Positions 1 through 64,000 of a stretch of 64,000 nt of DNA are shown piece by piece. The stretch comes from an uncultured virus (IMG/VR IMGVR_UViG_3300030329_002885) (taxonomy: Duplodnaviria > Heunggongvirae > Uroviricota > Caudoviricetes > Crassvirales). Numbering within the stretch: position 1 is the first letter of the stretch; each line of letters begins with the position of its first letter. A program made the translations under genes and the position numbers. The notes beneath the pieces are model-generated. The model saw nothing but the letters and a program-made list of their open reading frames with translations. It did not search any database and had not been told where the DNA came from. Location: the IMG/VR virus record IMGVR_UViG_3300030329_002885; one strand, given 5' to 3'.

Positions 1-648
1 GTTGTAACCTTGGACATCTGTCTTTTTAGTATTACTTAACCACTTATTTTTCACTTCGTAAGGAGAATAGATTTTATATCGATTTTTAAATTTAAAGGCA
101 TAACTTATTGATTTACAAGTAAATCTTGTATTGTTAACCCAAAAATGACTTATTGGTTCAACAGCAAACATAGTTAAAGTTTTTTTATTTACCAAATATT
201 TGCTCCAAAAAGTCGCATCTTGTTTATTCCATTGTCGTTTTCTTTTCCTAATAATAATAGGAGGTTTTTCAAGCTTAGGAGTAGTTTGTCTATACCCCAT
301 AATGCCCATAGTAAATAGTCGTTCTTCTTTTTTAGAGCTTAAATTAAGATTAAAATCACAATCAATAATTTTTAAGGCTCCTATAAAAGAACAATTATAT
401 TTGTATCTAACATAGTTAAAACAATCAAATACATGATCAGGATTTCCAAAGTCTTTATATAAAAGTTTACCGTTATACGGTATAATAGAAACAGTAGGTG
501 AATTATCTTCACGTAAATCACTATTAAATTTTTTACCTAACTTTTTAAAGTTTGGACAATAATATACAAAAATGTCATACTCAGTAATTCTACTAAGTAT
601 GACATCTGTATGCAAATAATCATTGCTACTCCTGCTATTAATTGCCAT
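1..648 (-). CDS. dnaG: DNA primase, crAss-like DnaG type, N-terminal part (runs off the window edge)
   Basis: Hand-translated from ATG at 648: MAINSRSSNDYLHTDVILSRITEYDIFVYY...SDLREDNSPTVSI...LLYKDFG...FDCFNYV...DATFWSKY...YKIYSPY...KWLSN...VQGYN. The frame stays open to base 1 and the motifs resemble crAss-like primase N-termini. Confidence 0.75.
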   Translation of the reverse strand, partial: MAINSRSSNDYLHTDVILSRITEYDIFVYYCPNFKKLGKKFNSDLREDNSPTVSIIPYNGKLLYKDFGNPDHVFDCFNYVRYKYNCSFIGALKIIDCDFNLNLSSKKEERLFTMGIMGYRQTTPKLEKPPIIIRKRKRQWNKQDATFWSKYLVNKKTLTMFAVEPISHFWVNNTRFTCKSISYAFKFKNRYKIYSPYEVKNKWLSNTKKTDVQGYN

Positions 649-649
649 T

Positions 650-1435
650 TTAGAAAGGAGCAGTTTCTACAGCCTTTTCTCCTCCTTGTGGAGTATCAGG
701 CATTGTCCAATCTTCATCTTCATCAATAGTATCTGGTGTAACTAAATCTACAGTTGGTTTATGTATACCCCACTTAAGATCTGCGTTAAAGTCTGCGTTA
801 AATTGACCATAGTCATCGTTTAATGCTTTAACAAAGAAATCATCTCTTTGTGGTTTTACTCTACCAAAGTATTTAGTATATACTTGCTGATATTTATCAT
901 CTTTTACACCAATAAGAACTCTAACTTGGTTAGGTTGTAATTGTGTAACAAGAGATCTAATCTCTGTTACATCACCTGAAGCAATATTAGACATTGTTTC
1001 AAAATATACATCACCACCTTGAGCTACGTTAGCCCATGCTTTTACAAAATTAATAAGAGTCTCTTCACCTGTATAAGCTTTTCTTTGACCTTCAGATTTC
1101 CACCACTCATAAGTAGGGGCATCTGTAGACCATGTAGATTGACCAATATTATTCATCCATTGGTGTTTACCTGTTTGAGATACTCTAGCTTTATTTTGCA
1201 TTAGTATTTCTAATTTAAAATTACCATCTTCATTCATTAACCAAAATACAATTTTATTGTAGTCTTGATCACCCATAGTTACTGAATAATTTGGTTCTGA
1301 TTTTACGTTTATATCTAGTGCGTGTAATTCAGCCATAGTAGGGTTTACTGCTACAACTTTTACATTTGTTAGACCTGAGTAGGTTTTAATTCCACCTACA
1401 ACTTCTTGTGTACTTGCATTACTTTGTATTGCCAT
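650..1435 (-). CDS. ssb: Probable single-stranded DNA-binding protein
   Basis: Acidic disordered tail ending ...ETAPF (SSB-like C-terminal tip); GLTNVKVVAVNPT N-terminus; adjacent to primase. Confidence 0.55.
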   Translation of the reverse strand: MAIQSNASTQEVVGGIKTYSGLTNVKVVAVNPTMAELHALDINVKSEPNYSVTMGDQDYNKIVFWLMNEDGNFKLEILMQNKARVSQTGKHQWMNNIGQSTWSTDAPTYEWWKSEGQRKAYTGEETLINFVKAWANVAQGGDVYFETMSNIASGDVTEIRSLVTQLQPNQVRVLIGVKDDKYQQVYTKYFGRVKPQRDDFFVKALNDDYGQFNADFNADLKWGIHKPTVDLVTPDTIDEDEDWTMPDTPQGGEKAVETAPF

Positions 1436-1461
1436 GTTTTTAAAATTTTATTGGTTATTAA

Positions 1462-2007
1462 TTATAATTCGAACGTGTCATCGTCCATTTTTAGTTCTTC
1501 TTCATCGTCATCTGTAGATATTATCTCGCCTCCAGATTTTTCTACTGCTTGATGCAAATCATCTATTGTATTAGCTGCAGCTTTTAATAAAGTCTCTTCT
1601 GTAGTTTCAAATTGTGTAGGACTAAGAATATCTATAACAGCTTTTTCTGTTTCTAGTATTTCTTCTCTAGCTTCTTTTACTGTTTCTATAGCATCATCTA
1701 TAGCATCATGTAAAGTTATTTGATTAGGATCTACTTCTTCTGCTTGTTCTATAACAGTACCAGTTTCTTTTATTCTGTCTTCTGTTATATCATCTACAAA
1801 AGTAAAAGATAAAGCCTTTTTTCTACTAGGTCTTCTACCTTTAAGAAATGGATGCTTAAACATCTCATCTACTTCCCACGGTTTAATACCATATTTAACT
1901 GCCATTTCTGACTTACTAATACCATCTTTAAGATCTTGGTCAATCATAGAGACAGTAATTGTTTCAGGCGTTTTGCCTGGTTCTTGTGTTTTTCTCATTT
2001 CAATCAT
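1462..2007 (-). CDS. Hypothetical protein with N-terminal HTH-like segment and long acidic tail
   Basis: GISKSEMAVKYGIKPWEVDEMF is HTH-like; the C-terminal half is D/E-rich. Confidence 0.6.
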   Translation of the reverse strand: MIEMRKTQEPGKTPETITVSMIDQDLKDGISKSEMAVKYGIKPWEVDEMFKHPFLKGRRPSRKKALSFTFVDDITEDRIKETGTVIEQAEEVDPNQITLHDAIDDAIETVKEAREEILETEKAVIDILSPTQFETTEETLLKAAANTIDDLHQAVEKSGGEIISTDDDEEELKMDDDTFEL

Positions 2008-2025
2008 TTTTTTACGTTTAATTAA

Positions 2026-2724
2026 TTAGTCTATATATATTTCTGACCATTTTAAAGGCATGGCCTTACCTTTTAAGTGTTCGCATCTAGTACCTGCAGT
2101 TATATCTTCTAAAGAGTTAAATGAAATCATAGTTTCTTCTCCCTCTCTATATACATAACCTATAGCGTCTGTATTAGAACATGTCATTTGTTTAATTTTA
2201 CCTGTCAAGTCAAGGTCTTTTACAGAAACTTCTTTACCTTTCTTTTCAAGCATTTTATCTCTTAGATGTCCTACTAGAATAATTCTATCTGCTAAAAGAT
2301 TTAATCTATCTATCCATTTTTTATAAGCGAGGCGCAAATATAAATAACCTCCACCATTTGGCAATGATAATATTGATAAACCTTCATTATTTTTATCAAA
2401 GTTTTTACCCATTGCAGTTAATTTATACATCTTTTTAGCTTCTGCTTCGCACCACTCTTCTAGTTTAGATATAGTGTCAATAGCAATATATTTATATGGT
2501 TTTCCTTCTTTTATAATCGCTTTACCAACTTCAGCTAGTTCTCTAAGGTTATTTACTTTAACTTTTAAAGCATCAACCATATCTGAACCGTTTTCTAAGT
2601 CAATAATTAGACAATTATCTAGTTGTGATAGTACCGTAGTCTTCCCTATCTTAGGTGGACCATATATTATCATATTTTTAGGCGATTTACGGTTAGCCTT
2701 AACCTTTGTTTTTGGTAATTCCAT
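2026..2724 (-). CDS. AAA_24 / Sak4-like ATPase (recombination or ssDNA annealing)
   Basis: Walker A GPPKIGKT, LIIDLENGS, Walker B-like IAIDT, ILVGH. The likely start is MELPK at 2724, because the longer ORF overlaps an upstream small gene. Confidence 0.8.
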   Translation of the reverse strand: MELPKTKVKANRKSPKNMIIYGPPKIGKTTVLSQLDNCLIIDLENGSDMVDALKVKVNNLRELAEVGKAIIKEGKPYKYIAIDTISKLEEWCEAEAKKMYKLTAMGKNFDKNNEGLSILSLPNGGGYLYLRLAYKKWIDRLNLLADRIILVGHLRDKMLEKKGKEVSVKDLDLTGKIKQMTCSNTDAIGYVYREGEETMISFNSLEDITAGTRCEHLKGKAMPLKWSEIYID

Positions 2725-2725
2725 A

Positions 2726-2896
2726 TTATTTAGTTTTAAGGTATTCTCTAATTCTACTTTCACTTCGATCAAGAACCTCTGCAATATTCTTTATAGACAT
2801 GCGTTTAGTTTTTAATCTTCTAGCAATTGTAGCCATTTTAATTACTGTTACAGATTTTAAATCTGTCCATTGTTTTGTTTTACTATTCCAATTCAT
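2726..2896 (-). CDS. Small HTH DNA-binding protein (56 aa)
   Basis: Hand-translated: MNWNSKTKQWTDLKSVTVIKMATIARRLKTKRMSIKNIAEVLDRSESRIREYLKTK. Clear HTH; ATGA overlap with the upstream ORF. Confidence 0.65.
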   Translation of the reverse strand: MNWNSKTKQWTDLKSVTVIKMATIARRLKTKRMSIKNIAEVLDRSESRIREYLKTK

Positions 2897-3054
2897 TTTT
2901 TAGTTTTTAATTTATTTCTAATTGCGTCTCTTTTAGACGTTAATTGCGTAACTTTTTCTTCATCATTCTTAAACCTTTTTAGCCGTTTGTCTATTGTGTT
3001 TATTTCGTTTAGAAGAGCTAGCTTTGCTTTGTTCTTTGCATTCCTTTTGCTCAT
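2893..3054 (-). CDS. Small basic coiled-coil protein (53 aa)
   Basis: Hand-translated: MSKRNAKNKAKLALLNEINTIDKRLKRFKNDEEKVTQLTSKRDAIRNKLKTKK. Its stop overlaps the next ATG (ATGA). Confidence 0.55.
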   Translation of the reverse strand: MSKRNAKNKAKLALLNEINTIDKRLKRFKNDEEKVTQLTSKRDAIRNKLKTKK

Positions 3055-3127
3055 AAGCTTCCATGTTTTTAATTAATTTTTCGTTTTGATCTAATTTTTT
3101 AAATAGTTTAATTATTTCTTTAAACAT
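2969..3127 (-). CDS. Small hypothetical protein (MFKEIIKL...)
   Basis: ATG at 3127 overlaps the end of DnaB; the 3' part overlaps 2893-3054 in another frame. Confidence 0.4.
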   Translation of the reverse strand: MFKEIIKLFKKLDQNEKLIKNMEAYEQKECKEQSKASSSKRNKHNRQTAKKV

Positions 3128-4073
3128 TGTTTTTTCTTTCGTTAATAGTAAATGTTGACATTTCTGCTTCATATGGTATCATGCCTAATAAACCATCACG
3201 GTTCTTTTCTACATGTACTGCTAGCAGTTTTAAAGGATTTTCTCCACAATATGTATCAGTAATACCATACAAATCATGGGGCCTTTGTAGCATCATAACA
3301 ACATGTGCATCCTGACCAATACTATCACCACCAAACAAATCTGTTAGCAGTGGTTGATATTGTGCTTTAGCACGATGTTCTTGTTCTATGTTACGATTTA
3401 ATTGTGATAATAAAATATTTATAGTACCCATTTTAGCTTGTAGCCACATACAACCTTTAGATACTTCATTAAGTTTTTGTAGCTCACTGTCTTTATCACT
3501 TAAGATAAGACGTGAATGATCAAAAACATTAATAATAGTATGATCAGGTTTTTTGTTTGTAATATCAATGTTAGCATTTTTAACAAACTCCATGTTTCTA
3601 GGAATATTGTTAAAATAAATAGGGTAATGCGCATATTTTAATACTTCTTTTCTAAATGCTTCGTAAGCATCTTGTTCTAGTTTTTGTTCTACAGATAGTA
3701 ATTCACTTACCTGCTTACTAGTTCCTTTTGCGCCCGCTCTCATTATTTGCTGATAGCCTGGCATCTCAAAACTCCAATATAATACTAGAAGTTTCTTAAA
3801 TTTATTATTATCTAATAAGTCAAATATTAACTGGTTACTAAAAGCTGATTTACCTACACCTGGACGACCTGCTATTACATACATTTTACCTGGTTGTAAA
3901 CCTCCAAGTAAATTTTTATTTAGTCTCTTCCATTTAGTAGGATAAACCTGTCTTTTACCTTTCATGCCATCTGTTACTTGATGTAACGATGCACTAATAG
4001 CTTTGTTAATACTTTTAAATCCTTTATCCTTAAAGGGATCTTGTAATTCTGGTGGTAATTTCTCGTGTGTCAT
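3120..4073 (-). CDS. dnaB: Replicative helicase, DnaB family (ATPase domain only)
   Basis: AGRPGVGKS, SFEM, LLSQLNR, GDSIGQDAHVVMML.RP, VEKNRDG motifs. Confidence 0.93.
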   Translation of the reverse strand: MTHEKLPPELQDPFKDKGFKSINKAISASLHQVTDGMKGKRQVYPTKWKRLNKNLLGGLQPGKMYVIAGRPGVGKSAFSNQLIFDLLDNNKFKKLLVLYWSFEMPGYQQIMRAGAKGTSKQVSELLSVEQKLEQDAYEAFRKEVLKYAHYPIYFNNIPRNMEFVKNANIDITNKKPDHTIINVFDHSRLILSDKDSELQKLNEVSKGCMWLQAKMGTINILLSQLNRNIEQEHRAKAQYQPLLTDLFGGDSIGQDAHVVMMLQRPHDLYGITDTYCGENPLKLLAVHVEKNRDGLLGMIPYEAEMSTFTINERKNNV

Positions 4074-4581
4074 TTTCTTCTAAGTTTTCATACTTTTCCC
4101 AAGTATGGTTATTAATCCAAACCTCTAAGTTTTGTAAAAAACCAAGGTTACTCTTATCTATAAGCAATTGCTTGTTTAGGCAACTCATTATATGCCTATG
4201 TTTATAAGCTTTAGTGCCTATTACTTTACGATATTTGTTTTTAGCTTTTTCATTTGCCTTAGCGTTTGGATCCTTAGCATGAAGAATTCTGACACCTCCT
4301 CTAGTTGAATTAACTTTCATAGGATATGTATTTACTAGCTCAGCAAACATCTGATCAAAGTTGCTAGAAAAGAGATCTATAAACTCTTGTCTAACAACAT
4401 GTTGATCAGCAGTTTCGCCTAACTTAACATAGCCTTTGGCCTGCAATTCATCTAAATTTGGTTTGAGATTAAGTGTTGTAAGATAATTAAAACCTTTCCG
4501 ATAGATAATATATAAATATAAGAAATCATCAGCACTCATTTGTGTTTGTTCGAGAACTTCAAAATCTATATCTATTTTCAT
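4030..4581 (-). CDS. Putative replication initiator or helicase-loader-like protein
   Basis: N-terminal winged-helix-like segment; C-terminal YP...FLQNLEVWINNHTWE resembles phage initiator C-termini; overlaps dnaB. Confidence 0.4.
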   Translation of the reverse strand: MKIDIDFEVLEQTQMSADDFLYLYIIYRKGFNYLTTLNLKPNLDELQAKGYVKLGETADQHVVRQEFIDLFSSNFDQMFAELVNTYPMKVNSTRGGVRILHAKDPNAKANEKAKNKYRKVIGTKAYKHRHIMSCLNKQLLIDKSNLGFLQNLEVWINNHTWEKYENLEENDTREITTRITRSL

Positions 4582-4675
4582 AACTTAATCATTTTAAATT
4601 TAATTATTTGATTGTATATATTCTTGGCAGTTAGAAGTATAAACAAATCTTTTATAACTAAATATATTACTAATG

Positions 4676-4707
4676 CAAATATACTAATCTTTTAAATATT
4701 GTACAAA
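4676..4707 (-). promoter_or_regulatory. Bacteroidota sigma-A type promoter
   Basis: Minus strand TTTG-N20-TATATTTG upstream of 4581. Confidence 0.65.
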
Positions 4708-4718
4708 TTTTTTAAATA

Positions 4719-5894
4719 TTATTTCCAAATAACATTATTAAGGTTTTTAACAGCTTTTTTTAGCCACTTTTCTTCCTGAGAATCAGCAACATACAGTATT
4801 ATAATTTCTCCTACTTTATCTTCTTGAAATCTAATTAACCTACCTACACGTTGTATCATAGATAAAGATTTGCTAGTAATACCGCATATTATACCCATAT
4901 TTGCATCAGGCACATCAAAACCTTGGTTTAATGCTTTTGTAGAACAAAGTACATTTATACTATTGTCTTTAAAAGATTCTAAAGCTAACTCTTTTTGTTT
5001 TTTAGTCTTTTTAGAATGATAAGACATTGCATGTGGAGCTATAGAATTACATAATTTATCTGTAAAATCATTAGCACCTCCAAATACAAGTATTTTCTTA
5101 TCTTTATTGTCTTCATAGATTTCTGTAAACTTATTTATTTTATTTTCCGCAAAGTCTACAATCTGTTTCCTCATTCTAATAGCTCTGTAAAACATTACAG
5201 CTTTTTGTTTATCTCCAGCTGTAGCATTTTTATTACGCATAATCATTTGTGCGCTTTCAAACGCATTAAACTGTCCTAACATATATTTCCACTGTACAAA
5301 ACTATTGTTTGCTTTTTTATATGCAGTTTTTTCATCAACAGTTAATGTAACAGGTATACATGTTATTGTATAAGGGCTAACTATACCTAATTGTACACAT
5401 TTATCTAGTGTAATTTTATAAGCTATAGGAGCTATAGTTTTCAATAACTCTTTATACTCTTCTTCTTCAGGTAATGTAGCTGTCATACATAACAAACTAT
5501 CATACATATTATATTTAAAAAACTTACGATACTCATGGCTTAAACCTAAATGTATCTCATCGCATACTACTATATCGTAGTGTTGACCTTGCAATTTATA
5601 TGCAGATTGATAGCACAAAATATCAACGTTGTCAAGGCAATTGTCTAGGCCCCATTTTATAAATTCATTACGAAACTGTTCTTGCAATTGTATGGTAGGA
5701 ACAAGTATTAAGGCAGAACCTTCTTTAACTCCTTTTAAGATATGATTAACTGCCAATATACCTATTCTAGACTTACCAAAACCCGTACCTGCAATAACAG
5801 AGCCTACAAAACCTTGTGCAGCCCAAGCGTTAAGAGCTTTTCTTTGTTCTTTGTCTCGTATTTTATTTATTTGTTGAGTCACAATGCTTTCCAT
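4719..5894 (-). CDS. Superfamily 2 (DExH) helicase
   Basis: AGTGFGKS, DEIH, MTAT, QGFDVP, QRVGRLIR. Confidence 0.92.
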   Translation of the reverse strand: MESIVTQQINKIRDKEQRKALNAWAAQGFVGSVIAGTGFGKSRIGILAVNHILKGVKEGSALILVPTIQLQEQFRNEFIKWGLDNCLDNVDILCYQSAYKLQGQHYDIVVCDEIHLGLSHEYRKFFKYNMYDSLLCMTATLPEEEEYKELLKTIAPIAYKITLDKCVQLGIVSPYTITCIPVTLTVDEKTAYKKANNSFVQWKYMLGQFNAFESAQMIMRNKNATAGDKQKAVMFYRAIRMRKQIVDFAENKINKFTEIYEDNKDKKILVFGGANDFTDKLCNSIAPHAMSYHSKKTKKQKELALESFKDNSINVLCSTKALNQGFDVPDANMGIICGITSKSLSMIQRVGRLIRFQEDKVGEIIILYVADSQEEKWLKKAVKNLNNVIWK

Positions 5895-6133
5895 AATGTT
5901 ACTGTTCTGTTAGTATCATTATCATATTTTGTGCCATCAGCTATAACCATGCCTAAACCAACTAACTCAGTTACTCTGCCTGTAACTCTATTTATATCCC
6001 AACCTAAATCTTTAGCTATCATTCTGTTTGTAGCCGCACCTTTTGTAAGGAGCATTTCATAGACAGCTTTTCTTTTACCGTCTATAGTTTTCTTTAACTC
6101 TTTAAGGGAGTCAACCTGTGTTTTTCTTATCAT
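5879..6133 (-). CDS. Winged-helix DNA-binding protein
   Basis: GAATNRMIAKDLGWDINRVTGRVTELVGLGMV. Confidence 0.7.
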   Translation of the reverse strand: MIRKTQVDSLKELKKTIDGKRKAVYEMLLTKGAATNRMIAKDLGWDINRVTGRVTELVGLGMVIADGTKYDNDTNRTVTLWKAL

Positions 6134-6497
6134 TTTGTTGTATGTTTATATGTTTACTAATAATTTTACTTACATAAGTTTTAGAGTGTCCTACATCTTC
6201 TGCTACTTCTAGCATAGTTTTATCAGGGTGTCTATAAAAATAATCTACAATTTTACTCTCAACTTCGTTTAGAAATAAAAAGAAATCCTTATCTTTAAGC
6301 CTTTTTTTATAATATCTAATAAAATTAGCATTATCATCTAATTGGTTTAAAAAAGCTTGATAGTCTTCAGAGTAAGGTTCTACCTCTCCACTATATTTAA
6401 AATAATTATCAAATTCTATGTGATTAGCTTTCCATCTTTCTTTCCATTCTTGTTCTTGTCGATATTCTTCTACAAAATATCTAGTTTCTTCTTTCAT
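6111..6497 (-). CDS. Hypothetical protein with C-terminal HTH
   Basis: KTMLEVAEDVGHSKTYVSKIISK. Confidence 0.6.
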   Translation of the reverse strand: MKEETRYFVEEYRQEQEWKERWKANHIEFDNYFKYSGEVEPYSEDYQAFLNQLDDNANFIRYYKKRLKDKDFFLFLNEVESKIVDYFYRHPDKTMLEVAEDVGHSKTYVSKIISKHINIQQNDKKNTG

Positions 6498-6499
6498 AG

Positions 6500-6676
6500 T
6501 TATTTGAGTATTTCTATTATTTTATTTAACTTTTCTTTTAATTCTATTATTTCAAGTTTAAACTGACGGTTAGACTCTCTTAATATATCAATTTGTGGTT
6601 TGTCTAATTTTTGTGACGAAGAAACAGCATTACTTTCTGCAAATACTGAATTTATTATAGGTTCTTTATTTTCCAT
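6500..6676 (-). CDS. Small coiled-coil protein (58 aa)
   Basis: Hand-translated: MENKEPIINSVFAES...IDILRESNRQFKLEIIELKEKLNKIIEILK. Fills the gap between its neighbours. Confidence 0.55.
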   Translation of the reverse strand: MENKEPIINSVFAESNAVSSSQKLDKPQIDILRESNRQFKLEIIELKEKLNKIIEILK

Positions 6677-6704
6677 AATTTTATTTTATTAATTAATACT
6701 CTAG

Positions 6705-8603
6705 TTATTTTTCCCAACAATTACTAATTGTTACTTCAGCTTTTAATAATCCATTAGTTACTATTTGATTTGCCGCTAATTCCATTAACTCTTGCATTTT
6801 TTCTGTCCACATAGACAAATACTCATTGTCACATATAGTGTCTATCTGATCATGCACAGTCATGACTAGCTTTACAGGAATACCTGTCATCTTAATATAA
6901 TCTCGCATTAATACAAGTGCTAACTTAGTCATATCTGCACTAGCTCCTTGTATAGGTGTGTTTTTAGATGCTCGTTCAATACTACCAAGCTCTATCATAG
7001 ATGATTTGTTATTCCAAATCTTTGGATACCATGTACTAAACCATCTCTTCCTATTATAAGGAGGAAATGTTTTTATGTAACCAAACTTTTTACCATAGTT
7101 ACCTAGTTTATCTAAGAAACCTTTAATAGCTGGAAAAGCCTCAAAATACTTATCGATAAGAATTTTAGCATTATCAATAGTAATATTAAGGGTATCAGCA
7201 AGCTTATTAGGGCCCATACCATAAGCAAGACCAAAATTAATTGTTTTAACATTTGTTCTAAGTTTTTTGTGAGAAGGACAATTGCACTTTTGTTTATTTC
7301 TAAAATAAGCACAACTGTCTTCACCACTAGTTAACCATTGTTCACCATATACTAACTCAGCACACGTGGAGTGTAGATCTTCACCATTCTTTAACGCTTC
7401 CATCCATACAGGATCTTTAGAACCAAATGCAATAACATTTAGCTCTTGACTAGAATAGTCAGCACTGACAAAACTCCAACCATCGGGTGCAGTAAAGCAA
7501 TTCCTATATATATTATCAGCAGGAATCTGCTGCATATTAGGTTTACTACTACTTACACGGCCAGTATCTAATATTTGATGAAAATTGGTATGTATTCTTT
7601 TATCTGATGATAAGTTTTTAAAGAATGCATCACCATAAGATGTACATAGTTTCATAGCTTCTTTATACTTTACATACTTATCTATTAATGGATACTTAAA
7701 CCTATACTTATACATTTGTTTACCATTAACATTGTCTAGCTTAGGTACAATACATTTAAATACTGCTAATACCTGTTTAGGAGATGTCCACTTTATATCT
7801 ACATCTCTAATCTCTTCTACAGGTGTAAACATATCTGTCTGTATATATTTAGACACAAAATGTTTTATTCTACTATCATTTTTAACCATCTCATCTAAAT
7901 CAGACTCTAGTTTATCAGCTTTATCCATGTTAACAGCTTCTATTTCTTTCCACTTTTCAGAATCTAAATCTAAACCATTATACTCTATGTCAGCAAATGC
8001 ATTTACTACTCTATTTTCTAGTTCAACTACATTATTAAGCTTATACTTATCTATTAATGGTAATTGTTTTGCTCTTACCATTAGTAAATATTCTACATCT
8101 TTAGCACCATAAACTATTTGATCAGTTCTAAATGGTTGACCAGTCAAGCCTATAAATTGATTTCTTACATCTTTATTTAGCTCAACATTTAAATACTTTT
8201 TACATACATCTTTAAGACCATATTTAACATTGTCTTTACCACAGTTTAATACACGCTCAGTCAAAAATGTATCATATATACCTTCACATTCTATGTTTCC
8301 CCATTTTTTAATAAATTTATAATCAAATTTAGCATTATGAAAGATTTTGATTATATCTTTATCTTCAAGTATATTTCTAAGAGGTTCTATACTAACATGT
8401 CTAGTATCTATCACATACTGATTGTCTTTATCACCTATTTGAAACATAATCATTTTCTTGCATGTAAAATCAAATCCTTCTGTTTCTGTGTCTACACCTA
8501 GTACCTCTTTAGTTTTGCAATACTCCACCACACTATCAATTGTTGTCGATTGATAATGTGATGGGTTCATTGCATGTTCTGATCCATCTATTAAATAAAT
8601 CAT
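6705..8603 (-). CDS. polA: DNA polymerase family A (3'-5' exonuclease plus polymerase, no 5'-3' exonuclease)
   Basis: ExoI VDTET, ExoII HNAKFD, ExoIII YGAKD, TGRVSSSKPNMQQIP, motif A DYSSQEL, motif B R..VKTINFGLAYG, motif C VHD. Confidence 0.95.
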   Translation of the reverse strand: MIYLIDGSEHAMNPSHYQSTTIDSVVEYCKTKEVLGVDTETEGFDFTCKKMIMFQIGDKDNQYVIDTRHVSIEPLRNILEDKDIIKIFHNAKFDYKFIKKWGNIECEGIYDTFLTERVLNCGKDNVKYGLKDVCKKYLNVELNKDVRNQFIGLTGQPFRTDQIVYGAKDVEYLLMVRAKQLPLIDKYKLNNVVELENRVVNAFADIEYNGLDLDSEKWKEIEAVNMDKADKLESDLDEMVKNDSRIKHFVSKYIQTDMFTPVEEIRDVDIKWTSPKQVLAVFKCIVPKLDNVNGKQMYKYRFKYPLIDKYVKYKEAMKLCTSYGDAFFKNLSSDKRIHTNFHQILDTGRVSSSKPNMQQIPADNIYRNCFTAPDGWSFVSADYSSQELNVIAFGSKDPVWMEALKNGEDLHSTCAELVYGEQWLTSGEDSCAYFRNKQKCNCPSHKKLRTNVKTINFGLAYGMGPNKLADTLNITIDNAKILIDKYFEAFPAIKGFLDKLGNYGKKFGYIKTFPPYNRKRWFSTWYPKIWNNKSSMIELGSIERASKNTPIQGASADMTKLALVLMRDYIKMTGIPVKLVMTVHDQIDTICDNEYLSMWTEKMQELMELAANQIVTNGLLKAEVTISNCWEK

Positions 8604-8848
8604 TTTCCTCTTACTATATCATGTAACATATCAAAATGTCTTTCTGCCATTTCATCAATGTGTTTATCATAATCTTTTTCAGCTATTTTTATTTGATCAA
8701 CAATAGCTTTAGCTTGAACAATATCTATATATTTGTCATCAAACTTAAATCCCATGCTATTATTAATTCTAGCTTTTTTATATGCATCTAGAAATGCATA
8801 TGAGGTGCCATCTTGCACCATTCCATAAATCCATTTCATTTTTCCCAT
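8600..8848 (-). CDS. Hypothetical protein
   Basis: ORF coupled to the polA start. Confidence 0.6.
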   Translation of the reverse strand: MGKMKWIYGMVQDGTSYAFLDAYKKARINNSMGFKFDDKYIDIVQAKAIVDQIKIAEKDYDKHIDEMAERHFDMLHDIVRGK

Positions 8849-8863
8849 AATTTTAAATTTTAA

Positions 8864-9097
8864 TTAATACTCTACAGTTCTTTCCGTTAATCCTCCATTA
8901 GATTTTGGTTTTACATGTTTTGAAGACCTAAAACCAAACATCATTTGAAATCCAATATCACTATTTATAACTTTAGGTATATTCCATTCTTTTACTACTC
9001 TATCTCTTGTTATTTTTTTGCCTTTAAATGTAATTTTCTCTCGAACTACTTTGCTCGTTACAATTGTAGGACTTTTAAAACCATCATAATTTGTCAT
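8864..9097 (-). CDS. Hypothetical protein
   Basis: First ORF after the promoter box at 9121-9128. Confidence 0.55.
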   Translation of the reverse strand: MTNYDGFKSPTIVTSKVVREKITFKGKKITRDRVVKEWNIPKVINSDIGFQMMFGFRSSKHVKPKSNGGLTERTVEY

Positions 9098-9120
9098 AAT
9101 AAATGTTTTTATATATATTA

Positions 9121-9128
9121 CAAATATA
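9121..9128 (-). promoter_or_regulatory. Bacteroidota -7 promoter box for the polA operon
   Basis: TATATTTG on the minus strand, just downstream of a terminator; no clear -33 box. Confidence 0.5.
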
Positions 9129-9170
9129 ACTATTTTTATTATAATATATACTTAAATTTTTTATAATAAC

Positions 9171-9200
9171 GAATAAAAGAGCTCTAAGGCTCTCTTATTC
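9171..9200 (-). terminator. Intrinsic terminator-like hairpin
   Basis: Minus strand GAATAAGAGAGC-cttaga-GCTCTTTTATTC, just after the stop at 9214. Confidence 0.6.
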
Positions 9201-9213
9201 ATTATTTATAATA

Positions 9214-9786
9214 TTAATAATCTGTGATTTCAGCTAGTTCATCAACAGTTTCTTCAACTTTAGCAATGTTTTGTGCATCACTATCTAAATAATTGTGATT
9301 AGGCTCACTCATTACAACTTCTGTATTACTAAATACATACTCACCGTTATGAGTTATAAATTCACCATCTTTACCACGTCTTTTAGCAGCAGTTTCAATA
9401 TTATCTAATTGATATTGCGTACCTGTTGTAGTTTCATTAACTTGTAATCTAAATCTTTCACCATTAGCTGTAGGATTAAGAATATTTAAGTCCATCATTT
9501 CACCACGAGGAGTCATTTCCCATGCTGCATCATCATCAAAGCTCATTTTAAATATCTTTCCCGCATCAGATGGTTCTGCAGTTACCCAAGCTCTTCTAGG
9601 CCTACCACTAAATCTTGAGTCACTTGCATTTAATAAAGTTAATGCAGAAACTGCTCTATCTGCTGATTTTATAATTTCTGCAAATTCTAACGATATTTTA
9701 CCGTTACTAACTCGTCTTGCAGATACTAATAATGTGTCATTTAAGTTTAAAGTGTCTAGACTTCCACTATTCAATGTGTTTTCCAT
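9214..9786 (-). CDS. Hypothetical protein, beta-rich with acidic tail (possibly nucleic-acid binding)
   Basis: 190-aa ORF with its own terminator; ends VEETVDELAEITDY. Confidence 0.65.
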   Translation of the reverse strand: MENTLNSGSLDTLNLNDTLLVSARRVSNGKISLEFAEIIKSADRAVSALTLLNASDSRFSGRPRRAWVTAEPSDAGKIFKMSFDDDAAWEMTPRGEMMDLNILNPTANGERFRLQVNETTTGTQYQLDNIETAAKRRGKDGEFITHNGEYVFSNTEVVMSEPNHNYLDSDAQNIAKVEETVDELAEITDY

Positions 9787-9890
9787 GTTTAATCGATTTT
9801 TTATGGATTATTGTGATGATTTCAATAAGGTATATCATCAACCTTGTTATATCTATAGTTAATAGAGGTGATAAATAGGAAGGTAAAAAC

Positions 9891-9971
9891 CTATTCATCA
9901 ACTCTATCTTGTTCATTCATATATACTAACATGTATGTAATCATGAACGTTACTGCTATTATTGTTCCCAT
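9891..9971 (-). CDS. Tiny hydrophobic peptide (26 aa)
   Basis: MGTIIAVTFMITYMLVYMNEQDRVDE; overlaps the end of the upstream ORF. Confidence 0.4.
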   Translation of the reverse strand: MGTIIAVTFMITYMLVYMNEQDRVDE

Positions 9972-10060
9972 CTCTCATCATTTTTATCTGGCATAAGTAT
10001 CCAGCATATAGCTGCTACAGCCAATACTTTTAATATTACTCCTATTTCTTCATGTGTCAT
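9959..10060 (-). CDS. Tiny single-TM peptide (33 aa)
   Basis: MTHEEIGVILKVLAVAAICWILMPDKNDERWEQ; ATGA coupling to the upstream ORF. Confidence 0.5.
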   Translation of the reverse strand: MTHEEIGVILKVLAVAAICWILMPDKNDERWEQ

Positions 10061-10158
10061 AACAGTAGTTTTTCTTTCTTAATGTCTACACCTCTCATGA
10101 TCAACTCACGATAAATATATAACATCCAATCGTTGTAGCTTAATCTCTTTTTTTTCAT
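10057..10158 (-). CDS. Tiny peptide (33 aa)
   Basis: MKKKRLSYNDWMLYIYRELIMRGVDIKKEKLLL; A-rich leader and ATGA overlap. Confidence 0.5.
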   Translation of the reverse strand: MKKKRLSYNDWMLYIYRELIMRGVDIKKEKLLL

Positions 10159-10169
10159 AATTATATATT

Positions 10170-10334
10170 TTAATGGTAAGCAGGACATAAAGTGTAAGTT
10201 TTATGATAATTTGAATTAGCGCAACTTGCTGTGCTTGTGCAAGAATTCATAAATAACATAATCATTATTATACCAGCTATTATAGCTGCTATATTACCTC
10301 GCCTTTTAGCGATTTTAAACTCTTCTTCAGTCAT
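10170..10334 (-). CDS. Small putative lipoprotein (54 aa)
   Basis: MTEEEFKIAKRRGNIAAIIAGIIMIMLFMNSC-TSTASCANSNYHKTYTLCPAYH: basic N-region, hydrophobic core, lipobox-like SC. Confidence 0.6.
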   Translation of the reverse strand: MTEEEFKIAKRRGNIAAIIAGIIMIMLFMNSCTSTASCANSNYHKTYTLCPAYH

Positions 10335-10350
10335 ATCTTTATTTATTTAG

Positions 10351-10572
10351 TTAATATTCATCAGGATGTCTATGAAGTGCGTCTTCTAACTGAGCACATT
10401 CAGTAGACAATTTTCTTACTTTATCTTTAAGCTTATTGTTTTCTTCTAATAATTTAATAACTTTAGCTTGATTATTTATAGTTGCAATTTGTGATTTAAC
10501 TAAATGTTGTATGTCTATTACAGTTTTATTATCTGCTTCATAGATTAACATTTCATTTTTTACTTTATCCAT
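10351..10572 (-). CDS. Small coiled-coil protein
   Basis: Heptad pattern and A-rich leader. Confidence 0.55.
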   Translation of the reverse strand: MDKVKNEMLIYEADNKTVIDIQHLVKSQIATINNQAKVIKLLEENNKLKDKVRKLSTECAQLEDALHRHPDEY

Positions 10573-10590
10573 AGTTTTATTTATGTTTAA

Positions 10591-10743
10591 TTAATGTTTA
10601 GGTTAAAAACTATTATAAGTCAGGAGTTGTTAGTAGTATTATGTACACTTATACTAAAGCTTTTGATCCATTAGCCTGTAAAGAGCCATCATAGCAATCT
10701 TGTGCTAGGCTCACCTTATGATAGTTAATGTTTAGGTTAAAAA
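10591..10743. repeat. 19-bp direct repeat flanking a multi-stem element
   Basis: TTAATGTTTAGGTTAAAAA at 10591-10609 and 10725-10743. Confidence 0.85.
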
Positions 10744-11131
10744 GAACAGTTTAAATACTTATTCAGGTATTATTTTGTCCCCCAGTTCTCTGTTAACGAG
10801 TGTAGTGCCTGGTGGTATCACATTTATCTACTTTATATCTAAAGAGCTTACACCATCACAGATGTCTTTAGTTTAGATTTGTATTAATAAAGTAAGAGCT
10901 GTGCTAAACTCTTACTTTTTACATTGAATGTTCAGTAACAAGTATTACGACAAATAATAGAGCACAAACCTCACATTCTATATTAATAAAAGGCTGTATC
11001 GCAGCTCACACCTCAATTTAGGGTGTAACGGAAGGATTCATCAGCCTCTTCTAGTCATAAGTGTTACCTTTTAATTTAGCATCTTCATATATGTAGATTA
11101 CTAACATTAATATTAATATCTCCATCATATC

Positions 11132-11341
11132 TTATTTTTTATAGTATTCTATCCATAAAGAATCAGATTGATATTTATATTCTGTCCATAATTTATCTAT
11201 TTCACGTTGAACATTGTTTCTATGAAATAGTTGTTCATCTGTTAATTTTGTTGTTCCACAGGATGATGTTAATAGTAATATTATAATTGCTATAATAACC
11301 ATTATACTTAATCCTATAGAGTTAGCTTTTGTATTTGTCAT
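11132..11341 (-). CDS. Small lipoprotein
   Basis: Hydrophobic core followed by the lipobox LTSSC. Confidence 0.7.
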   Translation of the reverse strand: MTNTKANSIGLSIMVIIAIIILLLTSSCGTTKLTDEQLFHRNNVQREIDKLWTEYKYQSDSLWIEYYKK

Positions 11342-11694
11342 CTTGTTATTTTTAAGTTAAACTTTATTTTAATAAATAATAAAACATTTAATAGGTTGAC
11401 AAATTCCACCTTTAAAATCTAAGCTAGTTAATTCTAGACAGTTATACAGTAACTGCATTAAAGTTTTGGTCTCTTCCATTAATTACTATCGCTATTAATA
11501 ACTAATTAAATTATGGCGCTTCATTAATTTTAAATCCTACTAAATGTTATATTATATTATGTTGTTAAATTGATTAATTGTTAAATTGTGGCATAATGTG
11601 CCGTGTGAGACTTAGCACACATATTCACGAACTCTTTCCGTAATTTAGTGAGAGTCTTTGTTTGTGTGTGTGTTTGTCTTTGTTTGTGTTAAAT

Positions 11695-11730
11695 AAAAAA
11701 GAGAAAGACTGCACATTAAAGTGCAATCTT
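11695..11730 (-). terminator. Intrinsic terminator
   Basis: Minus strand AAGATTGCAC-tttaat-GTGCAGTCTT then TCTCTTTTTT; the stop codon of 11716-11901 lies in the loop. Confidence 0.7.
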
Positions 11731-11901
11731 AGCTCCAACTACAAATGAATCAAATATAGATTCAGTATAAGTAGTGACTATCTTACCTAATACGATTGTG
11801 CCGTCAGGCGCAACGTAATCAGCTGTCTTACCACAACGCATTGGTTGTCCATGCCTATCCGCTTGCGTAGCGAATACCTTAGTTAATTCTACAGTTTCCA
11901 T
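11716..11901 (-). CDS. Hypothetical protein, first gene of the leftward arm
   Basis: 61-aa ORF with A-rich leader and its own terminator. Confidence 0.65.
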   Translation of the reverse strand: METVELTKVFATQADRHGQPMRCGKTADYVAPDGTIVLGKIVTTYTESIFDSFVVGAKIAL

Positions 11902-12065
11902 AATATTTACCTTTTTTTGAGTTTTAATAGTGGGTACTCAATTTACCGAAACATAGTAGGGGTCTTTGTCAGTGTTGGTTCCCACGCTCACAGATCCTGT
12001 CCTAAAAAATTTTTTTTATATTTGAAATTTAACATTTACGTAACATACGTCAGTAAAATACTACT

Positions 12066-12073
12066 TATATTTG
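12066..12073 (+). promoter_or_regulatory. Bacteroidota -7 promoter box
   Basis: TATATTTG ending 4 nt before ATG 12078. Confidence 0.45.
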
Positions 12074-12077
12074 TAGT

Positions 12078-12149
12078 ATGAGACGATTAGATATATCCCC
12101 TATAGTATATATTCTTTTAATGATTTGTATGTTTTTAGTTGGATTGTAA
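12078..12149 (+). CDS. Putative leaderless hydrophobic peptide (23 aa)
   Basis: MRRLDISPIVYILLMICMFLVGL directly after a -7 box. Confidence 0.4.
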   Translation: MRRLDISPIVYILLMICMFLVGL

Positions 12150-12168
12150 TATTTTTTTATTATTTTTG
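12139..12168 (+). promoter_or_regulatory. Bacteroidota sigma-A promoter for the ncRNA candidate
   Basis: TTG(12139-41)-N19-TATTTTTG(12161-68). Confidence 0.65.
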
Positions 12169-12172
12169 CATC

Positions 12173-12440
12173 GCAACATTATCACCCTACGGTAACCAAA
12201 AATAGGGAAAGACATCGGATTGTAGACCCAAATAGGGTTAGAGTTTTCTCCGGTAGTTGCAAAAAGAGTTAGTGTATAAACTTTAGTTAGGGTACAATTA
12301 GCACACAGGTAAGTGCGGTGAATTAACATCAGTTTTAGTATCCTTGGGTCCCGTAAAAGGAGCACTGCTAAAGTGAAATCCAAACTTGAAATTAAAATCT
12401 CCAAGGGGGAAAACTATATCTAGTTCTTAACCCTGTCTTA
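12173..12440 (+). ncRNA. Candidate large structured non-coding RNA, family unassigned
   Basis: GC-richer than its flanks, no credible sense ORF, bracketed by two promoters. Long-range helices: AAGACA/TGTCTT, GGGTTA/TAACCC, AGTTTTCTC/GGGAAAACT, CCTTGG/CCAAGG, plus local hairpins. Confidence 0.6.
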
Positions 12441-12459
12441 AAACTTTTCTTAAAAAATA

Positions 12460-12492
12460 TTTGGAAGTATAAAAAAATAATTTATATATTTG
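12460..12492 (+). promoter_or_regulatory. Bacteroidota sigma-A promoter for the groES-terminase operon
   Basis: TTTG-N21-TATATTTG. Confidence 0.65.
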
Positions 12493-12511
12493 TCAAAAAA
12501 ATATATAGATT

Positions 12512-12775
12512 ATGAAATTTAAACCAAATGGATCGTGGGTTGTCCTGCCTGACCCAAGTAAATTAAAAACAGATTCTGGAATTATTTTAGATGAAAAAAC
12601 TGCAAAAAGTTTAAATACTAATGTATTAGAAGTTCTTGCTGCAGGACCACAATGTCATTTTGCTAAAGTAGGTGATACTGTTATGGTAGATCCTAGATCA
12701 GAAGCTATGATTGTAGATCTTGATGATACACAATATATAATGATTTCTGAACACCAATTATTAGGTAAGTGGTAA
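12512..12775 (+). CDS. groES: Co-chaperonin GroES / Cpn10
   Basis: FKPNGSWVVL, mobile loop KTDSGIIL, VLAAGP, KVGDTVM, YIMISEHQLLG. Confidence 0.85.
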   Translation: MKFKPNGSWVVLPDPSKLKTDSGIILDEKTAKSLNTNVLEVLAAGPQCHFAKVGDTVMVDPRSEAMIVDLDDTQYIMISEHQLLGKW

Positions 12776-13008
12776 AAGGCACTGTTAGTATATCTTTAGA
12801 TGATTACCATACTTTACTAGAAGCAGCAGAAAAATCTTTAGAAGTAAAAGGTAATTTAGATATTGCTATAAAAGAACTGCAAGTTTTTTTGTCTTATTTG
12901 TGTACAAGAGAAGATATAGAAAAACATGTAGGAGAATTTAATAGGCAATCTAAAACTTCTGTGATTAATATTAACGGTGGAATAGCAAAAATAGAATTAA
13001 AAAAATAA
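12769..13008 (+). CDS. Hypothetical protein
   Basis: GTG-start ORF overlapping the groES end. Confidence 0.55.
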   Translation: MVKGTVSISLDDYHTLLEAAEKSLEVKGNLDIAIKELQVFLSYLCTREDIEKHVGEFNRQSKTSVININGGIAKIELKK

Positions 13009-13018
13009 TTAGAATATT

Positions 13019-13345
13019 ATGAAAAGAAAAATAACAGTTAAAATAGATAGCACAATAAAATATATTCAGTTATGGAATGGTATATTTAATTTAACAGATA
13101 AAGAAGTTCAAATACTTTCTGCGTTTATAGATATTCAAAATATAACTGAAGAAGTTAATTTTTGTAGTGTTAAAAATAAAAAAGAAGTGTCAAGAATAGT
13201 AGGTATTAAAGACTACAACACTTTAAATAATTATATTAAAAGATTTAAAGATAAAGGAGCAATAAGAAAAAAAGATAATAACTATAAACTTAATCCTTTT
13301 TTAAATCCAGAAACAGATAGTGTAGAAATAATAATAAAAAGATGA
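13019..13345 (+). CDS. Winged-helix-like DNA-binding protein
   Basis: LTDKEVQIL...KKEVSRIVGIKDYNTLNNYIKRFKDKGAIRK. Confidence 0.6.
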   Translation: MKRKITVKIDSTIKYIQLWNGIFNLTDKEVQILSAFIDIQNITEEVNFCSVKNKKEVSRIVGIKDYNTLNNYIKRFKDKGAIRKKDNNYKLNPFLNPETDSVEIIIKR

Positions 13346-13461
13346 AAATAGATGATATGTATAACTATATAGTACCTTCTTATTTTAGTATTGGAGAGTA
13401 CGAAATAGTAATATTGCAAGATCCTTATGGAACTTTATTAACTTTAAGAATACAAGAATGA
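13342..13461 (+). CDS. Small hypothetical protein (39 aa)
   Basis: MKIDDMYNYIVPSYFSIGEYEIVILQDPYGTLLTLRIQE; ATGA overlaps at both ends. Confidence 0.55.
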   Translation: MKIDDMYNYIVPSYFSIGEYEIVILQDPYGTLLTLRIQE

Positions 13462-13772
13462 CAGATAATAACCATGATATAAGTAAAGAGAGCGATCTTT
13501 ATCAAAAACCTCCAACATTATTTCAAATGGTTAAAGGTTTTAGTAAAGAACTTGTAGAATATGTAAAACAAGGTGCACCTAATGTAAGTCCAGAAGATTA
13601 TGCAGATAGATTAGATGCATGTAAAGCGTGTCCACATTTAAAAGAAAAATTTATGAGGTGTGGATTATGTGGGTGTATGATTCAACATAAAGCTAAATGG
13701 AAAACAACCACTTGTCCTGATAAACCAGAAAGGTGGGCAAAGCAAGAAGATATACCTAATGAAGAAGAATAA
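13458..13772 (+). CDS. Cys-rich putative zinc-binding protein (DUF6171-like)
   Basis: RLDACKACPHL...CGLCGC...K.....CP....W. Confidence 0.6.
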   Translation: MTDNNHDISKESDLYQKPPTLFQMVKGFSKELVEYVKQGAPNVSPEDYADRLDACKACPHLKEKFMRCGLCGCMIQHKAKWKTTTCPDKPERWAKQEDIPNEEE

Positions 13773-13989
13773 AAAAGAAATTATTCATTATTTAGCAAAT
13801 AAGTATAATATGCCTTTACAAACTATTAATAAAATAGTATCACATCAATTTAAGTATGTTTCTGAAATAATTAAAGAGGGGAATTTTGATACTATACGTC
13901 TCCCATACTTTGGTAAATTCTCTGTAAATCCAAAAAGAGTTAAATACTTAACTGAGTTAAAAAATAAAAAAGATAATGATCAAAAATAA
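13759..13989 (+). CDS. IHF/HU-like DNA-binding protein
   Basis: KEIIHYLANKYNM...IRLPYFGKF. Confidence 0.7.
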   Translation: MKKNKKEIIHYLANKYNMPLQTINKIVSHQFKYVSEIIKEGNFDTIRLPYFGKFSVNPKRVKYLTELKNKKDNDQK

Positions 13990-14263
13990 AAAGAAAATCA
14001 AAAAGAAAGTTTATTTAAACGGTATTCCAAAAAAGATTGATTATGATGCTTATATGGTAATACGAAATCAAGAAGAACAATTAAAAAATCATGAAACAGC
14101 TCTTCTTAAATATGTTTTGATTTATGAAACTAAGAAAAAACATAATGATGATGAAAAGGTATTATATAAGTATTGTATGCAATTCCCTACTATTACTGAA
14201 ACTTTAAAACAAATTAAAGAAGAAAAAGAAAAAGAAAAAAAGAGTGAAAAAGTTAAAGTATAA
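13976..14263 (+). CDS. Hypothetical protein
   Basis: Overlapping ORF within the operon. Confidence 0.5.
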   Translation: MIKNKKKIKKKVYLNGIPKKIDYDAYMVIRNQEEQLKNHETALLKYVLIYETKKKHNDDEKVLYKYCMQFPTITETLKQIKEEKEKEKKSEKVKV

Positions 14264-14759
14264 AATAAGAGCAGCACTAGTTAGGTTCTTTTTAAAATGT
14301 TGTGAGCTATTAAAAGGACATTGTTATTGTACAAATCATTTTTATTATGAAGAAAAATATATTAAAATTAAAGATTTAAAAAATGGTACAGAGCAAGAAA
14401 CAAATAGGTTTGCTGATATACCAATGAAAGACTTATTATTAGATAATATACGTGCACCGTATAAAGTAAGTACTTGGCAAGAGTTGTATGATAGTATAAA
14501 AAGACACGGATTAAAAGTAAATCCAAAAGTAGTACAAAGTAAATATGGATATGAGTTATATGATGGCAATCATAGAATAAAAATCTTAGAACATTTGTAT
14601 GGTAAAGATTATAAAATTAAAGTAGATATTTATTTAGTGCATAAAAATATTATTCCTTATTATACTACTATGGGGAAGACAGAAGACTTAGAATTTAAAA
14701 AATCTATGATTAGAAATGAATTAACAAAAACTGAAAGAAAGCTATATGGCCCTAAGTAA
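14244..14759 (+). CDS. ParB/Srx N-terminal-like domain protein
   Basis: LYDSIKRHGL..P.VV....YELYDGNHR. Confidence 0.7.
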   Translation: MKKLKYKIRAALVRFFLKCCELLKGHCYCTNHFYYEEKYIKIKDLKNGTEQETNRFADIPMKDLLLDNIRAPYKVSTWQELYDSIKRHGLKVNPKVVQSKYGYELYDGNHRIKILEHLYGKDYKIKVDIYLVHKNIIPYYTTMGKTEDLEFKKSMIRNELTKTERKLYGPK

Positions 14760-15267
14760 TGATTTAATACATATTAAAGATAATAAAGCTGTACCAAGTT
14801 CTTATGCTAAAACAATATTAGAGTTTAAAGACTTAAATGCACAAGAGTTAGGATTTATATATTTTATGGAAGATCATAAAAGTCCTTTTGCAGTTTATGA
14901 AAAAGAGCAACGTAGTATTGAAGTAAAAAATAGTATATTTGGAGAAAATAAAAAGTGGAAACCTTCAGCAAAGGTTTTAGCTGGATGTGCAAAATACGAA
15001 AAATTACTAGAAACTTCAGCTGTACGATTGTTAAAAGCAGCTAGAGAATCTATAGTTAAATTAGAAAAGTATTTTAGAGATGTAGACTTACATTTAATGG
15101 ATGACCATGGTAAACCTATATTTCATGCAAAAGATTTAATAGCTAATCTATCTAATATGGGTAAAGTAATAGATGGATTAACAAGATTAGAAGAAATAGT
15201 AAAAAAAGAAGAACAAGCCGCTAACACAAATAGAGGTGGAATTGAAGTAAATAAATATAGTATGTAA
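14746..15267 (+). CDS. Conserved crAss-like protein, candidate terminase small subunit
   Basis: Helical protein ending in an RGG-containing tail, two genes before terL; function inferred from position only. Confidence 0.4.
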   Translation: MALSNDLIHIKDNKAVPSSYAKTILEFKDLNAQELGFIYFMEDHKSPFAVYEKEQRSIEVKNSIFGENKKWKPSAKVLAGCAKYEKLLETSAVRLLKAARESIVKLEKYFRDVDLHLMDDHGKPIFHAKDLIANLSNMGKVIDGLTRLEEIVKKEEQAANTNRGGIEVNKYSM

Positions 15268-15539
15268 TGGATTTTTTAGAAGACTTAGAGCTTTATGAGC
15301 GAGCAATGAATAATGCTTATGATCTTATAACTAAACGTAAAACTTTAGATGATATTTATTATGAATTGGAAGAAGATACAATAGATATTTTTCCTTTACC
15401 ATTTGACCCAATAATAGAGGATGGTAGGACTGATGATATAATAGATATGGTTATTGAGCATTTTACAAGTACAGAAGAGTATGAAAAATGTGCAGAGTTA
15501 GTTAAGATTAAAAATAAATGCCAAGATTTAAGAATATAG
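15267..15539 (+). CDS. Small acidic protein with UVR-like motif
   Basis: FTSTEEYEKCAELVKIK. Confidence 0.55.
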   Translation: MDFLEDLELYERAMNNAYDLITKRKTLDDIYYELEEDTIDIFPLPFDPIIEDGRTDDIIDMVIEHFTSTEEYEKCAELVKIKNKCQDLRI

Positions 15540-17488
15540 ATAGATTAAGACCTGCTGCTTTACAGTTTCTTAATACTGGAAGCTATACTAATACCTTACC
15601 TGGTACAAGAGAGTATTATGAGTTTTGGGATGAAGAGCGTAGAAGGTGTTTATATGGATATAAAATTGATGAACTAGAAATAACTGGATTTCACTATTTT
15701 TATTTAAATTATTGTCCTATTGATAGAGCTGTAGATGAAGAATTACCAGACGGTACTACACAAGCTAAACGTGAGAGAACATTCCCTAGATTTTATGATG
15801 GAGATCATAAATATTTTACTGAAATAGATAAAGCTAGAGCAGAAAATAAACATATGATTGTTTTAAAAGCAAGACGTAAAGGATATTCCTATAAAGCTGG
15901 ATCTATGTTAGCTAGAAACTACTTTTTTGTAAAAAATTCTAAAAACTTTGTATTTGCAGCACAAAAAGAATACTTAATTGGGGATGGTCTTTTATCTAAA
16001 GCTTGGGAGTTCTTATCTTTTATAGATGACCATACAGCATGGGCGCAACCTAGATTAAAAGATAGGGAAATGCATAAAATGTCTGGGTATAAGAAAAAAG
16101 TAAATGGATTAGAAATTGAAATGGGGATGAAGTCTCAAATACTAGGTGTAAGCTTAAAAGATAACCCAGATAAAGTAAGGGGTAAAGCAGGTGAGCTAGT
16201 ATTTTTTGAAGAAGCAGGATCATTTCCAGGATTATTAAAAGCATGGGAGGTAACAATGCCTACAATGCGTCAAGGTAGTAAAACTTTAGGAATGATGGTA
16301 GCTTTTGGTACGGGTGGTACAGAAGGAGCGGATTTTGAAGCAATGGAAGAAATATTTTACAATCCTGATGCATATGATTGTATGAGTTATGAAAATACAT
16401 GGGATGAAGGGGCTATGGGAACTACATGTGGGTATTTTATTCCAATACAAACTAATTTAGATGGATTTATAGATGATCAAGGTAATTCTTTAGAAGAAAA
16501 AGCTATAGAATATGAAACAGAAATGAGGGAAAAAAAGAAGGGTGCTGCGGACGCAAAATCATTAGACCAATATATAGCGGAGCACCCTTTTTCTCCTCAA
16601 GAAGCTACTCTACAGATTACTTCTAATTTATTTGATATAGCTTCTTTGCAAGAACAGTATAATATTGTTAAAGCAAGGGGTTTACAAAGCATTGGTACTG
16701 TAGGTAAGTTGTATCATGATAAAAATGGAGAAGTTAAGTTTACTGTTGATGGAGATTTAAAACAAATTACAAAGTTTCCACATAGAAAAGATGATGATAA
16801 AACAGGAGCTGTAGTAATATACGAAGCTCCATATAAAAATGAAAAGCAACAAGTTCCTCATAATTTATATGTAATTTGTCATGACCCTTATGGGCAAAAT
16901 CAATCTGCAGATAGTACATCTTTGGGTGCAGCATATGTATTAAAACGTCCTAATAATTTATCAAGACCTGATGATCTTATTGTAGCCTCATATGTAGGGA
17001 GACCTAAGACACAAGATGATTATAATAGGAATTTATTTTTATTAGCTGATTATTATGGGTGTAAAATAGGATTTGAGAATGATCGTGGTGAGGTTATAGC
17101 CTACGCTAAAAGATATAGGAAGTTACACAAACTACAAGAAGAGTTTGAGATGTTAGATAAAAAAGAACTTAGAAGTAGAACAGTAAAACGTCAATATGGG
17201 ATGCATATGACTGAAGCAAGGAAGCGTCAAGGTGAGATATATATAAGAGATTGGCTAAATACTGTAAGAAGTACTGATGAATCTGGAAAACAATTACTAA
17301 ATTTGCATAAAATTTATGATCCAGCTTTATTAACTGAGTTAATTAAATTTAATCATCAGGGTAACTTTGACCGTGTAATGGCGTTTATGATTGGTATGTA
17401 TCATACTAGAGAATTATACAATGCAGAGGTTAAAGATATACTAGAAGATAGAGCCACGGATAAATGGTTTGATCAAAATTATTATTAA
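15518..17488 (+). CDS. terL: Terminase large subunit
   Basis: LKARRKGYS (Walker A variant), FFEEAG, FGTGG, CHDPY, FEN, NFDRVMA. Confidence 0.93.
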   Translation: MPRFKNIDRLRPAALQFLNTGSYTNTLPGTREYYEFWDEERRRCLYGYKIDELEITGFHYFYLNYCPIDRAVDEELPDGTTQAKRERTFPRFYDGDHKYFTEIDKARAENKHMIVLKARRKGYSYKAGSMLARNYFFVKNSKNFVFAAQKEYLIGDGLLSKAWEFLSFIDDHTAWAQPRLKDREMHKMSGYKKKVNGLEIEMGMKSQILGVSLKDNPDKVRGKAGELVFFEEAGSFPGLLKAWEVTMPTMRQGSKTLGMMVAFGTGGTEGADFEAMEEIFYNPDAYDCMSYENTWDEGAMGTTCGYFIPIQTNLDGFIDDQGNSLEEKAIEYETEMREKKKGAADAKSLDQYIAEHPFSPQEATLQITSNLFDIASLQEQYNIVKARGLQSIGTVGKLYHDKNGEVKFTVDGDLKQITKFPHRKDDDKTGAVVIYEAPYKNEKQQVPHNLYVICHDPYGQNQSADSTSLGAAYVLKRPNNLSRPDDLIVASYVGRPKTQDDYNRNLFLLADYYGCKIGFENDRGEVIAYAKRYRKLHKLQEEFEMLDKKELRSRTVKRQYGMHMTEARKRQGEIYIRDWLNTVRSTDESGKQLLNLHKIYDPALLTELIKFNHQGNFDRVMAFMIGMYHTRELYNAEVKDILEDRATDKWFDQNYY

Positions 17489-17489
17489 T

Positions 17490-17825
17490 ATGAATAAATG
17501 TAAAGATAAAGAACCTTATAACCCTCTACCAGAATACTTAGCAATAGGTCCGTCAGATATTCATGGAGCAGGGATTCTAGCACAAGAAGATATTCCGGGA
17601 GAGGTAGTTATAGGTATAAGTCATGTTTATGATCCAAACTTTCAACACAATTATATTAGGACACCATTAGGAGGTTTTATAAACCACTCTGAGAATGCTA
17701 ACTGTGAATTAATAGAAGATGATGAAGATTCAGATTATAAAAAATTAAAAACATTAAGAAAAATAGAGCAAGGAGAAGAACTTACTTTAAAATATAGCTT
17801 ATACGATATATGTGATTATTTATAG
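17490..17825 (+). CDS. SET-domain protein-lysine methyltransferase
   Basis: SDIHGAGILA, GGFINHS..ANC, IEQGEELTLKY; ATG at 17490. Confidence 0.88.
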   Translation: MNKCKDKEPYNPLPEYLAIGPSDIHGAGILAQEDIPGEVVIGISHVYDPNFQHNYIRTPLGGFINHSENANCELIEDDEDSDYKKLKTLRKIEQGEELTLKYSLYDICDYL

Positions 17826-17880
17826 TGTTATATATATAAAATAAGAGTTAAAATACCTATTTAAGTAAATACTGGCTTAT

Positions 17881-17896
17881 TATTTTTGTAAATTTG
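17881..17896 (+). promoter_or_regulatory. Tandem -7 promoter boxes before portal
   Basis: TATTTTTG followed by TAAATTTG, ending 6 nt before the portal ATG. Confidence 0.5.
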
Positions 17897-17902
17897 TAGA
17901 TT

Positions 17903-20209
17903 ATGGGATACGATAAAATACCGAGACAAAAACTCTCGATCACTAAGAAAAATAAAAAGTGGGGTGAAGAATGTGTAGAAGCATTTATAAATCTGTCTAA
18001 TTCAGGGACTAGCCACTCACACAAAAAAGACGAATTAAAAATATTATATGATTACTATAACGGTGTAATTGATGAGGCTGATTATAATTACGTACTAAAA
18101 CCTTATGGCAAAGCTCGTAAGAATTTTCCTTCTGAAATGCGTAATTACCCTATTATCAAACCCATAATTGACCTTCTTCTAGGGGAAAAATCTAAAAGAC
18201 CTCTCAATTATACTGTTACAGTACAAAATTCTGATAGTATTACAGTTAAAGAAAATGCTAAAGCAGAATTAATATTTAAAAATTTACAACAGCATTTTAT
18301 GCAGGCTGTTCAAGAGCAAGGAGAAGATATGGGACAAGATCCTAATCAAGAAGTGCAATTGCCAGAGCATATTGCATCAATGTTTGATAGTACATATGTA
18401 GATCAAAGAGCTGTATTAGGTCAACAATCTTTAAACTACATAATGCAAGAACAAGAAGTATATGATAAGATACAAAAAGCTTGGTTTCACTATTTAGTTA
18501 CAGGAGAATGCTACACACACAGAGGTGTAAGAAATAGAGAACCTTTTTATGAAATATTAAACCCTTTAGATGTAGATTATGATCTTGATCCAGACTTAGA
18601 ATTTGTAGAAGATGGAGATTGGGCTTTAGTAAGAAAATATGTACACGCATCTAGTGTAATTGATGCTTATTATGATAGTTTATCAGAACAACAGATTTTA
18701 GAATTAGAAGAACCTAGACATTCGGAAACTGATATTTCTTTTTTATATGCTAATTCTGGTAATAGAGATGTTAACGCTTTTAGAAATAGATTAATTGAAG
18801 TTATAAATGTATACTGGAAGTCTAGAAAAAGAATAGGGTTTTTAACCTATGAAGATCCAGAAACAGGAATGGCTGAAGTACAAGAAGTAGAAGACGGATA
18901 TAGAATGCCAGCAGAAATGAGAGAAGCTGGAGCTAAATTAGATTGGAGATGGGTAAATGAAGTGTGGGAAGGAACAAGAATTGATGGTAGATTTTATATT
19001 AATATAAATCCTATTGCTAATCAAAGAATATCTATAGATAACCCATCTAAATGTAAATTACCTATTAATGGTAGAAGATACTCAGATATAAATTCTCAAA
19101 ATATTTCTTTAGTTAGACTTGGAATACCTTATCAGTTAAATTACAATATTTATAAATATAGATTAGAACTTGCAATAGCTAGAAGTAAAGATATTATTGC
19201 ACAGTTTGATATTAACATGATTCCAAAGAAGTGGGACATGGATAAATTTATGTATTATGTAGAAGGTACAGGTATTGCTTGGGTAGATTATAATAAAGAA
19301 GGGATACAACTAAATCCTCAGCATCAATCTGTATTAGACATGTCTATTAAAACTATTCAGCAATATATTACATTATTAGAATCTATTTTAGTAGAATGGG
19401 AAAAAATATCTGGAGTAAGTAGACAAAGACAGGGTGAAATTGGAGCATATGAAGGTAAAGCGTCTTCACAACAAGCTATATTACAATCATCACACATTAC
19501 AGAAGATTTATTTAGAAAGTTTGAAAGAATGGAACAAAGAGATTTTCAAGCATTATTAGACTATTCTAAAGAAGCATGGTTAACAGGTAAGAAAAGCATG
19601 TATGTAATGCCTGATGGTACAACAGACTTTTTGGATCTAGATAGTTTAGAGCATTTAGAAACTAACTATGGTATATTTGTTTCTGATGCAGGAAAAGATC
19701 AAGAGAAGCTACAAAATATTAAAGGATTAACACAAGCTATGATTCAAAACGGTGCAAAACCAGGAGACTTAGCTGAAATGTTAGATTCAGATAGTTTCCA
19801 ACAAATTAAGAAAAATTTAAAAGCTGCTGATAAAGCTCAACAAGAATTAGAACAAGCTCAGCAACAAGCTCAACAAGAAATGCAACAGCAACAGTTAGAA
19901 GCAGAGCAAATGAAGCAAGAAGTTGAAAATATTGAAAAAGAAAAAGACAGACAAAAAGATATTGAGATTGCTTTAATAAACGCAGAATCTAAAAAAGATG
20001 TTGAAGCTTCTGAACTTAACTTACAAAAAATGATGCAAGACTTTGAATTTAAACAAAGAGATTTAGATTTAAGGGAACAAGAATTAGAAGAAAAGCGTAG
20101 AGGTAATATGGCAACAGAAAATATTACTAGAGATGCAAATCAGGTAAAAAGAGAAGATAGTAAAATTAAAAAAGATATAGCTAAAAAGAATGCTAACAAA
20201 CGCTCGTAG
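17903..20209 (+). CDS. Portal protein
   Basis: P.QKL...K...W, NYPIIKPIIDLLLGE, WVNEVWEG, SGVSRQRQG and a C-terminal Q-rich coiled coil, as in crAss-like portals. Confidence 0.9.
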   Translation: MGYDKIPRQKLSITKKNKKWGEECVEAFINLSNSGTSHSHKKDELKILYDYYNGVIDEADYNYVLKPYGKARKNFPSEMRNYPIIKPIIDLLLGEKSKRPLNYTVTVQNSDSITVKENAKAELIFKNLQQHFMQAVQEQGEDMGQDPNQEVQLPEHIASMFDSTYVDQRAVLGQQSLNYIMQEQEVYDKIQKAWFHYLVTGECYTHRGVRNREPFYEILNPLDVDYDLDPDLEFVEDGDWALVRKYVHASSVIDAYYDSLSEQQILELEEPRHSETDISFLYANSGNRDVNAFRNRLIEVINVYWKSRKRIGFLTYEDPETGMAEVQEVEDGYRMPAEMREAGAKLDWRWVNEVWEGTRIDGRFYININPIANQRISIDNPSKCKLPINGRRYSDINSQNISLVRLGIPYQLNYNIYKYRLELAIARSKDIIAQFDINMIPKKWDMDKFMYYVEGTGIAWVDYNKEGIQLNPQHQSVLDMSIKTIQQYITLLESILVEWEKISGVSRQRQGEIGAYEGKASSQQAILQSSHITEDLFRKFERMEQRDFQALLDYSKEAWLTGKKSMYVMPDGTTDFLDLDSLEHLETNYGIFVSDAGKDQEKLQNIKGLTQAMIQNGAKPGDLAEMLDSDSFQQIKKNLKAADKAQQELEQAQQQAQQEMQQQQLEAEQMKQEVENIEKEKDRQKDIEIALINAESKKDVEASELNLQKMMQDFEFKQRDLDLREQELEEKRRGNMATENITRDANQVKREDSKIKKDIAKKNANKRS

Positions 20210-22409
20210 AAGAGAATTATTGGATAACGTTAGAAGATCAGGGTATCCTGGGAGTATCTCTGAAGTTTTTCAGGCTGCTCAGGGTGGTAGAGATTTAGTT
20301 AGAGAATTTGAAATGCAACAACAGCAACAGCAAGAAATGCAAGTTGCTAATACTCCAGAAGAACAAGAAATAGGATTAAGAGAAGAACATGCAGCAGGCA
20401 ATACAGATGCTAGTATGGCCTTCCCTAATGTACAGCCTAACCAATCATTTAATACGGTTGGGATGCAAGCTCCTATTGATATACAAAAAATAGATAACCA
20501 AGGACATTTAGTAGAAAGCTATAAAAATGTACCTCCAGGAATACAAGACTTACCAACTGGTCCTGCAGAAGGAACAATAATAGAATCACCAGCTGCTTAT
20601 CAAAAAGGTGGATTTAATTTTAAGAAAAAATTTGATTATAGCCCTGAAGCTATAAAAGAAAGACAAGCAAAAGGAGTAGATTATGAAAATTTAGAACTAG
20701 CAGCTTCTTTTGCACCTTATATGGGAGAAGTAATTGATGCTAAGAATACTATTCAAAGTTTACGTAAAGGAAAGTATGGTGATGCTGCATTACATGCTGC
20801 AGGTTTTGCAATTCCATTTGTTCCAGGAGGAGCTATTGTAAGAGGATACAACAAATTACGTACTAAGATTAATCCTAATGTTGTAACAGATGTATTTGGA
20901 AATGTAATAAAAAAGAAAGGTGCAGTTAGATTAAATAGAATAGAAGATGCAAATATTACAAATAAAACATTTAATAAAGCAAGGCCAGATGGATCAATAC
21001 CATATGAATCAGGTAATTGGTATAGCGATCAAATAGAACCTTTTTATCTAAATAAAACTAAAGTAGCAGGAACTGCAGATGAACTATTGCCTATGGATGC
21101 TAATAGAAGAGTAATTACTGGATATTTAGATCCAAAGGATGCTGAAAAATTTAATGTATTACAGTCTACTAAAGAAGCTATATCTATGAGTGGTGGTAGA
21201 GGAAATTTACCAATAGCCTCTGAATATGTTTTACCGCCAGATATTACAAGAAGGTTAAGAGAAAAAGGTAAAATATTAAAGCCTAAAAGTGCGCTTGAAG
21301 AGTTAACAAATTTTTATAAAAAACAAGGAGGTTTTCAATATCAAAAAGGTGGGACTAAATTTTCTATAGGAGCAGAAGGTAATGTAAATTGTCTTCCAGG
21401 AGTTGCTGGTTGTTATGGTTATGAATCTCCATTAACATTAAAACCAAATTTTGCATTTACATACGATACTGGACGTAAACATATTGGAGTGCAAGGGGGA
21501 GCAGACCTTCAAACATATTTTGGAGGTTCTGACACAAGAGAAGGAGCTCCTGTATTAGCAGGAGGAATATCAGGAGGTATAGGTACTAATCCTACTTCAA
21601 AAGAATTAGAAACATCTAAACATTTATCATTAATAGGTAAATTAGGATTTAAAAGACGTAATCTAGAAGGAGCTCATGACTGGTCTTCTTTTAATCCTGG
21701 TTGGGATGCAGGTCTTTATGGGAAATATGATTTACTTAATAAACAACTTCAAGATGTAGGAGTTTACGGAAGTTATGGTGCTTTAGAAGCTAGTTTAGGA
21801 TACAACCCTACACAAAAAATGCTTCAAGCTGGATTAGGATTAAGATTAGGGAAAAGACAAACAGGTGGAATAAAAAAATATCATGAAGGAGGTTATAGCG
21901 AACATTACGGACAAAATATAGATCCTGATGCACCTCCTCATATGTATGAGCCTCCTCACGGTACTCCGCAAGGTGATCAAGATAATATGTATACTGGCTC
22001 TAATCCTTTATATGGAGGAAATTTAACTGATACTGGAGCTAATGCACAATACACAAACTTTAATATGCTTCGACATAGGGGTACGCATTGGGAAGTTCCA
22101 CAATGGACAGGCCTTCTTGGAAATCCAACAGCAGGTATGTCTGCTCAAAGAATTGTACGATCAGCTTCAAAAGGTGAAGAAATGTATGGACCTGTTGGTG
22201 CAGTAGGAGGAGGAATATATGGAATGGCAGAACCTTTAGTTAAAAATTATGCAACAGGATATTTAGGAGATGTTGGAAAAAAATATGGTAAAAAGGCAGC
22301 AAAAAAATTTCTTCCTAAAGCTATAAGTAGATGGTTTAAAACAGGTGGAACTAAAAAAAGAGGATACAAAGGATATAAACAAAGAATTTGTAAATACGGA
22401 TGTATGTAA
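20190..22409 (+). CDS. Modular putative head-cargo or effector polyprotein with xxxGG linkers
   Basis: Four dissimilar segments separated by YQKGG, KQGGFQYQKGG, RQTGGIKKYHEGG and FKTGG. Confidence 0.55.
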   Translation: MLTNARRRELLDNVRRSGYPGSISEVFQAAQGGRDLVREFEMQQQQQQEMQVANTPEEQEIGLREEHAAGNTDASMAFPNVQPNQSFNTVGMQAPIDIQKIDNQGHLVESYKNVPPGIQDLPTGPAEGTIIESPAAYQKGGFNFKKKFDYSPEAIKERQAKGVDYENLELAASFAPYMGEVIDAKNTIQSLRKGKYGDAALHAAGFAIPFVPGGAIVRGYNKLRTKINPNVVTDVFGNVIKKKGAVRLNRIEDANITNKTFNKARPDGSIPYESGNWYSDQIEPFYLNKTKVAGTADELLPMDANRRVITGYLDPKDAEKFNVLQSTKEAISMSGGRGNLPIASEYVLPPDITRRLREKGKILKPKSALEELTNFYKKQGGFQYQKGGTKFSIGAEGNVNCLPGVAGCYGYESPLTLKPNFAFTYDTGRKHIGVQGGADLQTYFGGSDTREGAPVLAGGISGGIGTNPTSKELETSKHLSLIGKLGFKRRNLEGAHDWSSFNPGWDAGLYGKYDLLNKQLQDVGVYGSYGALEASLGYNPTQKMLQAGLGLRLGKRQTGGIKKYHEGGYSEHYGQNIDPDAPPHMYEPPHGTPQGDQDNMYTGSNPLYGGNLTDTGANAQYTNFNMLRHRGTHWEVPQWTGLLGNPTAGMSAQRIVRSASKGEEMYGPVGAVGGGIYGMAEPLVKNYATGYLGDVGKKYGKKAAKKFLPKAISRWFKTGGTKKRGYKGYKQRICKYGCM

Positions 22410-22474
22410 CAAGTGCTATATAATAAAGAAAAAATCAAAAAATAAAAAACTATAAAAAATATCAATATAATTAT

Positions 22475-22482
22475 TAATTTTG
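22475..22482 (+). promoter_or_regulatory. -7 promoter box for the scaffold and capsid operon
   Basis: TAATTTTG in an A-rich intergenic gap. Confidence 0.5.
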
Positions 22483-22505
22483 TAACTTAAAACTAAAAAC
22501 AATAT

Positions 22506-23603
22506 ATGGAACCAAACGAAAAAATACAATTAGACGACATTACTTTTGACGATGTAATCGCAGGGGATGGAGTTGATACAGTTGCTATCGATGAGATCGA
22601 AAAGCCTGTAGAAGAAGAAGTAAAAGAAGAAGTAAAACCTGAAGAAACTACTGACGAGCTTGAAGATATTGAAGACAAAGTAGAAGAAATAGAAGAAACC
22701 GAAGACGTACAAAAAGAAACAGATGATGATGTAGAGCCATCTGATGATACTGAAAATACTGATGATACAGTTGTGTCAGAAGTATTAGCTAAATTAGGTT
22801 ATGAGGTTGATCAGGCGTATGAAGATACGTCTGAAGGATTAGCTGAAATGACAAAAGATATAGCATCTCAAATGGCAGACGATAGAATTGATCAAGTTCT
22901 TGAGGCGTTTCCTTTAGTTAAACAACATTTGCAATATGTTTTAAACGGAGGACAGTCAGAAAATTTTATGCAGGCTTATGATCCAAATTTAGATTATAAT
23001 AAAATAGAGCTTGCAGAAGATGATTCTCGTAGCCAAAAAGCAATTTTATCTGATTACTTTATTACTAAAGGTCATGATAAAGAGTTTATAAAAGAAATGA
23101 TTGAAGACTATGAAGATTCTGGAAAATTACATAATAAAGCTGAAGCAGCAAGACAAGCTTTAGGTAAAGTACAGGCTCAACAAAAAGAACAAATGGTAGC
23201 AAAACAAAGAGAAGCTTTAGAAGTGCAGCACAAAGAACAACAAGAATTTTGGAATGGTGTATCAGAAACTATACAAAATTCTACAGAGTTTGAAGGGCTT
23301 AGAGTTCCAGAAAGAGAAAAAGCTAAATTTTTTGATTGGCTTTCTAGACCAGTACAACAAAATGGTTACACTCAAAGAGATATTGCACATGCAAACTCTA
23401 GTATGGAAACTAAATTAGCAGTTGACTATTTAATGTATAAAGGATTTAATTTAGAGTCAATTATTAATAGTAAAGCTAAAACTAAAGCAGCTACATCATT
23501 GAGAGATAAAATATCTAGAAGCGAAGAAACTGTAAAAAGTGCTCGTAAAAAATCTAGAGTAAGTAAAAATGTTGATTTAGATAATTTAGATCTTAACATT
23601 TAG
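22506..23603 (+). CDS. Acidic head assembly or scaffold-like protein (conserved crAss gene before MCP)
   Basis: Very acidic N-terminus, helical C-terminus, immediately upstream of MCP. Confidence 0.7.
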   Translation: MEPNEKIQLDDITFDDVIAGDGVDTVAIDEIEKPVEEEVKEEVKPEETTDELEDIEDKVEEIEETEDVQKETDDDVEPSDDTENTDDTVVSEVLAKLGYEVDQAYEDTSEGLAEMTKDIASQMADDRIDQVLEAFPLVKQHLQYVLNGGQSENFMQAYDPNLDYNKIELAEDDSRSQKAILSDYFITKGHDKEFIKEMIEDYEDSGKLHNKAEAARQALGKVQAQQKEQMVAKQREALEVQHKEQQEFWNGVSETIQNSTEFEGLRVPEREKAKFFDWLSRPVQQNGYTQRDIAHANSSMETKLAVDYLMYKGFNLESIINSKAKTKAATSLRDKISRSEETVKSARKKSRVSKNVDLDNLDLNI

Positions 23604-23650
23604 TATATACCTAAACAGGGAGATCGGTACCCTATAAAATTAAAATTAAA

Positions 23651-25096
23651 ATGGCAGTAAACGGAACAAATATTAGCGTCCAAAAGACGTTTTATAATGA
23701 TTCGCAAATGACTGATATGAACAGTCTTGCAAATGCATTATTATCAAAGCCTACTGAACTGTCTCCGATTATTACTCATTTAGCAGGAAAAGATGATAAA
23801 AGATTCCCTTTATCTTTCTTAACGGAAGGTGTTGGTAACACAAAATCTATTGACCGCTTGGAGTATGAATATCGTGTGGCAACACATAGATTAAGAACGA
23901 GACCAGTAGCAGCGGCTGGACCATCAACGAATGTAGGTTTAGGAGGATCAACTTTTGAGTTAGAATTTCCTGATAAACACTTTGTATTTCCATACGTATT
24001 AGTATCTCAATCAGGTACTCAAGCACGTATTATGAAAGAACCTGAGCAAGTAGCTGGGGGAACTTCATGGAAATATACATTACAATTAGTAAACCCATCG
24101 GCTACAGCAACAGTTGCTGATGCTGATTGTGTGGCAGGAGCGCTTTGGGCGCAAATGTACGCACCAGTAGGAGTTGACTTCTCTAGAGGTAACGCTTCAA
24201 ACTGGGAAACTCCAGGACTAGTAAGAAACAAATTAACTACGGTTAGAAAGTCTTACCACATGTCTGGAAACGCTAAAGACTATGTAGCAGAATTCTCTTT
24301 ACCAACTAAAGGTGGATCTACTACTAAACTTTGGATGGACTATGAAGAGTACTTACACATGCTTGACTTTAAAGAAGAGTGTGAAATGTACTACTGGTAT
24401 GGTCAAAAGTCTTATGATTCAAATGGACATACTTATATGAAAGATGAGAATGGACAACCTGTAATCATAGGTCCAGGTCTTTTAGAGCAAATTGTTGAAA
24501 CAGACACTTACTCTACAATGACTGAAACAAAATTAAAGAACATCATCGGTGACTTATTCTACGGAATGACTGATGCTGCTCAAAAACAAGTAACTCTTTA
24601 CACTGGTACTGGTGGAGCTCGTGAATTTGATGAAGCTCTTAAATCTCACTTCTCAGGTAATACTTGGAAAGTAGGTGGTGAGAACAGATTCATCACAGGT
24701 TCTGGTAGATCATTAGGTTTAACTGGTTACTTTACTTCTTATGAGCATGTAGATGGACATATGGTTAATGTGGTAAAACTTCCACTATTTGACCATGGTG
24801 CAGTTGCACAAGCTCGTCAGAAGCATCCAACAACTGGATACTCTCTTGAATCTTATAGAATGGTATTTGTTGATCAATCAAATTATGATGGTCAAAATAA
24901 CCTACAAATGATCTCTAAGAAAGGTCGTGAGTCTATGAGATGGTGTGTAGCTGGATCTGTAGTCCCTAGAGGATTTGATTCAACTTCTGCTAGAGCATCT
25001 GATGTTGACGGAGCAAGCGTTCATATGTTAAAGACAGCAGGTATTGCTCTTAAGAGATTTGATACTTCGCTTGATATTACATGTGTAGCGTCCTAA
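23651..25096 (+). CDS. Major capsid protein
   Basis: D.NSL..AL...P, RNKLTTVRKS, GPGLLEQI, LYTGTGGAREFD, HPTTGYSLESYRMVF; followed by a strong terminator. Confidence 0.9.
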   Translation: MAVNGTNISVQKTFYNDSQMTDMNSLANALLSKPTELSPIITHLAGKDDKRFPLSFLTEGVGNTKSIDRLEYEYRVATHRLRTRPVAAAGPSTNVGLGGSTFELEFPDKHFVFPYVLVSQSGTQARIMKEPEQVAGGTSWKYTLQLVNPSATATVADADCVAGALWAQMYAPVGVDFSRGNASNWETPGLVRNKLTTVRKSYHMSGNAKDYVAEFSLPTKGGSTTKLWMDYEEYLHMLDFKEECEMYYWYGQKSYDSNGHTYMKDENGQPVIIGPGLLEQIVETDTYSTMTETKLKNIIGDLFYGMTDAAQKQVTLYTGTGGAREFDEALKSHFSGNTWKVGGENRFITGSGRSLGLTGYFTSYEHVDGHMVNVVKLPLFDHGAVAQARQKHPTTGYSLESYRMVFVDQSNYDGQNNLQMISKKGRESMRWCVAGSVVPRGFDSTSARASDVDGASVHMLKTAGIALKRFDTSLDITCVAS

Positions 25097-25135
25097 TTTG
25101 GCATTAACGTGCGTCTATATATTGGTTTTTGATTA

Positions 25136-25170
25136 AGGTTGTGGGGGAGCAATCCCCCATAGCTTTAATT
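25136..25170 (+). terminator. Terminator after MCP
   Basis: GGTTGTGGGGGA-GCAA-TCCCCCATAGCT then TTAATT. Confidence 0.75.
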
Positions 25171-25237
25171 AATTATAAATATAATCCGGGGAGTTATTCT
25201 TTACACCCACTAATTAAAACTTTAAAAGAACTGAATT

Positions 25238-26050
25238 ATGAGTAAAAAAATTTTTATTAGGAGAAAGGATCTAGGAGGTCACTTACCTAAAGCAGTAAGA
25301 GCAGAAGCGACAATGAAATTAAGTAGTGTATTTGTAAATAGACAACCACTTAAAGGATTTAGCACTGATGAAGAAAAAAAGTATATGCAAGGAATATTAG
25401 ATGTTTCACCTGATCATGTTGATTGGCCTAAACACTCTAAAGAATTTTGGGCAGAACTTACAATTCCTGTAGGATTTACAGGAGTAGAATTAGAGATTGG
25501 TAAAGATATTGATGGTATGCCATTAAATATTATGGATTTTATTAAGTACAATTTTGCACTTAAACATCCACATGTAGCTTTAACAAAATCTGAAATGGAT
25601 AGTAATTTTAATAAAAGATTTTATATCCAAGATCTTTCAAGAGAAGATAAAGTTAAAAACACTGTTATTAAACTTAAGAAAGATGCGGATAAAGAGTTTA
25701 TTAAAGTTTCTTCTAATGTTAAAAATATGAAAAGAATTTTAAGATTAATATCTAATAGTAATCCTGATAGGATGACTGATGATCAAATTGAAAATGCTCT
25801 TTATGAAATTAAAAATAACGAGCCTAAGAGATTTGTAAGAATTGCAACAGATAAAAACTTAGAACTTAAAGCTGAGATTGAAGAAATGGTTTCTGCTGGA
25901 GTTTTAAGAAAAATTGGAAATCAAGTAATTTTTATTGATGAAGTTTTAGGGGACACAATAGAAGATGCGGTTGTTCATCTTAAAGATAAAAAGAATTCTG
26001 GAAAATTAACTATTTTAAGAGCAAAACTAAAAGAGTTATCATTAGTATAA
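25238..26050 (+). CDS. Conserved crAss-like structural protein downstream of MCP
   Basis: PLNIMDFIKYNFALKHP.VA and G.L...GN......LG..E.AV..L motifs; position after MCP. Confidence 0.65.
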   Translation: MSKKIFIRRKDLGGHLPKAVRAEATMKLSSVFVNRQPLKGFSTDEEKKYMQGILDVSPDHVDWPKHSKEFWAELTIPVGFTGVELEIGKDIDGMPLNIMDFIKYNFALKHPHVALTKSEMDSNFNKRFYIQDLSREDKVKNTVIKLKKDADKEFIKVSSNVKNMKRILRLISNSNPDRMTDDQIENALYEIKNNEPKRFVRIATDKNLELKAEIEEMVSAGVLRKIGNQVIFIDEVLGDTIEDAVVHLKDKKNSGKLTILRAKLKELSLV

Positions 26051-26051
26051 T

Positions 26052-27209
26052 ATGAATGTAAATCAAATGCATATAGCAGTTCAGCAAGGAGTGGATAAAA
26101 TAAATTCACTCCAAGCTGATATGCTTTTATCTCAAGAAATAGATATAGAATTAAATAAATCTATGTCTAGGTTTATTAATAGTAAGTATGGGAAAAATAA
26201 TATTTATAGAAAAGGATTTGAAGAAAGTCAAAAAAGAATTGACGATCTTCGTAGCCTAGTTACAGAATATGAAGCTCCTGCTTTTTTTAAAGAAGAGTAT
26301 CGTAATTTTTTTATAGATCAATTTAAACTTCCTGCAGATTATTTATATTTAGTAAATCAGAGATCTGAAATTTTTAAAAATGATTGCAATACAATAGCAT
26401 ATAGTATAGATCAGGATCATCCTGCATCATACTTTGTTGTGCCGTTTCATACTTTAATAAAAGAAACATCTGATGGAACTTTATTATCCGAAGGAATGGG
26501 AATATTTGCAGATATTACAGATCCTAGTCTTGGACACAGCATTATATCAATTACTCAAAATTTTGTTTATCCAGATGATATATCTGCTTTAAGAGATCAC
26601 TACTTAGATCCTAGTAATATTTTACCTGGGTTTGAAGTATTTTGGGAACAGTATGGAAATTTAGATTTTCCTAATTCTTTTATAGTTATAGTAGACACTA
26701 ATACTCATAGTTATTTTAATTGGGATGCTTCTGTTGGTACAAATTTAATTACTAATCTAGTTGTAGCTTTTGATGGAGCTACTAGTGTTACAGATGCAAA
26801 TTTTAATAATTATGTATACCCACAATATAGTGAAAATACTTTAGGGGGTAAAAGAATTCCTACTTCAAACGAAGTTACAAGAGAATTAACATATAATAAA
26901 TTTATACAACAGGATGATATATTTAAGCTTTTAGATGACCCTTTTAACACTACAAAACCATCATCTCCATTAACTACTATTAGAGGAGAGTATATAGATA
27001 TATATACGAGTGATATATTTATAATAGACAACGTAAAAATAACGTATATAAGAAAACCTAAAGAAATTTCACTAACTTTGGGGATTAGCTGTGAGCTGCC
27101 TTCGCACACTCATCAAGAGATTGTAGATAGAACAGTAAGCAGTATTTTAGAGGGAATTAGTGACCCTCGATACCAATCTCATGAACTTGAGGTTAGGAAA
27201 AATGAATAA
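26052..27209 (+). CDS. Tail ring or adaptor protein
   Basis: EID..LN, GFEESQKRIDDL, YIRKP, CELPSHTHQEIV. Confidence 0.7.
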   Translation: MNVNQMHIAVQQGVDKINSLQADMLLSQEIDIELNKSMSRFINSKYGKNNIYRKGFEESQKRIDDLRSLVTEYEAPAFFKEEYRNFFIDQFKLPADYLYLVNQRSEIFKNDCNTIAYSIDQDHPASYFVVPFHTLIKETSDGTLLSEGMGIFADITDPSLGHSIISITQNFVYPDDISALRDHYLDPSNILPGFEVFWEQYGNLDFPNSFIVIVDTNTHSYFNWDASVGTNLITNLVVAFDGATSVTDANFNNYVYPQYSENTLGGKRIPTSNEVTRELTYNKFIQQDDIFKLLDDPFNTTKPSSPLTTIRGEYIDIYTSDIFIIDNVKITYIRKPKEISLTLGISCELPSHTHQEIVDRTVSSILEGISDPRYQSHELEVRKNE

Positions 27210-27233
27210 TTATTAATTTAAAAAAATAAAAAA

Positions 27234-28172
27234 ATGGCAAGACATTTAATTATTGGAGATGGTACAGCATATGGAGTAACCAGTGGGTTAGTTGATGATG
27301 GTGCAGTTTCCGTACAAAAAATGAGCTCTGATGGACCAACAGAATTAGTTCTTGGAGACACGTTTGTAGATGCTCCACAAATAAGAATTATAGGAGGTGG
27401 TTCAGACGGTAAAGATATTGTAACTCCTTGGATTTACGGTAGAGATGTAATTAACTGGAGTGGTAAAGCCTATACAGCTGCTGCTTCTCATAAACAAACA
27501 GTAACTTACGCAGGGACTACAACAGAAGCTGCAGATATTGTAATTAAGTTTATTAGAACTGACGGCCCAACTCCTGAGTTTTTTAGCTTTGCTACAGCAA
27601 TAGCTTCAGGACAAGCTCATACAGCTGTAGATGCTACAGTTACAACTGCATATGCTGCACTAGACAATCTTCCTGATTGGTTAGAAACTGCATGTACAGA
27701 CACTGGTAATGCAAACGTATTTGAAGGTTCAATTAGAGGACAAGTAGCTCAAAGTGGTAACACTTGGGATTATGCTCCAGTAACTTTTGAAGTTGTTGCT
27801 GAATCATTACCTGCAGGTTTAACAGCTACAGTATCTGGATTTGGATCTTCTGCAACGCAAGCAGCTATACCTGGATATGGTGATGGATTTGCAGTAAAAG
27901 CTTTTGAAGAAAGTTTAATGGGTGTTTCTCATGGATACTATAACAGAGTTCAATTACCTAATGCTCCTACAGCTCAGGCGGCAACTGGTACTAACTATGA
28001 TATGTATTCTATAGTAGCAACTAAAGACGGATCTTCAGCTTCTCAAATTAATGGTGTTGATAACTTAATTGAACTTAATATTGCATTAGTAGCAGGTAAT
28101 GCTAATAGTTTAGTGGTAGAAAACAAATTAAACGGTTATTTCGCAGGAGTATTCCCTAACGTTATACTGTAA
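27234..28172 (+). CDS. Putative auxiliary capsid or structural protein
   Basis: A/T/G-rich beta protein in the structural operon; resembles crAss-like decoration proteins. Confidence 0.5.
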   Translation: MARHLIIGDGTAYGVTSGLVDDGAVSVQKMSSDGPTELVLGDTFVDAPQIRIIGGGSDGKDIVTPWIYGRDVINWSGKAYTAAASHKQTVTYAGTTTEAADIVIKFIRTDGPTPEFFSFATAIASGQAHTAVDATVTTAYAALDNLPDWLETACTDTGNANVFEGSIRGQVAQSGNTWDYAPVTFEVVAESLPAGLTATVSGFGSSATQAAIPGYGDGFAVKAFEESLMGVSHGYYNRVQLPNAPTAQAATGTNYDMYSIVATKDGSSASQINGVDNLIELNIALVAGNANSLVVENKLNGYFAGVFPNVIL

Positions 28173-28198
28173 TTATTAATCTTTAAAATAAAATAAAA

Positions 28199-28576
28199 AT
28201 GGCAAACAATAAATCAGTCAAAAAAATGACTGCAACAGCAAGTTTTGTTCAAGCAACAGATGCTTCATCTGGAACAGGAGCAAAAACTATTGCAGACACT
28301 ATGAGTATTCCAATTGGTTCTGTTGTAACAGCTTGTATTACAGTACCAAGTGTTAGTTCAAACTCTTCAGATAATAATGAGACATGTACTATCACAGTAG
28401 GTGGAATAAGCGTTTCAGCAGCATTAAACCAAGCAGCTATGGCAGCAGGCAATGTTAATACTGACACTTTAGGTGGTGTAACAACATCATCTGCAAATAT
28501 CGGTTTAACTGTAGCTACATCAGCTTTAACTGCAGGTTCAATGGATATTATCATTGAGTATTACTTATTAGATTAA
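28199..28576 (+). CDS. Small structural (decoration-like) protein
   Basis: IP.G.VV...LTAG...I.IEY pattern. Confidence 0.5.
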   Translation: MANNKSVKKMTATASFVQATDASSGTGAKTIADTMSIPIGSVVTACITVPSVSSNSSDNNETCTITVGGISVSAALNQAAMAAGNVNTDTLGGVTTSSANIGLTVATSALTAGSMDIIIEYYLLD

Positions 28577-28591
28577 TACTTAATTTAACAT

Positions 28592-28634
28592 AAGACTTAT
28601 AGGGGGCATTAGTCCCCCTATTGGTCTTTTTTTT
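28592..28634 (+). terminator. Intrinsic terminator
   Basis: AAGACTTATAGGGGGC-ATTA-GTCCCCCTATTGGTCTT followed by a T run. Confidence 0.85.
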
Positions 28635-28657
28635 AAAATAAACCAAAATAAAAAATT

Positions 28658-29191
28658 ATGGCATTAACTCTAAATGCAGCAGATAGCTGTAAATTTTTAA
28701 CAGTAGGGATAAATTATCAAGTAACTTCTTCTACTAATTTTGTAATAGAGATATTAGATTGGCAAGAAAATGATATATCAGGAACAGTTAATCCTGTATT
28801 TACTTTAACTCCAGCATCTCCTCACATTACTTATCCGATACCAGTTAACTTATTAGATGTTTCAAATGGTATTATTACCGTAATTTTAAAGACGCAAGCA
28901 GGAAATGAAATTCCAGGTGGTAAAAAATCAGTATTACTACACTGTGACATTGACTGTTGTTTAACTAAACTAACAAATGAGCTTATAGATTGTGCTTGTG
29001 ATTGTGCAAAATGTGCAACATCTTTAGCAAAAGCTCAAAAAGTCTTCTTATTACTTAAATCCGCTGATTACGCTATTGTACAAGCAAACGATTCAGCAGA
29101 AGCTCAAAGACCAGGATTTATAGAAGATGGATACAAAAAATATATAAAAGCAAAAGAAATTTGTGATAACAGTTGTGGGTGTGATTGTTAA
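28658..29191 (+). CDS. Cys-rich structural protein (possible tail hub)
   Basis: CDIDCC...CACDCAKC...CDNSCGCDC. Confidence 0.45.
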   Translation: MALTLNAADSCKFLTVGINYQVTSSTNFVIEILDWQENDISGTVNPVFTLTPASPHITYPIPVNLLDVSNGIITVILKTQAGNEIPGGKKSVLLHCDIDCCLTKLTNELIDCACDCAKCATSLAKAQKVFLLLKSADYAIVQANDSAEAQRPGFIEDGYKKYIKAKEICDNSCGCDC

Positions 29192-29209
29192 TCCTAATTA
29201 AATTTATTT

Positions 29210-32200
29210 ATGGCAGAAGAACCAATTAAACCTAGAGTATCAAAGTCAAAAGTTACAAAGACTAAGTCAGTACCTGCTGTAGCTAGTATTTATAGCACTG
29301 AACCTATTATTAAATCTACAAGTAGTAGTTCTGTTAAAGCTGCAACAACACCATCTAAAAAATTAACTATTGAAGAAACAGGTAAAGGGGCTGGTAAACC
29401 TAGATCACAAATTACAGAAGCGTCTTATGCCGGAAAACCTACACAAGCTAATAGTTTTAAAAGTAAAAGCAGTGGAGTTAGGTATATAGCACTAGGAGCA
29501 ATGACTGTAAGTACTATGGGACATATCCAAGTACTTGCTAAATATTACGGGGGTGCTCCTCTTAGTAGTTACGATTTACCAGTTTCTGTTAAAGATATAA
29601 CAGGAGACCAGTTTGATAGTAATGGGACTTATCCTCCACAAGTCAATCAATATACAAGCAATCTTGGTGGTCTTGGTACTCGTTTTTCTCTATCCTACTT
29701 TAACTTTAATAATTATTATGGCTATGGTTTAGCTCCAGATTCAGAAAGAACAATTGAAGTTAAATTTGCATCAAATCATGTAGAAACTTTTAAAATGTTT
29801 CTTCCAGGATTCCAGCATTCTTTTTCAAACCAATGGGCACCAAATAACGCGATGTTTAATGTTGCTGGATCAAGTACGAACTGGTTTAAACTTGGTAATT
29901 GTGAATATCCGGTGCCTACTCCTCATAGTTGGTCAGACTATCACAATCTTGATTTTAATATATCAAATAATAGGCCTTTTCTAAGATTAAATTTTTCTAA
30001 TACTGACAGTGATCCAGATAATAGATTTTCTGAATACGCTGGTTATAGTTTTTTAAATACAGGCCCAAACGCAACTTATGCTTCTAAGGTTAGGGATAAT
30101 TATGAAAATATAGCAAACGCTACAGGAACTTTTTGGTATCCTGCGCCAGGTATAATTGGAGCACAAAGATGGGAGTTACTACAAACTTCAAAATTTACGG
30201 ATCTTGGTGCAATGAATACAGGCGATATATATTATGAAGTTCCTAATGAAGTAAGTTTAGGAACATATAATAGGCCATTTAGTAGTGTATACGGTAGTTT
30301 AGGTGGAAGCGATCATAAAGATAGCTGGATTGTGCATTGGAGATTTTATGCTGAAAATTTACCTGATTGTACTCCTAGAACACTAACAATAGATGGGTGT
30401 ACTGATCCAAATAATATGGCTTATTGGGAATATACAGGACAAGATTGTGCTGGAACTGCTATCCCTGCAAATGTTATAGCAGACCCAAGTATAGCAAATT
30501 GGTCACCAGGAAGTTGTTGTCCTACTTGTATACATGCTTCAGCAGATGATGAAAGTTATAGTACTCAACCTTTAACTCTTAATGTTAACGGTATTGATCC
30601 AACTACTTATGGAGGAACAGATGGTTATATAGATGTAACTATTTTAGATGGAGGATTTAGTGGTGGTATACCTCAAGGATTACCTACAGGTACTGCTAAT
30701 TATACATTTGTTGTACGAAATCAAGATGCTGCTGACACAATGTGTGGAAACACAGCAGGAAAAGGAGTTGGTTCTGGAGCTGTTGCAAATAGTAGTTTTA
30801 CATTTGGATACAATGTTCCGTCTAATTCTAATGGAGGACTTCTTCAAACAGGAGCACCAGGTATTGCTTCTTACGCATCTTCTTCAGCTCAAGGGTATGT
30901 ACCTGGAGGAAGTGATTTAGGAACAACAAATAGTGAAGGATTTAGAGCAGGAACCTATGATGTATATGTATTTGATTCTAGTTCAACTGTTTGTTTAGGG
31001 CAAACTACAGTAACACTTGCTGATCCGCCTTTAACTACAGGATGTGGAGACTCTGGTGCATTAAACTATGATGCAAATGTTGGTCTTAATTTTCCTTCTA
31101 CTTGTCATTTTTGTGAGGCAGCTAACGGACAATTAGTTGATGGTAATGATAATTTTGTTGACGATGTAGCAGTACCTAATTCTGGAAACGGAATTATTGT
31201 TACTTCTCCAACTAATACTACGGCTACAGATGGATCAATTGCTATTAGCTTTGGGGCATCAGCTACTTTTCAAACCTATATAAATAATATAGTTAATGCT
31301 AGTAGTATTCAAAATGTTACCTATAAAATTGAATTATACAAGTGGGATACACAAACAGCTTCTGGTAATTCTACTTGGTCTTCGAGTACTAATTTAACTG
31401 CATTTAATGCAGGAACAACACAAGTTGGAAGTACAATTACTAATCCTACTTCAGCTGGTTGGGTTGAAACGCTTGACTCTAGTAGTTTAGCAGGAACATT
31501 TACTTATGGTTATTATACTGTAAAGCTTTATGTGGTTGACCCAGATGCTACAGTAGAACAAGCAGAGTGTTATGAACTTATTGATGTAATTGTTCCAGTA
31601 CCTGCCTGTGTAGACAGTGGAACAGCTACAGCAGCAGACGGTGTTATAGTTTCAGATTCTAATTTATATTTTCATGATTCAACACTTTGTAATTTAACAA
31701 ATAATTTTTGCTGTAATACTCCTATTCTAGGACAAACAGCTGCGTCAACTACTTGTAATATTAGTTATCAAGTTGATGTTCAATGTACTGATAGTCCAAC
31801 TTTTGTTACTATTACATTACAGTATGATAATAGTGGAATTTGGGTTGATGCAGACACGCAAGTTTTAACTAGTCCAACATCAAATATTCAAGTAACTTAT
31901 CCTCAATTTGTATTTCAAAATAATTATGGAACTGGAAATTATAGAATAGTAGTTTTAAGTCAATATTCAAATTCGCCTGACTGTACTAAATATAGTAATA
32001 CAGCTTATATAGCATTAGGTACTACTGGCTGTACTGATCCTGGTGCAGGAAACTATGACGCTACAGCGCAATGTGATGATGGTAGTTGTTGGAATTGTGT
32101 ATATGGTTGTATGGATTCTGGAGCAACAAATTATAACTCAAATGCAACATGTGATGATGGTTCATGTGCTTATGCTGTACTTGGTTGTACAGATTCAACT

Positions 32201-33565
32201 GCAACTAACTATGATCCAATGGCCACTATTGATGATGGTTCATGTCAATATCTTAATTGTGGATGTACTGATCCTTTAGCTTATAATTATGGGTATAATA
32301 TTGCAGGTCAATTAGTAGGAACTCCACCACCATGTGATGATGGTAATTGTCAGTATTGTGATACTCCTCCATTGCAGGTTTCATTTACAGGAACTCAGGC
32401 TACATGTCTTGATCCAGCTACTTGTACATGGAATTGTGATGCAACTATTGATTTAACAGTAACATCTGCTACAGGATGTACAACGTATACTATTGTTTAT
32501 ATGTATTTCTTCTGTGGTATATCAAATAGTAATGTTTATTTTATACAAAATCAACAATATACTACAGGTACAACAACTTTAACCAACGTATGTCCTGGTC
32601 ATACATGGACTCTTGTGTTAGAAGATTGTAATGGATGTCAACAACAATTAGAGATTACTACATTCGGTGAGCCATGTGGAAATTGTGGTTGTACTGATCC
32701 AGGAGCAATAAATTATGATGCTTCAGCAGTTACAGATGATGGTTCTTGTGAGTATTGTGGATGTACAGATGATGGAGCAATAAATTATAATCCAGGTGCA
32801 ACAGCAAATTGTGATCCAGATAGTTGTATACACCCACCATTATTACCACCATGTATACCTCCAACTATACAACAAACTTATAGTCAAATTGAAACATGTA
32901 TTGCATCTACTGGATTTGATTATTATAAAAAAACACTTTCAGGACAAATTGATGATTGTTCAGTAATGAATTTTTGGAAATTAACATTAATAGATTATCT
33001 ATTAAAAAGAACAGGTTTAGATTGTATATATAATTGTGCAGATGTAAATACTCCCGATGCTGCAGATGTGTATATAAGTTGTGAAGAACTTTGGATAACA
33101 GGAGGAACTACTACAGGATTAAATGATGCAAATGTTAATACACTAGTTCCAGCAGTTGGAACTACATCTAGTGTTGATATGTTTGCTAGTTCTTCACTTA
33201 TAGAGTTGTATCCTGGAGATGTAATAAAACACCATAACAGTGGAAATATTTGGATTTTCTATGGTCCAGCACAAGGATCAACTCCTCAAGGAACTCCAAT
33301 AGCAGGACTAGATCCAGAAAATGCTTCTGGTAACGCTTCAGGGTATTGGGGGTATTGTAATGATAATATGAGATATATATCTAATAGTAATAATATAAAC
33401 TATATCGATAATTTTATTAACTTTGTAAATAAATTTTGTAAAGATTGTAATAATAATTTAAGTTTACCTATAACAGGAATAAGTTTAACTAAATTAGAAA
33501 TGAATAATCAATCTGATGCACTTGATGATATAAATGATAATAATTTTGGAAATATAGAAATATAA
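29210..33565 (+). CDS. Large putative virion protein with GC(T/M)D Cys repeats and SprB-like repeats
   Basis: About 8 GCxD..A.NY...A..DDGSC-type units; DG.I.V...GG...AGTYDVYVFD segment; no signal peptide. Confidence 0.6.
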   Translation: MAEEPIKPRVSKSKVTKTKSVPAVASIYSTEPIIKSTSSSSVKAATTPSKKLTIEETGKGAGKPRSQITEASYAGKPTQANSFKSKSSGVRYIALGAMTVSTMGHIQVLAKYYGGAPLSSYDLPVSVKDITGDQFDSNGTYPPQVNQYTSNLGGLGTRFSLSYFNFNNYYGYGLAPDSERTIEVKFASNHVETFKMFLPGFQHSFSNQWAPNNAMFNVAGSSTNWFKLGNCEYPVPTPHSWSDYHNLDFNISNNRPFLRLNFSNTDSDPDNRFSEYAGYSFLNTGPNATYASKVRDNYENIANATGTFWYPAPGIIGAQRWELLQTSKFTDLGAMNTGDIYYEVPNEVSLGTYNRPFSSVYGSLGGSDHKDSWIVHWRFYAENLPDCTPRTLTIDGCTDPNNMAYWEYTGQDCAGTAIPANVIADPSIANWSPGSCCPTCIHASADDESYSTQPLTLNVNGIDPTTYGGTDGYIDVTILDGGFSGGIPQGLPTGTANYTFVVRNQDAADTMCGNTAGKGVGSGAVANSSFTFGYNVPSNSNGGLLQTGAPGIASYASSSAQGYVPGGSDLGTTNSEGFRAGTYDVYVFDSSSTVCLGQTTVTLADPPLTTGCGDSGALNYDANVGLNFPSTCHFCEAANGQLVDGNDNFVDDVAVPNSGNGIIVTSPTNTTATDGSIAISFGASATFQTYINNIVNASSIQNVTYKIELYKWDTQTASGNSTWSSSTNLTAFNAGTTQVGSTITNPTSAGWVETLDSSSLAGTFTYGYYTVKLYVVDPDATVEQAECYELIDVIVPVPACVDSGTATAADGVIVSDSNLYFHDSTLCNLTNNFCCNTPILGQTAASTTCNISYQVDVQCTDSPTFVTITLQYDNSGIWVDADTQVLTSPTSNIQVTYPQFVFQNNYGTGNYRIVVLSQYSNSPDCTKYSNTAYIALGTTGCTDPGAGNYDATAQCDDGSCWNCVYGCMDSGATNYNSNATCDDGSCAYAVLGCTDSTATNYDPMATIDDGSCQYLNCGCTDPLAYNYGYNIAGQLVGTPPPCDDGNCQYCDTPPLQVSFTGTQATCLDPATCTWNCDATIDLTVTSATGCTTYTIVYMYFFCGISNSNVYFIQNQQYTTGTTTLTNVCPGHTWTLVLEDCNGCQQQLEITTFGEPCGNCGCTDPGAINYDASAVTDDGSCEYCGCTDDGAINYNPGATANCDPDSCIHPPLLPPCIPPTIQQTYSQIETCIASTGFDYYKKTLSGQIDDCSVMNFWKLTLIDYLLKRTGLDCIYNCADVNTPDAADVYISCEELWITGGTTTGLNDANVNTLVPAVGTTSSVDMFASSSLIELYPGDVIKHHNSGNIWIFYGPAQGSTPQGTPIAGLDPENASGNASGYWGYCNDNMRYISNSNNINYIDNFINFVNKFCKDCNNNLSLPITGISLTKLEMNNQSDALDDINDNNFGNIEI

Positions 33566-33576
33566 AAAAATAAAAA

Positions 33577-35004
33577 ATGGCAAAATTAATAGACTTAACA
33601 ACATTAGCAAAAACAAGTGTAGCAAGCACTGACTATTTATTAGTAACTAACGATAACTCAAGGGAATCAAAAAGATTAGCAGTAGAAACTTTATTCCCAT
33701 CTTTTTCTACATTAGGATCTAGCAGTGAAAGTTTATTTGTAAGTGTTACTAATAAAAATCAACTTAATTTTAAAGGAATAAAATCAGGAGATACAGGATT
33801 GCTAACTGTAACTACTTCTTCAAATAATATAGTATTAACAGCCTTAGAAGCTGGTATAGATTTAAGTTTGTGTAATAATACTACTTCAGGATTTATAACT
33901 GGTGTAGATTTTACATCAACAATAACTGGAGAATGTGCAGTATCAAATGGGGGTACAGGATTATCTACTATAGCTAAAGGAGCTTTACTATATGCAAATG
34001 AAACAGATCAAATAGCCGCTACTGCAGCAATGTCTACAAATGGACATTTACTAATAGGTAATGCAACGAATGGGTATCCGTCAGTAGCAACTCTTACGGC
34101 AGGAACTAATATGACTGTTACTAATGGTGCAGGATCAATTACACTTGCAGCTAATCTATCAACTTTAACTGCAGATTTAGATGCTGCTGGTTATGATATT
34201 GATTTACATACAGGATGGTTAAGCGGTGATGGTACTCATGAAGGTATTAATATAGACTCTACTGGTAAAGTATTTATGGGACAATCAACCCCTACAGCAT
34301 TTTTTGAAGACAGTTTAAATATAATAGGAGGAATTAGATTTGCTAATACTTCAGCACCAACAATTAAACCAAATGATTCAGGAGATGGTGTTGTAGGAGC
34401 AAATGTAACAATTCAAGCAGGAGCTAGTAGTAATAGTGCATCAGGACATTTAAATTTAAATGCTGGTACAGCTTCAAGTAGTGGAACAGCAGGATCAGTA
34501 ATACTTACTTCAGGACAATCTGCTAGTGGTACAGACGGAGATATACAATTAAAAACTTATACAGGAAGCTCACCAACAGCTGGATTAACAGTAGCAGCAG
34601 AAGGACAAAACGTAACTGTAAATACTGGTAATCTAATAATTACTGACGCTGCAAAAGGTATTGTACATACAGGCTCTGGAACAGGAACACAAAGTGCAGG
34701 AGCTCTTACTAATGGGGTTACAATTAATGCAACTTCAGGTATAATAACACTATCTGCAACAGGTTTAGCAGCAGCAACAAATGCAGAATTTACATTTACA
34801 AATAGTACAATACAAGCAGATTCTGTTATACTACTTACAATGCAAGATGCAAATACAACTAATAATGCACAACTTACTTGTGCTTTAGTATCTATAAATG
34901 GAAGTGGAGGTGATTGTGTAATTAGTGTACACAATCCAGCAGCAACAGGAACTACTTCTGCAACAGCAAGTAAAATTCACTTTTTAGTGATTAATAATAG
35001 TTAA
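33577..35004 (+). CDS. Tail fiber or spike protein
   Basis: LNFKGIKSG, V.NGGTG, G.LLIGN, LTAGTNMTVTNGAGSIT fiber motifs; G/S/T-rich. Confidence 0.7.
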   Translation: MAKLIDLTTLAKTSVASTDYLLVTNDNSRESKRLAVETLFPSFSTLGSSSESLFVSVTNKNQLNFKGIKSGDTGLLTVTTSSNNIVLTALEAGIDLSLCNNTTSGFITGVDFTSTITGECAVSNGGTGLSTIAKGALLYANETDQIAATAAMSTNGHLLIGNATNGYPSVATLTAGTNMTVTNGAGSITLAANLSTLTADLDAAGYDIDLHTGWLSGDGTHEGINIDSTGKVFMGQSTPTAFFEDSLNIIGGIRFANTSAPTIKPNDSGDGVVGANVTIQAGASSNSASGHLNLNAGTASSSGTAGSVILTSGQSASGTDGDIQLKTYTGSSPTAGLTVAAEGQNVTVNTGNLIITDAAKGIVHTGSGTGTQSAGALTNGVTINATSGIITLSATGLAAATNAEFTFTNSTIQADSVILLTMQDANTTNNAQLTCALVSINGSGGDCVISVHNPAATGTTSATASKIHFLVINNS

Positions 35005-35031
35005 TATTAACCAAAAACAATAAATAGACAA

Positions 35032-35475
35032 ATGGAAACAATTCAAAAAGTAAAAACAATGAAAACAATTAATGCAACAAAAGGAGAATTTGTAAATCTA
35101 ATTAATGGATTATATCAAGTTCAAGAAGTTAAAGGAAAAACCTTTAGCCTCAATGTAAGTAAAAATATTTCTATACTTCATGAAAAACTTAAAGATGTAG
35201 AAAAAGCAGGAACACCTACAGAAGAGTTTTTAGCATTAGCTAAACAAGTTAATGAAATTGCAGGTAAAGAAAGTGAAGAAAACGCTAAAAAGTTAGTAGA
35301 CAAATTAGAAGAAGAAAACAAAGAACTTGTAGATTCTAGAAAAGAGCAACTTGATAAAGTAGCGGAAATGATGAAAGAAGAAGTAAAAATTAAACTGCAC
35401 ATACTTACTGAAGATAGTTTACCAGAAGATATAACTGCTAAACAAATTAATAATATTGTAAAAATAATAGAATAA
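35032..35475 (+). CDS. Helical hypothetical protein (possible fiber chaperone)
   Basis: Charged helical ORF directly after a fiber gene. Confidence 0.5.
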   Translation: METIQKVKTMKTINATKGEFVNLINGLYQVQEVKGKTFSLNVSKNISILHEKLKDVEKAGTPTEEFLALAKQVNEIAGKESEENAKKLVDKLEEENKELVDSRKEQLDKVAEMMKEEVKIKLHILTEDSLPEDITAKQINNIVKIIE

Positions 35476-35483
35476 AATTATAT

Positions 35484-36599
35484 ATGTTTAAAACCTTATT
35501 TTTAACATTTTTAATGTGTGTATCATTTATAGCTAAATCACAAAATGATATAAACTCTTATATAAAAAACTTTAGTTTAAAAGATAATTTAAAAAAACAT
35601 CTAAAGTTTTCTACTGTGTATGGAGCAGTAAATGGAGGAACATCTATTTCTGATGTAAAAACATTTTCTGTAACATCTGGTCAGTTAGAAGAAGGTTTAA
35701 TAGAAACTCCTTATGATTATTCTATTACTGTAGGTATTAGAAAAATAGCTAGATTTGGATATGAGAATAGAGCTAATACATTTTATGATGGTACTGAATC
35801 AAATTATACTGACGCTGCTACTGTAGGTAAAGTACAAGGATTTGAGTATTTATTTGAAATGGATTATGCTAGGCAGCAGGGAATAGATTATATAGATCAA
35901 CATCATTTTATTAGATATAGTTCTGATGATAATTGTGATGGTCCTTTATGTATAAATCACTTTGCTGCAAAAGTAGAATACTTAAAAGATGGATTTGCTG
36001 ATGTAGAGTATTTTGAATTATCAGAAAGATACAGAATAAAAAAGAGTGCAGATTTAGCTTTTAGTGTTGGACTTGCTCATAGATTAGCTGAACCTTATGG
36101 TTATGACCCACTACAAGAATGGATTTTAGATAATGGTAATTTACATTACACTTACTTAGCAATACAAGAAGGTTATACTATTGATGTTGCAAATAGTGAG
36201 TATAAAGATCCTAATGGAAAAGTAGTTGCTACTAGTCCAGAAGTTTGGGAAGAAAATGTAATACCACAAGTAATATCTGACTACTCTGAAAGAAAAAGAA
36301 ATGAATTAGATAATATAATACAACATTCTATTATAGTAGGATTTGACTATTATAAATATTCTAAAAATCAATGGATACATGCTTGGGGTAATTTTTTACC
36401 TTATCATTATAATGATGGTAATGAATTTTCTTATCATAACTATATAGATAATGATCAATGGTATGATTACTCTGCAGGATTAATTTATGGGATTAAAGTA
36501 AATAAACATTTGGGATATTTTGTAGAAGGTAAATATAATAAATATTGGAATCGTGAATGGTACGATTTTAAATTTGGTGTTAATTATATAATATTTTAA
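35484..36599 (+). CDS. Predicted outer-membrane beta-barrel protein
   Basis: Signal peptide MFKTLFLTFLMCVSFIAKS-Q, alternating aromatic strands, C-terminal FKFGVNYIIF (beta-signal-like). Confidence 0.7.
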   Translation: MFKTLFLTFLMCVSFIAKSQNDINSYIKNFSLKDNLKKHLKFSTVYGAVNGGTSISDVKTFSVTSGQLEEGLIETPYDYSITVGIRKIARFGYENRANTFYDGTESNYTDAATVGKVQGFEYLFEMDYARQQGIDYIDQHHFIRYSSDDNCDGPLCINHFAAKVEYLKDGFADVEYFELSERYRIKKSADLAFSVGLAHRLAEPYGYDPLQEWILDNGNLHYTYLAIQEGYTIDVANSEYKDPNGKVVATSPEVWEENVIPQVISDYSERKRNELDNIIQHSIIVGFDYYKYSKNQWIHAWGNFLPYHYNDGNEFSYHNYIDNDQWYDYSAGLIYGIKVNKHLGYFVEGKYNKYWNREWYDFKFGVNYIIF

Positions 36600-36953
36600 A
36601 TGTATACTTATAAGATAGAAGTCGATAGAGTGGTAGATGGTGATACAATAGATGCTACTATAGATTTAGGATTTGACGTATCAGTTAAAAAAAGAATAAG
36701 ATTTATGGGGGTAAATGCTCCAGAATCAAGAACAAGAGATGCTGATGAGAAAGTTAGAGGTTTAGCGGCAAAGAAAAGAGTAGAAGAGCTTTTACAAGAC
36801 GCTGAAGTTATAACTGTTAAATCTCATGGAGTAGGAAAGTTTGGACGATGCTTAGGAGAGTTAATACTAACTCAAGCAGGTGAAGATGTAAATTTAAATG
36901 AATTATTAATTTCTGAAGGACATGCAGTAGAGTACTTCGGAGGAAAACGTTAA
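36600..36953 (+). CDS. Thermonuclease (SNase-like)
   Basis: RVVDGDT, R.R..GVNAPE, GKFGR.LG. Confidence 0.88.
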   Translation: MYTYKIEVDRVVDGDTIDATIDLGFDVSVKKRIRFMGVNAPESRTRDADEKVRGLAAKKRVEELLQDAEVITVKSHGVGKFGRCLGELILTQAGEDVNLNELLISEGHAVEYFGGKR

Positions 36954-36956
36954 AAT

Positions 36957-37061
36957 ATGAAAAGTAAAATTTGTAAATGGATAATGGCTATAACTTTTGG
37001 TTTAATATGCTTTAATTGGTGTGTATGTTGTTGTGGAGCAGATAATTGTTGTAAGCTATGA
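36957..37061 (+). CDS. Tiny Cys-rich peptide (34 aa, 8 Cys)
   Basis: MKSKICKWIMAITFGLICFNWCVCCCGADNCCKL; ATGA overlap with the next ORF. Confidence 0.5.
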   Translation: MKSKICKWIMAITFGLICFNWCVCCCGADNCCKL

Positions 37062-37210
37062 ATTGGATAAATAGTTGGAGACAAGGAAATAAAAAAGATA
37101 ATATATATGATATATCTATAAGACTTGGAAGACTTACAATATTAGAATTATACTGTAATCCAAAAGTAGAGCATAGACTTATTATATTAAATTTTGGATT
37201 TGAATTATAA
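37058..37210 (+). CDS. Small hypothetical protein (50 aa)
   Basis: MNWINSWRQGNKKDNIYDISIRLGRLTILELYCNPKVEHRLIILNFGFEL. Confidence 0.6.
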   Translation: MNWINSWRQGNKKDNIYDISIRLGRLTILELYCNPKVEHRLIILNFGFEL

Positions 37211-37213
37211 AAT

Positions 37214-37423
37214 ATGCCTATTACTAACAAACAAATACACGAAGATCTTCAAGATTTAAAAGAAGACGTAAGATTTATTAAGAAAAGATTACTAGATCCA
37301 GATGACGGAACTATAGCTAGAGTAAATAAGAATACTTCTTTTAGAAAAGGAGCGCAAAAAACTATTTGGTCTATATGGTTAGTTTTAATAGGTATTTTAG
37401 GAAAAATAATATTTTGGGATTAA
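37214..37423 (+). CDS. Small protein with coiled coil and C-terminal TM helix
   Basis: IWSIWLVLIGILGKIIF. Confidence 0.6.
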   Translation: MPITNKQIHEDLQDLKEDVRFIKKRLLDPDDGTIARVNKNTSFRKGAQKTIWSIWLVLIGILGKIIFWD

Positions 37424-37424
37424 A

Positions 37425-37703
37425 ATGGCAAAAGAATTAAATGAAGATACATCTTTTAAGGTAAGTATTAAAACACTTATAGCTATTGGTTTTGGTATGG
37501 CTACTCTTATATCTATGTGGTTTATGCTACAGGCTGATATAGAAGAAGCAAAAGAATTACCTGTACCACCAGCTCCAGATGTAACAAGAATGGAGTTTGA
37601 TATGAAAGATCAAATGATACGTAATACTATTATGGAAACTAAAAAAGATGTTGAAGAAATTAAAAAATCTATGGAAAAAATAGAAGATAAACTTTATAAA
37701 TAA
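37425..37703 (+). CDS. Single-TM plus coiled-coil membrane protein
   Basis: TLIAIGFGMATLISMWFML followed by a coiled coil. Confidence 0.6.
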   Translation: MAKELNEDTSFKVSIKTLIAIGFGMATLISMWFMLQADIEEAKELPVPPAPDVTRMEFDMKDQMIRNTIMETKKDVEEIKKSMEKIEDKLYK

Positions 37704-38059
37704 TGAAAAATTTAATATGGAAAATATTATTGACTTATTCATTTGTTTTGTTTTTATTACTGGGCTCTTTAAATGCCTCAGCGCAGATGACTCTAAAGTA
37801 TTTTAATGCTGATTGGAATAAAGCAAATGGTGTTGAATGGATTAATTCTTTAGACGAAATTAGAACAATTGCTTATATAGATGTAGCTACAGATAAAGAA
37901 GCTCAAACAAAATATAAAATAGCAGTTATACCTACTATTATTATATTTAAAGATGGAGAAGAAGCTATTAGGTTTCAAGCTGATCTTAGTTTTAAAATGG
38001 TAGCAACTAAAGAAGAAGTGCAAGAAGAAATAGATAATTTATTAATGAGTGACTTTTAA
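37703..38059 (+). CDS. Exported thioredoxin-fold protein lacking CxxC
   Basis: Signal peptide ending ASA-Q; YFNADWN where WCxxC would be; KYKIAVIPTIIIFKDGEE..RF. Confidence 0.7.
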   Translation: MKNLIWKILLTYSFVLFLLLGSLNASAQMTLKYFNADWNKANGVEWINSLDEIRTIAYIDVATDKEAQTKYKIAVIPTIIIFKDGEEAIRFQADLSFKMVATKEEVQEEIDNLLMSDF

Positions 38060-38060
38060 T

Positions 38061-38294
38061 ATGTGGAAAATATTTAAAGATAAAAACAATATAAATGAAA
38101 AGAATATAGTCGGTTTTATATCTTTTACTGTAATGGTGCTATTTGCTATAGCAGATTTAGTTACCGGTATAGCTTTTATGGGCTACGTAGGAGACGGAGA
38201 ATTAGTTATTAATGACACTATATACAACTCTTTTGTTTTAGTAACATTAGGGTGTTTTGGTATTAGTGCGTTTGAAAAAGTAAAAACAAAATGA
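38061..38294 (+). CDS. Two-TM small membrane protein (holin-like)
   Basis: Two hydrophobic helices; ends FGISAFEK. Confidence 0.5.
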   Translation: MWKIFKDKNNINEKNIVGFISFTVMVLFAIADLVTGIAFMGYVGDGELVINDTIYNSFVLVTLGCFGISAFEKVKTK

Positions 38295-41200
38295 AAAAAA
38301 TATTATTATTATTACTACTACCTACATTCATCTTTGGTCAAGTAAATACTTTTCCTTGGATTCATGATTTTGATAACGGTATAGGTTTAGAACAAGAAAT
38401 TAATGATGATGGTGATTGGACAATAAATCAAGGTTCAACAACTAGTTTTAATACTGGACCGTCTGAAGATCATACAACTGGTAGTGGCTCATATTACTAC
38501 GTAGAATCATCTTGGCCAAATTATCCTAATAAAACACTTATAACATATACACCAACATTTGATGTATCATCAACACCGGGACAAGTACTATCATTCTGGT
38601 ATCATATGTATGGTACGGAAATGGGGGATTTAGAAATAGGCGTGTTAGATAATAATGGATATACTGTTTTAGACATTAAATCTGGTAACTATGGAAACCA
38701 GTGGCTTTTTGCTTATTATCCAATAGCTTCAACTGATTCATTTAAAATAAAGTTTACAGCTGTAACTGGTGATTTATTTACTAGTGATATAGCTATAGAT
38801 GATTTAATGATTAGTGATCCATTTAGTCCAGCTATAGGATGTATGGATTCAATTGCTTTAAATTATGATCCTAGTGCTATTTATCCTGATGGTTCTTGTA
38901 CGTATCCTCCTTGTGGTGGTTTTATAAGTGCTAATGCTTATGGGCAATGTTGGGGAACACAAGCAGGAATAACATTTGAATGGTGGTCTGATACATCTTC
39001 TGCTAATTGTGATGTAATTGAAATACATTACGGTAACGAAAATGGTTCTATATTTTCTTATTGGGGGTATTGGCCAGCGGCTAATGGATACAATAATTTT
39101 GCTTTAAATGCTGGTAATGGACAAATGCCTCCTAACTGGAGTGTAGAACATTATATAGTATTAGAGTATGCAGATGGAACTTTATCAGATACAATAACTT
39201 ATACGCCATCACCTTGCATACCAGGCTGTACTGATTCAACTCAAATTTCTTATAATCCATTTGCTAATATAGACGATGGTTCTTGTGCTGGTGCTGTGTG
39301 CGATCCAGATAATGAGTATCAAATAACAATGACTATTAGATTAGATAATTGGCCAGGAGAAACTTCTTGGACAATGATGAGTGGAGGTCAAGCAGTAGGA
39401 GATGTCCCACAAGGAACATATGATTACGGTGATATAGGACAAACTTACACTTATGAGTTTTGTGTTGATCAATCAGGATTTGAGCTTATATTAAACGATA
39501 CATATGGTGATGGTATAATGGGTAATGGAACGCCTGGTTCAGCAGGAGAAGTGGTTATATATGATTGTGCTGGAGATACTATAACCTATCTTACATCGGG
39601 CACTTGGTTAGATGCTAGTCAAAATCCTGTTGGTGTTAATTTTGGCTATATAGCTTATTCAACAGTTCAAAATGGAGTTCCTTGTGCTGGGCAAGATACA
39701 ATACTTGGTTGTATAGACCCAACATATCAAGAATATAATCCATTAGCAAATATAGATGATAGTTCATGTGTTAATTTACATGTTTATGGATGTATAGATG
39801 ACACTATGTTTAATTATAATCCTAGTGCAACTATAATGGATTTAGTACCAGTATGTGATTACACATTAATAATAGAAGATGATGCTGCTGATGGATGGGG
39901 TAATTCATATTTAGGTATTACACAAGGAAATAGTAATTGGGCATATACAATGGGACCAGGCTCTTATTCTCAGTCATTTTCAATAAACTTAGAGACAGAT
40001 GAGCCAGTTATAGTTTATTATTTTGAAGTTCCTGGAGCACAGCAGCCTCCACAAGAAGTAGAGTTTCAAACTATGCAAAACTCTTTTGTGTTAATTAATG
40101 CTTATGGAGATACGTTATTAGCAGAGGGAACAAATCCTTTTGCAAATAACGGTCAAGGAGCATTACAGCCTTTTAGTCATCCGTTTTGGAATATATATGA
40201 TGCTATGCCGTCTTGTGGAAATTACTGCGAACCAGTAGTATATGGATGTATGGATTCTACAGCTTATAACTATGATATTGCAGCAAATACTAATGATACA
40301 TGTTATTATGATCCAGGTTGTACAAATCCAGGCTATTTAGAATATTATACTCAAGGATATGTAGCAGGTATAGATGATGGTAGTTGCTTAACTTTAGCAA
40401 TATTTGGATGTACAGATTCTTTAGCATTTAATTATGATATTACAGCTAATATAGATAATGGTGGGTGTATACCAGTTATATTAGGATGTATGAATGAATT
40501 AGCTTTTAATTATAATCCAAACGCAAATACACCAGATACTTGTATACCTGTAGTAGAAGGTTGTACATCTCCTATAGCTTTTAATTATGACTCACTAGCT
40601 AATACTGACGATGGTAGTTGTATAGGTGTAACTTATGGGTGTACAGACACTACTATGTGGAATTATTCTCCTAGTGCTAACGTAGATGACGGTTCTTGTA
40701 TACCTTATATATATGGATGTATGGATCCAACAATGTTTAATTACGATCCTCTTGCAAATACAGATAATGGTAACTGTATTCCATTTATTTATGGGTGTAT
40801 GGATACATTAGCGTTTAATTATGATCCATTAGCAAATACTGATAATGGAAGCTGTATTCCTATTATATTAGGATGTACAAACCCAATAGCTTTAAATTAC
40901 TGTGATAGCTGTAATACTGATGATTTTAGCTGTATACTTCCAATTTACGGATGTACTGACAGTACAATGTTTAACTTTAATCCTTTAGCAAATGTTGACA
41001 ATAATTCTTGTATACCTTTTATCTATGGTTGTACTGATCCTAGCATGCTTAATTACAACCCATCCGCTAATACAGAAGATTTTAGCTGCATTCCTTATAT
41101 TTACGGTTGTATGGATAGTACTGCTCTTAACTTTGATCCATTGGCTAATACTGACAATGGTTCGTGTGTGGCTATTGTTGAAGGCTGCATGGACCAATCG

Positions 41201-41647
41201 GCATATAATTATGATGTACTTGCTAATGTTCACGATAGCATTTCTTGCCTTTACGCTGCTCCTTGTGCCACTGGCCCTGGAAATCCATATTGGCTTAATG
41301 ACCCTTGCTATGCTTGGGTAATTAGTGTAGATGATTATTGTTGTGAAAACGAATGGGATACTATATGTCAATTAACATATAATCACTGTGAGGACGGGTG
41401 GACAGGAGAACTTCCTATATCTAGAACATTAGAAGATAAAATAATATTATATCCTAATCCAACTAAGGATATTGTAAATATAGTTGGGAAAGACTTTAGT
41501 ATTAATGTGTATAATAATCTTGGTCAATTATTGATTACAAAAAATAATCCTACAAGTATTAACTTATCAAGTTATTCTAAAGGAGTTTATATGTTACATA
41601 TAATACAAAATAATAAAATAATAACAAAACAAATAATTAAAGAATAA
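38291..41647 (+). CDS. T9SS-secreted protein: signal peptide, MAM domain, about 17 Cys repeats, type A C-terminal sorting domain
   Basis: MKKILLLLLLPTFIFG-Q; MAM motifs TGPSEDHT.G.G.Y.YVESS, LSFWYHMYG, DIAIDD; CTD LYPNP....VNI...VYN.LGQ...INLS....GVYML.I......TKQIIKE. Confidence 0.85.
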   Translation: MKKILLLLLLPTFIFGQVNTFPWIHDFDNGIGLEQEINDDGDWTINQGSTTSFNTGPSEDHTTGSGSYYYVESSWPNYPNKTLITYTPTFDVSSTPGQVLSFWYHMYGTEMGDLEIGVLDNNGYTVLDIKSGNYGNQWLFAYYPIASTDSFKIKFTAVTGDLFTSDIAIDDLMISDPFSPAIGCMDSIALNYDPSAIYPDGSCTYPPCGGFISANAYGQCWGTQAGITFEWWSDTSSANCDVIEIHYGNENGSIFSYWGYWPAANGYNNFALNAGNGQMPPNWSVEHYIVLEYADGTLSDTITYTPSPCIPGCTDSTQISYNPFANIDDGSCAGAVCDPDNEYQITMTIRLDNWPGETSWTMMSGGQAVGDVPQGTYDYGDIGQTYTYEFCVDQSGFELILNDTYGDGIMGNGTPGSAGEVVIYDCAGDTITYLTSGTWLDASQNPVGVNFGYIAYSTVQNGVPCAGQDTILGCIDPTYQEYNPLANIDDSSCVNLHVYGCIDDTMFNYNPSATIMDLVPVCDYTLIIEDDAADGWGNSYLGITQGNSNWAYTMGPGSYSQSFSINLETDEPVIVYYFEVPGAQQPPQEVEFQTMQNSFVLINAYGDTLLAEGTNPFANNGQGALQPFSHPFWNIYDAMPSCGNYCEPVVYGCMDSTAYNYDIAANTNDTCYYDPGCTNPGYLEYYTQGYVAGIDDGSCLTLAIFGCTDSLAFNYDITANIDNGGCIPVILGCMNELAFNYNPNANTPDTCIPVVEGCTSPIAFNYDSLANTDDGSCIGVTYGCTDTTMWNYSPSANVDDGSCIPYIYGCMDPTMFNYDPLANTDNGNCIPFIYGCMDTLAFNYDPLANTDNGSCIPIILGCTNPIALNYCDSCNTDDFSCILPIYGCTDSTMFNFNPLANVDNNSCIPFIYGCTDPSMLNYNPSANTEDFSCIPYIYGCMDSTALNFDPLANTDNGSCVAIVEGCMDQSAYNYDVLANVHDSISCLYAAPCATGPGNPYWLNDPCYAWVISVDDYCCENEWDTICQLTYNHCEDGWTGELPISRTLEDKIILYPNPTKDIVNIVGKDFSINVYNNLGQLLITKNNPTSINLSSYSKGVYMLHIIQNNKIITKQIIKE
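40243..41250 (+). repeat. Tandem coding repeats of about 78 nt (GC[TM]D..A.NY.P.AN.D.GSC)
   Basis: About 13 consecutive units visible in the translation. Confidence 0.85.
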
Positions 41648-41651
41648 AATT

Positions 41652-42017
41652 ATGGCAACATTAACAACAAAATTAACACTTACAAGCAGCACTGCTACAA
41701 GCGATGCTTTAAATCTTGTAGTAACAGATGTATTAACAGTTGGAGAGCCAACTACAGGAATATCTAGAAAGTCAATAGCAACTGGATCTGCACAAGATGT
41801 ATTAGCAACTAACAGTGCTTTTAGTTATGTTTATATAAAAAATTCTTCTTCAACAAATGCTGCAGCTTGGCTTCAAGTAAAACTTGGGGGAGATGCTAAA
41901 ATAAGATTAGACGTGGAAGAGTTTGCATTTATTCCATTATACAGCGGCCAAACAGTTCAAGCTGAAGCACAAACTGCTGCTTGTGTAATTGAATATGCTC
42001 AATTTAGTAAAGCATAA
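41652..42017 (+). CDS. Small beta-rich structural protein
   Basis: YVYIKN...L..EEFAFIP pattern. Confidence 0.45.
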   Translation: MATLTTKLTLTSSTATSDALNLVVTDVLTVGEPTTGISRKSIATGSAQDVLATNSAFSYVYIKNSSSTNAAAWLQVKLGGDAKIRLDVEEFAFIPLYSGQTVQAEAQTAACVIEYAQFSKA

Positions 42018-42032
42018 ATAAATAAATAAAAT

Positions 42033-42494
42033 ATGAAATTACAAGTACTTAGATTCAGTAGTGAATCTGATTCAACTAACGGATTACTTTTTGATATTAC
42101 AAATGGTATAAAATTTTTAGCCTATACTTTAGAAGATGAGCGAAGAGAAGAAAAAGTTATGAGTGAAACTAGAATTCCAGCTGGAACCTATGAAATAAAA
42201 TTAAGAACAGAAGGTGGGCATCATAATAAATACGCTTCTAGATATGGAAGTATGCATAAAGGTATGTTGTGGTTACAAGATGTTCCTAATTTTAAATGGA
42301 TACTTATACACTGTGGTAATACAGATGAGCATACTGCAGGATGTTTATTAGTAGGTGATAGTCAAGAAAATAATCAAATTAAAACAAATGGTTTTATAGG
42401 TAGTTCTAGCAACGCTTATAAAAGAATATATCCTGCTATAGCTGAAGCTGTAGAAAATGAAGGAGTAACAATAGAATACATAGATTTAGATTAA
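42033..42494 (+). CDS. DUF5675-family protein, candidate cell-wall enzyme or endolysin
   Basis: [39 protein letters not shown]. Confidence 0.75.
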
Positions 42495-44149
42495 TGAAAT
42501 GGTTAGGGCAACATATAATAGATATTATCGCTAGATTTCGTAGCGATGTGTATTTAGATGGCCCTAGTGCAGGAGATGTTAATCCAGGTAAATTTCTTGC
42601 TTTAGATTCTAGTAAAAAAATTGTATATAGAACTTCAGATGAATTAAAATCAGATATAGGAGCAGGCGCTGTAAATTTTGACGGATCAACTGCTAATGGT
42701 GTCTTAACTTATAAAGATGCAGATGAAGCAACTGTTGAAAGTAACCTTACATTTGATGGAAGCACTTTAACATTAACAGGTGATTTAGCCGTAACCGGTG
42801 ACAATATAACTTTTGAATCTCCAAACGCTGATGACCCAGCTGTAATTATTAGAAATACAACAAATGATAATCAAGCCGCTAGATTTCAAATGCGAAAAAA
42901 TAGAACTGATGCTCAAGCTGATAATGATCGTGTTGCTGAATTAGATTTTATGGGAGAAGATGCCGGTGGTACTCTCCAACAGTACAGCAAGATAATGGTT
43001 CAAGCTGTAGAAACTAGTGATGGAAGTGAAACTGGTAAAATGAGAGTTCAAGTAGCAGAATATGATGGTACTTTAACTGACGGATTAGTGTTAACTGGTC
43101 AAGATGCAAATGGAGAAATAGATGTAACTATTGGCGCTGGAGCAGCTTCTAATACAACTATAGCTGGTGATTTATCAGTAACAACCGGTTTAATACTTGA
43201 TAGTGTAGATGTAACAGCTATTCAAACATCTGGAGAATCATTTGCTGATAACGATACTAGTTTAATGACATCTGCTGCTATTGATGATAGAATATTATCA
43301 TACGGATATGCTACTGGGGATATAACACAAGTAGCTTTTACTGATGGTAGTAATACAGCAACTTATGCATCTGGAAATGCTAATTTTACTTTTGCAAGTG
43401 GTGAAGGTATTGACACTACAGTTAATGATGGGACTAAAACTGTTACTATAGCAGGAGAAGATGCTAGCACATCTAATAAGGGTGTAGCTAGTTTCGACTC
43501 AGATGATTTTTCTGTAAGTTCTGGTGCTGTCTCTTTAACTGATTTAACTGTAGCTCATTTAGCAGCAGCAGCAATACAAACTGGTTCAGAATCACACAGT
43601 GATAACGATACTAGTCTTATGACGTCAGCCGCTATATTAGATCTTATACAAAGTTCAACATTTTTATGTCATTATCAATTTTTAGGATATGCTATAGGGA
43701 ATGGCTCTACATATGATATGCCTAAAAACTTAACAGATGGTCAATCTCCTTTTGAGCATGATGATCCTAGTAGTGCTGATGGATTAACAATACCAGCTGC
43801 AACTGGTACTAACCAATCAGAAATGATAAGAATGGGAGGTCAATTAATGTCTAGAGCAGGTACATTAACAAAATGGCGAGGTATTGCAACAATGACTAAT
43901 AATAAAGAGTTAACTTTAGGTTTATTTAAATGGACGCCTTCAAATAATAGTGCAGGTGATATGACTCCAGTGTTATTAGACGAAATAGTTATAGATGGTA
44001 AAGGTAATGATTTAACTCTAACCTTTTCTACAACATCTTTTAATCAAACAGCTGTAGCTGAAGGAGATATAATTTTTACACAAATAAAAACAGAAGCTTC
44101 GGGTAACGTAGCATATTTTAATAGTACATTAGAAGTATTACATTCATGA
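42494..44149 (+). CDS. Tail fiber-like protein
   Basis: NLTFDGSTL; duplicated [38 protein letters not shown]. Confidence 0.65.
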
Positions 44150-44556
44150 GTTCAATATATTTAAATATCACCGGAACTGACGCAGTATGTATTCATGCTG
44201 GAAACCTACAAGTTGAAGGACTACATTCTATTAGATTAGCTAATGTAAATACTTCTAATTCTGTAAGTATTGATTTATATGTTAGTGATAACCATCCTAA
44301 TGTTATCGACACACTGCCTAATTCAGCTAATGACTGGACTCCTGAGTCTGATCCTACAGTTAATTCGTATTATATTCTAAAAACTGTAGTAGTTCCACCA
44401 ACTGTTTCTTTAATTTTAAATGAAGATGAAAGTAATTATGATGTACTTAATTATAAATTATATATAAAACTTACAGGAACAAGCCCAACAGTAGATGTTA
44501 TAATACATGAAAAATTAAGCAATATTAAAAAAAATAAAAAAACAACAAATTATTAA
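44146..44556 (+). CDS. Small structural protein
   Basis: SI.LANV......IDLYV...YYILK.V..P pattern. Confidence 0.45.
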
Positions 44557-44559
44557 ATT

Positions 44560-44952
44560 ATGAGTATACTAGGAAAAATATTTAGCGGAGGAGCTGCAGA
44601 TTTAGTTAAAGGTGTAGGAGATGTTATAGATAATTTACATACATCAAAAGAAGAAAAGCTTGCTGCTGAGTTAAAAATAAAAGAGTTAGTAGCTGGCTAC
44701 GAAACTCAAATGGAAAAAGAAATATCTGATAGATGGAAAGCAGATATGAATTCTGATTCTTGGTTAAGTAAAAATGTAAGACCTATGGTATTAATCTTTT
44801 TAGTTGTTAGTACTGTATTAATGATATTTATAGACGCAGGTACAATAAACTTTGACGTTGAATCTAAGTGGACTGACTTGCTACAATTAGTTTTAATCAC
44901 CGTTATTGGTGCTTATTTTGGAGGACGCTCGCTTGAAAAAAGAAAAAAATAA
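44560..44952 (+). CDS. Holin (3TM / GTA-holin-like)
   Basis: RW.ADM.SDSWLSKNVRP...GAYFGGRS.EK. Confidence 0.75.
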   Translation: MSILGKIFSGGAADLVKGVGDVIDNLHTSKEEKLAAELKIKELVAGYETQMEKEISDRWKADMNSDSWLSKNVRPMVLIFLVVSTVLMIFIDAGTINFDVESKWTDLLQLVLITVIGAYFGGRSLEKRKK

Positions 44953-45647
44953 TGACATTAAATGAAATTGCATATAACTTATTAAATTTGGTTAGAGGAG
45001 GAAGATCTAACCATGATGAGCATATATCTCTTGATCAGATAAAGTTTAATATTAAACATTACAGAACTGTTTTTATTAGAAGAGATTATGCTAAAAATGG
45101 ATTTAGCAGTAGGCATACAGAACAAAATTTAGGGTGTGTAGACTTAATGCCAGTAGATGCTACGCAATGCTGTCAATTACCTTCTGATTGTGCTGTCTAT
45201 AGAAGTGTTAAAAAAATACCAAAAACAGTTAGATATAACTTTGAAGAAGCTATAACTTATGTAGGAGATATTACTGGTACTAACACTATACCTATGGTAA
45301 ATTCTAATATGATTCAATTTTTACCTTTTGACAAATACACTAATAAAAAGTATAAAGCGTACATGATTGGAGATTATTTATATATTTATAATGCAGAAGG
45401 ATTAGAAAAAGTAAATGTTAGAGGCGTTTTTGAAAATCCTGAAGATGTATCTCGTTTTGATGAATGTGATGGTGACATTTGTTATGACGATAGCGTTACT
45501 GACTTTCCTCTTCCTATGGATATGTTAAACCTAATTAATCAAGGGTTATTAAATGGAGAGTTAAAGCTATTAGCTACTACTATATCTGATACTACTAATG
45601 ATAGAATGCAGGATATGGGGGCAGCACCACCACAAACTAAAGAATAA
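44952..45647 (+). CDS. Tail ring or adaptor protein
   Basis: TLNEIAY, YLYIYN, V.GVFENP, FP.P.D motifs resemble crAss ring proteins. Confidence 0.65.
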   Translation: MTLNEIAYNLLNLVRGGRSNHDEHISLDQIKFNIKHYRTVFIRRDYAKNGFSSRHTEQNLGCVDLMPVDATQCCQLPSDCAVYRSVKKIPKTVRYNFEEAITYVGDITGTNTIPMVNSNMIQFLPFDKYTNKKYKAYMIGDYLYIYNAEGLEKVNVRGVFENPEDVSRFDECDGDICYDDSVTDFPLPMDMLNLINQGLLNGELKLLATTISDTTNDRMQDMGAAPPQTKE

Positions 45648-45678
45648 ATAATAACGTAAAATTAAAAATAAAAATAAA

Positions 45679-46224
45679 ATGGGAGGCAAAAGAAAATTAA
45701 TGAAAAAAGAAAAAATGATGTATCAAACAGGAGGAGAGTCTGATGCAAAAAAAGCTGCTAGAAAAAATGTTGTTAAAGACATAAACATAACAACAGATAT
45801 GACTAAAGAAAAAAAGTTTAGAAAAAAAGCTAAAAAAAGATTAGCAAAGGGAAAAAATATAGATAAATTAATAGAGAGAAATCTAAAACGAAAAGAAAAA
45901 CAAAATTTAAAAGATTTACCAAAGCCAAATAAGAAAGACACAATGTATCAAAAAGGAGGAAAATCTTCAGAAGGTCTTAAAAAAGGTCTAATGGCGCTAT
46001 ATGAAAATAGAAAAGCCGCAGGACTACTAACAACAGTTCAAGATACAACAAGAAGAGATACTGCAACTCCAGTGGACACCAAATCACCAAAGCATAAGAA
46101 AAAATATAATAAAAAACTAGTAGGCGGTAAAACGAAAAAAATGATGGGTGGAGGAATGAAAAAGATGATGTATAAGTCAGGTGGATTCTTAGAGCCAGGT
46201 ATTCCTAATATAGACGATTTATAA
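45679..46224 (+). CDS. Very lysine-rich protein with repeated MYxxGG motifs
   Basis: MMYQTGG, TMYQKGG, MMYKSGG; highly basic. Confidence 0.6.
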   Translation: MGGKRKLMKKEKMMYQTGGESDAKKAARKNVVKDINITTDMTKEKKFRKKAKKRLAKGKNIDKLIERNLKRKEKQNLKDLPKPNKKDTMYQKGGKSSEGLKKGLMALYENRKAAGLLTTVQDTTRRDTATPVDTKSPKHKKKYNKKLVGGKTKKMMGGGMKKMMYKSGGFLEPGIPNIDDL

Positions 46225-46225
46225 A

Positions 46226-46699
46226 ATGACACATAATCTTTCAGATATATATAAAGACTATACAGATAAGTATGGAGATATAGATAAAGCTATATTTTCA
46301 GATATTTGTCATGAGTTTAATATTATGATTATAGATTATATACTAGAAGGCAAAGAATTTAACATGGGTAATAATTTGTCTACATTATCTATAATAAAGA
46401 AAGATAGAGATCCTCGATCTCCTAGATTAGATTGGGGAGAAAGTAATAAGTATAAAAAAGAACTCCTAGAAGAAGGTCAACTTTTATACAATTCAGAAAC
46501 AGGTAAAGGTGTTAAATGGCATATTTATCATACTGACAAATTTTACTGTAAGTACTATTGGAGGAAAAGTAAATGTAAAATAAAAAATAAGTCAGTATAT
46601 AGATTTGATGCTACAAGAGGGATAAAAGGAAATAAAGAAAAACTAATAACTCTTTTAAAAAAAGATGAATTAGCTTATTTAAAATTTAGAAAACACTAG
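46226..46699 (+). CDS. IHF-like protein of the crAss tail block
   Basis: I..FN..I...IL.G..F.M...L......DW..S; lies just before the tail tubular gene. Confidence 0.6.
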   Translation: MTHNLSDIYKDYTDKYGDIDKAIFSDICHEFNIMIIDYILEGKEFNMGNNLSTLSIIKKDRDPRSPRLDWGESNKYKKELLEEGQLLYNSETGKGVKWHIYHTDKFYCKYYWRKSKCKIKNKSVYRFDATRGIKGNKEKLITLLKKDELAYLKFRKH

Positions 46700-46701
46700 T
46701 T

Positions 46702-47577
46702 ATGGCGGTATATAAAACAACATCAAGTAAAACACTAATAAGAAAGATTTTTAGAGATCTTAAGCCAGATAGAGATAACTGGATAGATGATGCTATTGAA
46801 TGGATAGGAGAAGCTTTAGAACATATAGGATCTGCAACACAATTAAATCAAAAACAATGTGTTTTGACAGTAGAAGATCATAAAGTATTATTACCTACAG
46901 ATTTATACTATATTAATCAAGTAGCAATTAATAGCTCAGTATCACCTGCAGCATCTAAAGAGTTAGATACACTAACAACAAAAGTAACAGAACTACAAGA
47001 AGCAATAGTTGCAGCACAAGCAGATGGTTTAGAATATTCTACAACAGCATCTGTTTTGCATGAGATTAATAGTAGAATAGTAGTTTTAGAAAATATTTAC
47101 TTTAAAGATAGTAATCAAATGCAGCCATTACAATATGGTGCAAGCACATTTCACAGAAGTATGCATTGTGATAACTGTGTAAATGAAAATATAAATTATG
47201 AAGATACTTATATAGTAGATAATGACTATATAAAAACATCTTTTCAAAGCGGTAAGATATGTTTAAGTTATATGGCGTTTCCAACAGATGAAGACTGTTT
47301 TCCTTTGGTACCAGACGACATAAGTTTTAAAGAAGCTTTATTTTGGTATGTATATAAAAAGATTTTATTATCAAATCCACAGTTTAAAAATAATGGAATA
47401 GATTATTCTTTTGCAGAGCAGCAATGGAAATATTATTGTACACAAGCTAGAAACGCAGCTAATTACCCAGATATAGATAAGTATGAATCTTATATGAATC
47501 AATGGGTTAGAATGATACCTAATATTAATAGGCATGATGTAGGTTTTGAACAATTAAATACAAGAGAAAGTTTATAG
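46702..47577 (+). CDS. Tail tubular protein (P22 gp4-like)
   Basis: EWIGEAL..IG, LP.D, I.TSF..G...LSY...P.DE...P.VPD, W..YC.QA. Confidence 0.75.
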   Translation: MAVYKTTSSKTLIRKIFRDLKPDRDNWIDDAIEWIGEALEHIGSATQLNQKQCVLTVEDHKVLLPTDLYYINQVAINSSVSPAASKELDTLTTKVTELQEAIVAAQADGLEYSTTASVLHEINSRIVVLENIYFKDSNQMQPLQYGASTFHRSMHCDNCVNENINYEDTYIVDNDYIKTSFQSGKICLSYMAFPTDEDCFPLVPDDISFKEALFWYVYKKILLSNPQFKNNGIDYSFAEQQWKYYCTQARNAANYPDIDKYESYMNQWVRMIPNINRHDVGFEQLNTRESL

Positions 47578-47581
47578 AAGA

Positions 47582-50500
47582 ATGGGAAAACAATCAAACG
47601 ATAAAAAATTTTTAAAAGGATTATTTAAAGATACTGCTCCTATAGATCAACCTGCAGGTACTTGGAGGTATGCTAAAAATATGATATTAAATGATACTGC
47701 AGGAGCTGTTTCTAATGAAGGAGGTAATGAATTGTCAGGACATTTAGGAGATTCTATAGTTGATCCTTTTTTTGGAACTGTAGGAGATACTCATGCTAAA
47801 GTAGTAGGAAAAGTACAAGTAAATAATGATAAAGTAGTTTTATTTTCTATAGATGTTACAGCATTTAATTCAGGAAGAGCACATTCTTCTGAAATTGGTA
47901 TTTGGGTAAATGGAAAATATTCAATATTATTTAAACCAAATATAGATGACTTTCCAACACATTTATTAAATTTTAGTACAATTTATCCAATTGAAGGTAC
48001 TTTTAAAGTTGATTCTAAAGGAGATTTAGTAGTATACTGGACAGATGATACTAACCCTCCACGAGCATTTAATGTTAGTAGACAAGAAAGATGGTTAGTA
48101 AATAATACAGTAACTTCAAAGCCATATGAGTGGTTATATGGAATAGACCCGTCTACTTCACATTTAGATCATTTAAATTTATTAAATTTATTTCCTAATT
48201 CTGGTCCTATACCTCATATATTTTTACACGATATTTATTGGGCAAATGAGATATTTCAAAAATCTGTTACTACAGGAGGAGGACTTCTTACAGGTGTTTA
48301 TCATTTAGGATTGGCTTATGTAGATGATGATCAAGTTTCAACTAATTATGTAACAATTTCTAATCCAGTATCTATTGTAGATGAATATGACCATACAGTA
48401 CCTACACAGAAAAAAGATGGTGCTAAAGCAGGAAGCCAAACTTCAAAAGCAATTAAATGGAAAGTAACTAATCTTAATACGGATTATAAATATATGAGTC
48501 CTGTTATTATTAGAAAAATGGGGGAAGCAACAGAGGCTTTTAAATTAAATGTTATTGAAATAAATCCTGATAAACACGGAGATCAAGCAATTACGTTTAG
48601 TGGATTAGAAGGCTTTACTCCAAGTTCTGTTGAAGATGTGATTATTGATACAACATCTTATGAAACAGCTAAAACAATAAATCAATTAGATGGGGTTTTG
48701 TACCTTGGAAATTTAACAGGTTCTAAAGATTTAGGCTATCAAAAATATGCTAACAATATTAAGCTATCAGCTAAAACTAAAATATTTTATAACTTCGATA
48801 CTTTTTATGCAACTATAGATAATTTACAAACTGGATTTGGTCAAAGTGAAGTTAATGTATTTAATGGAGAGTATAGAAAAGTTGATGCTTCTCAATCGTA
48901 TAGATATATACCTAATATCTATAGTTGGAAGGGTTATATGAGAGATGAAGTATATGCTTTTTATATAGCATTTATTTTAAAAGATGGTAGCATGTCTTAT
49001 GCGTATCATATACCAGGAAGAGCCCCTAATTTAAATAGGCAAGAAATAGATGGTAATGCAGCACTATCAACATATAATGGTAAAAAAATATATGAGCATT
49101 CAGCTTTAGGTGATGATGGTAATGGTTCTTCTGCTAATATGATAACAAATTCTGCAGATTTATTATCTGGTAATAATACTAGGGTATATGAAGATATGCA
49201 CAATTTAAGTTCTGCATACTCTAGAAATTTTCATTTCTTTGATACAAGTGGAGAGGCTGGTTCTAGAGATATGAATTATTGGGAAAATGCTACTGAGTAT
49301 TATCCTAATACTGATAATTATGATATATGGGATGAAACTGGGAAAATAGGAAGTTTAAGAAATGATGGAATATATAATACTGCAGATGTTAATGTAAGGC
49401 ATCATCACTTTCCTTCAAATGCAAATGAAGATTTTACAACAGTTATGATTCCTGATGGAGCTGATCAAAGTGGGGCTAATTGTGTAGTAGAGCCTACAGA
49501 TCTAAGCAGCTTACAATCGGGCTCTGTAACTCCTGGATGGAATGTAACATTTTTTGCTTTTGTTGAGTCTGCTATAGACTTAGGGCCCTTTTCTAATTAT
49601 AAAAGAAAAATTGTTGTAGGTACAAGTGGAAATACTTCAGGTGGTATTCTACCTCCAGCTGGGTATGACTGGAATTTTGGATGTGAACTAGGAACTGGCG
49701 CATCTGATGAATTTTATTATGACGGTTCTCAGGTTTATGCTCCTGAATATGGGTATAAGCCTAGCTGTTCTAGTGGTACTAATTATGATTGGATTTCAGT
49801 TAATAATCCAGTAGTAGCAGCTTCAGAAGTTAATATATTTGCAACTAGCACAACTAATTTTAATAATACTTTAATATCAAAAGTTTTAAAACCTTCTGAT
49901 TCGGGATGGTATTCATTTCAATTTAAAGATTCCACACCTTATGATCAAAATTATAGTGCTCCTAATACTGTTTATGATGTTAGTAAAGAACTACCAACAA
50001 ATAATGCTTTAGCACTTGGATGTCCAACTTATGATAAAAACGATAATACATTTGTAACACATCCTCATGCAAAACAACTAGCAGCTTTTAATGCTCTTTG
50101 GGATGGAACCTCTGGAGTTTTTACAGCAGATCAAGATATGACTGTTAAGGCTTGGATAAGCATGTGGTTTTCAAGCGAGCAACAAGTTTATACAACTTTT
50201 AATAGAGTTGCTATTTTAGCTAGAGTTAAAAGAGCCGACCCTTCAGTTTATTCAAATGGAGTTAGTCCTACTGGCTGGCCTACTATTCTTGGATCTGGAG
50301 CCACTACAAATGTAAGCGGCGGTGTAAGTCAAGGTGCTCATGGAGGACATTTTTTAGTTGATTCTGGTGATTCTTTTTTAAATTATGGAGGTGGTTCTAG
50401 CAATGTTTCTGGGGGTAATTATACTATAGGTAGTAGATTCTGTGCTTGTAGTGATTATGGTTCAGGTGAAGAGTCTCCTAAAAGTTTATATTGGAATAAT

Positions 50501-53500
50501 ATAGATATGGGAGATGGAGAAGAGTTTGAGTTTAATTTAAAGAAAGATGATGAAATACATTTTGGGTTTTTAGTTTATAATGAAAGTGGGGATTTAGATC
50601 CTGATGAAGAAATAAACTTTATGCCTGCTAGTGGTTGTATGGATTTTGATAGTGCATTTGGTAGTAACGGAGACATTCTTAATAACAGTGTTTCAGGATG
50701 GCATAAAAATAATGTTTCTCATTCTCAAATTAAATTTGAAGTTGTAAGTGACGCACAAGATATTGAGCCTTATCACTTTAATGATGTAAAAGTAGAACAC
50801 CAAGTACAAGCTTTAGGATTTACTTTAGATGATATAAAAATACCTAAATCTATTGCAGATCAAGTACAAGGATTTAGAATTTATTATGCAAAAAGAGATC
50901 ATGCTAATAGATCTATTTTAGGGCAAGCGCCTTCACTTCCAATGATGCCTGACGAAACTATAATAGGAATGTGTACAGAAGCGCATAATGCAAGTGATGA
51001 TGATAACAGCGCAGAAATTATGACTGCTTTATCTGATGAGAAAATAAGTATTCTTAGAAAAGCACCTTATGCTACATGGTCAAGTAGTTATCCTGTTTAT
51101 GATAATATATATGATGGTATAGATACTGTTACATCAGATAATGGATATAAGTCATTTCATTTTCCTGATTTTTATTTATTAAGAACTCAAAGCAGTTTAG
51201 CATCAGTAACACATATTAAACCTGTATATATGGTTGAGAATTTTGCCTGGAATGGTCCTAGCATAACACAGGATAAAAAAATGGTTACTCAAATACAACT
51301 AGACAATAGTGCTACTCCTCCTATAAAAAGATTAGTTCAAAATTGGGGATATGACACAGAATATAATTGCTGGTCAAAAAATATAAGAAGTGCATTTTTT
51401 ATAGGATGTCATTATAATAGAATGCAAACTTATCATACAGAAGGAATGTATTATGAAAAAGCCCCATTTGGACTTCCAAAAGTTATTGGCCAAAAAGCTA
51501 TAAGCTATTTAAAAGGTGATAGTATTTTTAAAGCAGAAGCATTAGGGTTTGGAGGAACAGTTGTTAATGAAGTTGGAGAAAGCACTATTATATATAGCTT
51601 AAAAGATAGACATGAAAAAGAAGCTTTGGGACAAAGTCCATCTAGTAGTTGTGGTAGTTTTTCAATTTATGGGGGCACACAAGCTGCAACAGGTTGGGAT
51701 GATAGACCTTTTCTTTTAGTAGGAGACCCATTAACACAGTTATCTGGTAGTTCAAATGGAACTCCTGTAACAGGATGTAATAGAAGAGCTCTTTTACATA
51801 TTGATAATTTATGTGCTTTTAAAACAGATGTGTATAAATCTATTGATGATCAAGAACTAGTTTGGACTGGTTTTGAGGTTGTAGGAAATGATTTAAATAA
51901 TTTTGTATTTTGGGACGAAGAGGCTCTTAATGCTTTACCTGGAAATGCTGCATCTAACTATTCAATAGGACAGCCTGTAGAAATTACATACCAAATAAAC
52001 GATGGTAGTGGGGGTCTTGTAGATACTACTCAGTCTGCTGATTATAGTATCTATACGTTACAATCAGAAATTCAAAGAACAAATAGTGGTAATGTTTATA
52101 ATTCTGAATGGCAACAGTTTCATATTTTTGGAGGAGATACTTTTATTTGTAGATATGGATTTGGAACAGGAATTACATATTCAGATCAAGATTCTAATTC
52201 TCAACCTAGAAGAGCCGGTTATTACCAAATTGTAGAATCTTCAGATAATATAAACTTTAGACATATTGAAGGTACTAAATCTTCATATTTTCCAGGAACA
52301 TCAGGTAGAGATTTATTACTTCTTACAGGAAAAGAAGATTTAACAGAAAAAGATAATATTAAATATAATAGTAACTATTCTACAGTTAATGATATAAGAC
52401 CTGCATTTCCTTTGCCATTACTTCAAGATGATCAAGATGATTTTCCTACAAGAACACATAGAAGTGTTAAAGCTGATACAACTAGTTTAATAGACAACTA
52501 CAGAATATTTAAAGCTAATCAGTTTAAAGACTTACCTAAAAATAGAGGAGACTTATGGAAATTGTCTTCTTTTAACAATTTATTATATTTTCATATGCAA
52601 GAAAGTTTATATGCTGCAAAAGGTAAACAATCTTTACAAATGAAAGATGGTTCCGAATCTTTTGTAGGAAGTGGAGATATATTCCAGCAAGATCCTGATG
52701 AGGTAATCCAAACTAAAGGAGGTTATGGAGGAACACAATCTCAATGGGCTGCATTAACAACTAGAGCAGGTTACTTTTTTGTTGATTCTAATTCTAGGAA
52801 AATATTCTTAATGAAAGATAAATTAAGTGAGATTAGTAAATTAGGAATGGAAAACTGGTTTGAAGACAATATGAAATTTGAATTAGAAGATTATGGTTAT
52901 ACAGGGTGTAGTATAGACAACCCAGTTCAGGGTATGGGCTTTCATTCTGTATACGACCCTATGCATAAAAGAATCTTATTAACTAAAAGAGATATTTCTC
53001 CTACAGAAGACTTTTTAGATGGTTGGAATAAACCTTCGGTTGGAACAACTTTAGACCCAATATGTCAAAGTGTAACTCCTGCAGGTAAGATTAGATTTAA
53101 TGATGATAGGTGTGAATATCAAATATGGGGACAGAAAAAAGTTCAAGCTGCTGGAACACCTAAATGTGCATGGAAACCTCTAGCTCTTAGATGTTTTGGT
53201 AAAAGTAAATATTTTACATGCAGTGGATGGACAATATCTTTCTATACTGAACTAAGTATATGGGGAAGTTTTCATGATTATATTCCTTATATATATTTTA
53301 ACACTTCTACAGATTTCTATTCTTTAACTGATCAGTATGATAGAATAACATATTGTAATGCTTCTATGATTAGTAATAACTATGATCCTCTTTGTAGTAT
53401 TTTTGACCCTTTAGATTTACAGTCATATGCTGGAACTACATTTGGAAATTCTGGTATTTGGAAGCATAATAGTTCTGCTAATCATGGAATATTGTATCAA

Positions 53501-54112
53501 GAAAATACTAAGAACCAATACACAAATGAAGATTGGCTAGTATCTGTAAATCACTTTCCATTTGAATATGAATATATACATAATGAATTTAAAGTAGCAG
53601 ATTCATTATTATCATCTTTTTCTTATACACTAGAAACATTAAACCAAGCTGGTATTTCAGTTTTAGAACATGGGTTTACTAGCTTCTTTGTTTATAATAC
53701 TTTTCAAATATCAGGAGATAAACGAAGTGAAAGATTAGAGTATTTAGTTAACACAAGAAGAATAGGTAACAGTTGGAAAGTTAATGCTTTTAGAGATTTA
53801 GCAGCAATACAAAATCAATCAGGAACTTTAGATATAGCTAATACAAGTGATTATTATATGTCTACAAATACTAATGTTATAGGGGGAATTAATACAGGAA
53901 CTATAACAACTTCTTCTATAAATTCTATGTTTATAATTAATGGGATGAACGAAGATGTAAACGCAGATTATATGGATTTTACTAAAAGATGGCCTAATAG
54001 ACGTAAATTTATAGACAAATGGGTAGGAATTAGATTAATTTATGATAATATATCAAATAATTTATTAAATTTGTATTCTACGAATGTAGTAATACGCAAA
54101 CTATACAGATAA
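47582..54112 (+). CDS. Tail stabilization or muzzle protein (P22 gp10-like) with large insertions
   Basis: KGL.KD.....QP....RYA.N, VYWTD..NPPR, LYLGNL, GYMRDEVYAF.I, VRHHHFP, FGGDTFI, GGTQSQW, SFHDYIP. Confidence 0.8.
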   Translation: MGKQSNDKKFLKGLFKDTAPIDQPAGTWRYAKNMILNDTAGAVSNEGGNELSGHLGDSIVDPFFGTVGDTHAKVVGKVQVNNDKVVLFSIDVTAFNSGRAHSSEIGIWVNGKYSILFKPNIDDFPTHLLNFSTIYPIEGTFKVDSKGDLVVYWTDDTNPPRAFNVSRQERWLVNNTVTSKPYEWLYGIDPSTSHLDHLNLLNLFPNSGPIPHIFLHDIYWANEIFQKSVTTGGGLLTGVYHLGLAYVDDDQVSTNYVTISNPVSIVDEYDHTVPTQKKDGAKAGSQTSKAIKWKVTNLNTDYKYMSPVIIRKMGEATEAFKLNVIEINPDKHGDQAITFSGLEGFTPSSVEDVIIDTTSYETAKTINQLDGVLYLGNLTGSKDLGYQKYANNIKLSAKTKIFYNFDTFYATIDNLQTGFGQSEVNVFNGEYRKVDASQSYRYIPNIYSWKGYMRDEVYAFYIAFILKDGSMSYAYHIPGRAPNLNRQEIDGNAALSTYNGKKIYEHSALGDDGNGSSANMITNSADLLSGNNTRVYEDMHNLSSAYSRNFHFFDTSGEAGSRDMNYWENATEYYPNTDNYDIWDETGKIGSLRNDGIYNTADVNVRHHHFPSNANEDFTTVMIPDGADQSGANCVVEPTDLSSLQSGSVTPGWNVTFFAFVESAIDLGPFSNYKRKIVVGTSGNTSGGILPPAGYDWNFGCELGTGASDEFYYDGSQVYAPEYGYKPSCSSGTNYDWISVNNPVVAASEVNIFATSTTNFNNTLISKVLKPSDSGWYSFQFKDSTPYDQNYSAPNTVYDVSKELPTNNALALGCPTYDKNDNTFVTHPHAKQLAAFNALWDGTSGVFTADQDMTVKAWISMWFSSEQQVYTTFNRVAILARVKRADPSVYSNGVSPTGWPTILGSGATTNVSGGVSQGAHGGHFLVDSGDSFLNYGGGSSNVSGGNYTIGSRFCACSDYGSGEESPKSLYWNNIDMGDGEEFEFNLKKDDEIHFGFLVYNESGDLDPDEEINFMPASGCMDFDSAFGSNGDILNNSVSGWHKNNVSHSQIKFEVVSDAQDIEPYHFNDVKVEHQVQALGFTLDDIKIPKSIADQVQGFRIYYAKRDHANRSILGQAPSLPMMPDETIIGMCTEAHNASDDDNSAEIMTALSDEKISILRKAPYATWSSSYPVYDNIYDGIDTVTSDNGYKSFHFPDFYLLRTQSSLASVTHIKPVYMVENFAWNGPSITQDKKMVTQIQLDNSATPPIKRLVQNWGYDTEYNCWSKNIRSAFFIGCHYNRMQTYHTEGMYYEKAPFGLPKVIGQKAISYLKGDSIFKAEALGFGGTVVNEVGESTIIYSLKDRHEKEALGQSPSSSCGSFSIYGGTQAATGWDDRPFLLVGDPLTQLSGSSNGTPVTGCNRRALLHIDNLCAFKTDVYKSIDDQELVWTGFEVVGNDLNNFVFWDEEALNALPGNAASNYSIGQPVEITYQINDGSGGLVDTTQSADYSIYTLQSEIQRTNSGNVYNSEWQQFHIFGGDTFICRYGFGTGITYSDQDSNSQPRRAGYYQIVESSDNINFRHIEGTKSSYFPGTSGRDLLLLTGKEDLTEKDNIKYNSNYSTVNDIRPAFPLPLLQDDQDDFPTRTHRSVKADTTSLIDNYRIFKANQFKDLPKNRGDLWKLSSFNNLLYFHMQESLYAAKGKQSLQMKDGSESFVGSGDIFQQDPDEVIQTKGGYGGTQSQWAALTTRAGYFFVDSNSRKIFLMKDKLSEISKLGMENWFEDNMKFELEDYGYTGCSIDNPVQGMGFHSVYDPMHKRILLTKRDISPTEDFLDGWNKPSVGTTLDPICQSVTPAGKIRFNDDRCEYQIWGQKKVQAAGTPKCAWKPLALRCFGKSKYFTCSGWTISFYTELSIWGSFHDYIPYIYFNTSTDFYSLTDQYDRITYCNASMISNNYDPLCSIFDPLDLQSYAGTTFGNSGIWKHNSSANHGILYQENTKNQYTNEDWLVSVNHFPFEYEYIHNEFKVADSLLSSFSYTLETLNQAGISVLEHGFTSFFVYNTFQISGDKRSERLEYLVNTRRIGNSWKVNAFRDLAAIQNQSGTLDIANTSDYYMSTNTNVIGGINTGTITTSSINSMFIINGMNEDVNADYMDFTKRWPNRRKFIDKWVGIRLIYDNISNNLLNLYSTNVVIRKLYR

Positions 54113-54113
54113 A

Positions 54114-55355
54114 ATGAACAGACGACAAATAAAAAATAGAAATAAAAGAGCCATGATGTATAACATGGGTGGCTATAAAAGCAGATATAACCTAGGAGGA
54201 ATGGATACTATAGGAAGACCAATTAGACCAATAGGTCCTCAAGGTCCTGTGGGGGCACCCCCTATGCCAGAACAACCTCCACGTCCTGGTACTATGCAGA
54301 CGGGAGGAATGTATGCTGATAATACTGTATCAGGTGCTGGGCGACAACTAAATCCTAGACAGACTGCTGTAACTGTGTTTCAAGAAACTGATCCAAGACT
54401 TCAAGAGCAAAGATTAAAAGCATTACAGGATGAAGAATCTAGATTAAGACAAGCATCTTCTCAAGCTGTTGCTGATGCAGAAAGAATGGCGCAAGAAGGA
54501 GAAATCTTAGGAGAGCGAGCAGCGCTTGAAGGTATGGATCAATTTCAAAAAACAGCAAGCACAATAGAAACAGCTGCAACAGCTCCTATAGCTGGTGAAT
54601 TAGCTGCTCAAAAAAGTGCATTATTTCAAGGAGCAGCAGACGCCTACAGAATACAAAGAGCAGCTAACTTAGCACAGAAAGCATCTCAACTTGGTGGTGG
54701 AGTAGAATCAGCTAAAATGATTCAAAAAGCTAATGACCTTTTACAAGTAGGTAAAGCAGGAACTGAGGGAGCTAGAAGTTTAGGAACTGTAGCAGGAACG
54801 CAAGCAGGTGTACAAACTACAGGGCAAGTGGCTGGAGCAACTGCTGGAGGAACAGGTAGTGCTTTAGCAGCAGGAGCTAAATCATTTTTAAGCTCTGGAG
54901 CAGGTCTTGGATTAGTAGCTTCTGGTTTAGGTTATGGAGTTAAAAAACTTTGGGCAGATGATGATCCAACTACTTTTGATGCTGGAGATGCAGTAGGTAG
55001 TACATTAAGTGGTGCAGGAACAGGTATGGCTATTGGTTCAGTTGTACCAGTTATCGGTACTGGAGTGGGAGCAATTGTTGGGGGATTATACGGTCTTGGT
55101 AAATCTTTCTTTGGTTCTAGAAAAGCTAAAAGAGAAAAAGAAGAAGCAGAAAAAAGACAAAAAAGAAAAATTAAAAGAGCAGTAGATAAACATAATAAAG
55201 AGGTAATGAAATCTTTCACATCTCAAAAGTCAGCTGTTAGAGCAGGAGAGTTAGGCCAAAAAACTTATGCAGGGTATAATTTAGGTGAAAATGTAATTGC
55301 TCAAATGGGAGGAATGAGAATGGGAATTCCTAGATACGGTTACGCAGCCGCTTAA
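54114..55355 (+). CDS. Ejected cargo or pilot protein with glycine-zipper hydrophobic hairpin
   Basis: GAGTGMAIGSVVPVIGTGVGAIVGGLYGLG followed by a basic coiled coil. Confidence 0.6.
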   Translation: MNRRQIKNRNKRAMMYNMGGYKSRYNLGGMDTIGRPIRPIGPQGPVGAPPMPEQPPRPGTMQTGGMYADNTVSGAGRQLNPRQTAVTVFQETDPRLQEQRLKALQDEESRLRQASSQAVADAERMAQEGEILGERAALEGMDQFQKTASTIETAATAPIAGELAAQKSALFQGAADAYRIQRAANLAQKASQLGGGVESAKMIQKANDLLQVGKAGTEGARSLGTVAGTQAGVQTTGQVAGATAGGTGSALAAGAKSFLSSGAGLGLVASGLGYGVKKLWADDDPTTFDAGDAVGSTLSGAGTGMAIGSVVPVIGTGVGAIVGGLYGLGKSFFGSRKAKREKEEAEKRQKRKIKRAVDKHNKEVMKSFTSQKSAVRAGELGQKTYAGYNLGENVIAQMGGMRMGIPRYGYAAA

Positions 55356-55371
55356 AATAAAATAATATAAT

Positions 55372-58146
55372 ATGTTTAGAAAAAAGTTTATAGATAGACT
55401 AAGAGAAAAATATCAAAAAGGAGGACAACGTACAACAATTGATCCAAAAACTTTCCAATTTCTTAGACGAAATAATTTAATAGCTCCAGCACCTGATGGG
55501 GGAACAGTTAAACCTGAAGATACTAGTATAAGAAATAAAATGTATCAAGCTGCTATGAAAGCGACTAACTTTACGTTAGGTCCTGACGCAACTGCAGGAT
55601 TACCTAGTCAATTTATTATGGAAGCTACAGGTATTCCTTCTTTTCTTAGACTTCCAACTTCAGCATCAGAAGCTTATAAAGATCCAAGTGCAAAAAATGT
55701 TTTTAATGCAGCACTTGATGTAGCGGGAGTAGCTGGTGCTGGTAGTGTTATTAGAAGTGCTATTAGACCTGCAACTACTGTAGCACAAAGTACTAGTCCT
55801 GTGATAAATACACTTAGAACAAGTAGAAGTGTTTTAGATAAAGCTAAAAAGATACAACTAGCAAAAAAACATGATCAGTTTAGGACAAAGACTCCTGAAC
55901 AAATGCCTGTAAATACTCCTAAAGTAAATCTAGCAAACTTAATAAAACAAACTCCTGTTTCTGTTTCAGAAACTACAGCCGCACCTATAGTTAATGTTAA
56001 TGTTGATAAGTATAAGATTGATCCTAATCAAGCTAAGCCAGACCTTTCATCATTTTTTCCAACTTCAATGCAAACAGGTGGAATGTATAATCAAATGATA
56101 CAGTATCAGCAAGGTGGAATAGCATTACCTGGAGGAGAAATGCAGCCTATTCCAGGAACTGATGCGGTAGAGTTTATAGGACAAAGCCATGATGAAGGTG
56201 GTATTATGGTTGATCCACAAACAGAAGTAGAAGGTGGAGAAACTATGGATCAAGTAACAATGGCTAAACATGGTGGTAAAAGAAAAGATTATTTCTTCTC
56301 TTCTTATTTAAAAAGAGGAGGTAGATCGTTTGCAGACATACATAAAGATATATTAAAAAAAGGCGGTAATCAAAAAGATATTGATATGTTAGCTAAAATG
56401 CAAGAAAAAGCTGCAGGTAGAAATCCTAAAAAAGTAGCTAAGCTTGGAGGTATAGCAAAATATCAAGCTGGTGGATCAACAGATTTACAAGGAAACTTAA
56501 GGAATATAAACTTATCAAATTATGACATAATAGATGATGGTAGTCCTGTTGATGTACAAGATGTTATATCTGGTAATGTAGATGCTACAATTGATCCTTC
56601 TGATCTTAATACAGATGCTCAAAGCGCTATTAATTTTTTACAAAGATTTCAAAGTAATCGTTTAACTTTAGACGAACTTAGAGAAAAGTATCCTGATTAT
56701 CCTTATCAAGATATATTTTCTTTAGAATTACATCATAAAGAAGTTTTAGATGGAAATGTTAATGCAGACGGATCACCTACTGAACAAGGTAAAGAAAGAG
56801 CCGAAGAAATTAAAGCTTTAGAAGAAAAGAAAGATAATAAAGAAAAGAAAAATAAACCTGTATATACAAGTCCATTTGCAACTAAAGAAGAAGAAAAAGC
56901 ATTCCAAGATTGGGCTAATACACAAGGATATGATACTAAAGGGTATGGGTGGGGACCGGCTAGTCAAGCTATTTATGATCAATATAGTGGTGATTATGAA
57001 ACCTATGTGTCTAATTTAGAAAAAGCCGAAGAAGAGTTAGCTGAAACAGATATTACTAAGATTGATAATGATAAAGATGGAGTCTTTGCTGATGTAGACT
57101 TAGATGACAATGATCCAAAAATAGGAGAAAAAGTAGAAAGTGAAGCTGATAGAATAAAAAGAGAACGACAAGAAAGAAGAGATGCAAGAAGACCTTCTGA
57201 TGATGTTAAATATCAAACACTTTATGATAATTTACATCAGAGAATACTAGATGGAAGAGAACTTGATGCAGATGCACAAGCGGCTTATGATGAGGCTGTT
57301 AATTATTTAGGTGAAGATAGAATGACAACGAGGGAAAGAAAAGCAGAAGCAGATCGTATAGCAGCAGAACAACAGCAATTTGATGAATATAGAAAAGCTG
57401 CTTTAGCTCAAGGCGATACTCCAGAGTTAGCTAAGTGGGCAGGACTTGCACAATTAGCTCCTGCAGTATATGCAATGACACATAAACAACCTGCAGCAGA
57501 GCAAGCTGTGTATACTCCTGGCTTTACTGAGCCTATTGTAGCAGAAAGAGGTAAAGCATCAGATTTAGAAAGAGTTAATTATAATGCTGAAAGAGCAGCT
57601 AATGCTGCAGAGATGAGAGGTATTAATAGATTTATTGAAACTTCTGGAGGTGGACCAGCTAACATAATAAATAAAATGTCTGCTTATGCTAGAAAGCAAG
57701 CAGGTGATATGAAGATTACTGCAGCTGAAACTAGAGCTAATATTGATATAGCTAACAGAGAAGCACAGTTAGAACAACAAATGGAGTTAAGTAACTTACA
57801 AAGAGCTCAACAAGCAGCTACAATTAATGCTCAAATGCAAAGACAAGAAACAGCTAGAATGGATCAAATAGATATGTTTAATGCTCAAGCTAGACAAAAA
57901 CTAAAAGATGATCAAGAAGCTATGAAATATCAAGGTATAGGATTAGCAGCTCAAGGTATAGCTGGAATAGCTGGAGATATTATGTCTTACAGAGGACAAG
58001 AAAGATTAGCTAGAGCTTATGGAAATCAAGGAATCTATGAAAGAGATTTACTTAGAAACTATTTAAGACAAACTGATCCTAAATTTAAAGATATGTCAGA
58101 TCCAGATCTTAATGCATATATAACTCAATTTAATACACAAACATAA
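55372..58146 (+). CDS. Ejected cargo protein
   Basis: G.SH..GG...EVEGGE domain, xxxGG motifs, C-terminal Q/A-rich coiled coil; lies in the cargo block. Confidence 0.6.
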   Translation: MFRKKFIDRLREKYQKGGQRTTIDPKTFQFLRRNNLIAPAPDGGTVKPEDTSIRNKMYQAAMKATNFTLGPDATAGLPSQFIMEATGIPSFLRLPTSASEAYKDPSAKNVFNAALDVAGVAGAGSVIRSAIRPATTVAQSTSPVINTLRTSRSVLDKAKKIQLAKKHDQFRTKTPEQMPVNTPKVNLANLIKQTPVSVSETTAAPIVNVNVDKYKIDPNQAKPDLSSFFPTSMQTGGMYNQMIQYQQGGIALPGGEMQPIPGTDAVEFIGQSHDEGGIMVDPQTEVEGGETMDQVTMAKHGGKRKDYFFSSYLKRGGRSFADIHKDILKKGGNQKDIDMLAKMQEKAAGRNPKKVAKLGGIAKYQAGGSTDLQGNLRNINLSNYDIIDDGSPVDVQDVISGNVDATIDPSDLNTDAQSAINFLQRFQSNRLTLDELREKYPDYPYQDIFSLELHHKEVLDGNVNADGSPTEQGKERAEEIKALEEKKDNKEKKNKPVYTSPFATKEEEKAFQDWANTQGYDTKGYGWGPASQAIYDQYSGDYETYVSNLEKAEEELAETDITKIDNDKDGVFADVDLDDNDPKIGEKVESEADRIKRERQERRDARRPSDDVKYQTLYDNLHQRILDGRELDADAQAAYDEAVNYLGEDRMTTRERKAEADRIAAEQQQFDEYRKAALAQGDTPELAKWAGLAQLAPAVYAMTHKQPAAEQAVYTPGFTEPIVAERGKASDLERVNYNAERAANAAEMRGINRFIETSGGGPANIINKMSAYARKQAGDMKITAAETRANIDIANREAQLEQQMELSNLQRAQQAATINAQMQRQETARMDQIDMFNAQARQKLKDDQEAMKYQGIGLAAQGIAGIAGDIMSYRGQERLARAYGNQGIYERDLLRNYLRQTDPKFKDMSDPDLNAYITQFNTQT

Positions 58147-60686
58147 TGGCTAGATACGACTTACCACAATATCAATCTGTTTATAGAGACCCACAGTCTG
58201 TGGCTATAAACAAAGAGTTAAGAGATAGATATACTGCTGCTTTTTTAGCTGATGATGAGCTAACTGCAGCTGTTGATGCAATGAATGCAGCAGACTTTGA
58301 AGGAGATCAACAATTAAAAAATCAATTAGCAACACAATATAATGCTAAGCTAGCAGAAAGAGCACGAAGAGGAGATTATGAAACTATGGGGACCTCTGTT
58401 ATGAGGGACGCTAGAAAATTTACTCAAGGATATGCTCCGATTAAACAAAACTATGACGCTGTTCAAGCATATGTTTCAGAACTTAAAAAAAGATTAGGAG
58501 AAGGTAAAATATCTGAAGAACAATATGCACATGCAATGGGATTATCTACTCAAGGCTATAATGGTTTAGTGCAAAGAGCAGATGGTAGTATAGATGAAAG
58601 CAGTTATTTTAATGGTACTAGAATAGTAAACTATCAAGATATTAGTGCTTTGATTGATGAGCGTATGGAGGCGTTAGAAGCTGAAGAAGGAGGATCTAAA
58701 ATACGAAGAGTAGGACAAGGACCTGATGCTATGTATGAAAGATTAGTAGGTAATGAATGGAAAATTGTATCTCAAGCTAGAGTAGATGCAGTTGTAGCTG
58801 ATGTAATGTCTGATCCAAATGTACAAGCTTATCTTAATCAAATAGGAGATATAAGAAGTTATAATGTGTCTGATGAGGATATTAAAAGTAGCTTATCTAT
58901 GTCTCTATATGGTAATCCTGATGACCCAGAAGACGGAGGATTAAAAGGAGAATTAGCAAAATTAGTAGCATCTGGTAAAACAGATAAAAAGACTGTAGCT
59001 ACAATGGAAGCTTTACAAGAAGAGATTAGAAGAATGGAAGAGCTATTACCAGGAGAAGGTATAGAAGATAGTGAGGAGCTAGTTCTTAAACGTAAGCAAG
59101 CATTAAAGAATGAAAGAATTCAAGAAGAAATAATGAGAAAAACTGGTGTAGCTAGATCAACTCATATGATGCACAATGTTTGGACAGAAGATCTTCAAGA
59201 GTATGATCAAATGCATTTAGCAAGATATAAACAATATTTAGCTGACTACGTTCCAACAGTTTATGAAGATACAGGTATGACTCAAATAGAATCTCCGTCA
59301 GGAACAAGTACTAAATCTGTAACTACTTATATAGATAAACATAATGACATGATACAGGCTATACTAGATGATGCTACAGCGTATGCAGTTGAAAATCATG
59401 GATTAGAAACAGATGAAACTGGAGTACCTTTAAGAAAATTTACTATAGATGATATTAAAAATGGTAATGTGCCAGAGGGTATGGAAGGCTTAGTAGATTC
59501 TTATAGAAATAAAATATATGCTTTAGAAACTCAAAAAATTATAGCAGAAAAAAGATTAGAGAAAGCAAGGACTGATATGGGATATTCTTTAGATACTGAT
59601 AAAGAGGCAGAACAAAAATTCTTATCTAATACATTTAAGTCTACGTATGGACCAGGTAAAGACAGTATAACTGGTCAACAAATGGTTGATGCAATAAATA
59701 AATTATATGAAGAGACACCAGGTTATACTCCTATGGGGTATGAAGAAGCTTTAGAGAAATTGAATCAATTACAAAAAATAGCTGCAGCCTATGATCCTAC
59801 AGAAATTAATGTTACTGTTGAAGGTCAAGCACAAAACGCAAGACGAAAACAAGCTTTTGAAGCAGTAAACTATTTTAATAAGATGCTAAAAGAAGATTAT
59901 AATGTATCGTTAGGTTCAAAACAACTGGTAATAGATGATATGTTAAGGTTTAAAAATGACTATATTAGAACAAGAGATAACGAAATAGATGCATATCTTG
60001 AGAAAAACTCTAAACTACAAACAGGAGGTATGACTTCCAGCACTATGCCAGGTTTAGATAATAGACAAGTTATTGCAAATACTAAAGCTGTTAAAAATCA
60101 TTTTGAAAAGAAACTTCTTAATCCTAATTTTAAAATATTTTATAATGGTCAAAAACAATCTGATGGAACAGGAACAGCTGCACAATTAGTAGAAGATTTA
60201 GAGTGGGATGAAACAGCGGTTACCGTAACTCAAGTTACATTTGACACTACTCCATACTTAGGAGAACCTACTTTACAATTTAAAGTTAAAGGTAAAAAAG
60301 ACGGTAAAGATGTCACTACAATAGTTAAAGTACCTTATAGTAATATGCAACAAGCAGGTATGGACCAATACTTTAATCAGCCTAGTTATAGAATGGCTTT
60401 AGAAGTTAACATGGCTAGACATAGTAATTTACCAGGAACTAATATAGGATTCTTTGACAAAAATGGAAAACAAACAAGTTCAATATCTTGGGATTTTTCT
60501 ACAGGTAAAAGCGCAGGAGATGTAATAAGATATACAGATGTAAATGGAAAAATACAATCTATTACAGCACAAGCCGCAGCACAAATGATTGATGATGCTG
60601 GGCGTATTGATGATAGAAAAACTATTAATGGTGAACCTAATCCAAATTTTGGTAAACCTATGCACGTCTTTAGAACAATAAAATAA
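58146..60686 (+). CDS. Ejected cargo protein
   Basis: MARYD.P.YQS.Y..P N-terminus, helical, precedes the giant ORF. Confidence 0.6.
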   Translation: MARYDLPQYQSVYRDPQSVAINKELRDRYTAAFLADDELTAAVDAMNAADFEGDQQLKNQLATQYNAKLAERARRGDYETMGTSVMRDARKFTQGYAPIKQNYDAVQAYVSELKKRLGEGKISEEQYAHAMGLSTQGYNGLVQRADGSIDESSYFNGTRIVNYQDISALIDERMEALEAEEGGSKIRRVGQGPDAMYERLVGNEWKIVSQARVDAVVADVMSDPNVQAYLNQIGDIRSYNVSDEDIKSSLSMSLYGNPDDPEDGGLKGELAKLVASGKTDKKTVATMEALQEEIRRMEELLPGEGIEDSEELVLKRKQALKNERIQEEIMRKTGVARSTHMMHNVWTEDLQEYDQMHLARYKQYLADYVPTVYEDTGMTQIESPSGTSTKSVTTYIDKHNDMIQAILDDATAYAVENHGLETDETGVPLRKFTIDDIKNGNVPEGMEGLVDSYRNKIYALETQKIIAEKRLEKARTDMGYSLDTDKEAEQKFLSNTFKSTYGPGKDSITGQQMVDAINKLYEETPGYTPMGYEEALEKLNQLQKIAAAYDPTEINVTVEGQAQNARRKQAFEAVNYFNKMLKEDYNVSLGSKQLVIDDMLRFKNDYIRTRDNEIDAYLEKNSKLQTGGMTSSTMPGLDNRQVIANTKAVKNHFEKKLLNPNFKIFYNGQKQSDGTGTAAQLVEDLEWDETAVTVTQVTFDTTPYLGEPTLQFKVKGKKDGKDVTTIVKVPYSNMQQAGMDQYFNQPSYRMALEVNMARHSNLPGTNIGFFDKNGKQTSSISWDFSTGKSAGDVIRYTDVNGKIQSITAQAAAQMIDDAGRIDDRKTINGEPNPNFGKPMHVFRTIK

Positions 60687-60687
60687 T

Positions 60688-63600
60688 ATGCCTGATACAC
60701 CAATAGTGACGTATAAATCAAAACCGGTTGAAATAAATCCTCTTACAGGACTACCTATGGGAGGTACTCCTACTATAGATACTACTGGACCGCAAGAGGT
60801 TCCTATAAATCCTTTAACAGGAAATCCTATGAAAAATGTTAGACCTGGAGTAACATTAGGGGGAGGAGCTGGCACACCAGACTTAATGCAATCTCAACTA
60901 TATGGTAGTCAATATAATACTTATCGTAAAGATAATATTAATAGATATTTAAAATACGATGTGCCTTTAGGTCAAGACCTAGACTGGGACGAAATAAGAG
61001 CACGTAATCAATCTACTGCAGATAAATGGGGTAATGGTTTAGCTAAAATGGGAGTTACTGCATTAGGGGCTATTACTGAAAATACAATAGGATTTCTTGC
61101 AGGTATGGGTGAAATGATCAATGGTGGTTCTTACTATGATAATAGTGTAGGTAAAACAGTAGATAGAGTTAATGAATGGATGAGAGAACATATGCCTAAT
61201 TATTATACTCAAAGAGAACAAGAAATGAGTGTTCTTCAAGGAATGGGAACAGCTAACTTTTGGGCAGATAAGGTAGCAGGAGGTATAGGATATTCTCTTG
61301 GGTCTATTGCTACAATGTATTTAACAGGAGGAGGCGGATTACTCACTAAAGGAGCAAGCGCTATGGCTAGGCAAATGGGTATATATAATGCTACTAAAGC
61401 AATTATAAATGGTACATCTTTAGCTAAAAATATTACACAAGGAGCTAGTCTAGCTACTAGGATAAGAAGAGCTACACAAATGTTAGAAGCAGGGGCTATG
61501 ATGTCTTTTGCTGAAGGCTCTGTAGAGTCAAGAGAGACTCAAAAAGAAACATATGAAATGCTAGTAAATCAATATTTACAAGAGCGTCCTGGTATGAGTG
61601 AGGCTGATATACCAGCAGATAAACTAAGACAATTTGAAAACACATCTTATGCTGCAGGTAATACTAATTTCCTTTTACAAATGCCTGTACTAATGGGAAC
61701 TAACTTACTTATGTTTGGTAAACAAGTAACTGGATTTAAAGGTATGAGTCAAGCTAACGCAGATGTTATGTTTGATTCAGCAGCAAGGAAAGCAGTTAAT
61801 AGGCTAGCAGAGCAGGGGATTGTAGCGCAGTCGTTATCTAGACTTAGACCTGTATTTATGAATGGTATTGGTGAAACAATGCAAGAAAGTTTACAATTTG
61901 GTAGTGGGGCTTTTTCTAGCACATACCACACAGATAAATATAATAATGGAGGGCATGGAGATATGTCAAAAGCATTAGCTGCAGCTGGAGATGCAATGCT
62001 TTCTAAAGAAGGTTTAGAATCTGCTTTAATAGGATTTTTAACTGGAGGTATTATGGGAGGTGGACAATCTGTTATAGGTAAAACATATGCAACTAGAAAA
62101 AGTAATGCACAAGCTCTTACGGATTTAATAAATAGTGGAATATTTGACAAAGCAAATCAAAGATATGGTACAGCTGAAGCTTCATCTGCAGTTCTTAAAA
62201 GAATGCATGATGCTCTTCAAAAAGGCGATATAAAAAAATTTAAAGATGAGCAGTATAAGCTTATACAATATCAAGCATTAGAAGCATTAGAAAGAGGTGG
62301 GTTTGATGTTATGGTTCAAAAACTAGAAGACTCTAAAAATTTATCTGAAACAGAATTTATGGAGTATTATGGTTATCCGCAAGAAGACAACTCTGGTAAA
62401 CCATTAACTTTAAAAGATTCTACTGATAAATCTCAAGACGAAGTTATAGATGGAGTTATAGAAAAGTTAAAACGATTTGAACAAACATATGATACTGTAA
62501 ATGAAAGATTTCCTTTGCAAGACAAAACATCAGGACTTCCTAGATTGTTAATGTCTACAGAAGAAAGAGCAGCAGAAGATGCCGTTTACAATAAACAAGT
62601 AAACTTAAGAAATAATCTTATATTTTACGGGTCTGAAATTAAAGATAGGAATAGAAGAATGGATGCTATTACTAATCAAATGCAAGACACTTTAAACGAC
62701 TCTTTACAAGGCAGTGCTTATGCTGGTACAGGACCTCAACTTGATGTGCATGGAGCATTACAAGAACAAAGACCATCTTTTAAAGGAATAGACCTACTTA
62801 AAGATGAGACTGGCGAAGTTGAGCCAGCTACTGAATATGACGCTACTAAACAATTACAAGATACTGGAAAAAAACTTCAACAAATAGCAGATAACTTAAG
62901 ATTAACAGACCCTATAGCAGCAGATAAATTTACACAGCAGGCAAATGATTATATGGAGTTATTAAGAGATAACAATACTGCTCTTGACGCTTATAATAAA
63001 TTGTCTTCAGATAGCTATGCTCAAGAGCAAATGCAAAAAGAAATTGAAGAAAGAGAAGCTATAGCTAAACAAAATAAAATAGACAAAGCTGTAACAGAAG
63101 CTGTTGAGAACGCTGAAGCTCCACAAGACTTTGACAATGTAGATTTAGAAAACGCATCTCCAGAAATTGCTGCTAAAGGTAAAGCAAAATTAATGGAACT
63201 TCGAGATGCTGAGTTTGCTGAGTATAGAAAATACATGGCAGAAGATCCTAACGAAACTGATAATGAAAAATTAGAACGTTTAAAAAAGATAGACAAAACT
63301 AAATTAACTTCTATTCAAAAAGCAGGTTTAGCAAAAGCTATAAATACTTTAGAAAATAAACTTAATGAAGATCCAGATACAGCAGAAGAGCTTCCATCTA
63401 GAGAAGAAGATAATGTAATGGAAGAAGCATTCCAACCAGATAATGTTGGAGGTGTAGAGTTAATTAGTGAAGACGGTAGAAAGTTTCAAGTTGATGGAGT
63501 AGAGTTACACAACAGAGAACTTAATCCTTTAGATGCAATAGTTAGAACTAGAGCAGGAAGAATAAAACAAATTAACTTAACAGATAAAAACGGCAAACGT

Positions 63601-64000
63601 AAAATTATATGGAAACAACCTACGGTTGATGCATTAGCTTATGCTATTTTAATGTCTGAACAACTTAAGCTTGACACAGAGCAAGGTAAAATTAGAGAAG
63701 AGTTATTAGATAGAAAAGAAGTTGTTTTAGAAGAAGTAGAAAAAGAAATGGGTCGTAAGACTGGGCACGGAGCTAAAACATCTGAAAGTTTAAGACAAGA
63801 AATATACTCTTTAGAATTAGGATTACAAGAAATTTTAGATGCTTATGATGAATTAAGGACTAGTTATATACAAGATGCTGGAGCTACTAAAGAAGAACTT
63901 AAAAACGACCCAGACCTTACAGAGCTAAAGAAAAAAATAAAATCATTAAAATTACAAATATCTCATAGAAGAAGAATATTACAAACTAGAGCTGAAGACT
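60688..64000 (+). CDS. Giant virion cargo protein, N-terminal part (probably the virion RNA polymerase-related polyprotein; truncated)
   Basis: Hand-translated from ATG 60688: MPDTPIVTYKSKPVEINPLTG...RARNQSTADKWGNGLAK...NEWMREHMPNYYT...NFWADKV. Appears open to the window end; no RNAP catalytic motif seen within the window. Confidence 0.65.
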   Translation, partial: MPDTPIVTYKSKPVEINPLTGLPMGGTPTIDTTGPQEVPINPLTGNPMKNVRPGVTLGGGAGTPDLMQSQLYGSQYNTYRKDNINRYLKYDVPLGQDLDWDEIRARNQSTADKWGNGLAKMGVTALGAITENTIGFLAGMGEMINGGSYYDNSVGKTVDRVNEWMREHMPNYYTQREQEMSVLQGMGTANFWADKVAGGIGYSLGSIATMYLTGGGGLLTKGASAMARQMGIYNATKAIINGTSLAKNITQGASLATRIRRATQMLEAGAMMSFAEGSVESRETQKETYEMLVNQYLQERPGMSEADIPADKLRQFENTSYAAGNTNFLLQMPVLMGTNLLMFGKQVTGFKGMSQANADVMFDSAARKAVNRLAEQGIVAQSLSRLRPVFMNGIGETMQESLQFGSGAFSSTYHTDKYNNGGHGDMSKALAAAGDAMLSKEGLESALIGFLTGGIMGGGQSVIGKTYATRKSNAQALTDLINSGIFDKANQRYGTAEASSAVLKRMHDALQKGDIKKFKDEQYKLIQYQALEALERGGFDVMVQKLEDSKNLSETEFMEYYGYPQEDNSGKPLTLKDSTDKSQDEVIDGVIEKLKRFEQTYDTVNERFPLQDKTSGLPRLLMSTEERAAEDAVYNKQVNLRNNLIFYGSEIKDRNRRMDAITNQMQDTLNDSLQGSAYAGTGPQLDVHGALQEQRPSFKGIDLLKDETGEVEPATEYDATKQLQDTGKKLQQIADNLRLTDPIAADKFTQQANDYMELLRDNNTALDAYNKLSSDSYAQEQMQKEIEEREAIAKQNKIDKAVTEAVENAEAPQDFDNVDLENASPEIAAKGKAKLMELRDAEFAEYRKYMAEDPNETDNEKLERLKKIDKTKLTSIQKAGLAKAINTLENKLNEDPDTAEELPSREEDNVMEEAFQPDNVGGVELISEDGRKFQVDGVELHNRELNPLDAIVRTRAGRIKQINLTDKNGKRKIIWKQPTVDALAYAILMSEQLKLDTEQGKIREELLDRKEVVLEEVEKEMGRKTGHGAKTSESLRQEIYSLELGLQEILDAYDELRTSYIQDAGATKEELKNDPDLTELKKKIKSLKLQISHRRRILQTRAED

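Follow-up and report, generated by a model that had tools for sequence, protein, structure and literature searches.

A post-portal protein of a marine crAss-like phage that exchanges modules at a short GG motif and is probably a virion-internal cargo protein

The gene that directly follows the portal gene in a marine crAss-like phage, represented here by a 64,000-nucleotide stretch of DNA from an uncultured virus (IMG/VR record IMGVR_UViG_3300030329_002885; "the window" in what follows), encodes a 739-aa protein in which a constant N-terminal domain and a short basic tail enclose modules that are exchanged among relatives at joints carrying a GG motif (Table 1). On balance, we regard this protein as a polyvalent, virion-internal cargo protein that this podophage ejects at infection. 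The joint appears to be more than a spacer, and is probably recognised in trans, serving either for docking or threading at the portal-tail channel or as a site of processing. A fixed head piece combined with interchangeable modules that share one short motif has the appearance of a swappable tool kit carried in the particle.

Table 1. Features of the post-portal protein, its neighbouring genes and other motif-bearing ORFs of the window
Feature	Position	Residues (aa)	Strand	Remarks
Portal gene	17903..20209		+	phrog_6547, E=3.6e-132; P22_portal
Target gene (protein P0001)	20190..22409	739 in all	+	ATG start
Constant N-terminal domain	20190..20597	1-136	+	Three helices (aa 4-48), then DUF192-fold beta domain (aa 49-136)
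Joint 1, YQKGG	20598..20612	137-141	+	pLDDT <50; loose motif at aa 100-160 in 96 of 99 family proteins
Module A	20613..21317	142-376	+	A1, aa ~142-240 (20613-20909); A2, aa 241-376
Joint 2, tandem KKQGG-FQ-YQKGG	21318..21353	377-388	+	KKQGG at aa 377, YQKGG at aa 384; deletion junction of P0004
Module B	21354..21854	389-555	+	Predicted beta-barrel of outer-membrane type, 8-10 strands (AlphaFold2)
Joint 3, tandem RQTGG-IKK-YHEGG	21855..21893	556-568	+	RQTGG at aa 556, YHEGG at aa 564; pLDDT <50
Module C	21894..22334	569-715	+	Pro/Gly-rich stretch, glycine-zipper-like run, basic amphipathic stretch (read from sequence)
Joint 4, FKTGG	22335..22349	716-720	+	Extra module in relatives here
Basic C-terminal tail and stop codon	22350..22409	721-739	+	Same tail at end of P0002-P0006
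365-aa ORF, possible scaffold	22506..23603		+	crass major capsid gene next (23651-25096)
181-aa very basic ORF between ring proteins 2 and 1	45679..46224		+	MYQTGG (15), MYQKGG (90), MYKSGG (165)
413-aa ORF directly after muzzle gene	54114..55355		+	Basic leader ending MYNMGG, glycine-zipper region, GG motif near C-terminus
924-aa ORF, putative cargo protein	55372..58146		+	18-aa basic leader ending YQKGG; YQQGG at aa 245

The strict form of the motif, [YFKR][QKH][KQTE]GG, occurs at six sites in the protein compared to a mean of 0.09 in 20,000 shuffled sequences, none of which reached six, and the looser form [YF]xxGG occurs at five sites compared to 1.06 expected (P=0.0035); plain GG pairs are not enriched (16 compared to 12.3, P=0.15). 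The sites lie where the original prediction had placed them, and follow the consensus [Y/F/K]-Q-[K/T]-G-G-hydrophobic-[K/R]-K, with frequent doubled joints consisting of GG, basic residues and Y-x-x-GG. In the AlphaFold2 models the joints have pLDDT values below 50 and adjoin well-folded domains. The codons of the GG pair vary among sites (GGT GGA, GGA GGT, GGT GGG), so the motif is one of the protein sequence and not a DNA repeat. The proposal that [YF]xxGG marks the module borders is supported, but not at every place: a further site, FVPGG at aa 210 (20817-20831), falls within module A, away from any border, and the border near aa 240 between the two parts of module A, which had been taken for a single segment but is itself composite, is free of the GG motif.

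When the post-portal genes of relatives were collected, as had originally been suggested, the comparison confirmed that the modules are separate units exchanged at the joints. The protein is not conserved at full length; approximately 130 relatives have in common only the N-terminal 136 aa and often also the short basic tail, and between these ends approximately 97 module families recur in varied orders and combinations, with the motif at most of the borders. Individual exchanges can be followed among close relatives: P0004 corresponds to the target protein (P0001) minus aa 142-388, with the junction within YQKGG; P0002, which is 99% identical to the target, carries one additional module of ~209 aa directly after aa 716-720; and in P0003 and P0005 other modules are exchanged at the same joints. 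Contigs in runs from two other marine studies (X4 and X11) join position 22345 to position 22368 with 647 other letters between them, the rest being ~99% identical at the DNA level. Across the family the strict motif has 211 sites, compared to 5.5 in shuffled sequences (maximum 13 in 200), and is present in 87 of 99 proteins. The internal end points of BLASTP alignments lie at a median distance of 4 aa from a motif, compared to 65 aa for randomly chosen positions (n=11,762); beyond aa 175, 32% of the end points fall within 5 aa of a motif compared to 5% (n=2,678), their median distance being 32 aa and many of them lying off the motif. Pfam domains in the 67 of 99 family proteins that were scanned include SLT (nine proteins), Phage_lysozyme2, Kdo/kinase and ART-PolyVal (one each), and HExxH, which is absent from the target, occurs 10 times in nine of the 99 proteins compared to 0.9 expected. 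Domains of these kinds are typical of injected or virion-borne proteins.

The N-terminal domain, which had been predicted to be carrier-like, is the constant element of the family: as module family M0 it is present in 91 of 99 proteins, and its identity across relatives is 57-98%. Its AlphaFold2 model (pLDDT 82) matches 3m7a_A in Foldseek (E=5e-4) and, in VIA, 3pjy_B (Z 10.4) and 3m7a_B (Z 9.8), the next best match reaching 6.4. The DUF192 match of the target in Pfam (E=7.9e-6, 26.4 bits) falls just under the cut-off of 27, which several of its relatives pass. In 50 of the 99 family proteins a related basic or aromatic tail comes after the final joint. Some natural forms are minimal (143-186 aa, in part on contigs of 14-53 kb): they comprise the N-terminal domain, one joint and the tail, without modules, and their existence indicates that the chassis has a function of its own within the region of the head or portal.

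Between the chassis ends, A1, roughly the first 100 aa of module A, is reused in other proteins directly after a joint and with other partners. At E<=10 the only Pfam match of module A, to DUF4440, is at chance level; the pre-toxin-like hairpin read into it earlier is thus without a match at this threshold, PT-TG included, and the enzyme-like domain likewise found none, Pfam recognising no enzyme anywhere in the target sequence. The reading of the third segment as a beta-strand module fared better. Module B is predicted to be an outer-membrane-type beta-barrel, its AlphaFold2 model (pLDDT 82, pTM 0.75) forming a closed barrel of nine long strands with alternating hydrophobic and polar faces, a conserved Cys pair and the last strand QAGLGLRL. 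Foldseek gave no significant match to the model, and the best matches in VIA are a designed transmembrane barrel (Z 12.1) and the outer-membrane barrels of OprF (10.2), OpcA (9.7), PagL (9.2) and OmpA (9.1); since the soluble barrels nitrobindin and Rv2717c also match at Z 8-9, insertion of module B into a membrane stays a prediction. Among 1.84 billion representatives module B has 25 relatives, with joints on either side. Module C belongs to module family M9, which has six members, and has no Pfam match; its interpretation as a glycine zipper fits the letters.

The gene order in the window is TerL, SET, portal, target gene, 365-aa ORF and crass capsid protein. The portal gene lies directly 5' of the target homologue in 34 of 37 related loci, and the 365-aa ORF and capsid gene lie 3' of it in 26 of 37, the remaining loci ending too early to tell; closed ORFs at this locus span 151 to 1048 aa. 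A tblastn search of 50,697 cultured-phage records found no homologue of the target, and we infer its packaging in the head from the position of the gene and the likeness of the protein to crassvirus cargo proteins.

The joint motif extends to other proteins of the phage. The other 59 ORFs of the window contain four strict sites compared to 0.5 expected (P=0.003), all of them confined to two ORFs, both in the region that encodes tail and cargo proteins. In the 181-aa ORF the C-terminal motif is retained in G001, a 97%-complete genome of 83 ORFs, and in the 924-aa ORF the leader and its motif are retained in both G001 and G004. At two related loci (L019 and L020) the target gene is split, and the second gene begins with a 13-aa basic leader and YQTGG and ends with GG and a basic tail. 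Because the motif closes the leaders of other putative cargo proteins as well as that of the split second gene, the joint is probably read in trans. In PhiCrAss001, gp45 has nine aromatic-GG sites compared to 2.5 expected (P=0.0002), its basic leader ends in FDTGG, its C-terminus consists of KGG followed by basic residues, and its portal-bound domain (aa 425-552) stops just before FAYGG at 559.

In the scheme that we favour, a fixed chassis, formed by the N-terminal helical and DUF192-fold domain and the short basic tail, carries a variable load, in which evolution adds, removes and reorders self-contained modules, each bounded by a joint predicted to be disordered. The load here is the two-part module A, the predicted outer-membrane-type barrel B and the glycine-rich basic module C, and in relatives it includes SLT and lysozyme wall hydrolases, ART-PolyVal, kinase-like and HExxH metallopeptidase-like modules. 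The protein would be synthesised together with the portal, since the start of its gene overlaps the end of the portal ORF by 20 nt, and would then be incorporated into the procapsid. At infection it would be extruded via the tail; some modules (the barrel, wall hydrolases and membrane-active parts) may then breach or cross the envelope, and others (ART, kinase) may act on the host.

Parts of this scheme have precedents. The T7 proteins gp14, gp15 and gp16, which are stored in the head and ejected before the DNA, provide an outer-membrane component, a transglycosylase and inner-membrane parts, and the internal proteins of T4 bear a capsid-targeting sequence, a short targeting peptide that is cut by the prohead protease. 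These are separate proteins of fixed content, whereas the target strings its functions on one chain, where they are exchanged among close relatives and marked by one motif; in this phage Pfam recognised no prohead protease in 46 of the 60 window ORFs of at least 70 aa. The slot after the portal is, as originally noted, that of the SPP1 gp7-type or MuF minor head proteins with C-terminal toxin domains, among which gp7 is a portal-binding protein housed in the head, according to the available text of Jamet et al. (2017, PMC5576092), which makes no mention of linkers or cleavage. Like the target, these proteins are encoded directly 3' of the portal gene and combine a constant N-terminal domain with variable effector-like C-terminal parts. 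Membership of the target in the MuF family was rejected, because PF04233 is not matched and the carrier is a DUF192-fold domain. The target family also differs from MuF proteins in having up to five or more modules in series rather than one toxin, in its conserved joint motif and C-terminal tail, and in belonging to lytic-type crAss-like rather than temperate phages. The polyvalent proteins of phages and conjugative elements, in which many disparate domains form a single chain whose gene lies among those of the virion and whose delivery along with the DNA has been proposed (Iyer et al. 2017, PMC5512222, available text), have ART-PolyVal, lysozyme/SLT and zincin-like peptidase modules in common with the target family. 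That text describes no conserved inter-domain motif, DUF192 carrier or crAss-like phages, and much of the load of the target family looks aimed at the envelope (barrels, wall hydrolases) and not at nucleic acids. A further close comparison, from a crassvirus, is gp45 of PhiCrAss001, reported in the available text of Bayfield et al. (2023, PMC10172136) as cargo protein C1, parts of which bind the portal and the tail barrel. It is an internal protein, as the target probably is, with a basic leader closed by an aromatic-GG site, further such sites between structured parts, a KGG-basic C-terminus and a glycine-zipper region, but its gene follows the muzzle gene rather than the portal gene, module shuffling is not reported for it, and sequence homology was found neither to the target nor to the cargo ORFs of the window. 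The gp45 motif is also looser, with F or Y within three residues of GG.

How the joint is read bears on a further possibility, namely that the target is a true polyprotein, the joints being cut after GG, the modules released in the head or after ejection, and the leaders and tail trimmed, in the manner of T4 capsid-targeting sequences or of polyubiquitin with its C-terminal cap. We take this possibility seriously but consider it rather unlikely. It would account for the residues conserved on either side of GG (Y/F, Q and K ahead of it, then a hydrophobic residue, K/R and K), for the motif closing short basic leaders in the split second gene and three further ORFs, for the short cap after the last GG in 50 of 99 proteins, and for the common occurrence of joints in tandem at a distance of 6-10 aa (73 pairs, found in 51 of the 99 proteins), as expected if the first site closes a module and the second closes the leader of the following module. 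In 39 of 99 proteins, some of them by chance, barrel modules terminate in an octet resembling the BAM beta-signal consensus, immediately ahead of GG or the C-terminus; such signals usually act near a free C-terminus. Candidate proteases would be the HExxH modules of nine family proteins and the second gene of L019, which has a weak Reprolysin_5 match (E=4.5e-4, below the cut-off), and zincin-like peptidases have been proposed for self-processing in the available text of Iyer et al. (2017, PMC5512222). However, the target itself lacks HExxH, Pfam recognised no protease of any kind in the same 46 of 60 window ORFs, and in G001 no protease was recognised with Pfam (51 ORFs) or PHROGs (54 ORFs) except an M15 endolysin and a DUF2201 metallopeptidase/VWA gene. 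The latter sits in the replication block. Cleavage or proteolysis of gp45 is likewise not mentioned in the available text of the PhiCrAss001 papers, Bayfield et al. (2023, PMC10172136) among them, and the structural model has a single gp45 chain on either side of the portal.

That the motif is a plain linker, a flexible and recombination-tolerant spacer which nothing reads and which persists because the in-frame junctions that survive are those within disordered linkers, seems improbable to us. The predicted disorder of the joints in AlphaFold2, the common use of GG as a hinge and the varying codons, with no DNA-level signal, would all suit such a linker, but a spacer needs neither the residue preferences of the first sites (Y 90%, Q 77%, K 50%) nor the hydrophobic-basic pattern after GG, and the motif is retained at the N-terminus of separate proteins after the gene split and in the leaders of unrelated cargo ORFs. 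It is more doubtful still that the target is no cargo protein at all, its chassis being instead a factor in head assembly or a decoration on the outside of the head or neck, with the modules displayed on the particle surface. The gene after the portal in PhiCrAss001 encodes a head fibre, gp21, and no cargo protein, so that gene position alone is weak evidence for a cargo role, and the module-free minimal forms show that the chassis works alone. Against this, the target bears no resemblance to gp21, and the searches detected no Ig-like, lectin or fibre domain; wall hydrolases, ART-PolyVal and membrane-type barrels would have a purpose within the envelope of the host but none on the surface of a capsid, and the joint motif recurs in the ORFs that follow the muzzle gene, in the position of cargo genes.

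The 739-aa protein encoded directly downstream of the portal gene, P0001, belongs to a family in which whole modules are exchanged at a short motif ending in two glycines (here called a joint), and the original observation of this motif is confirmed and extended. The GG motifs lie in the translation at exactly the positions that the original prediction had assigned to them (aa 137, 377, 384, 556, 564 and 716). The strict form of the joint, [YFKR][QKH][KQTE]GG, occurs at six sites in P0001, a number that no shuffle out of 20,000 attained, compared to an expected count of 0.09; plain GG is not enriched. Because the glycine codons of the joints vary from site to site, the constraint acts on the protein, and a reading of the motif as a Shine-Dalgarno sequence or a DNA repeat is ruled out by the same differences. 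FVPGG at aa 210 is an additional site of the form [YF]xxGG, but it falls within module A and marks no border.

The 99-protein family contains 211 strict sites compared to 5.5 in shuffled sequences. A loose form of the motif is present at aa 100-160 in 96 of the 99 proteins, 50 of them carry a motif at most 30 aa from the C-terminus with a short basic/aromatic tail behind it, and 73 tandem pairs with a spacing of 6-10 aa are spread over 51 proteins. In logos built from 122 first, 266 internal and 63 last sites, the consensus reads [Y/F/K]-Q-[K/T]-G-G-[F/L/V/Y]-[K/R]-K. In the tandem form, GG is followed by two to four mostly basic residues and then by Y-x-x-GG; the C-terminal tails resemble the first half of this arrangement, and the N-terminal leaders of separate genes resemble the second.

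A search of 5.8 billion proteins returned 98 relatives of 409-1271 aa, most of which cover only 19-24% of the query, corresponding to the N-terminal ~140 aa at 57-85% identity. When the proteins were cut at the motifs and the pieces clustered at a reciprocal coverage of at least 0.7, 97 module families were obtained; 91 proteins contain the N-domain family, M0, and the remaining modules reappear at different positions and in different combinations. Alignment of a reduced module set with hhalign linked M8 to M13 at 97.5% and M7, an SLT module, to M13 at 81%, and gave no link for M4, nor between the barrel families M1 and M5. The internal end points of BLASTP alignments lie a median of 4 aa from the nearest motif, compared to 65 aa for random points. 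Beyond aa 175, 32% of the end points are within 5 aa of a motif, compared to 5% of random points, and the median distance is 32 aa, so that the breaks in homology are not all at motifs.

The prediction of a swappable cassette on a constant carrier, exchanged at the motifs among the post-portal genes of related genomes, is supported by near-identical relatives that differ by whole modules at these sites. P0004 corresponds to P0001 without aa 142-388, the junction falling within YQKGG, and P0002, which is 99% identical to P0001, shares its tail and has one additional module after aa 716-720; a different module of 134 aa is found in P0003 and P0005. In sequencing runs X4 and X11, which come from two other studies, contigs link position 22345 of the window to 22368 via 647 other letters and elsewhere show 22 differences over ~2,550 positions (~99% identity). 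This insert is the extra module of P0002, and the loose ends of runs X7 and X12 read the same letters. Since the contigs of other studies carry the same insert, the module polymorphism is real in natural populations and is not an artefact of the assembly of one sample. A further link, from 20631 to 22678 in X7 and X11, was set aside, as one side of it is supported by 21 letters only, and the lack of cover over 21921-22324 in X12 was not counted as a finding.

The N-domain is encoded at 37 IMG/VR loci at 60-98% identity. The portal gene lies directly upstream at 34 of these, the remaining three having less than 330 nt of flank, and a homologue of the 365-aa ORF followed by the crass capsid gene lies downstream at 26, the other 11 ending within the DUF192 gene or at most 350 nt beyond it. 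A clade further removed has a 135-aa DUF5856 ORF (E=8.9e-18) inserted after the portal gene and before the DUF192 gene (L025:9597-10004, L021:3826-4239), and its first joint is MQ[KM]GG, not YQKGG. The corresponding features of the window are collected in the table; its replication block is on the strand opposite to the head and tail genes.

Features of the window that surround the target gene or are discussed in the text
Feature	Coordinates	Strand	Basis or remark
Region scarce in long ORFs	~9800-12500		
Large terminase	15518-17488	+	Pfam/PHROGs
SET-domain ORF	17469-17825	+	Pfam/PHROGs
P22-like/crass portal	17903-20209	+	Pfam/PHROGs
Target ORF (P0001)	20190-22409	+	
365-aa ORF	22506-23603	+	
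Crassvirus major capsid protein	23651-25096	+	Pfam/PHROGs, E=1.3e-79
Ring proteins 3/4, 2 and 1		+	Pfam/PHROGs
Staphylococcal-nuclease-like ORF	36600-36953	+	
Thioredoxin-like ORF	37703-38059	+	
1118-aa ORF	38291-41647	+	
181-aa basic ORF	45679-46224	+	Between ring proteins 2 and 1; three GG sites 75 aa apart
Muzzle protein	47582-54112	+	Pfam/PHROGs
413-aa ORF	54114-55355	+	Directly after muzzle; related leader ending MYNMGG
924-aa ORF	55372-58146	+	Two genes past muzzle; strict motif sites

The thirty closed ORFs at these loci range from 151 to 1048 aa. The shortest forms comprise the N-domain, a single joint and a basic tail (151 aa at L035, 149 aa in P0161, whose contig is 52.9 kb, and 143 aa in P0153), the 186-aa forms add one 30-aa mini-module to this minimal layout, and the 313-aa form at L032 places one further module between two joints. 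Because minimal forms without modules exist, the N-domain and tail together, the chassis, form a functional unit, and the modules are its optional load. At L019 and L020 the load is split over two genes: the first ends without a tail, and the second (L019:11503-13848, L020:12762-15035), which starts at or beside the stop codon of the first, has a 13-aa basic leader with YQTGG at its start and GG with a basic tail at its end. The second-gene product of L019 contains two HExxH sites and a sub-threshold match to Reprolysin_5.

The constant carrier has the predicted fold of a known domain family. P0001 scores 26.4 bits against DUF192 (PF02643), for which the gathering score is 27; this score is passed by relatives such as P0010 (31.6 bits), P0036 (31.4) and P0029 (31.1), and 63 of the 67 relatives scanned by Pfam match DUF192 at E<=1e-3. 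An AF2 model of aa 1-147 from 40 sequences (pLDDT 82) has three helices at 4-48 and a beta domain at 50-134, with residues 138-147 at pLDDT <50. The beta domain matches 3m7a_A in Foldseek (E=5.1e-4, rmsd 2.5 A over 91 columns) and, in VIA, 3pjy_B at Z 10.4 and 3m7a_B at Z 9.8, the next best being 6.4; the modelled beta part of the N-domain thus has the DUF192 fold as in the crystal structures 3m7a and 3pjy. Searches of PDB sequences with the N-domain, as a profile and as a single sequence, gave no meaningful match. The invariant residues of the domain include Q59, S110 and E132, and H67 is near-invariant.

Module A of P0001 is composite. Pfam at E<=10 gave no match for its two parts A1 (aa 142-242) and A2, nor for modules B and C, apart from a chance-level DUF4440 row for A1, and the ESM Atlas returned for module A one viral cluster without a name at 0.89 and nothing usable. 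The original prediction of a pre-toxin-like hairpin found no support, as no pre-toxin profile (e.g. PT-TG) matched A1 at that threshold; in behaviour A1 resembles a reusable adaptor, but no homology was found.

The beta-strand module that had been predicted is supported by modelling. From 29 sequences, AF2 models module B and its flanking joints (aa 384-568; pLDDT 82, pTM 0.75) as a barrel of nine long strands with disordered joints, in which hydrophobic and polar/small faces alternate along the strands and two cysteines are conserved. In the full VIA scan a designed TM barrel tops the matches at Z 12.1, followed by OprF (4rlc_A, Z 10.2, rmsd 2.8 over 117), OpcA (9.7), PagL (9.2), OmpA (9.1) and NspA (8.8), with some soluble barrels at Z 8-9; Foldseek gave no match at E<=0.001. 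As modelled, module B is a closed antiparallel barrel of 8-10 strands akin to solved outer-membrane proteins, and it may insert into a membrane. Among 1.84 billion representatives, only 25 relatives of the module were found at E<=1e-3; they occupy varied positions in mosaic proteins with joints on their flanks, some of them with a divergent N-domain. In 39 of the 99 proteins, a count that is partly due to chance, an octet similar to the consensus of the BAM beta-signal stands immediately before the C-terminus or a joint.

Besides DUF192, the Pfam scan of the 67 relatives identified SLT in nine proteins and single cases of Phage_lysozyme2, Kdo/kinase and ART-PolyVal, the last in P0042 at 32.9 bits against a cut-off of 31.2. 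HExxH occurs 10 times in nine of the 99 family proteins, compared to 0.9 expected. In P0001 itself, Pfam and a motif scan found no ART-PolyVal, MPTase-type or HExxH element.

The joint is shared with other putative cargo proteins. The other 59 ORFs of the window contain 4 strict sites compared to 0.5 expected (P=0.003) and 5 sites of the form [YF]QxGG compared to 0.32, and all of these are confined to the 181-aa and 924-aa ORFs. In these two and in the 413-aa ORF, a GG motif closes a basic N-terminal leader of 14-20 aa, which is kept in the related genomes G001 and G004 and ends in AG in a variant in G002. The records behind loci L017 and L025 served in place of a whole genome for the window. 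A tblastn search of cultured phages with the whole of P0001 and with the 924-aa ORF gave no match. Among 24 virion-block proteins of the cultured phage PhiCrAss001 that were scanned, gp45 (cargo protein C1; L055, MH675552 41987-44515) stands out, with a basic leader ending FDTGG, sites FAEGG, AFGG and FAYGG, and KGG with a basic tail at its C-terminus; the pattern aromatic-x(0-2)-GG occurs nine times compared to 2.5 expected (P=0.0002), and loose matches are scattered in a few other PhiCrAss001 proteins, mainly tail fibres and tailspikes. According to Bayfield 2023 (PMC10172136), which does not discuss processing of gp45, aa 425-552 of the protein sit at the portal and the tail barrel holds aa 214-245. 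The portal-bound domain stops just short of FAYGG at 559.

How the joints act can be read in several ways. They may be docked or threaded, being read in trans without any cutting, and this is the reading that we tentatively favour. They may instead be cut, which would be somewhat unlikely: this reading is weakened by the fact that no fitting protease was recognised in the window or in G001. No prohead or GG-type protease was found by Pfam in the window, where 46 of the 60 ORFs of at least 70 aa were covered, and none was recognised in the 97%-complete G001 (Pfam on 51 of 83 ORFs, PHROGs on 54 of 83), where only an M15 endolysin and, within the replication block, a DUF2201 metallopeptidase/VWA gene came up. 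HExxH modules are confined to a minority of the relatives. That the joints are a mere spacer is less likely still.

A broader proposal, which we regard as distinctly doubtful, combines several of these elements into a crass "cargo code". GG, basic residues and Tyr-x-x-GG would mark every polypeptide bound for the interior of the particle and would be read in trans; in the boldest form of the proposal, the chain would be cut after GG by a protease as yet unrecognised. The DUF192 domain itself would be the candidate for this role: it occupies the slot of the classical order portal-protease-scaffold-capsid and has the invariant Ser110 and Glu132 and the near-invariant His67. Cutting might free separate tools, one of them a phage-made outer-membrane barrel, the last strand of which, resembling a BAM beta-signal, would be nearly C-terminal once cut, and host machinery might then assemble the entry pore of the phage.

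We infer, as a well-motivated step, that P0001 is packaged in the particle and ejected from it. Proteins of the MuF type occupy the slot after the portal, and SPP1 gp7 binds the portal, according to Jamet 2017 (PMC5576092). The target gene, which overlaps the portal ORF by 20 nt, occupies the same slot but lacks a MuF domain: MuF (PF04233) was matched neither by P0001, for which DUF192 was the sole Pfam match at E<=0.01, nor by the 67 relatives scanned. P0001 also falls within the definition of polyvalent proteins, at least two disparate domains among virion/packaging genes, as worded in Iyer 2017 (PMC5512222): it has four segments, its relatives have up to five modules, and the locus lies between the portal and capsid genes. 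Some domains, such as ART-PolyVal in P0042, are probably common to polyvalent proteins and relatives in the target family. Iyer 2017 describes no conserved joint, DUF192 carrier or crass phages. The family is placed under the polyvalent or post-portal cargo-protein theme, to which it adds the DUF192 chassis, outer-membrane-type barrel modules and a conserved joint that recurs in other putative cargo proteins. No publication on the motif or the family was found in literature outside subscription journals, and no DUF192 paper on phages was found by title among those listed.

The crass-type phages count among the most abundant known viruses, and this family amounts to a natural experiment: its close relatives are alike but for whole modules at a single short motif. 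As this motif also labels further putative cargo proteins and, more loosely, gp45 of PhiCrAss001, the question of which signal serves to package or process crassvirus cargo can be tested directly at one defined motif. The family also provides a catalogue of ~100 unexplored modules, outer-membrane-type barrels included, that are putatively delivered to marine Bacteroidota-type hosts, and the widespread DUF192 domain gains a first clear biological context.

Several observations concern the window as a whole. Its G+C content is ~31%, its portal is only ~34% identical to those of gut crass phages, the public runs that contain it are marine metagenomes, and a search of the window for tRNA genes found none. 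The 1118-aa ORF combines an N-terminal MAM domain, a part also present in G001, with a C-terminal T9SS sorting domain (Por_Secre_tail, E=3.8e-11), a host-type secretion signal; because a tail-region protein bears this domain, a Bacteroidota host is hinted at. The SET-domain ORF (118 aa, PF00856, E=1.9e-8), which overlaps the end of the terminase gene and has the same position in most related loci, offers as a lead a candidate lysine methyltransferase among the head genes, neighbouring a protein with conserved joint lysines. In the region where long ORFs are scarce, the coding strand and the GC skew switch sign (~12 kb), which makes it a candidate for an origin or a region of divergent promoters. 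The staphylococcal-nuclease-like and thioredoxin-like ORFs both lie among the tail genes, and the latter is found in G001 as well.
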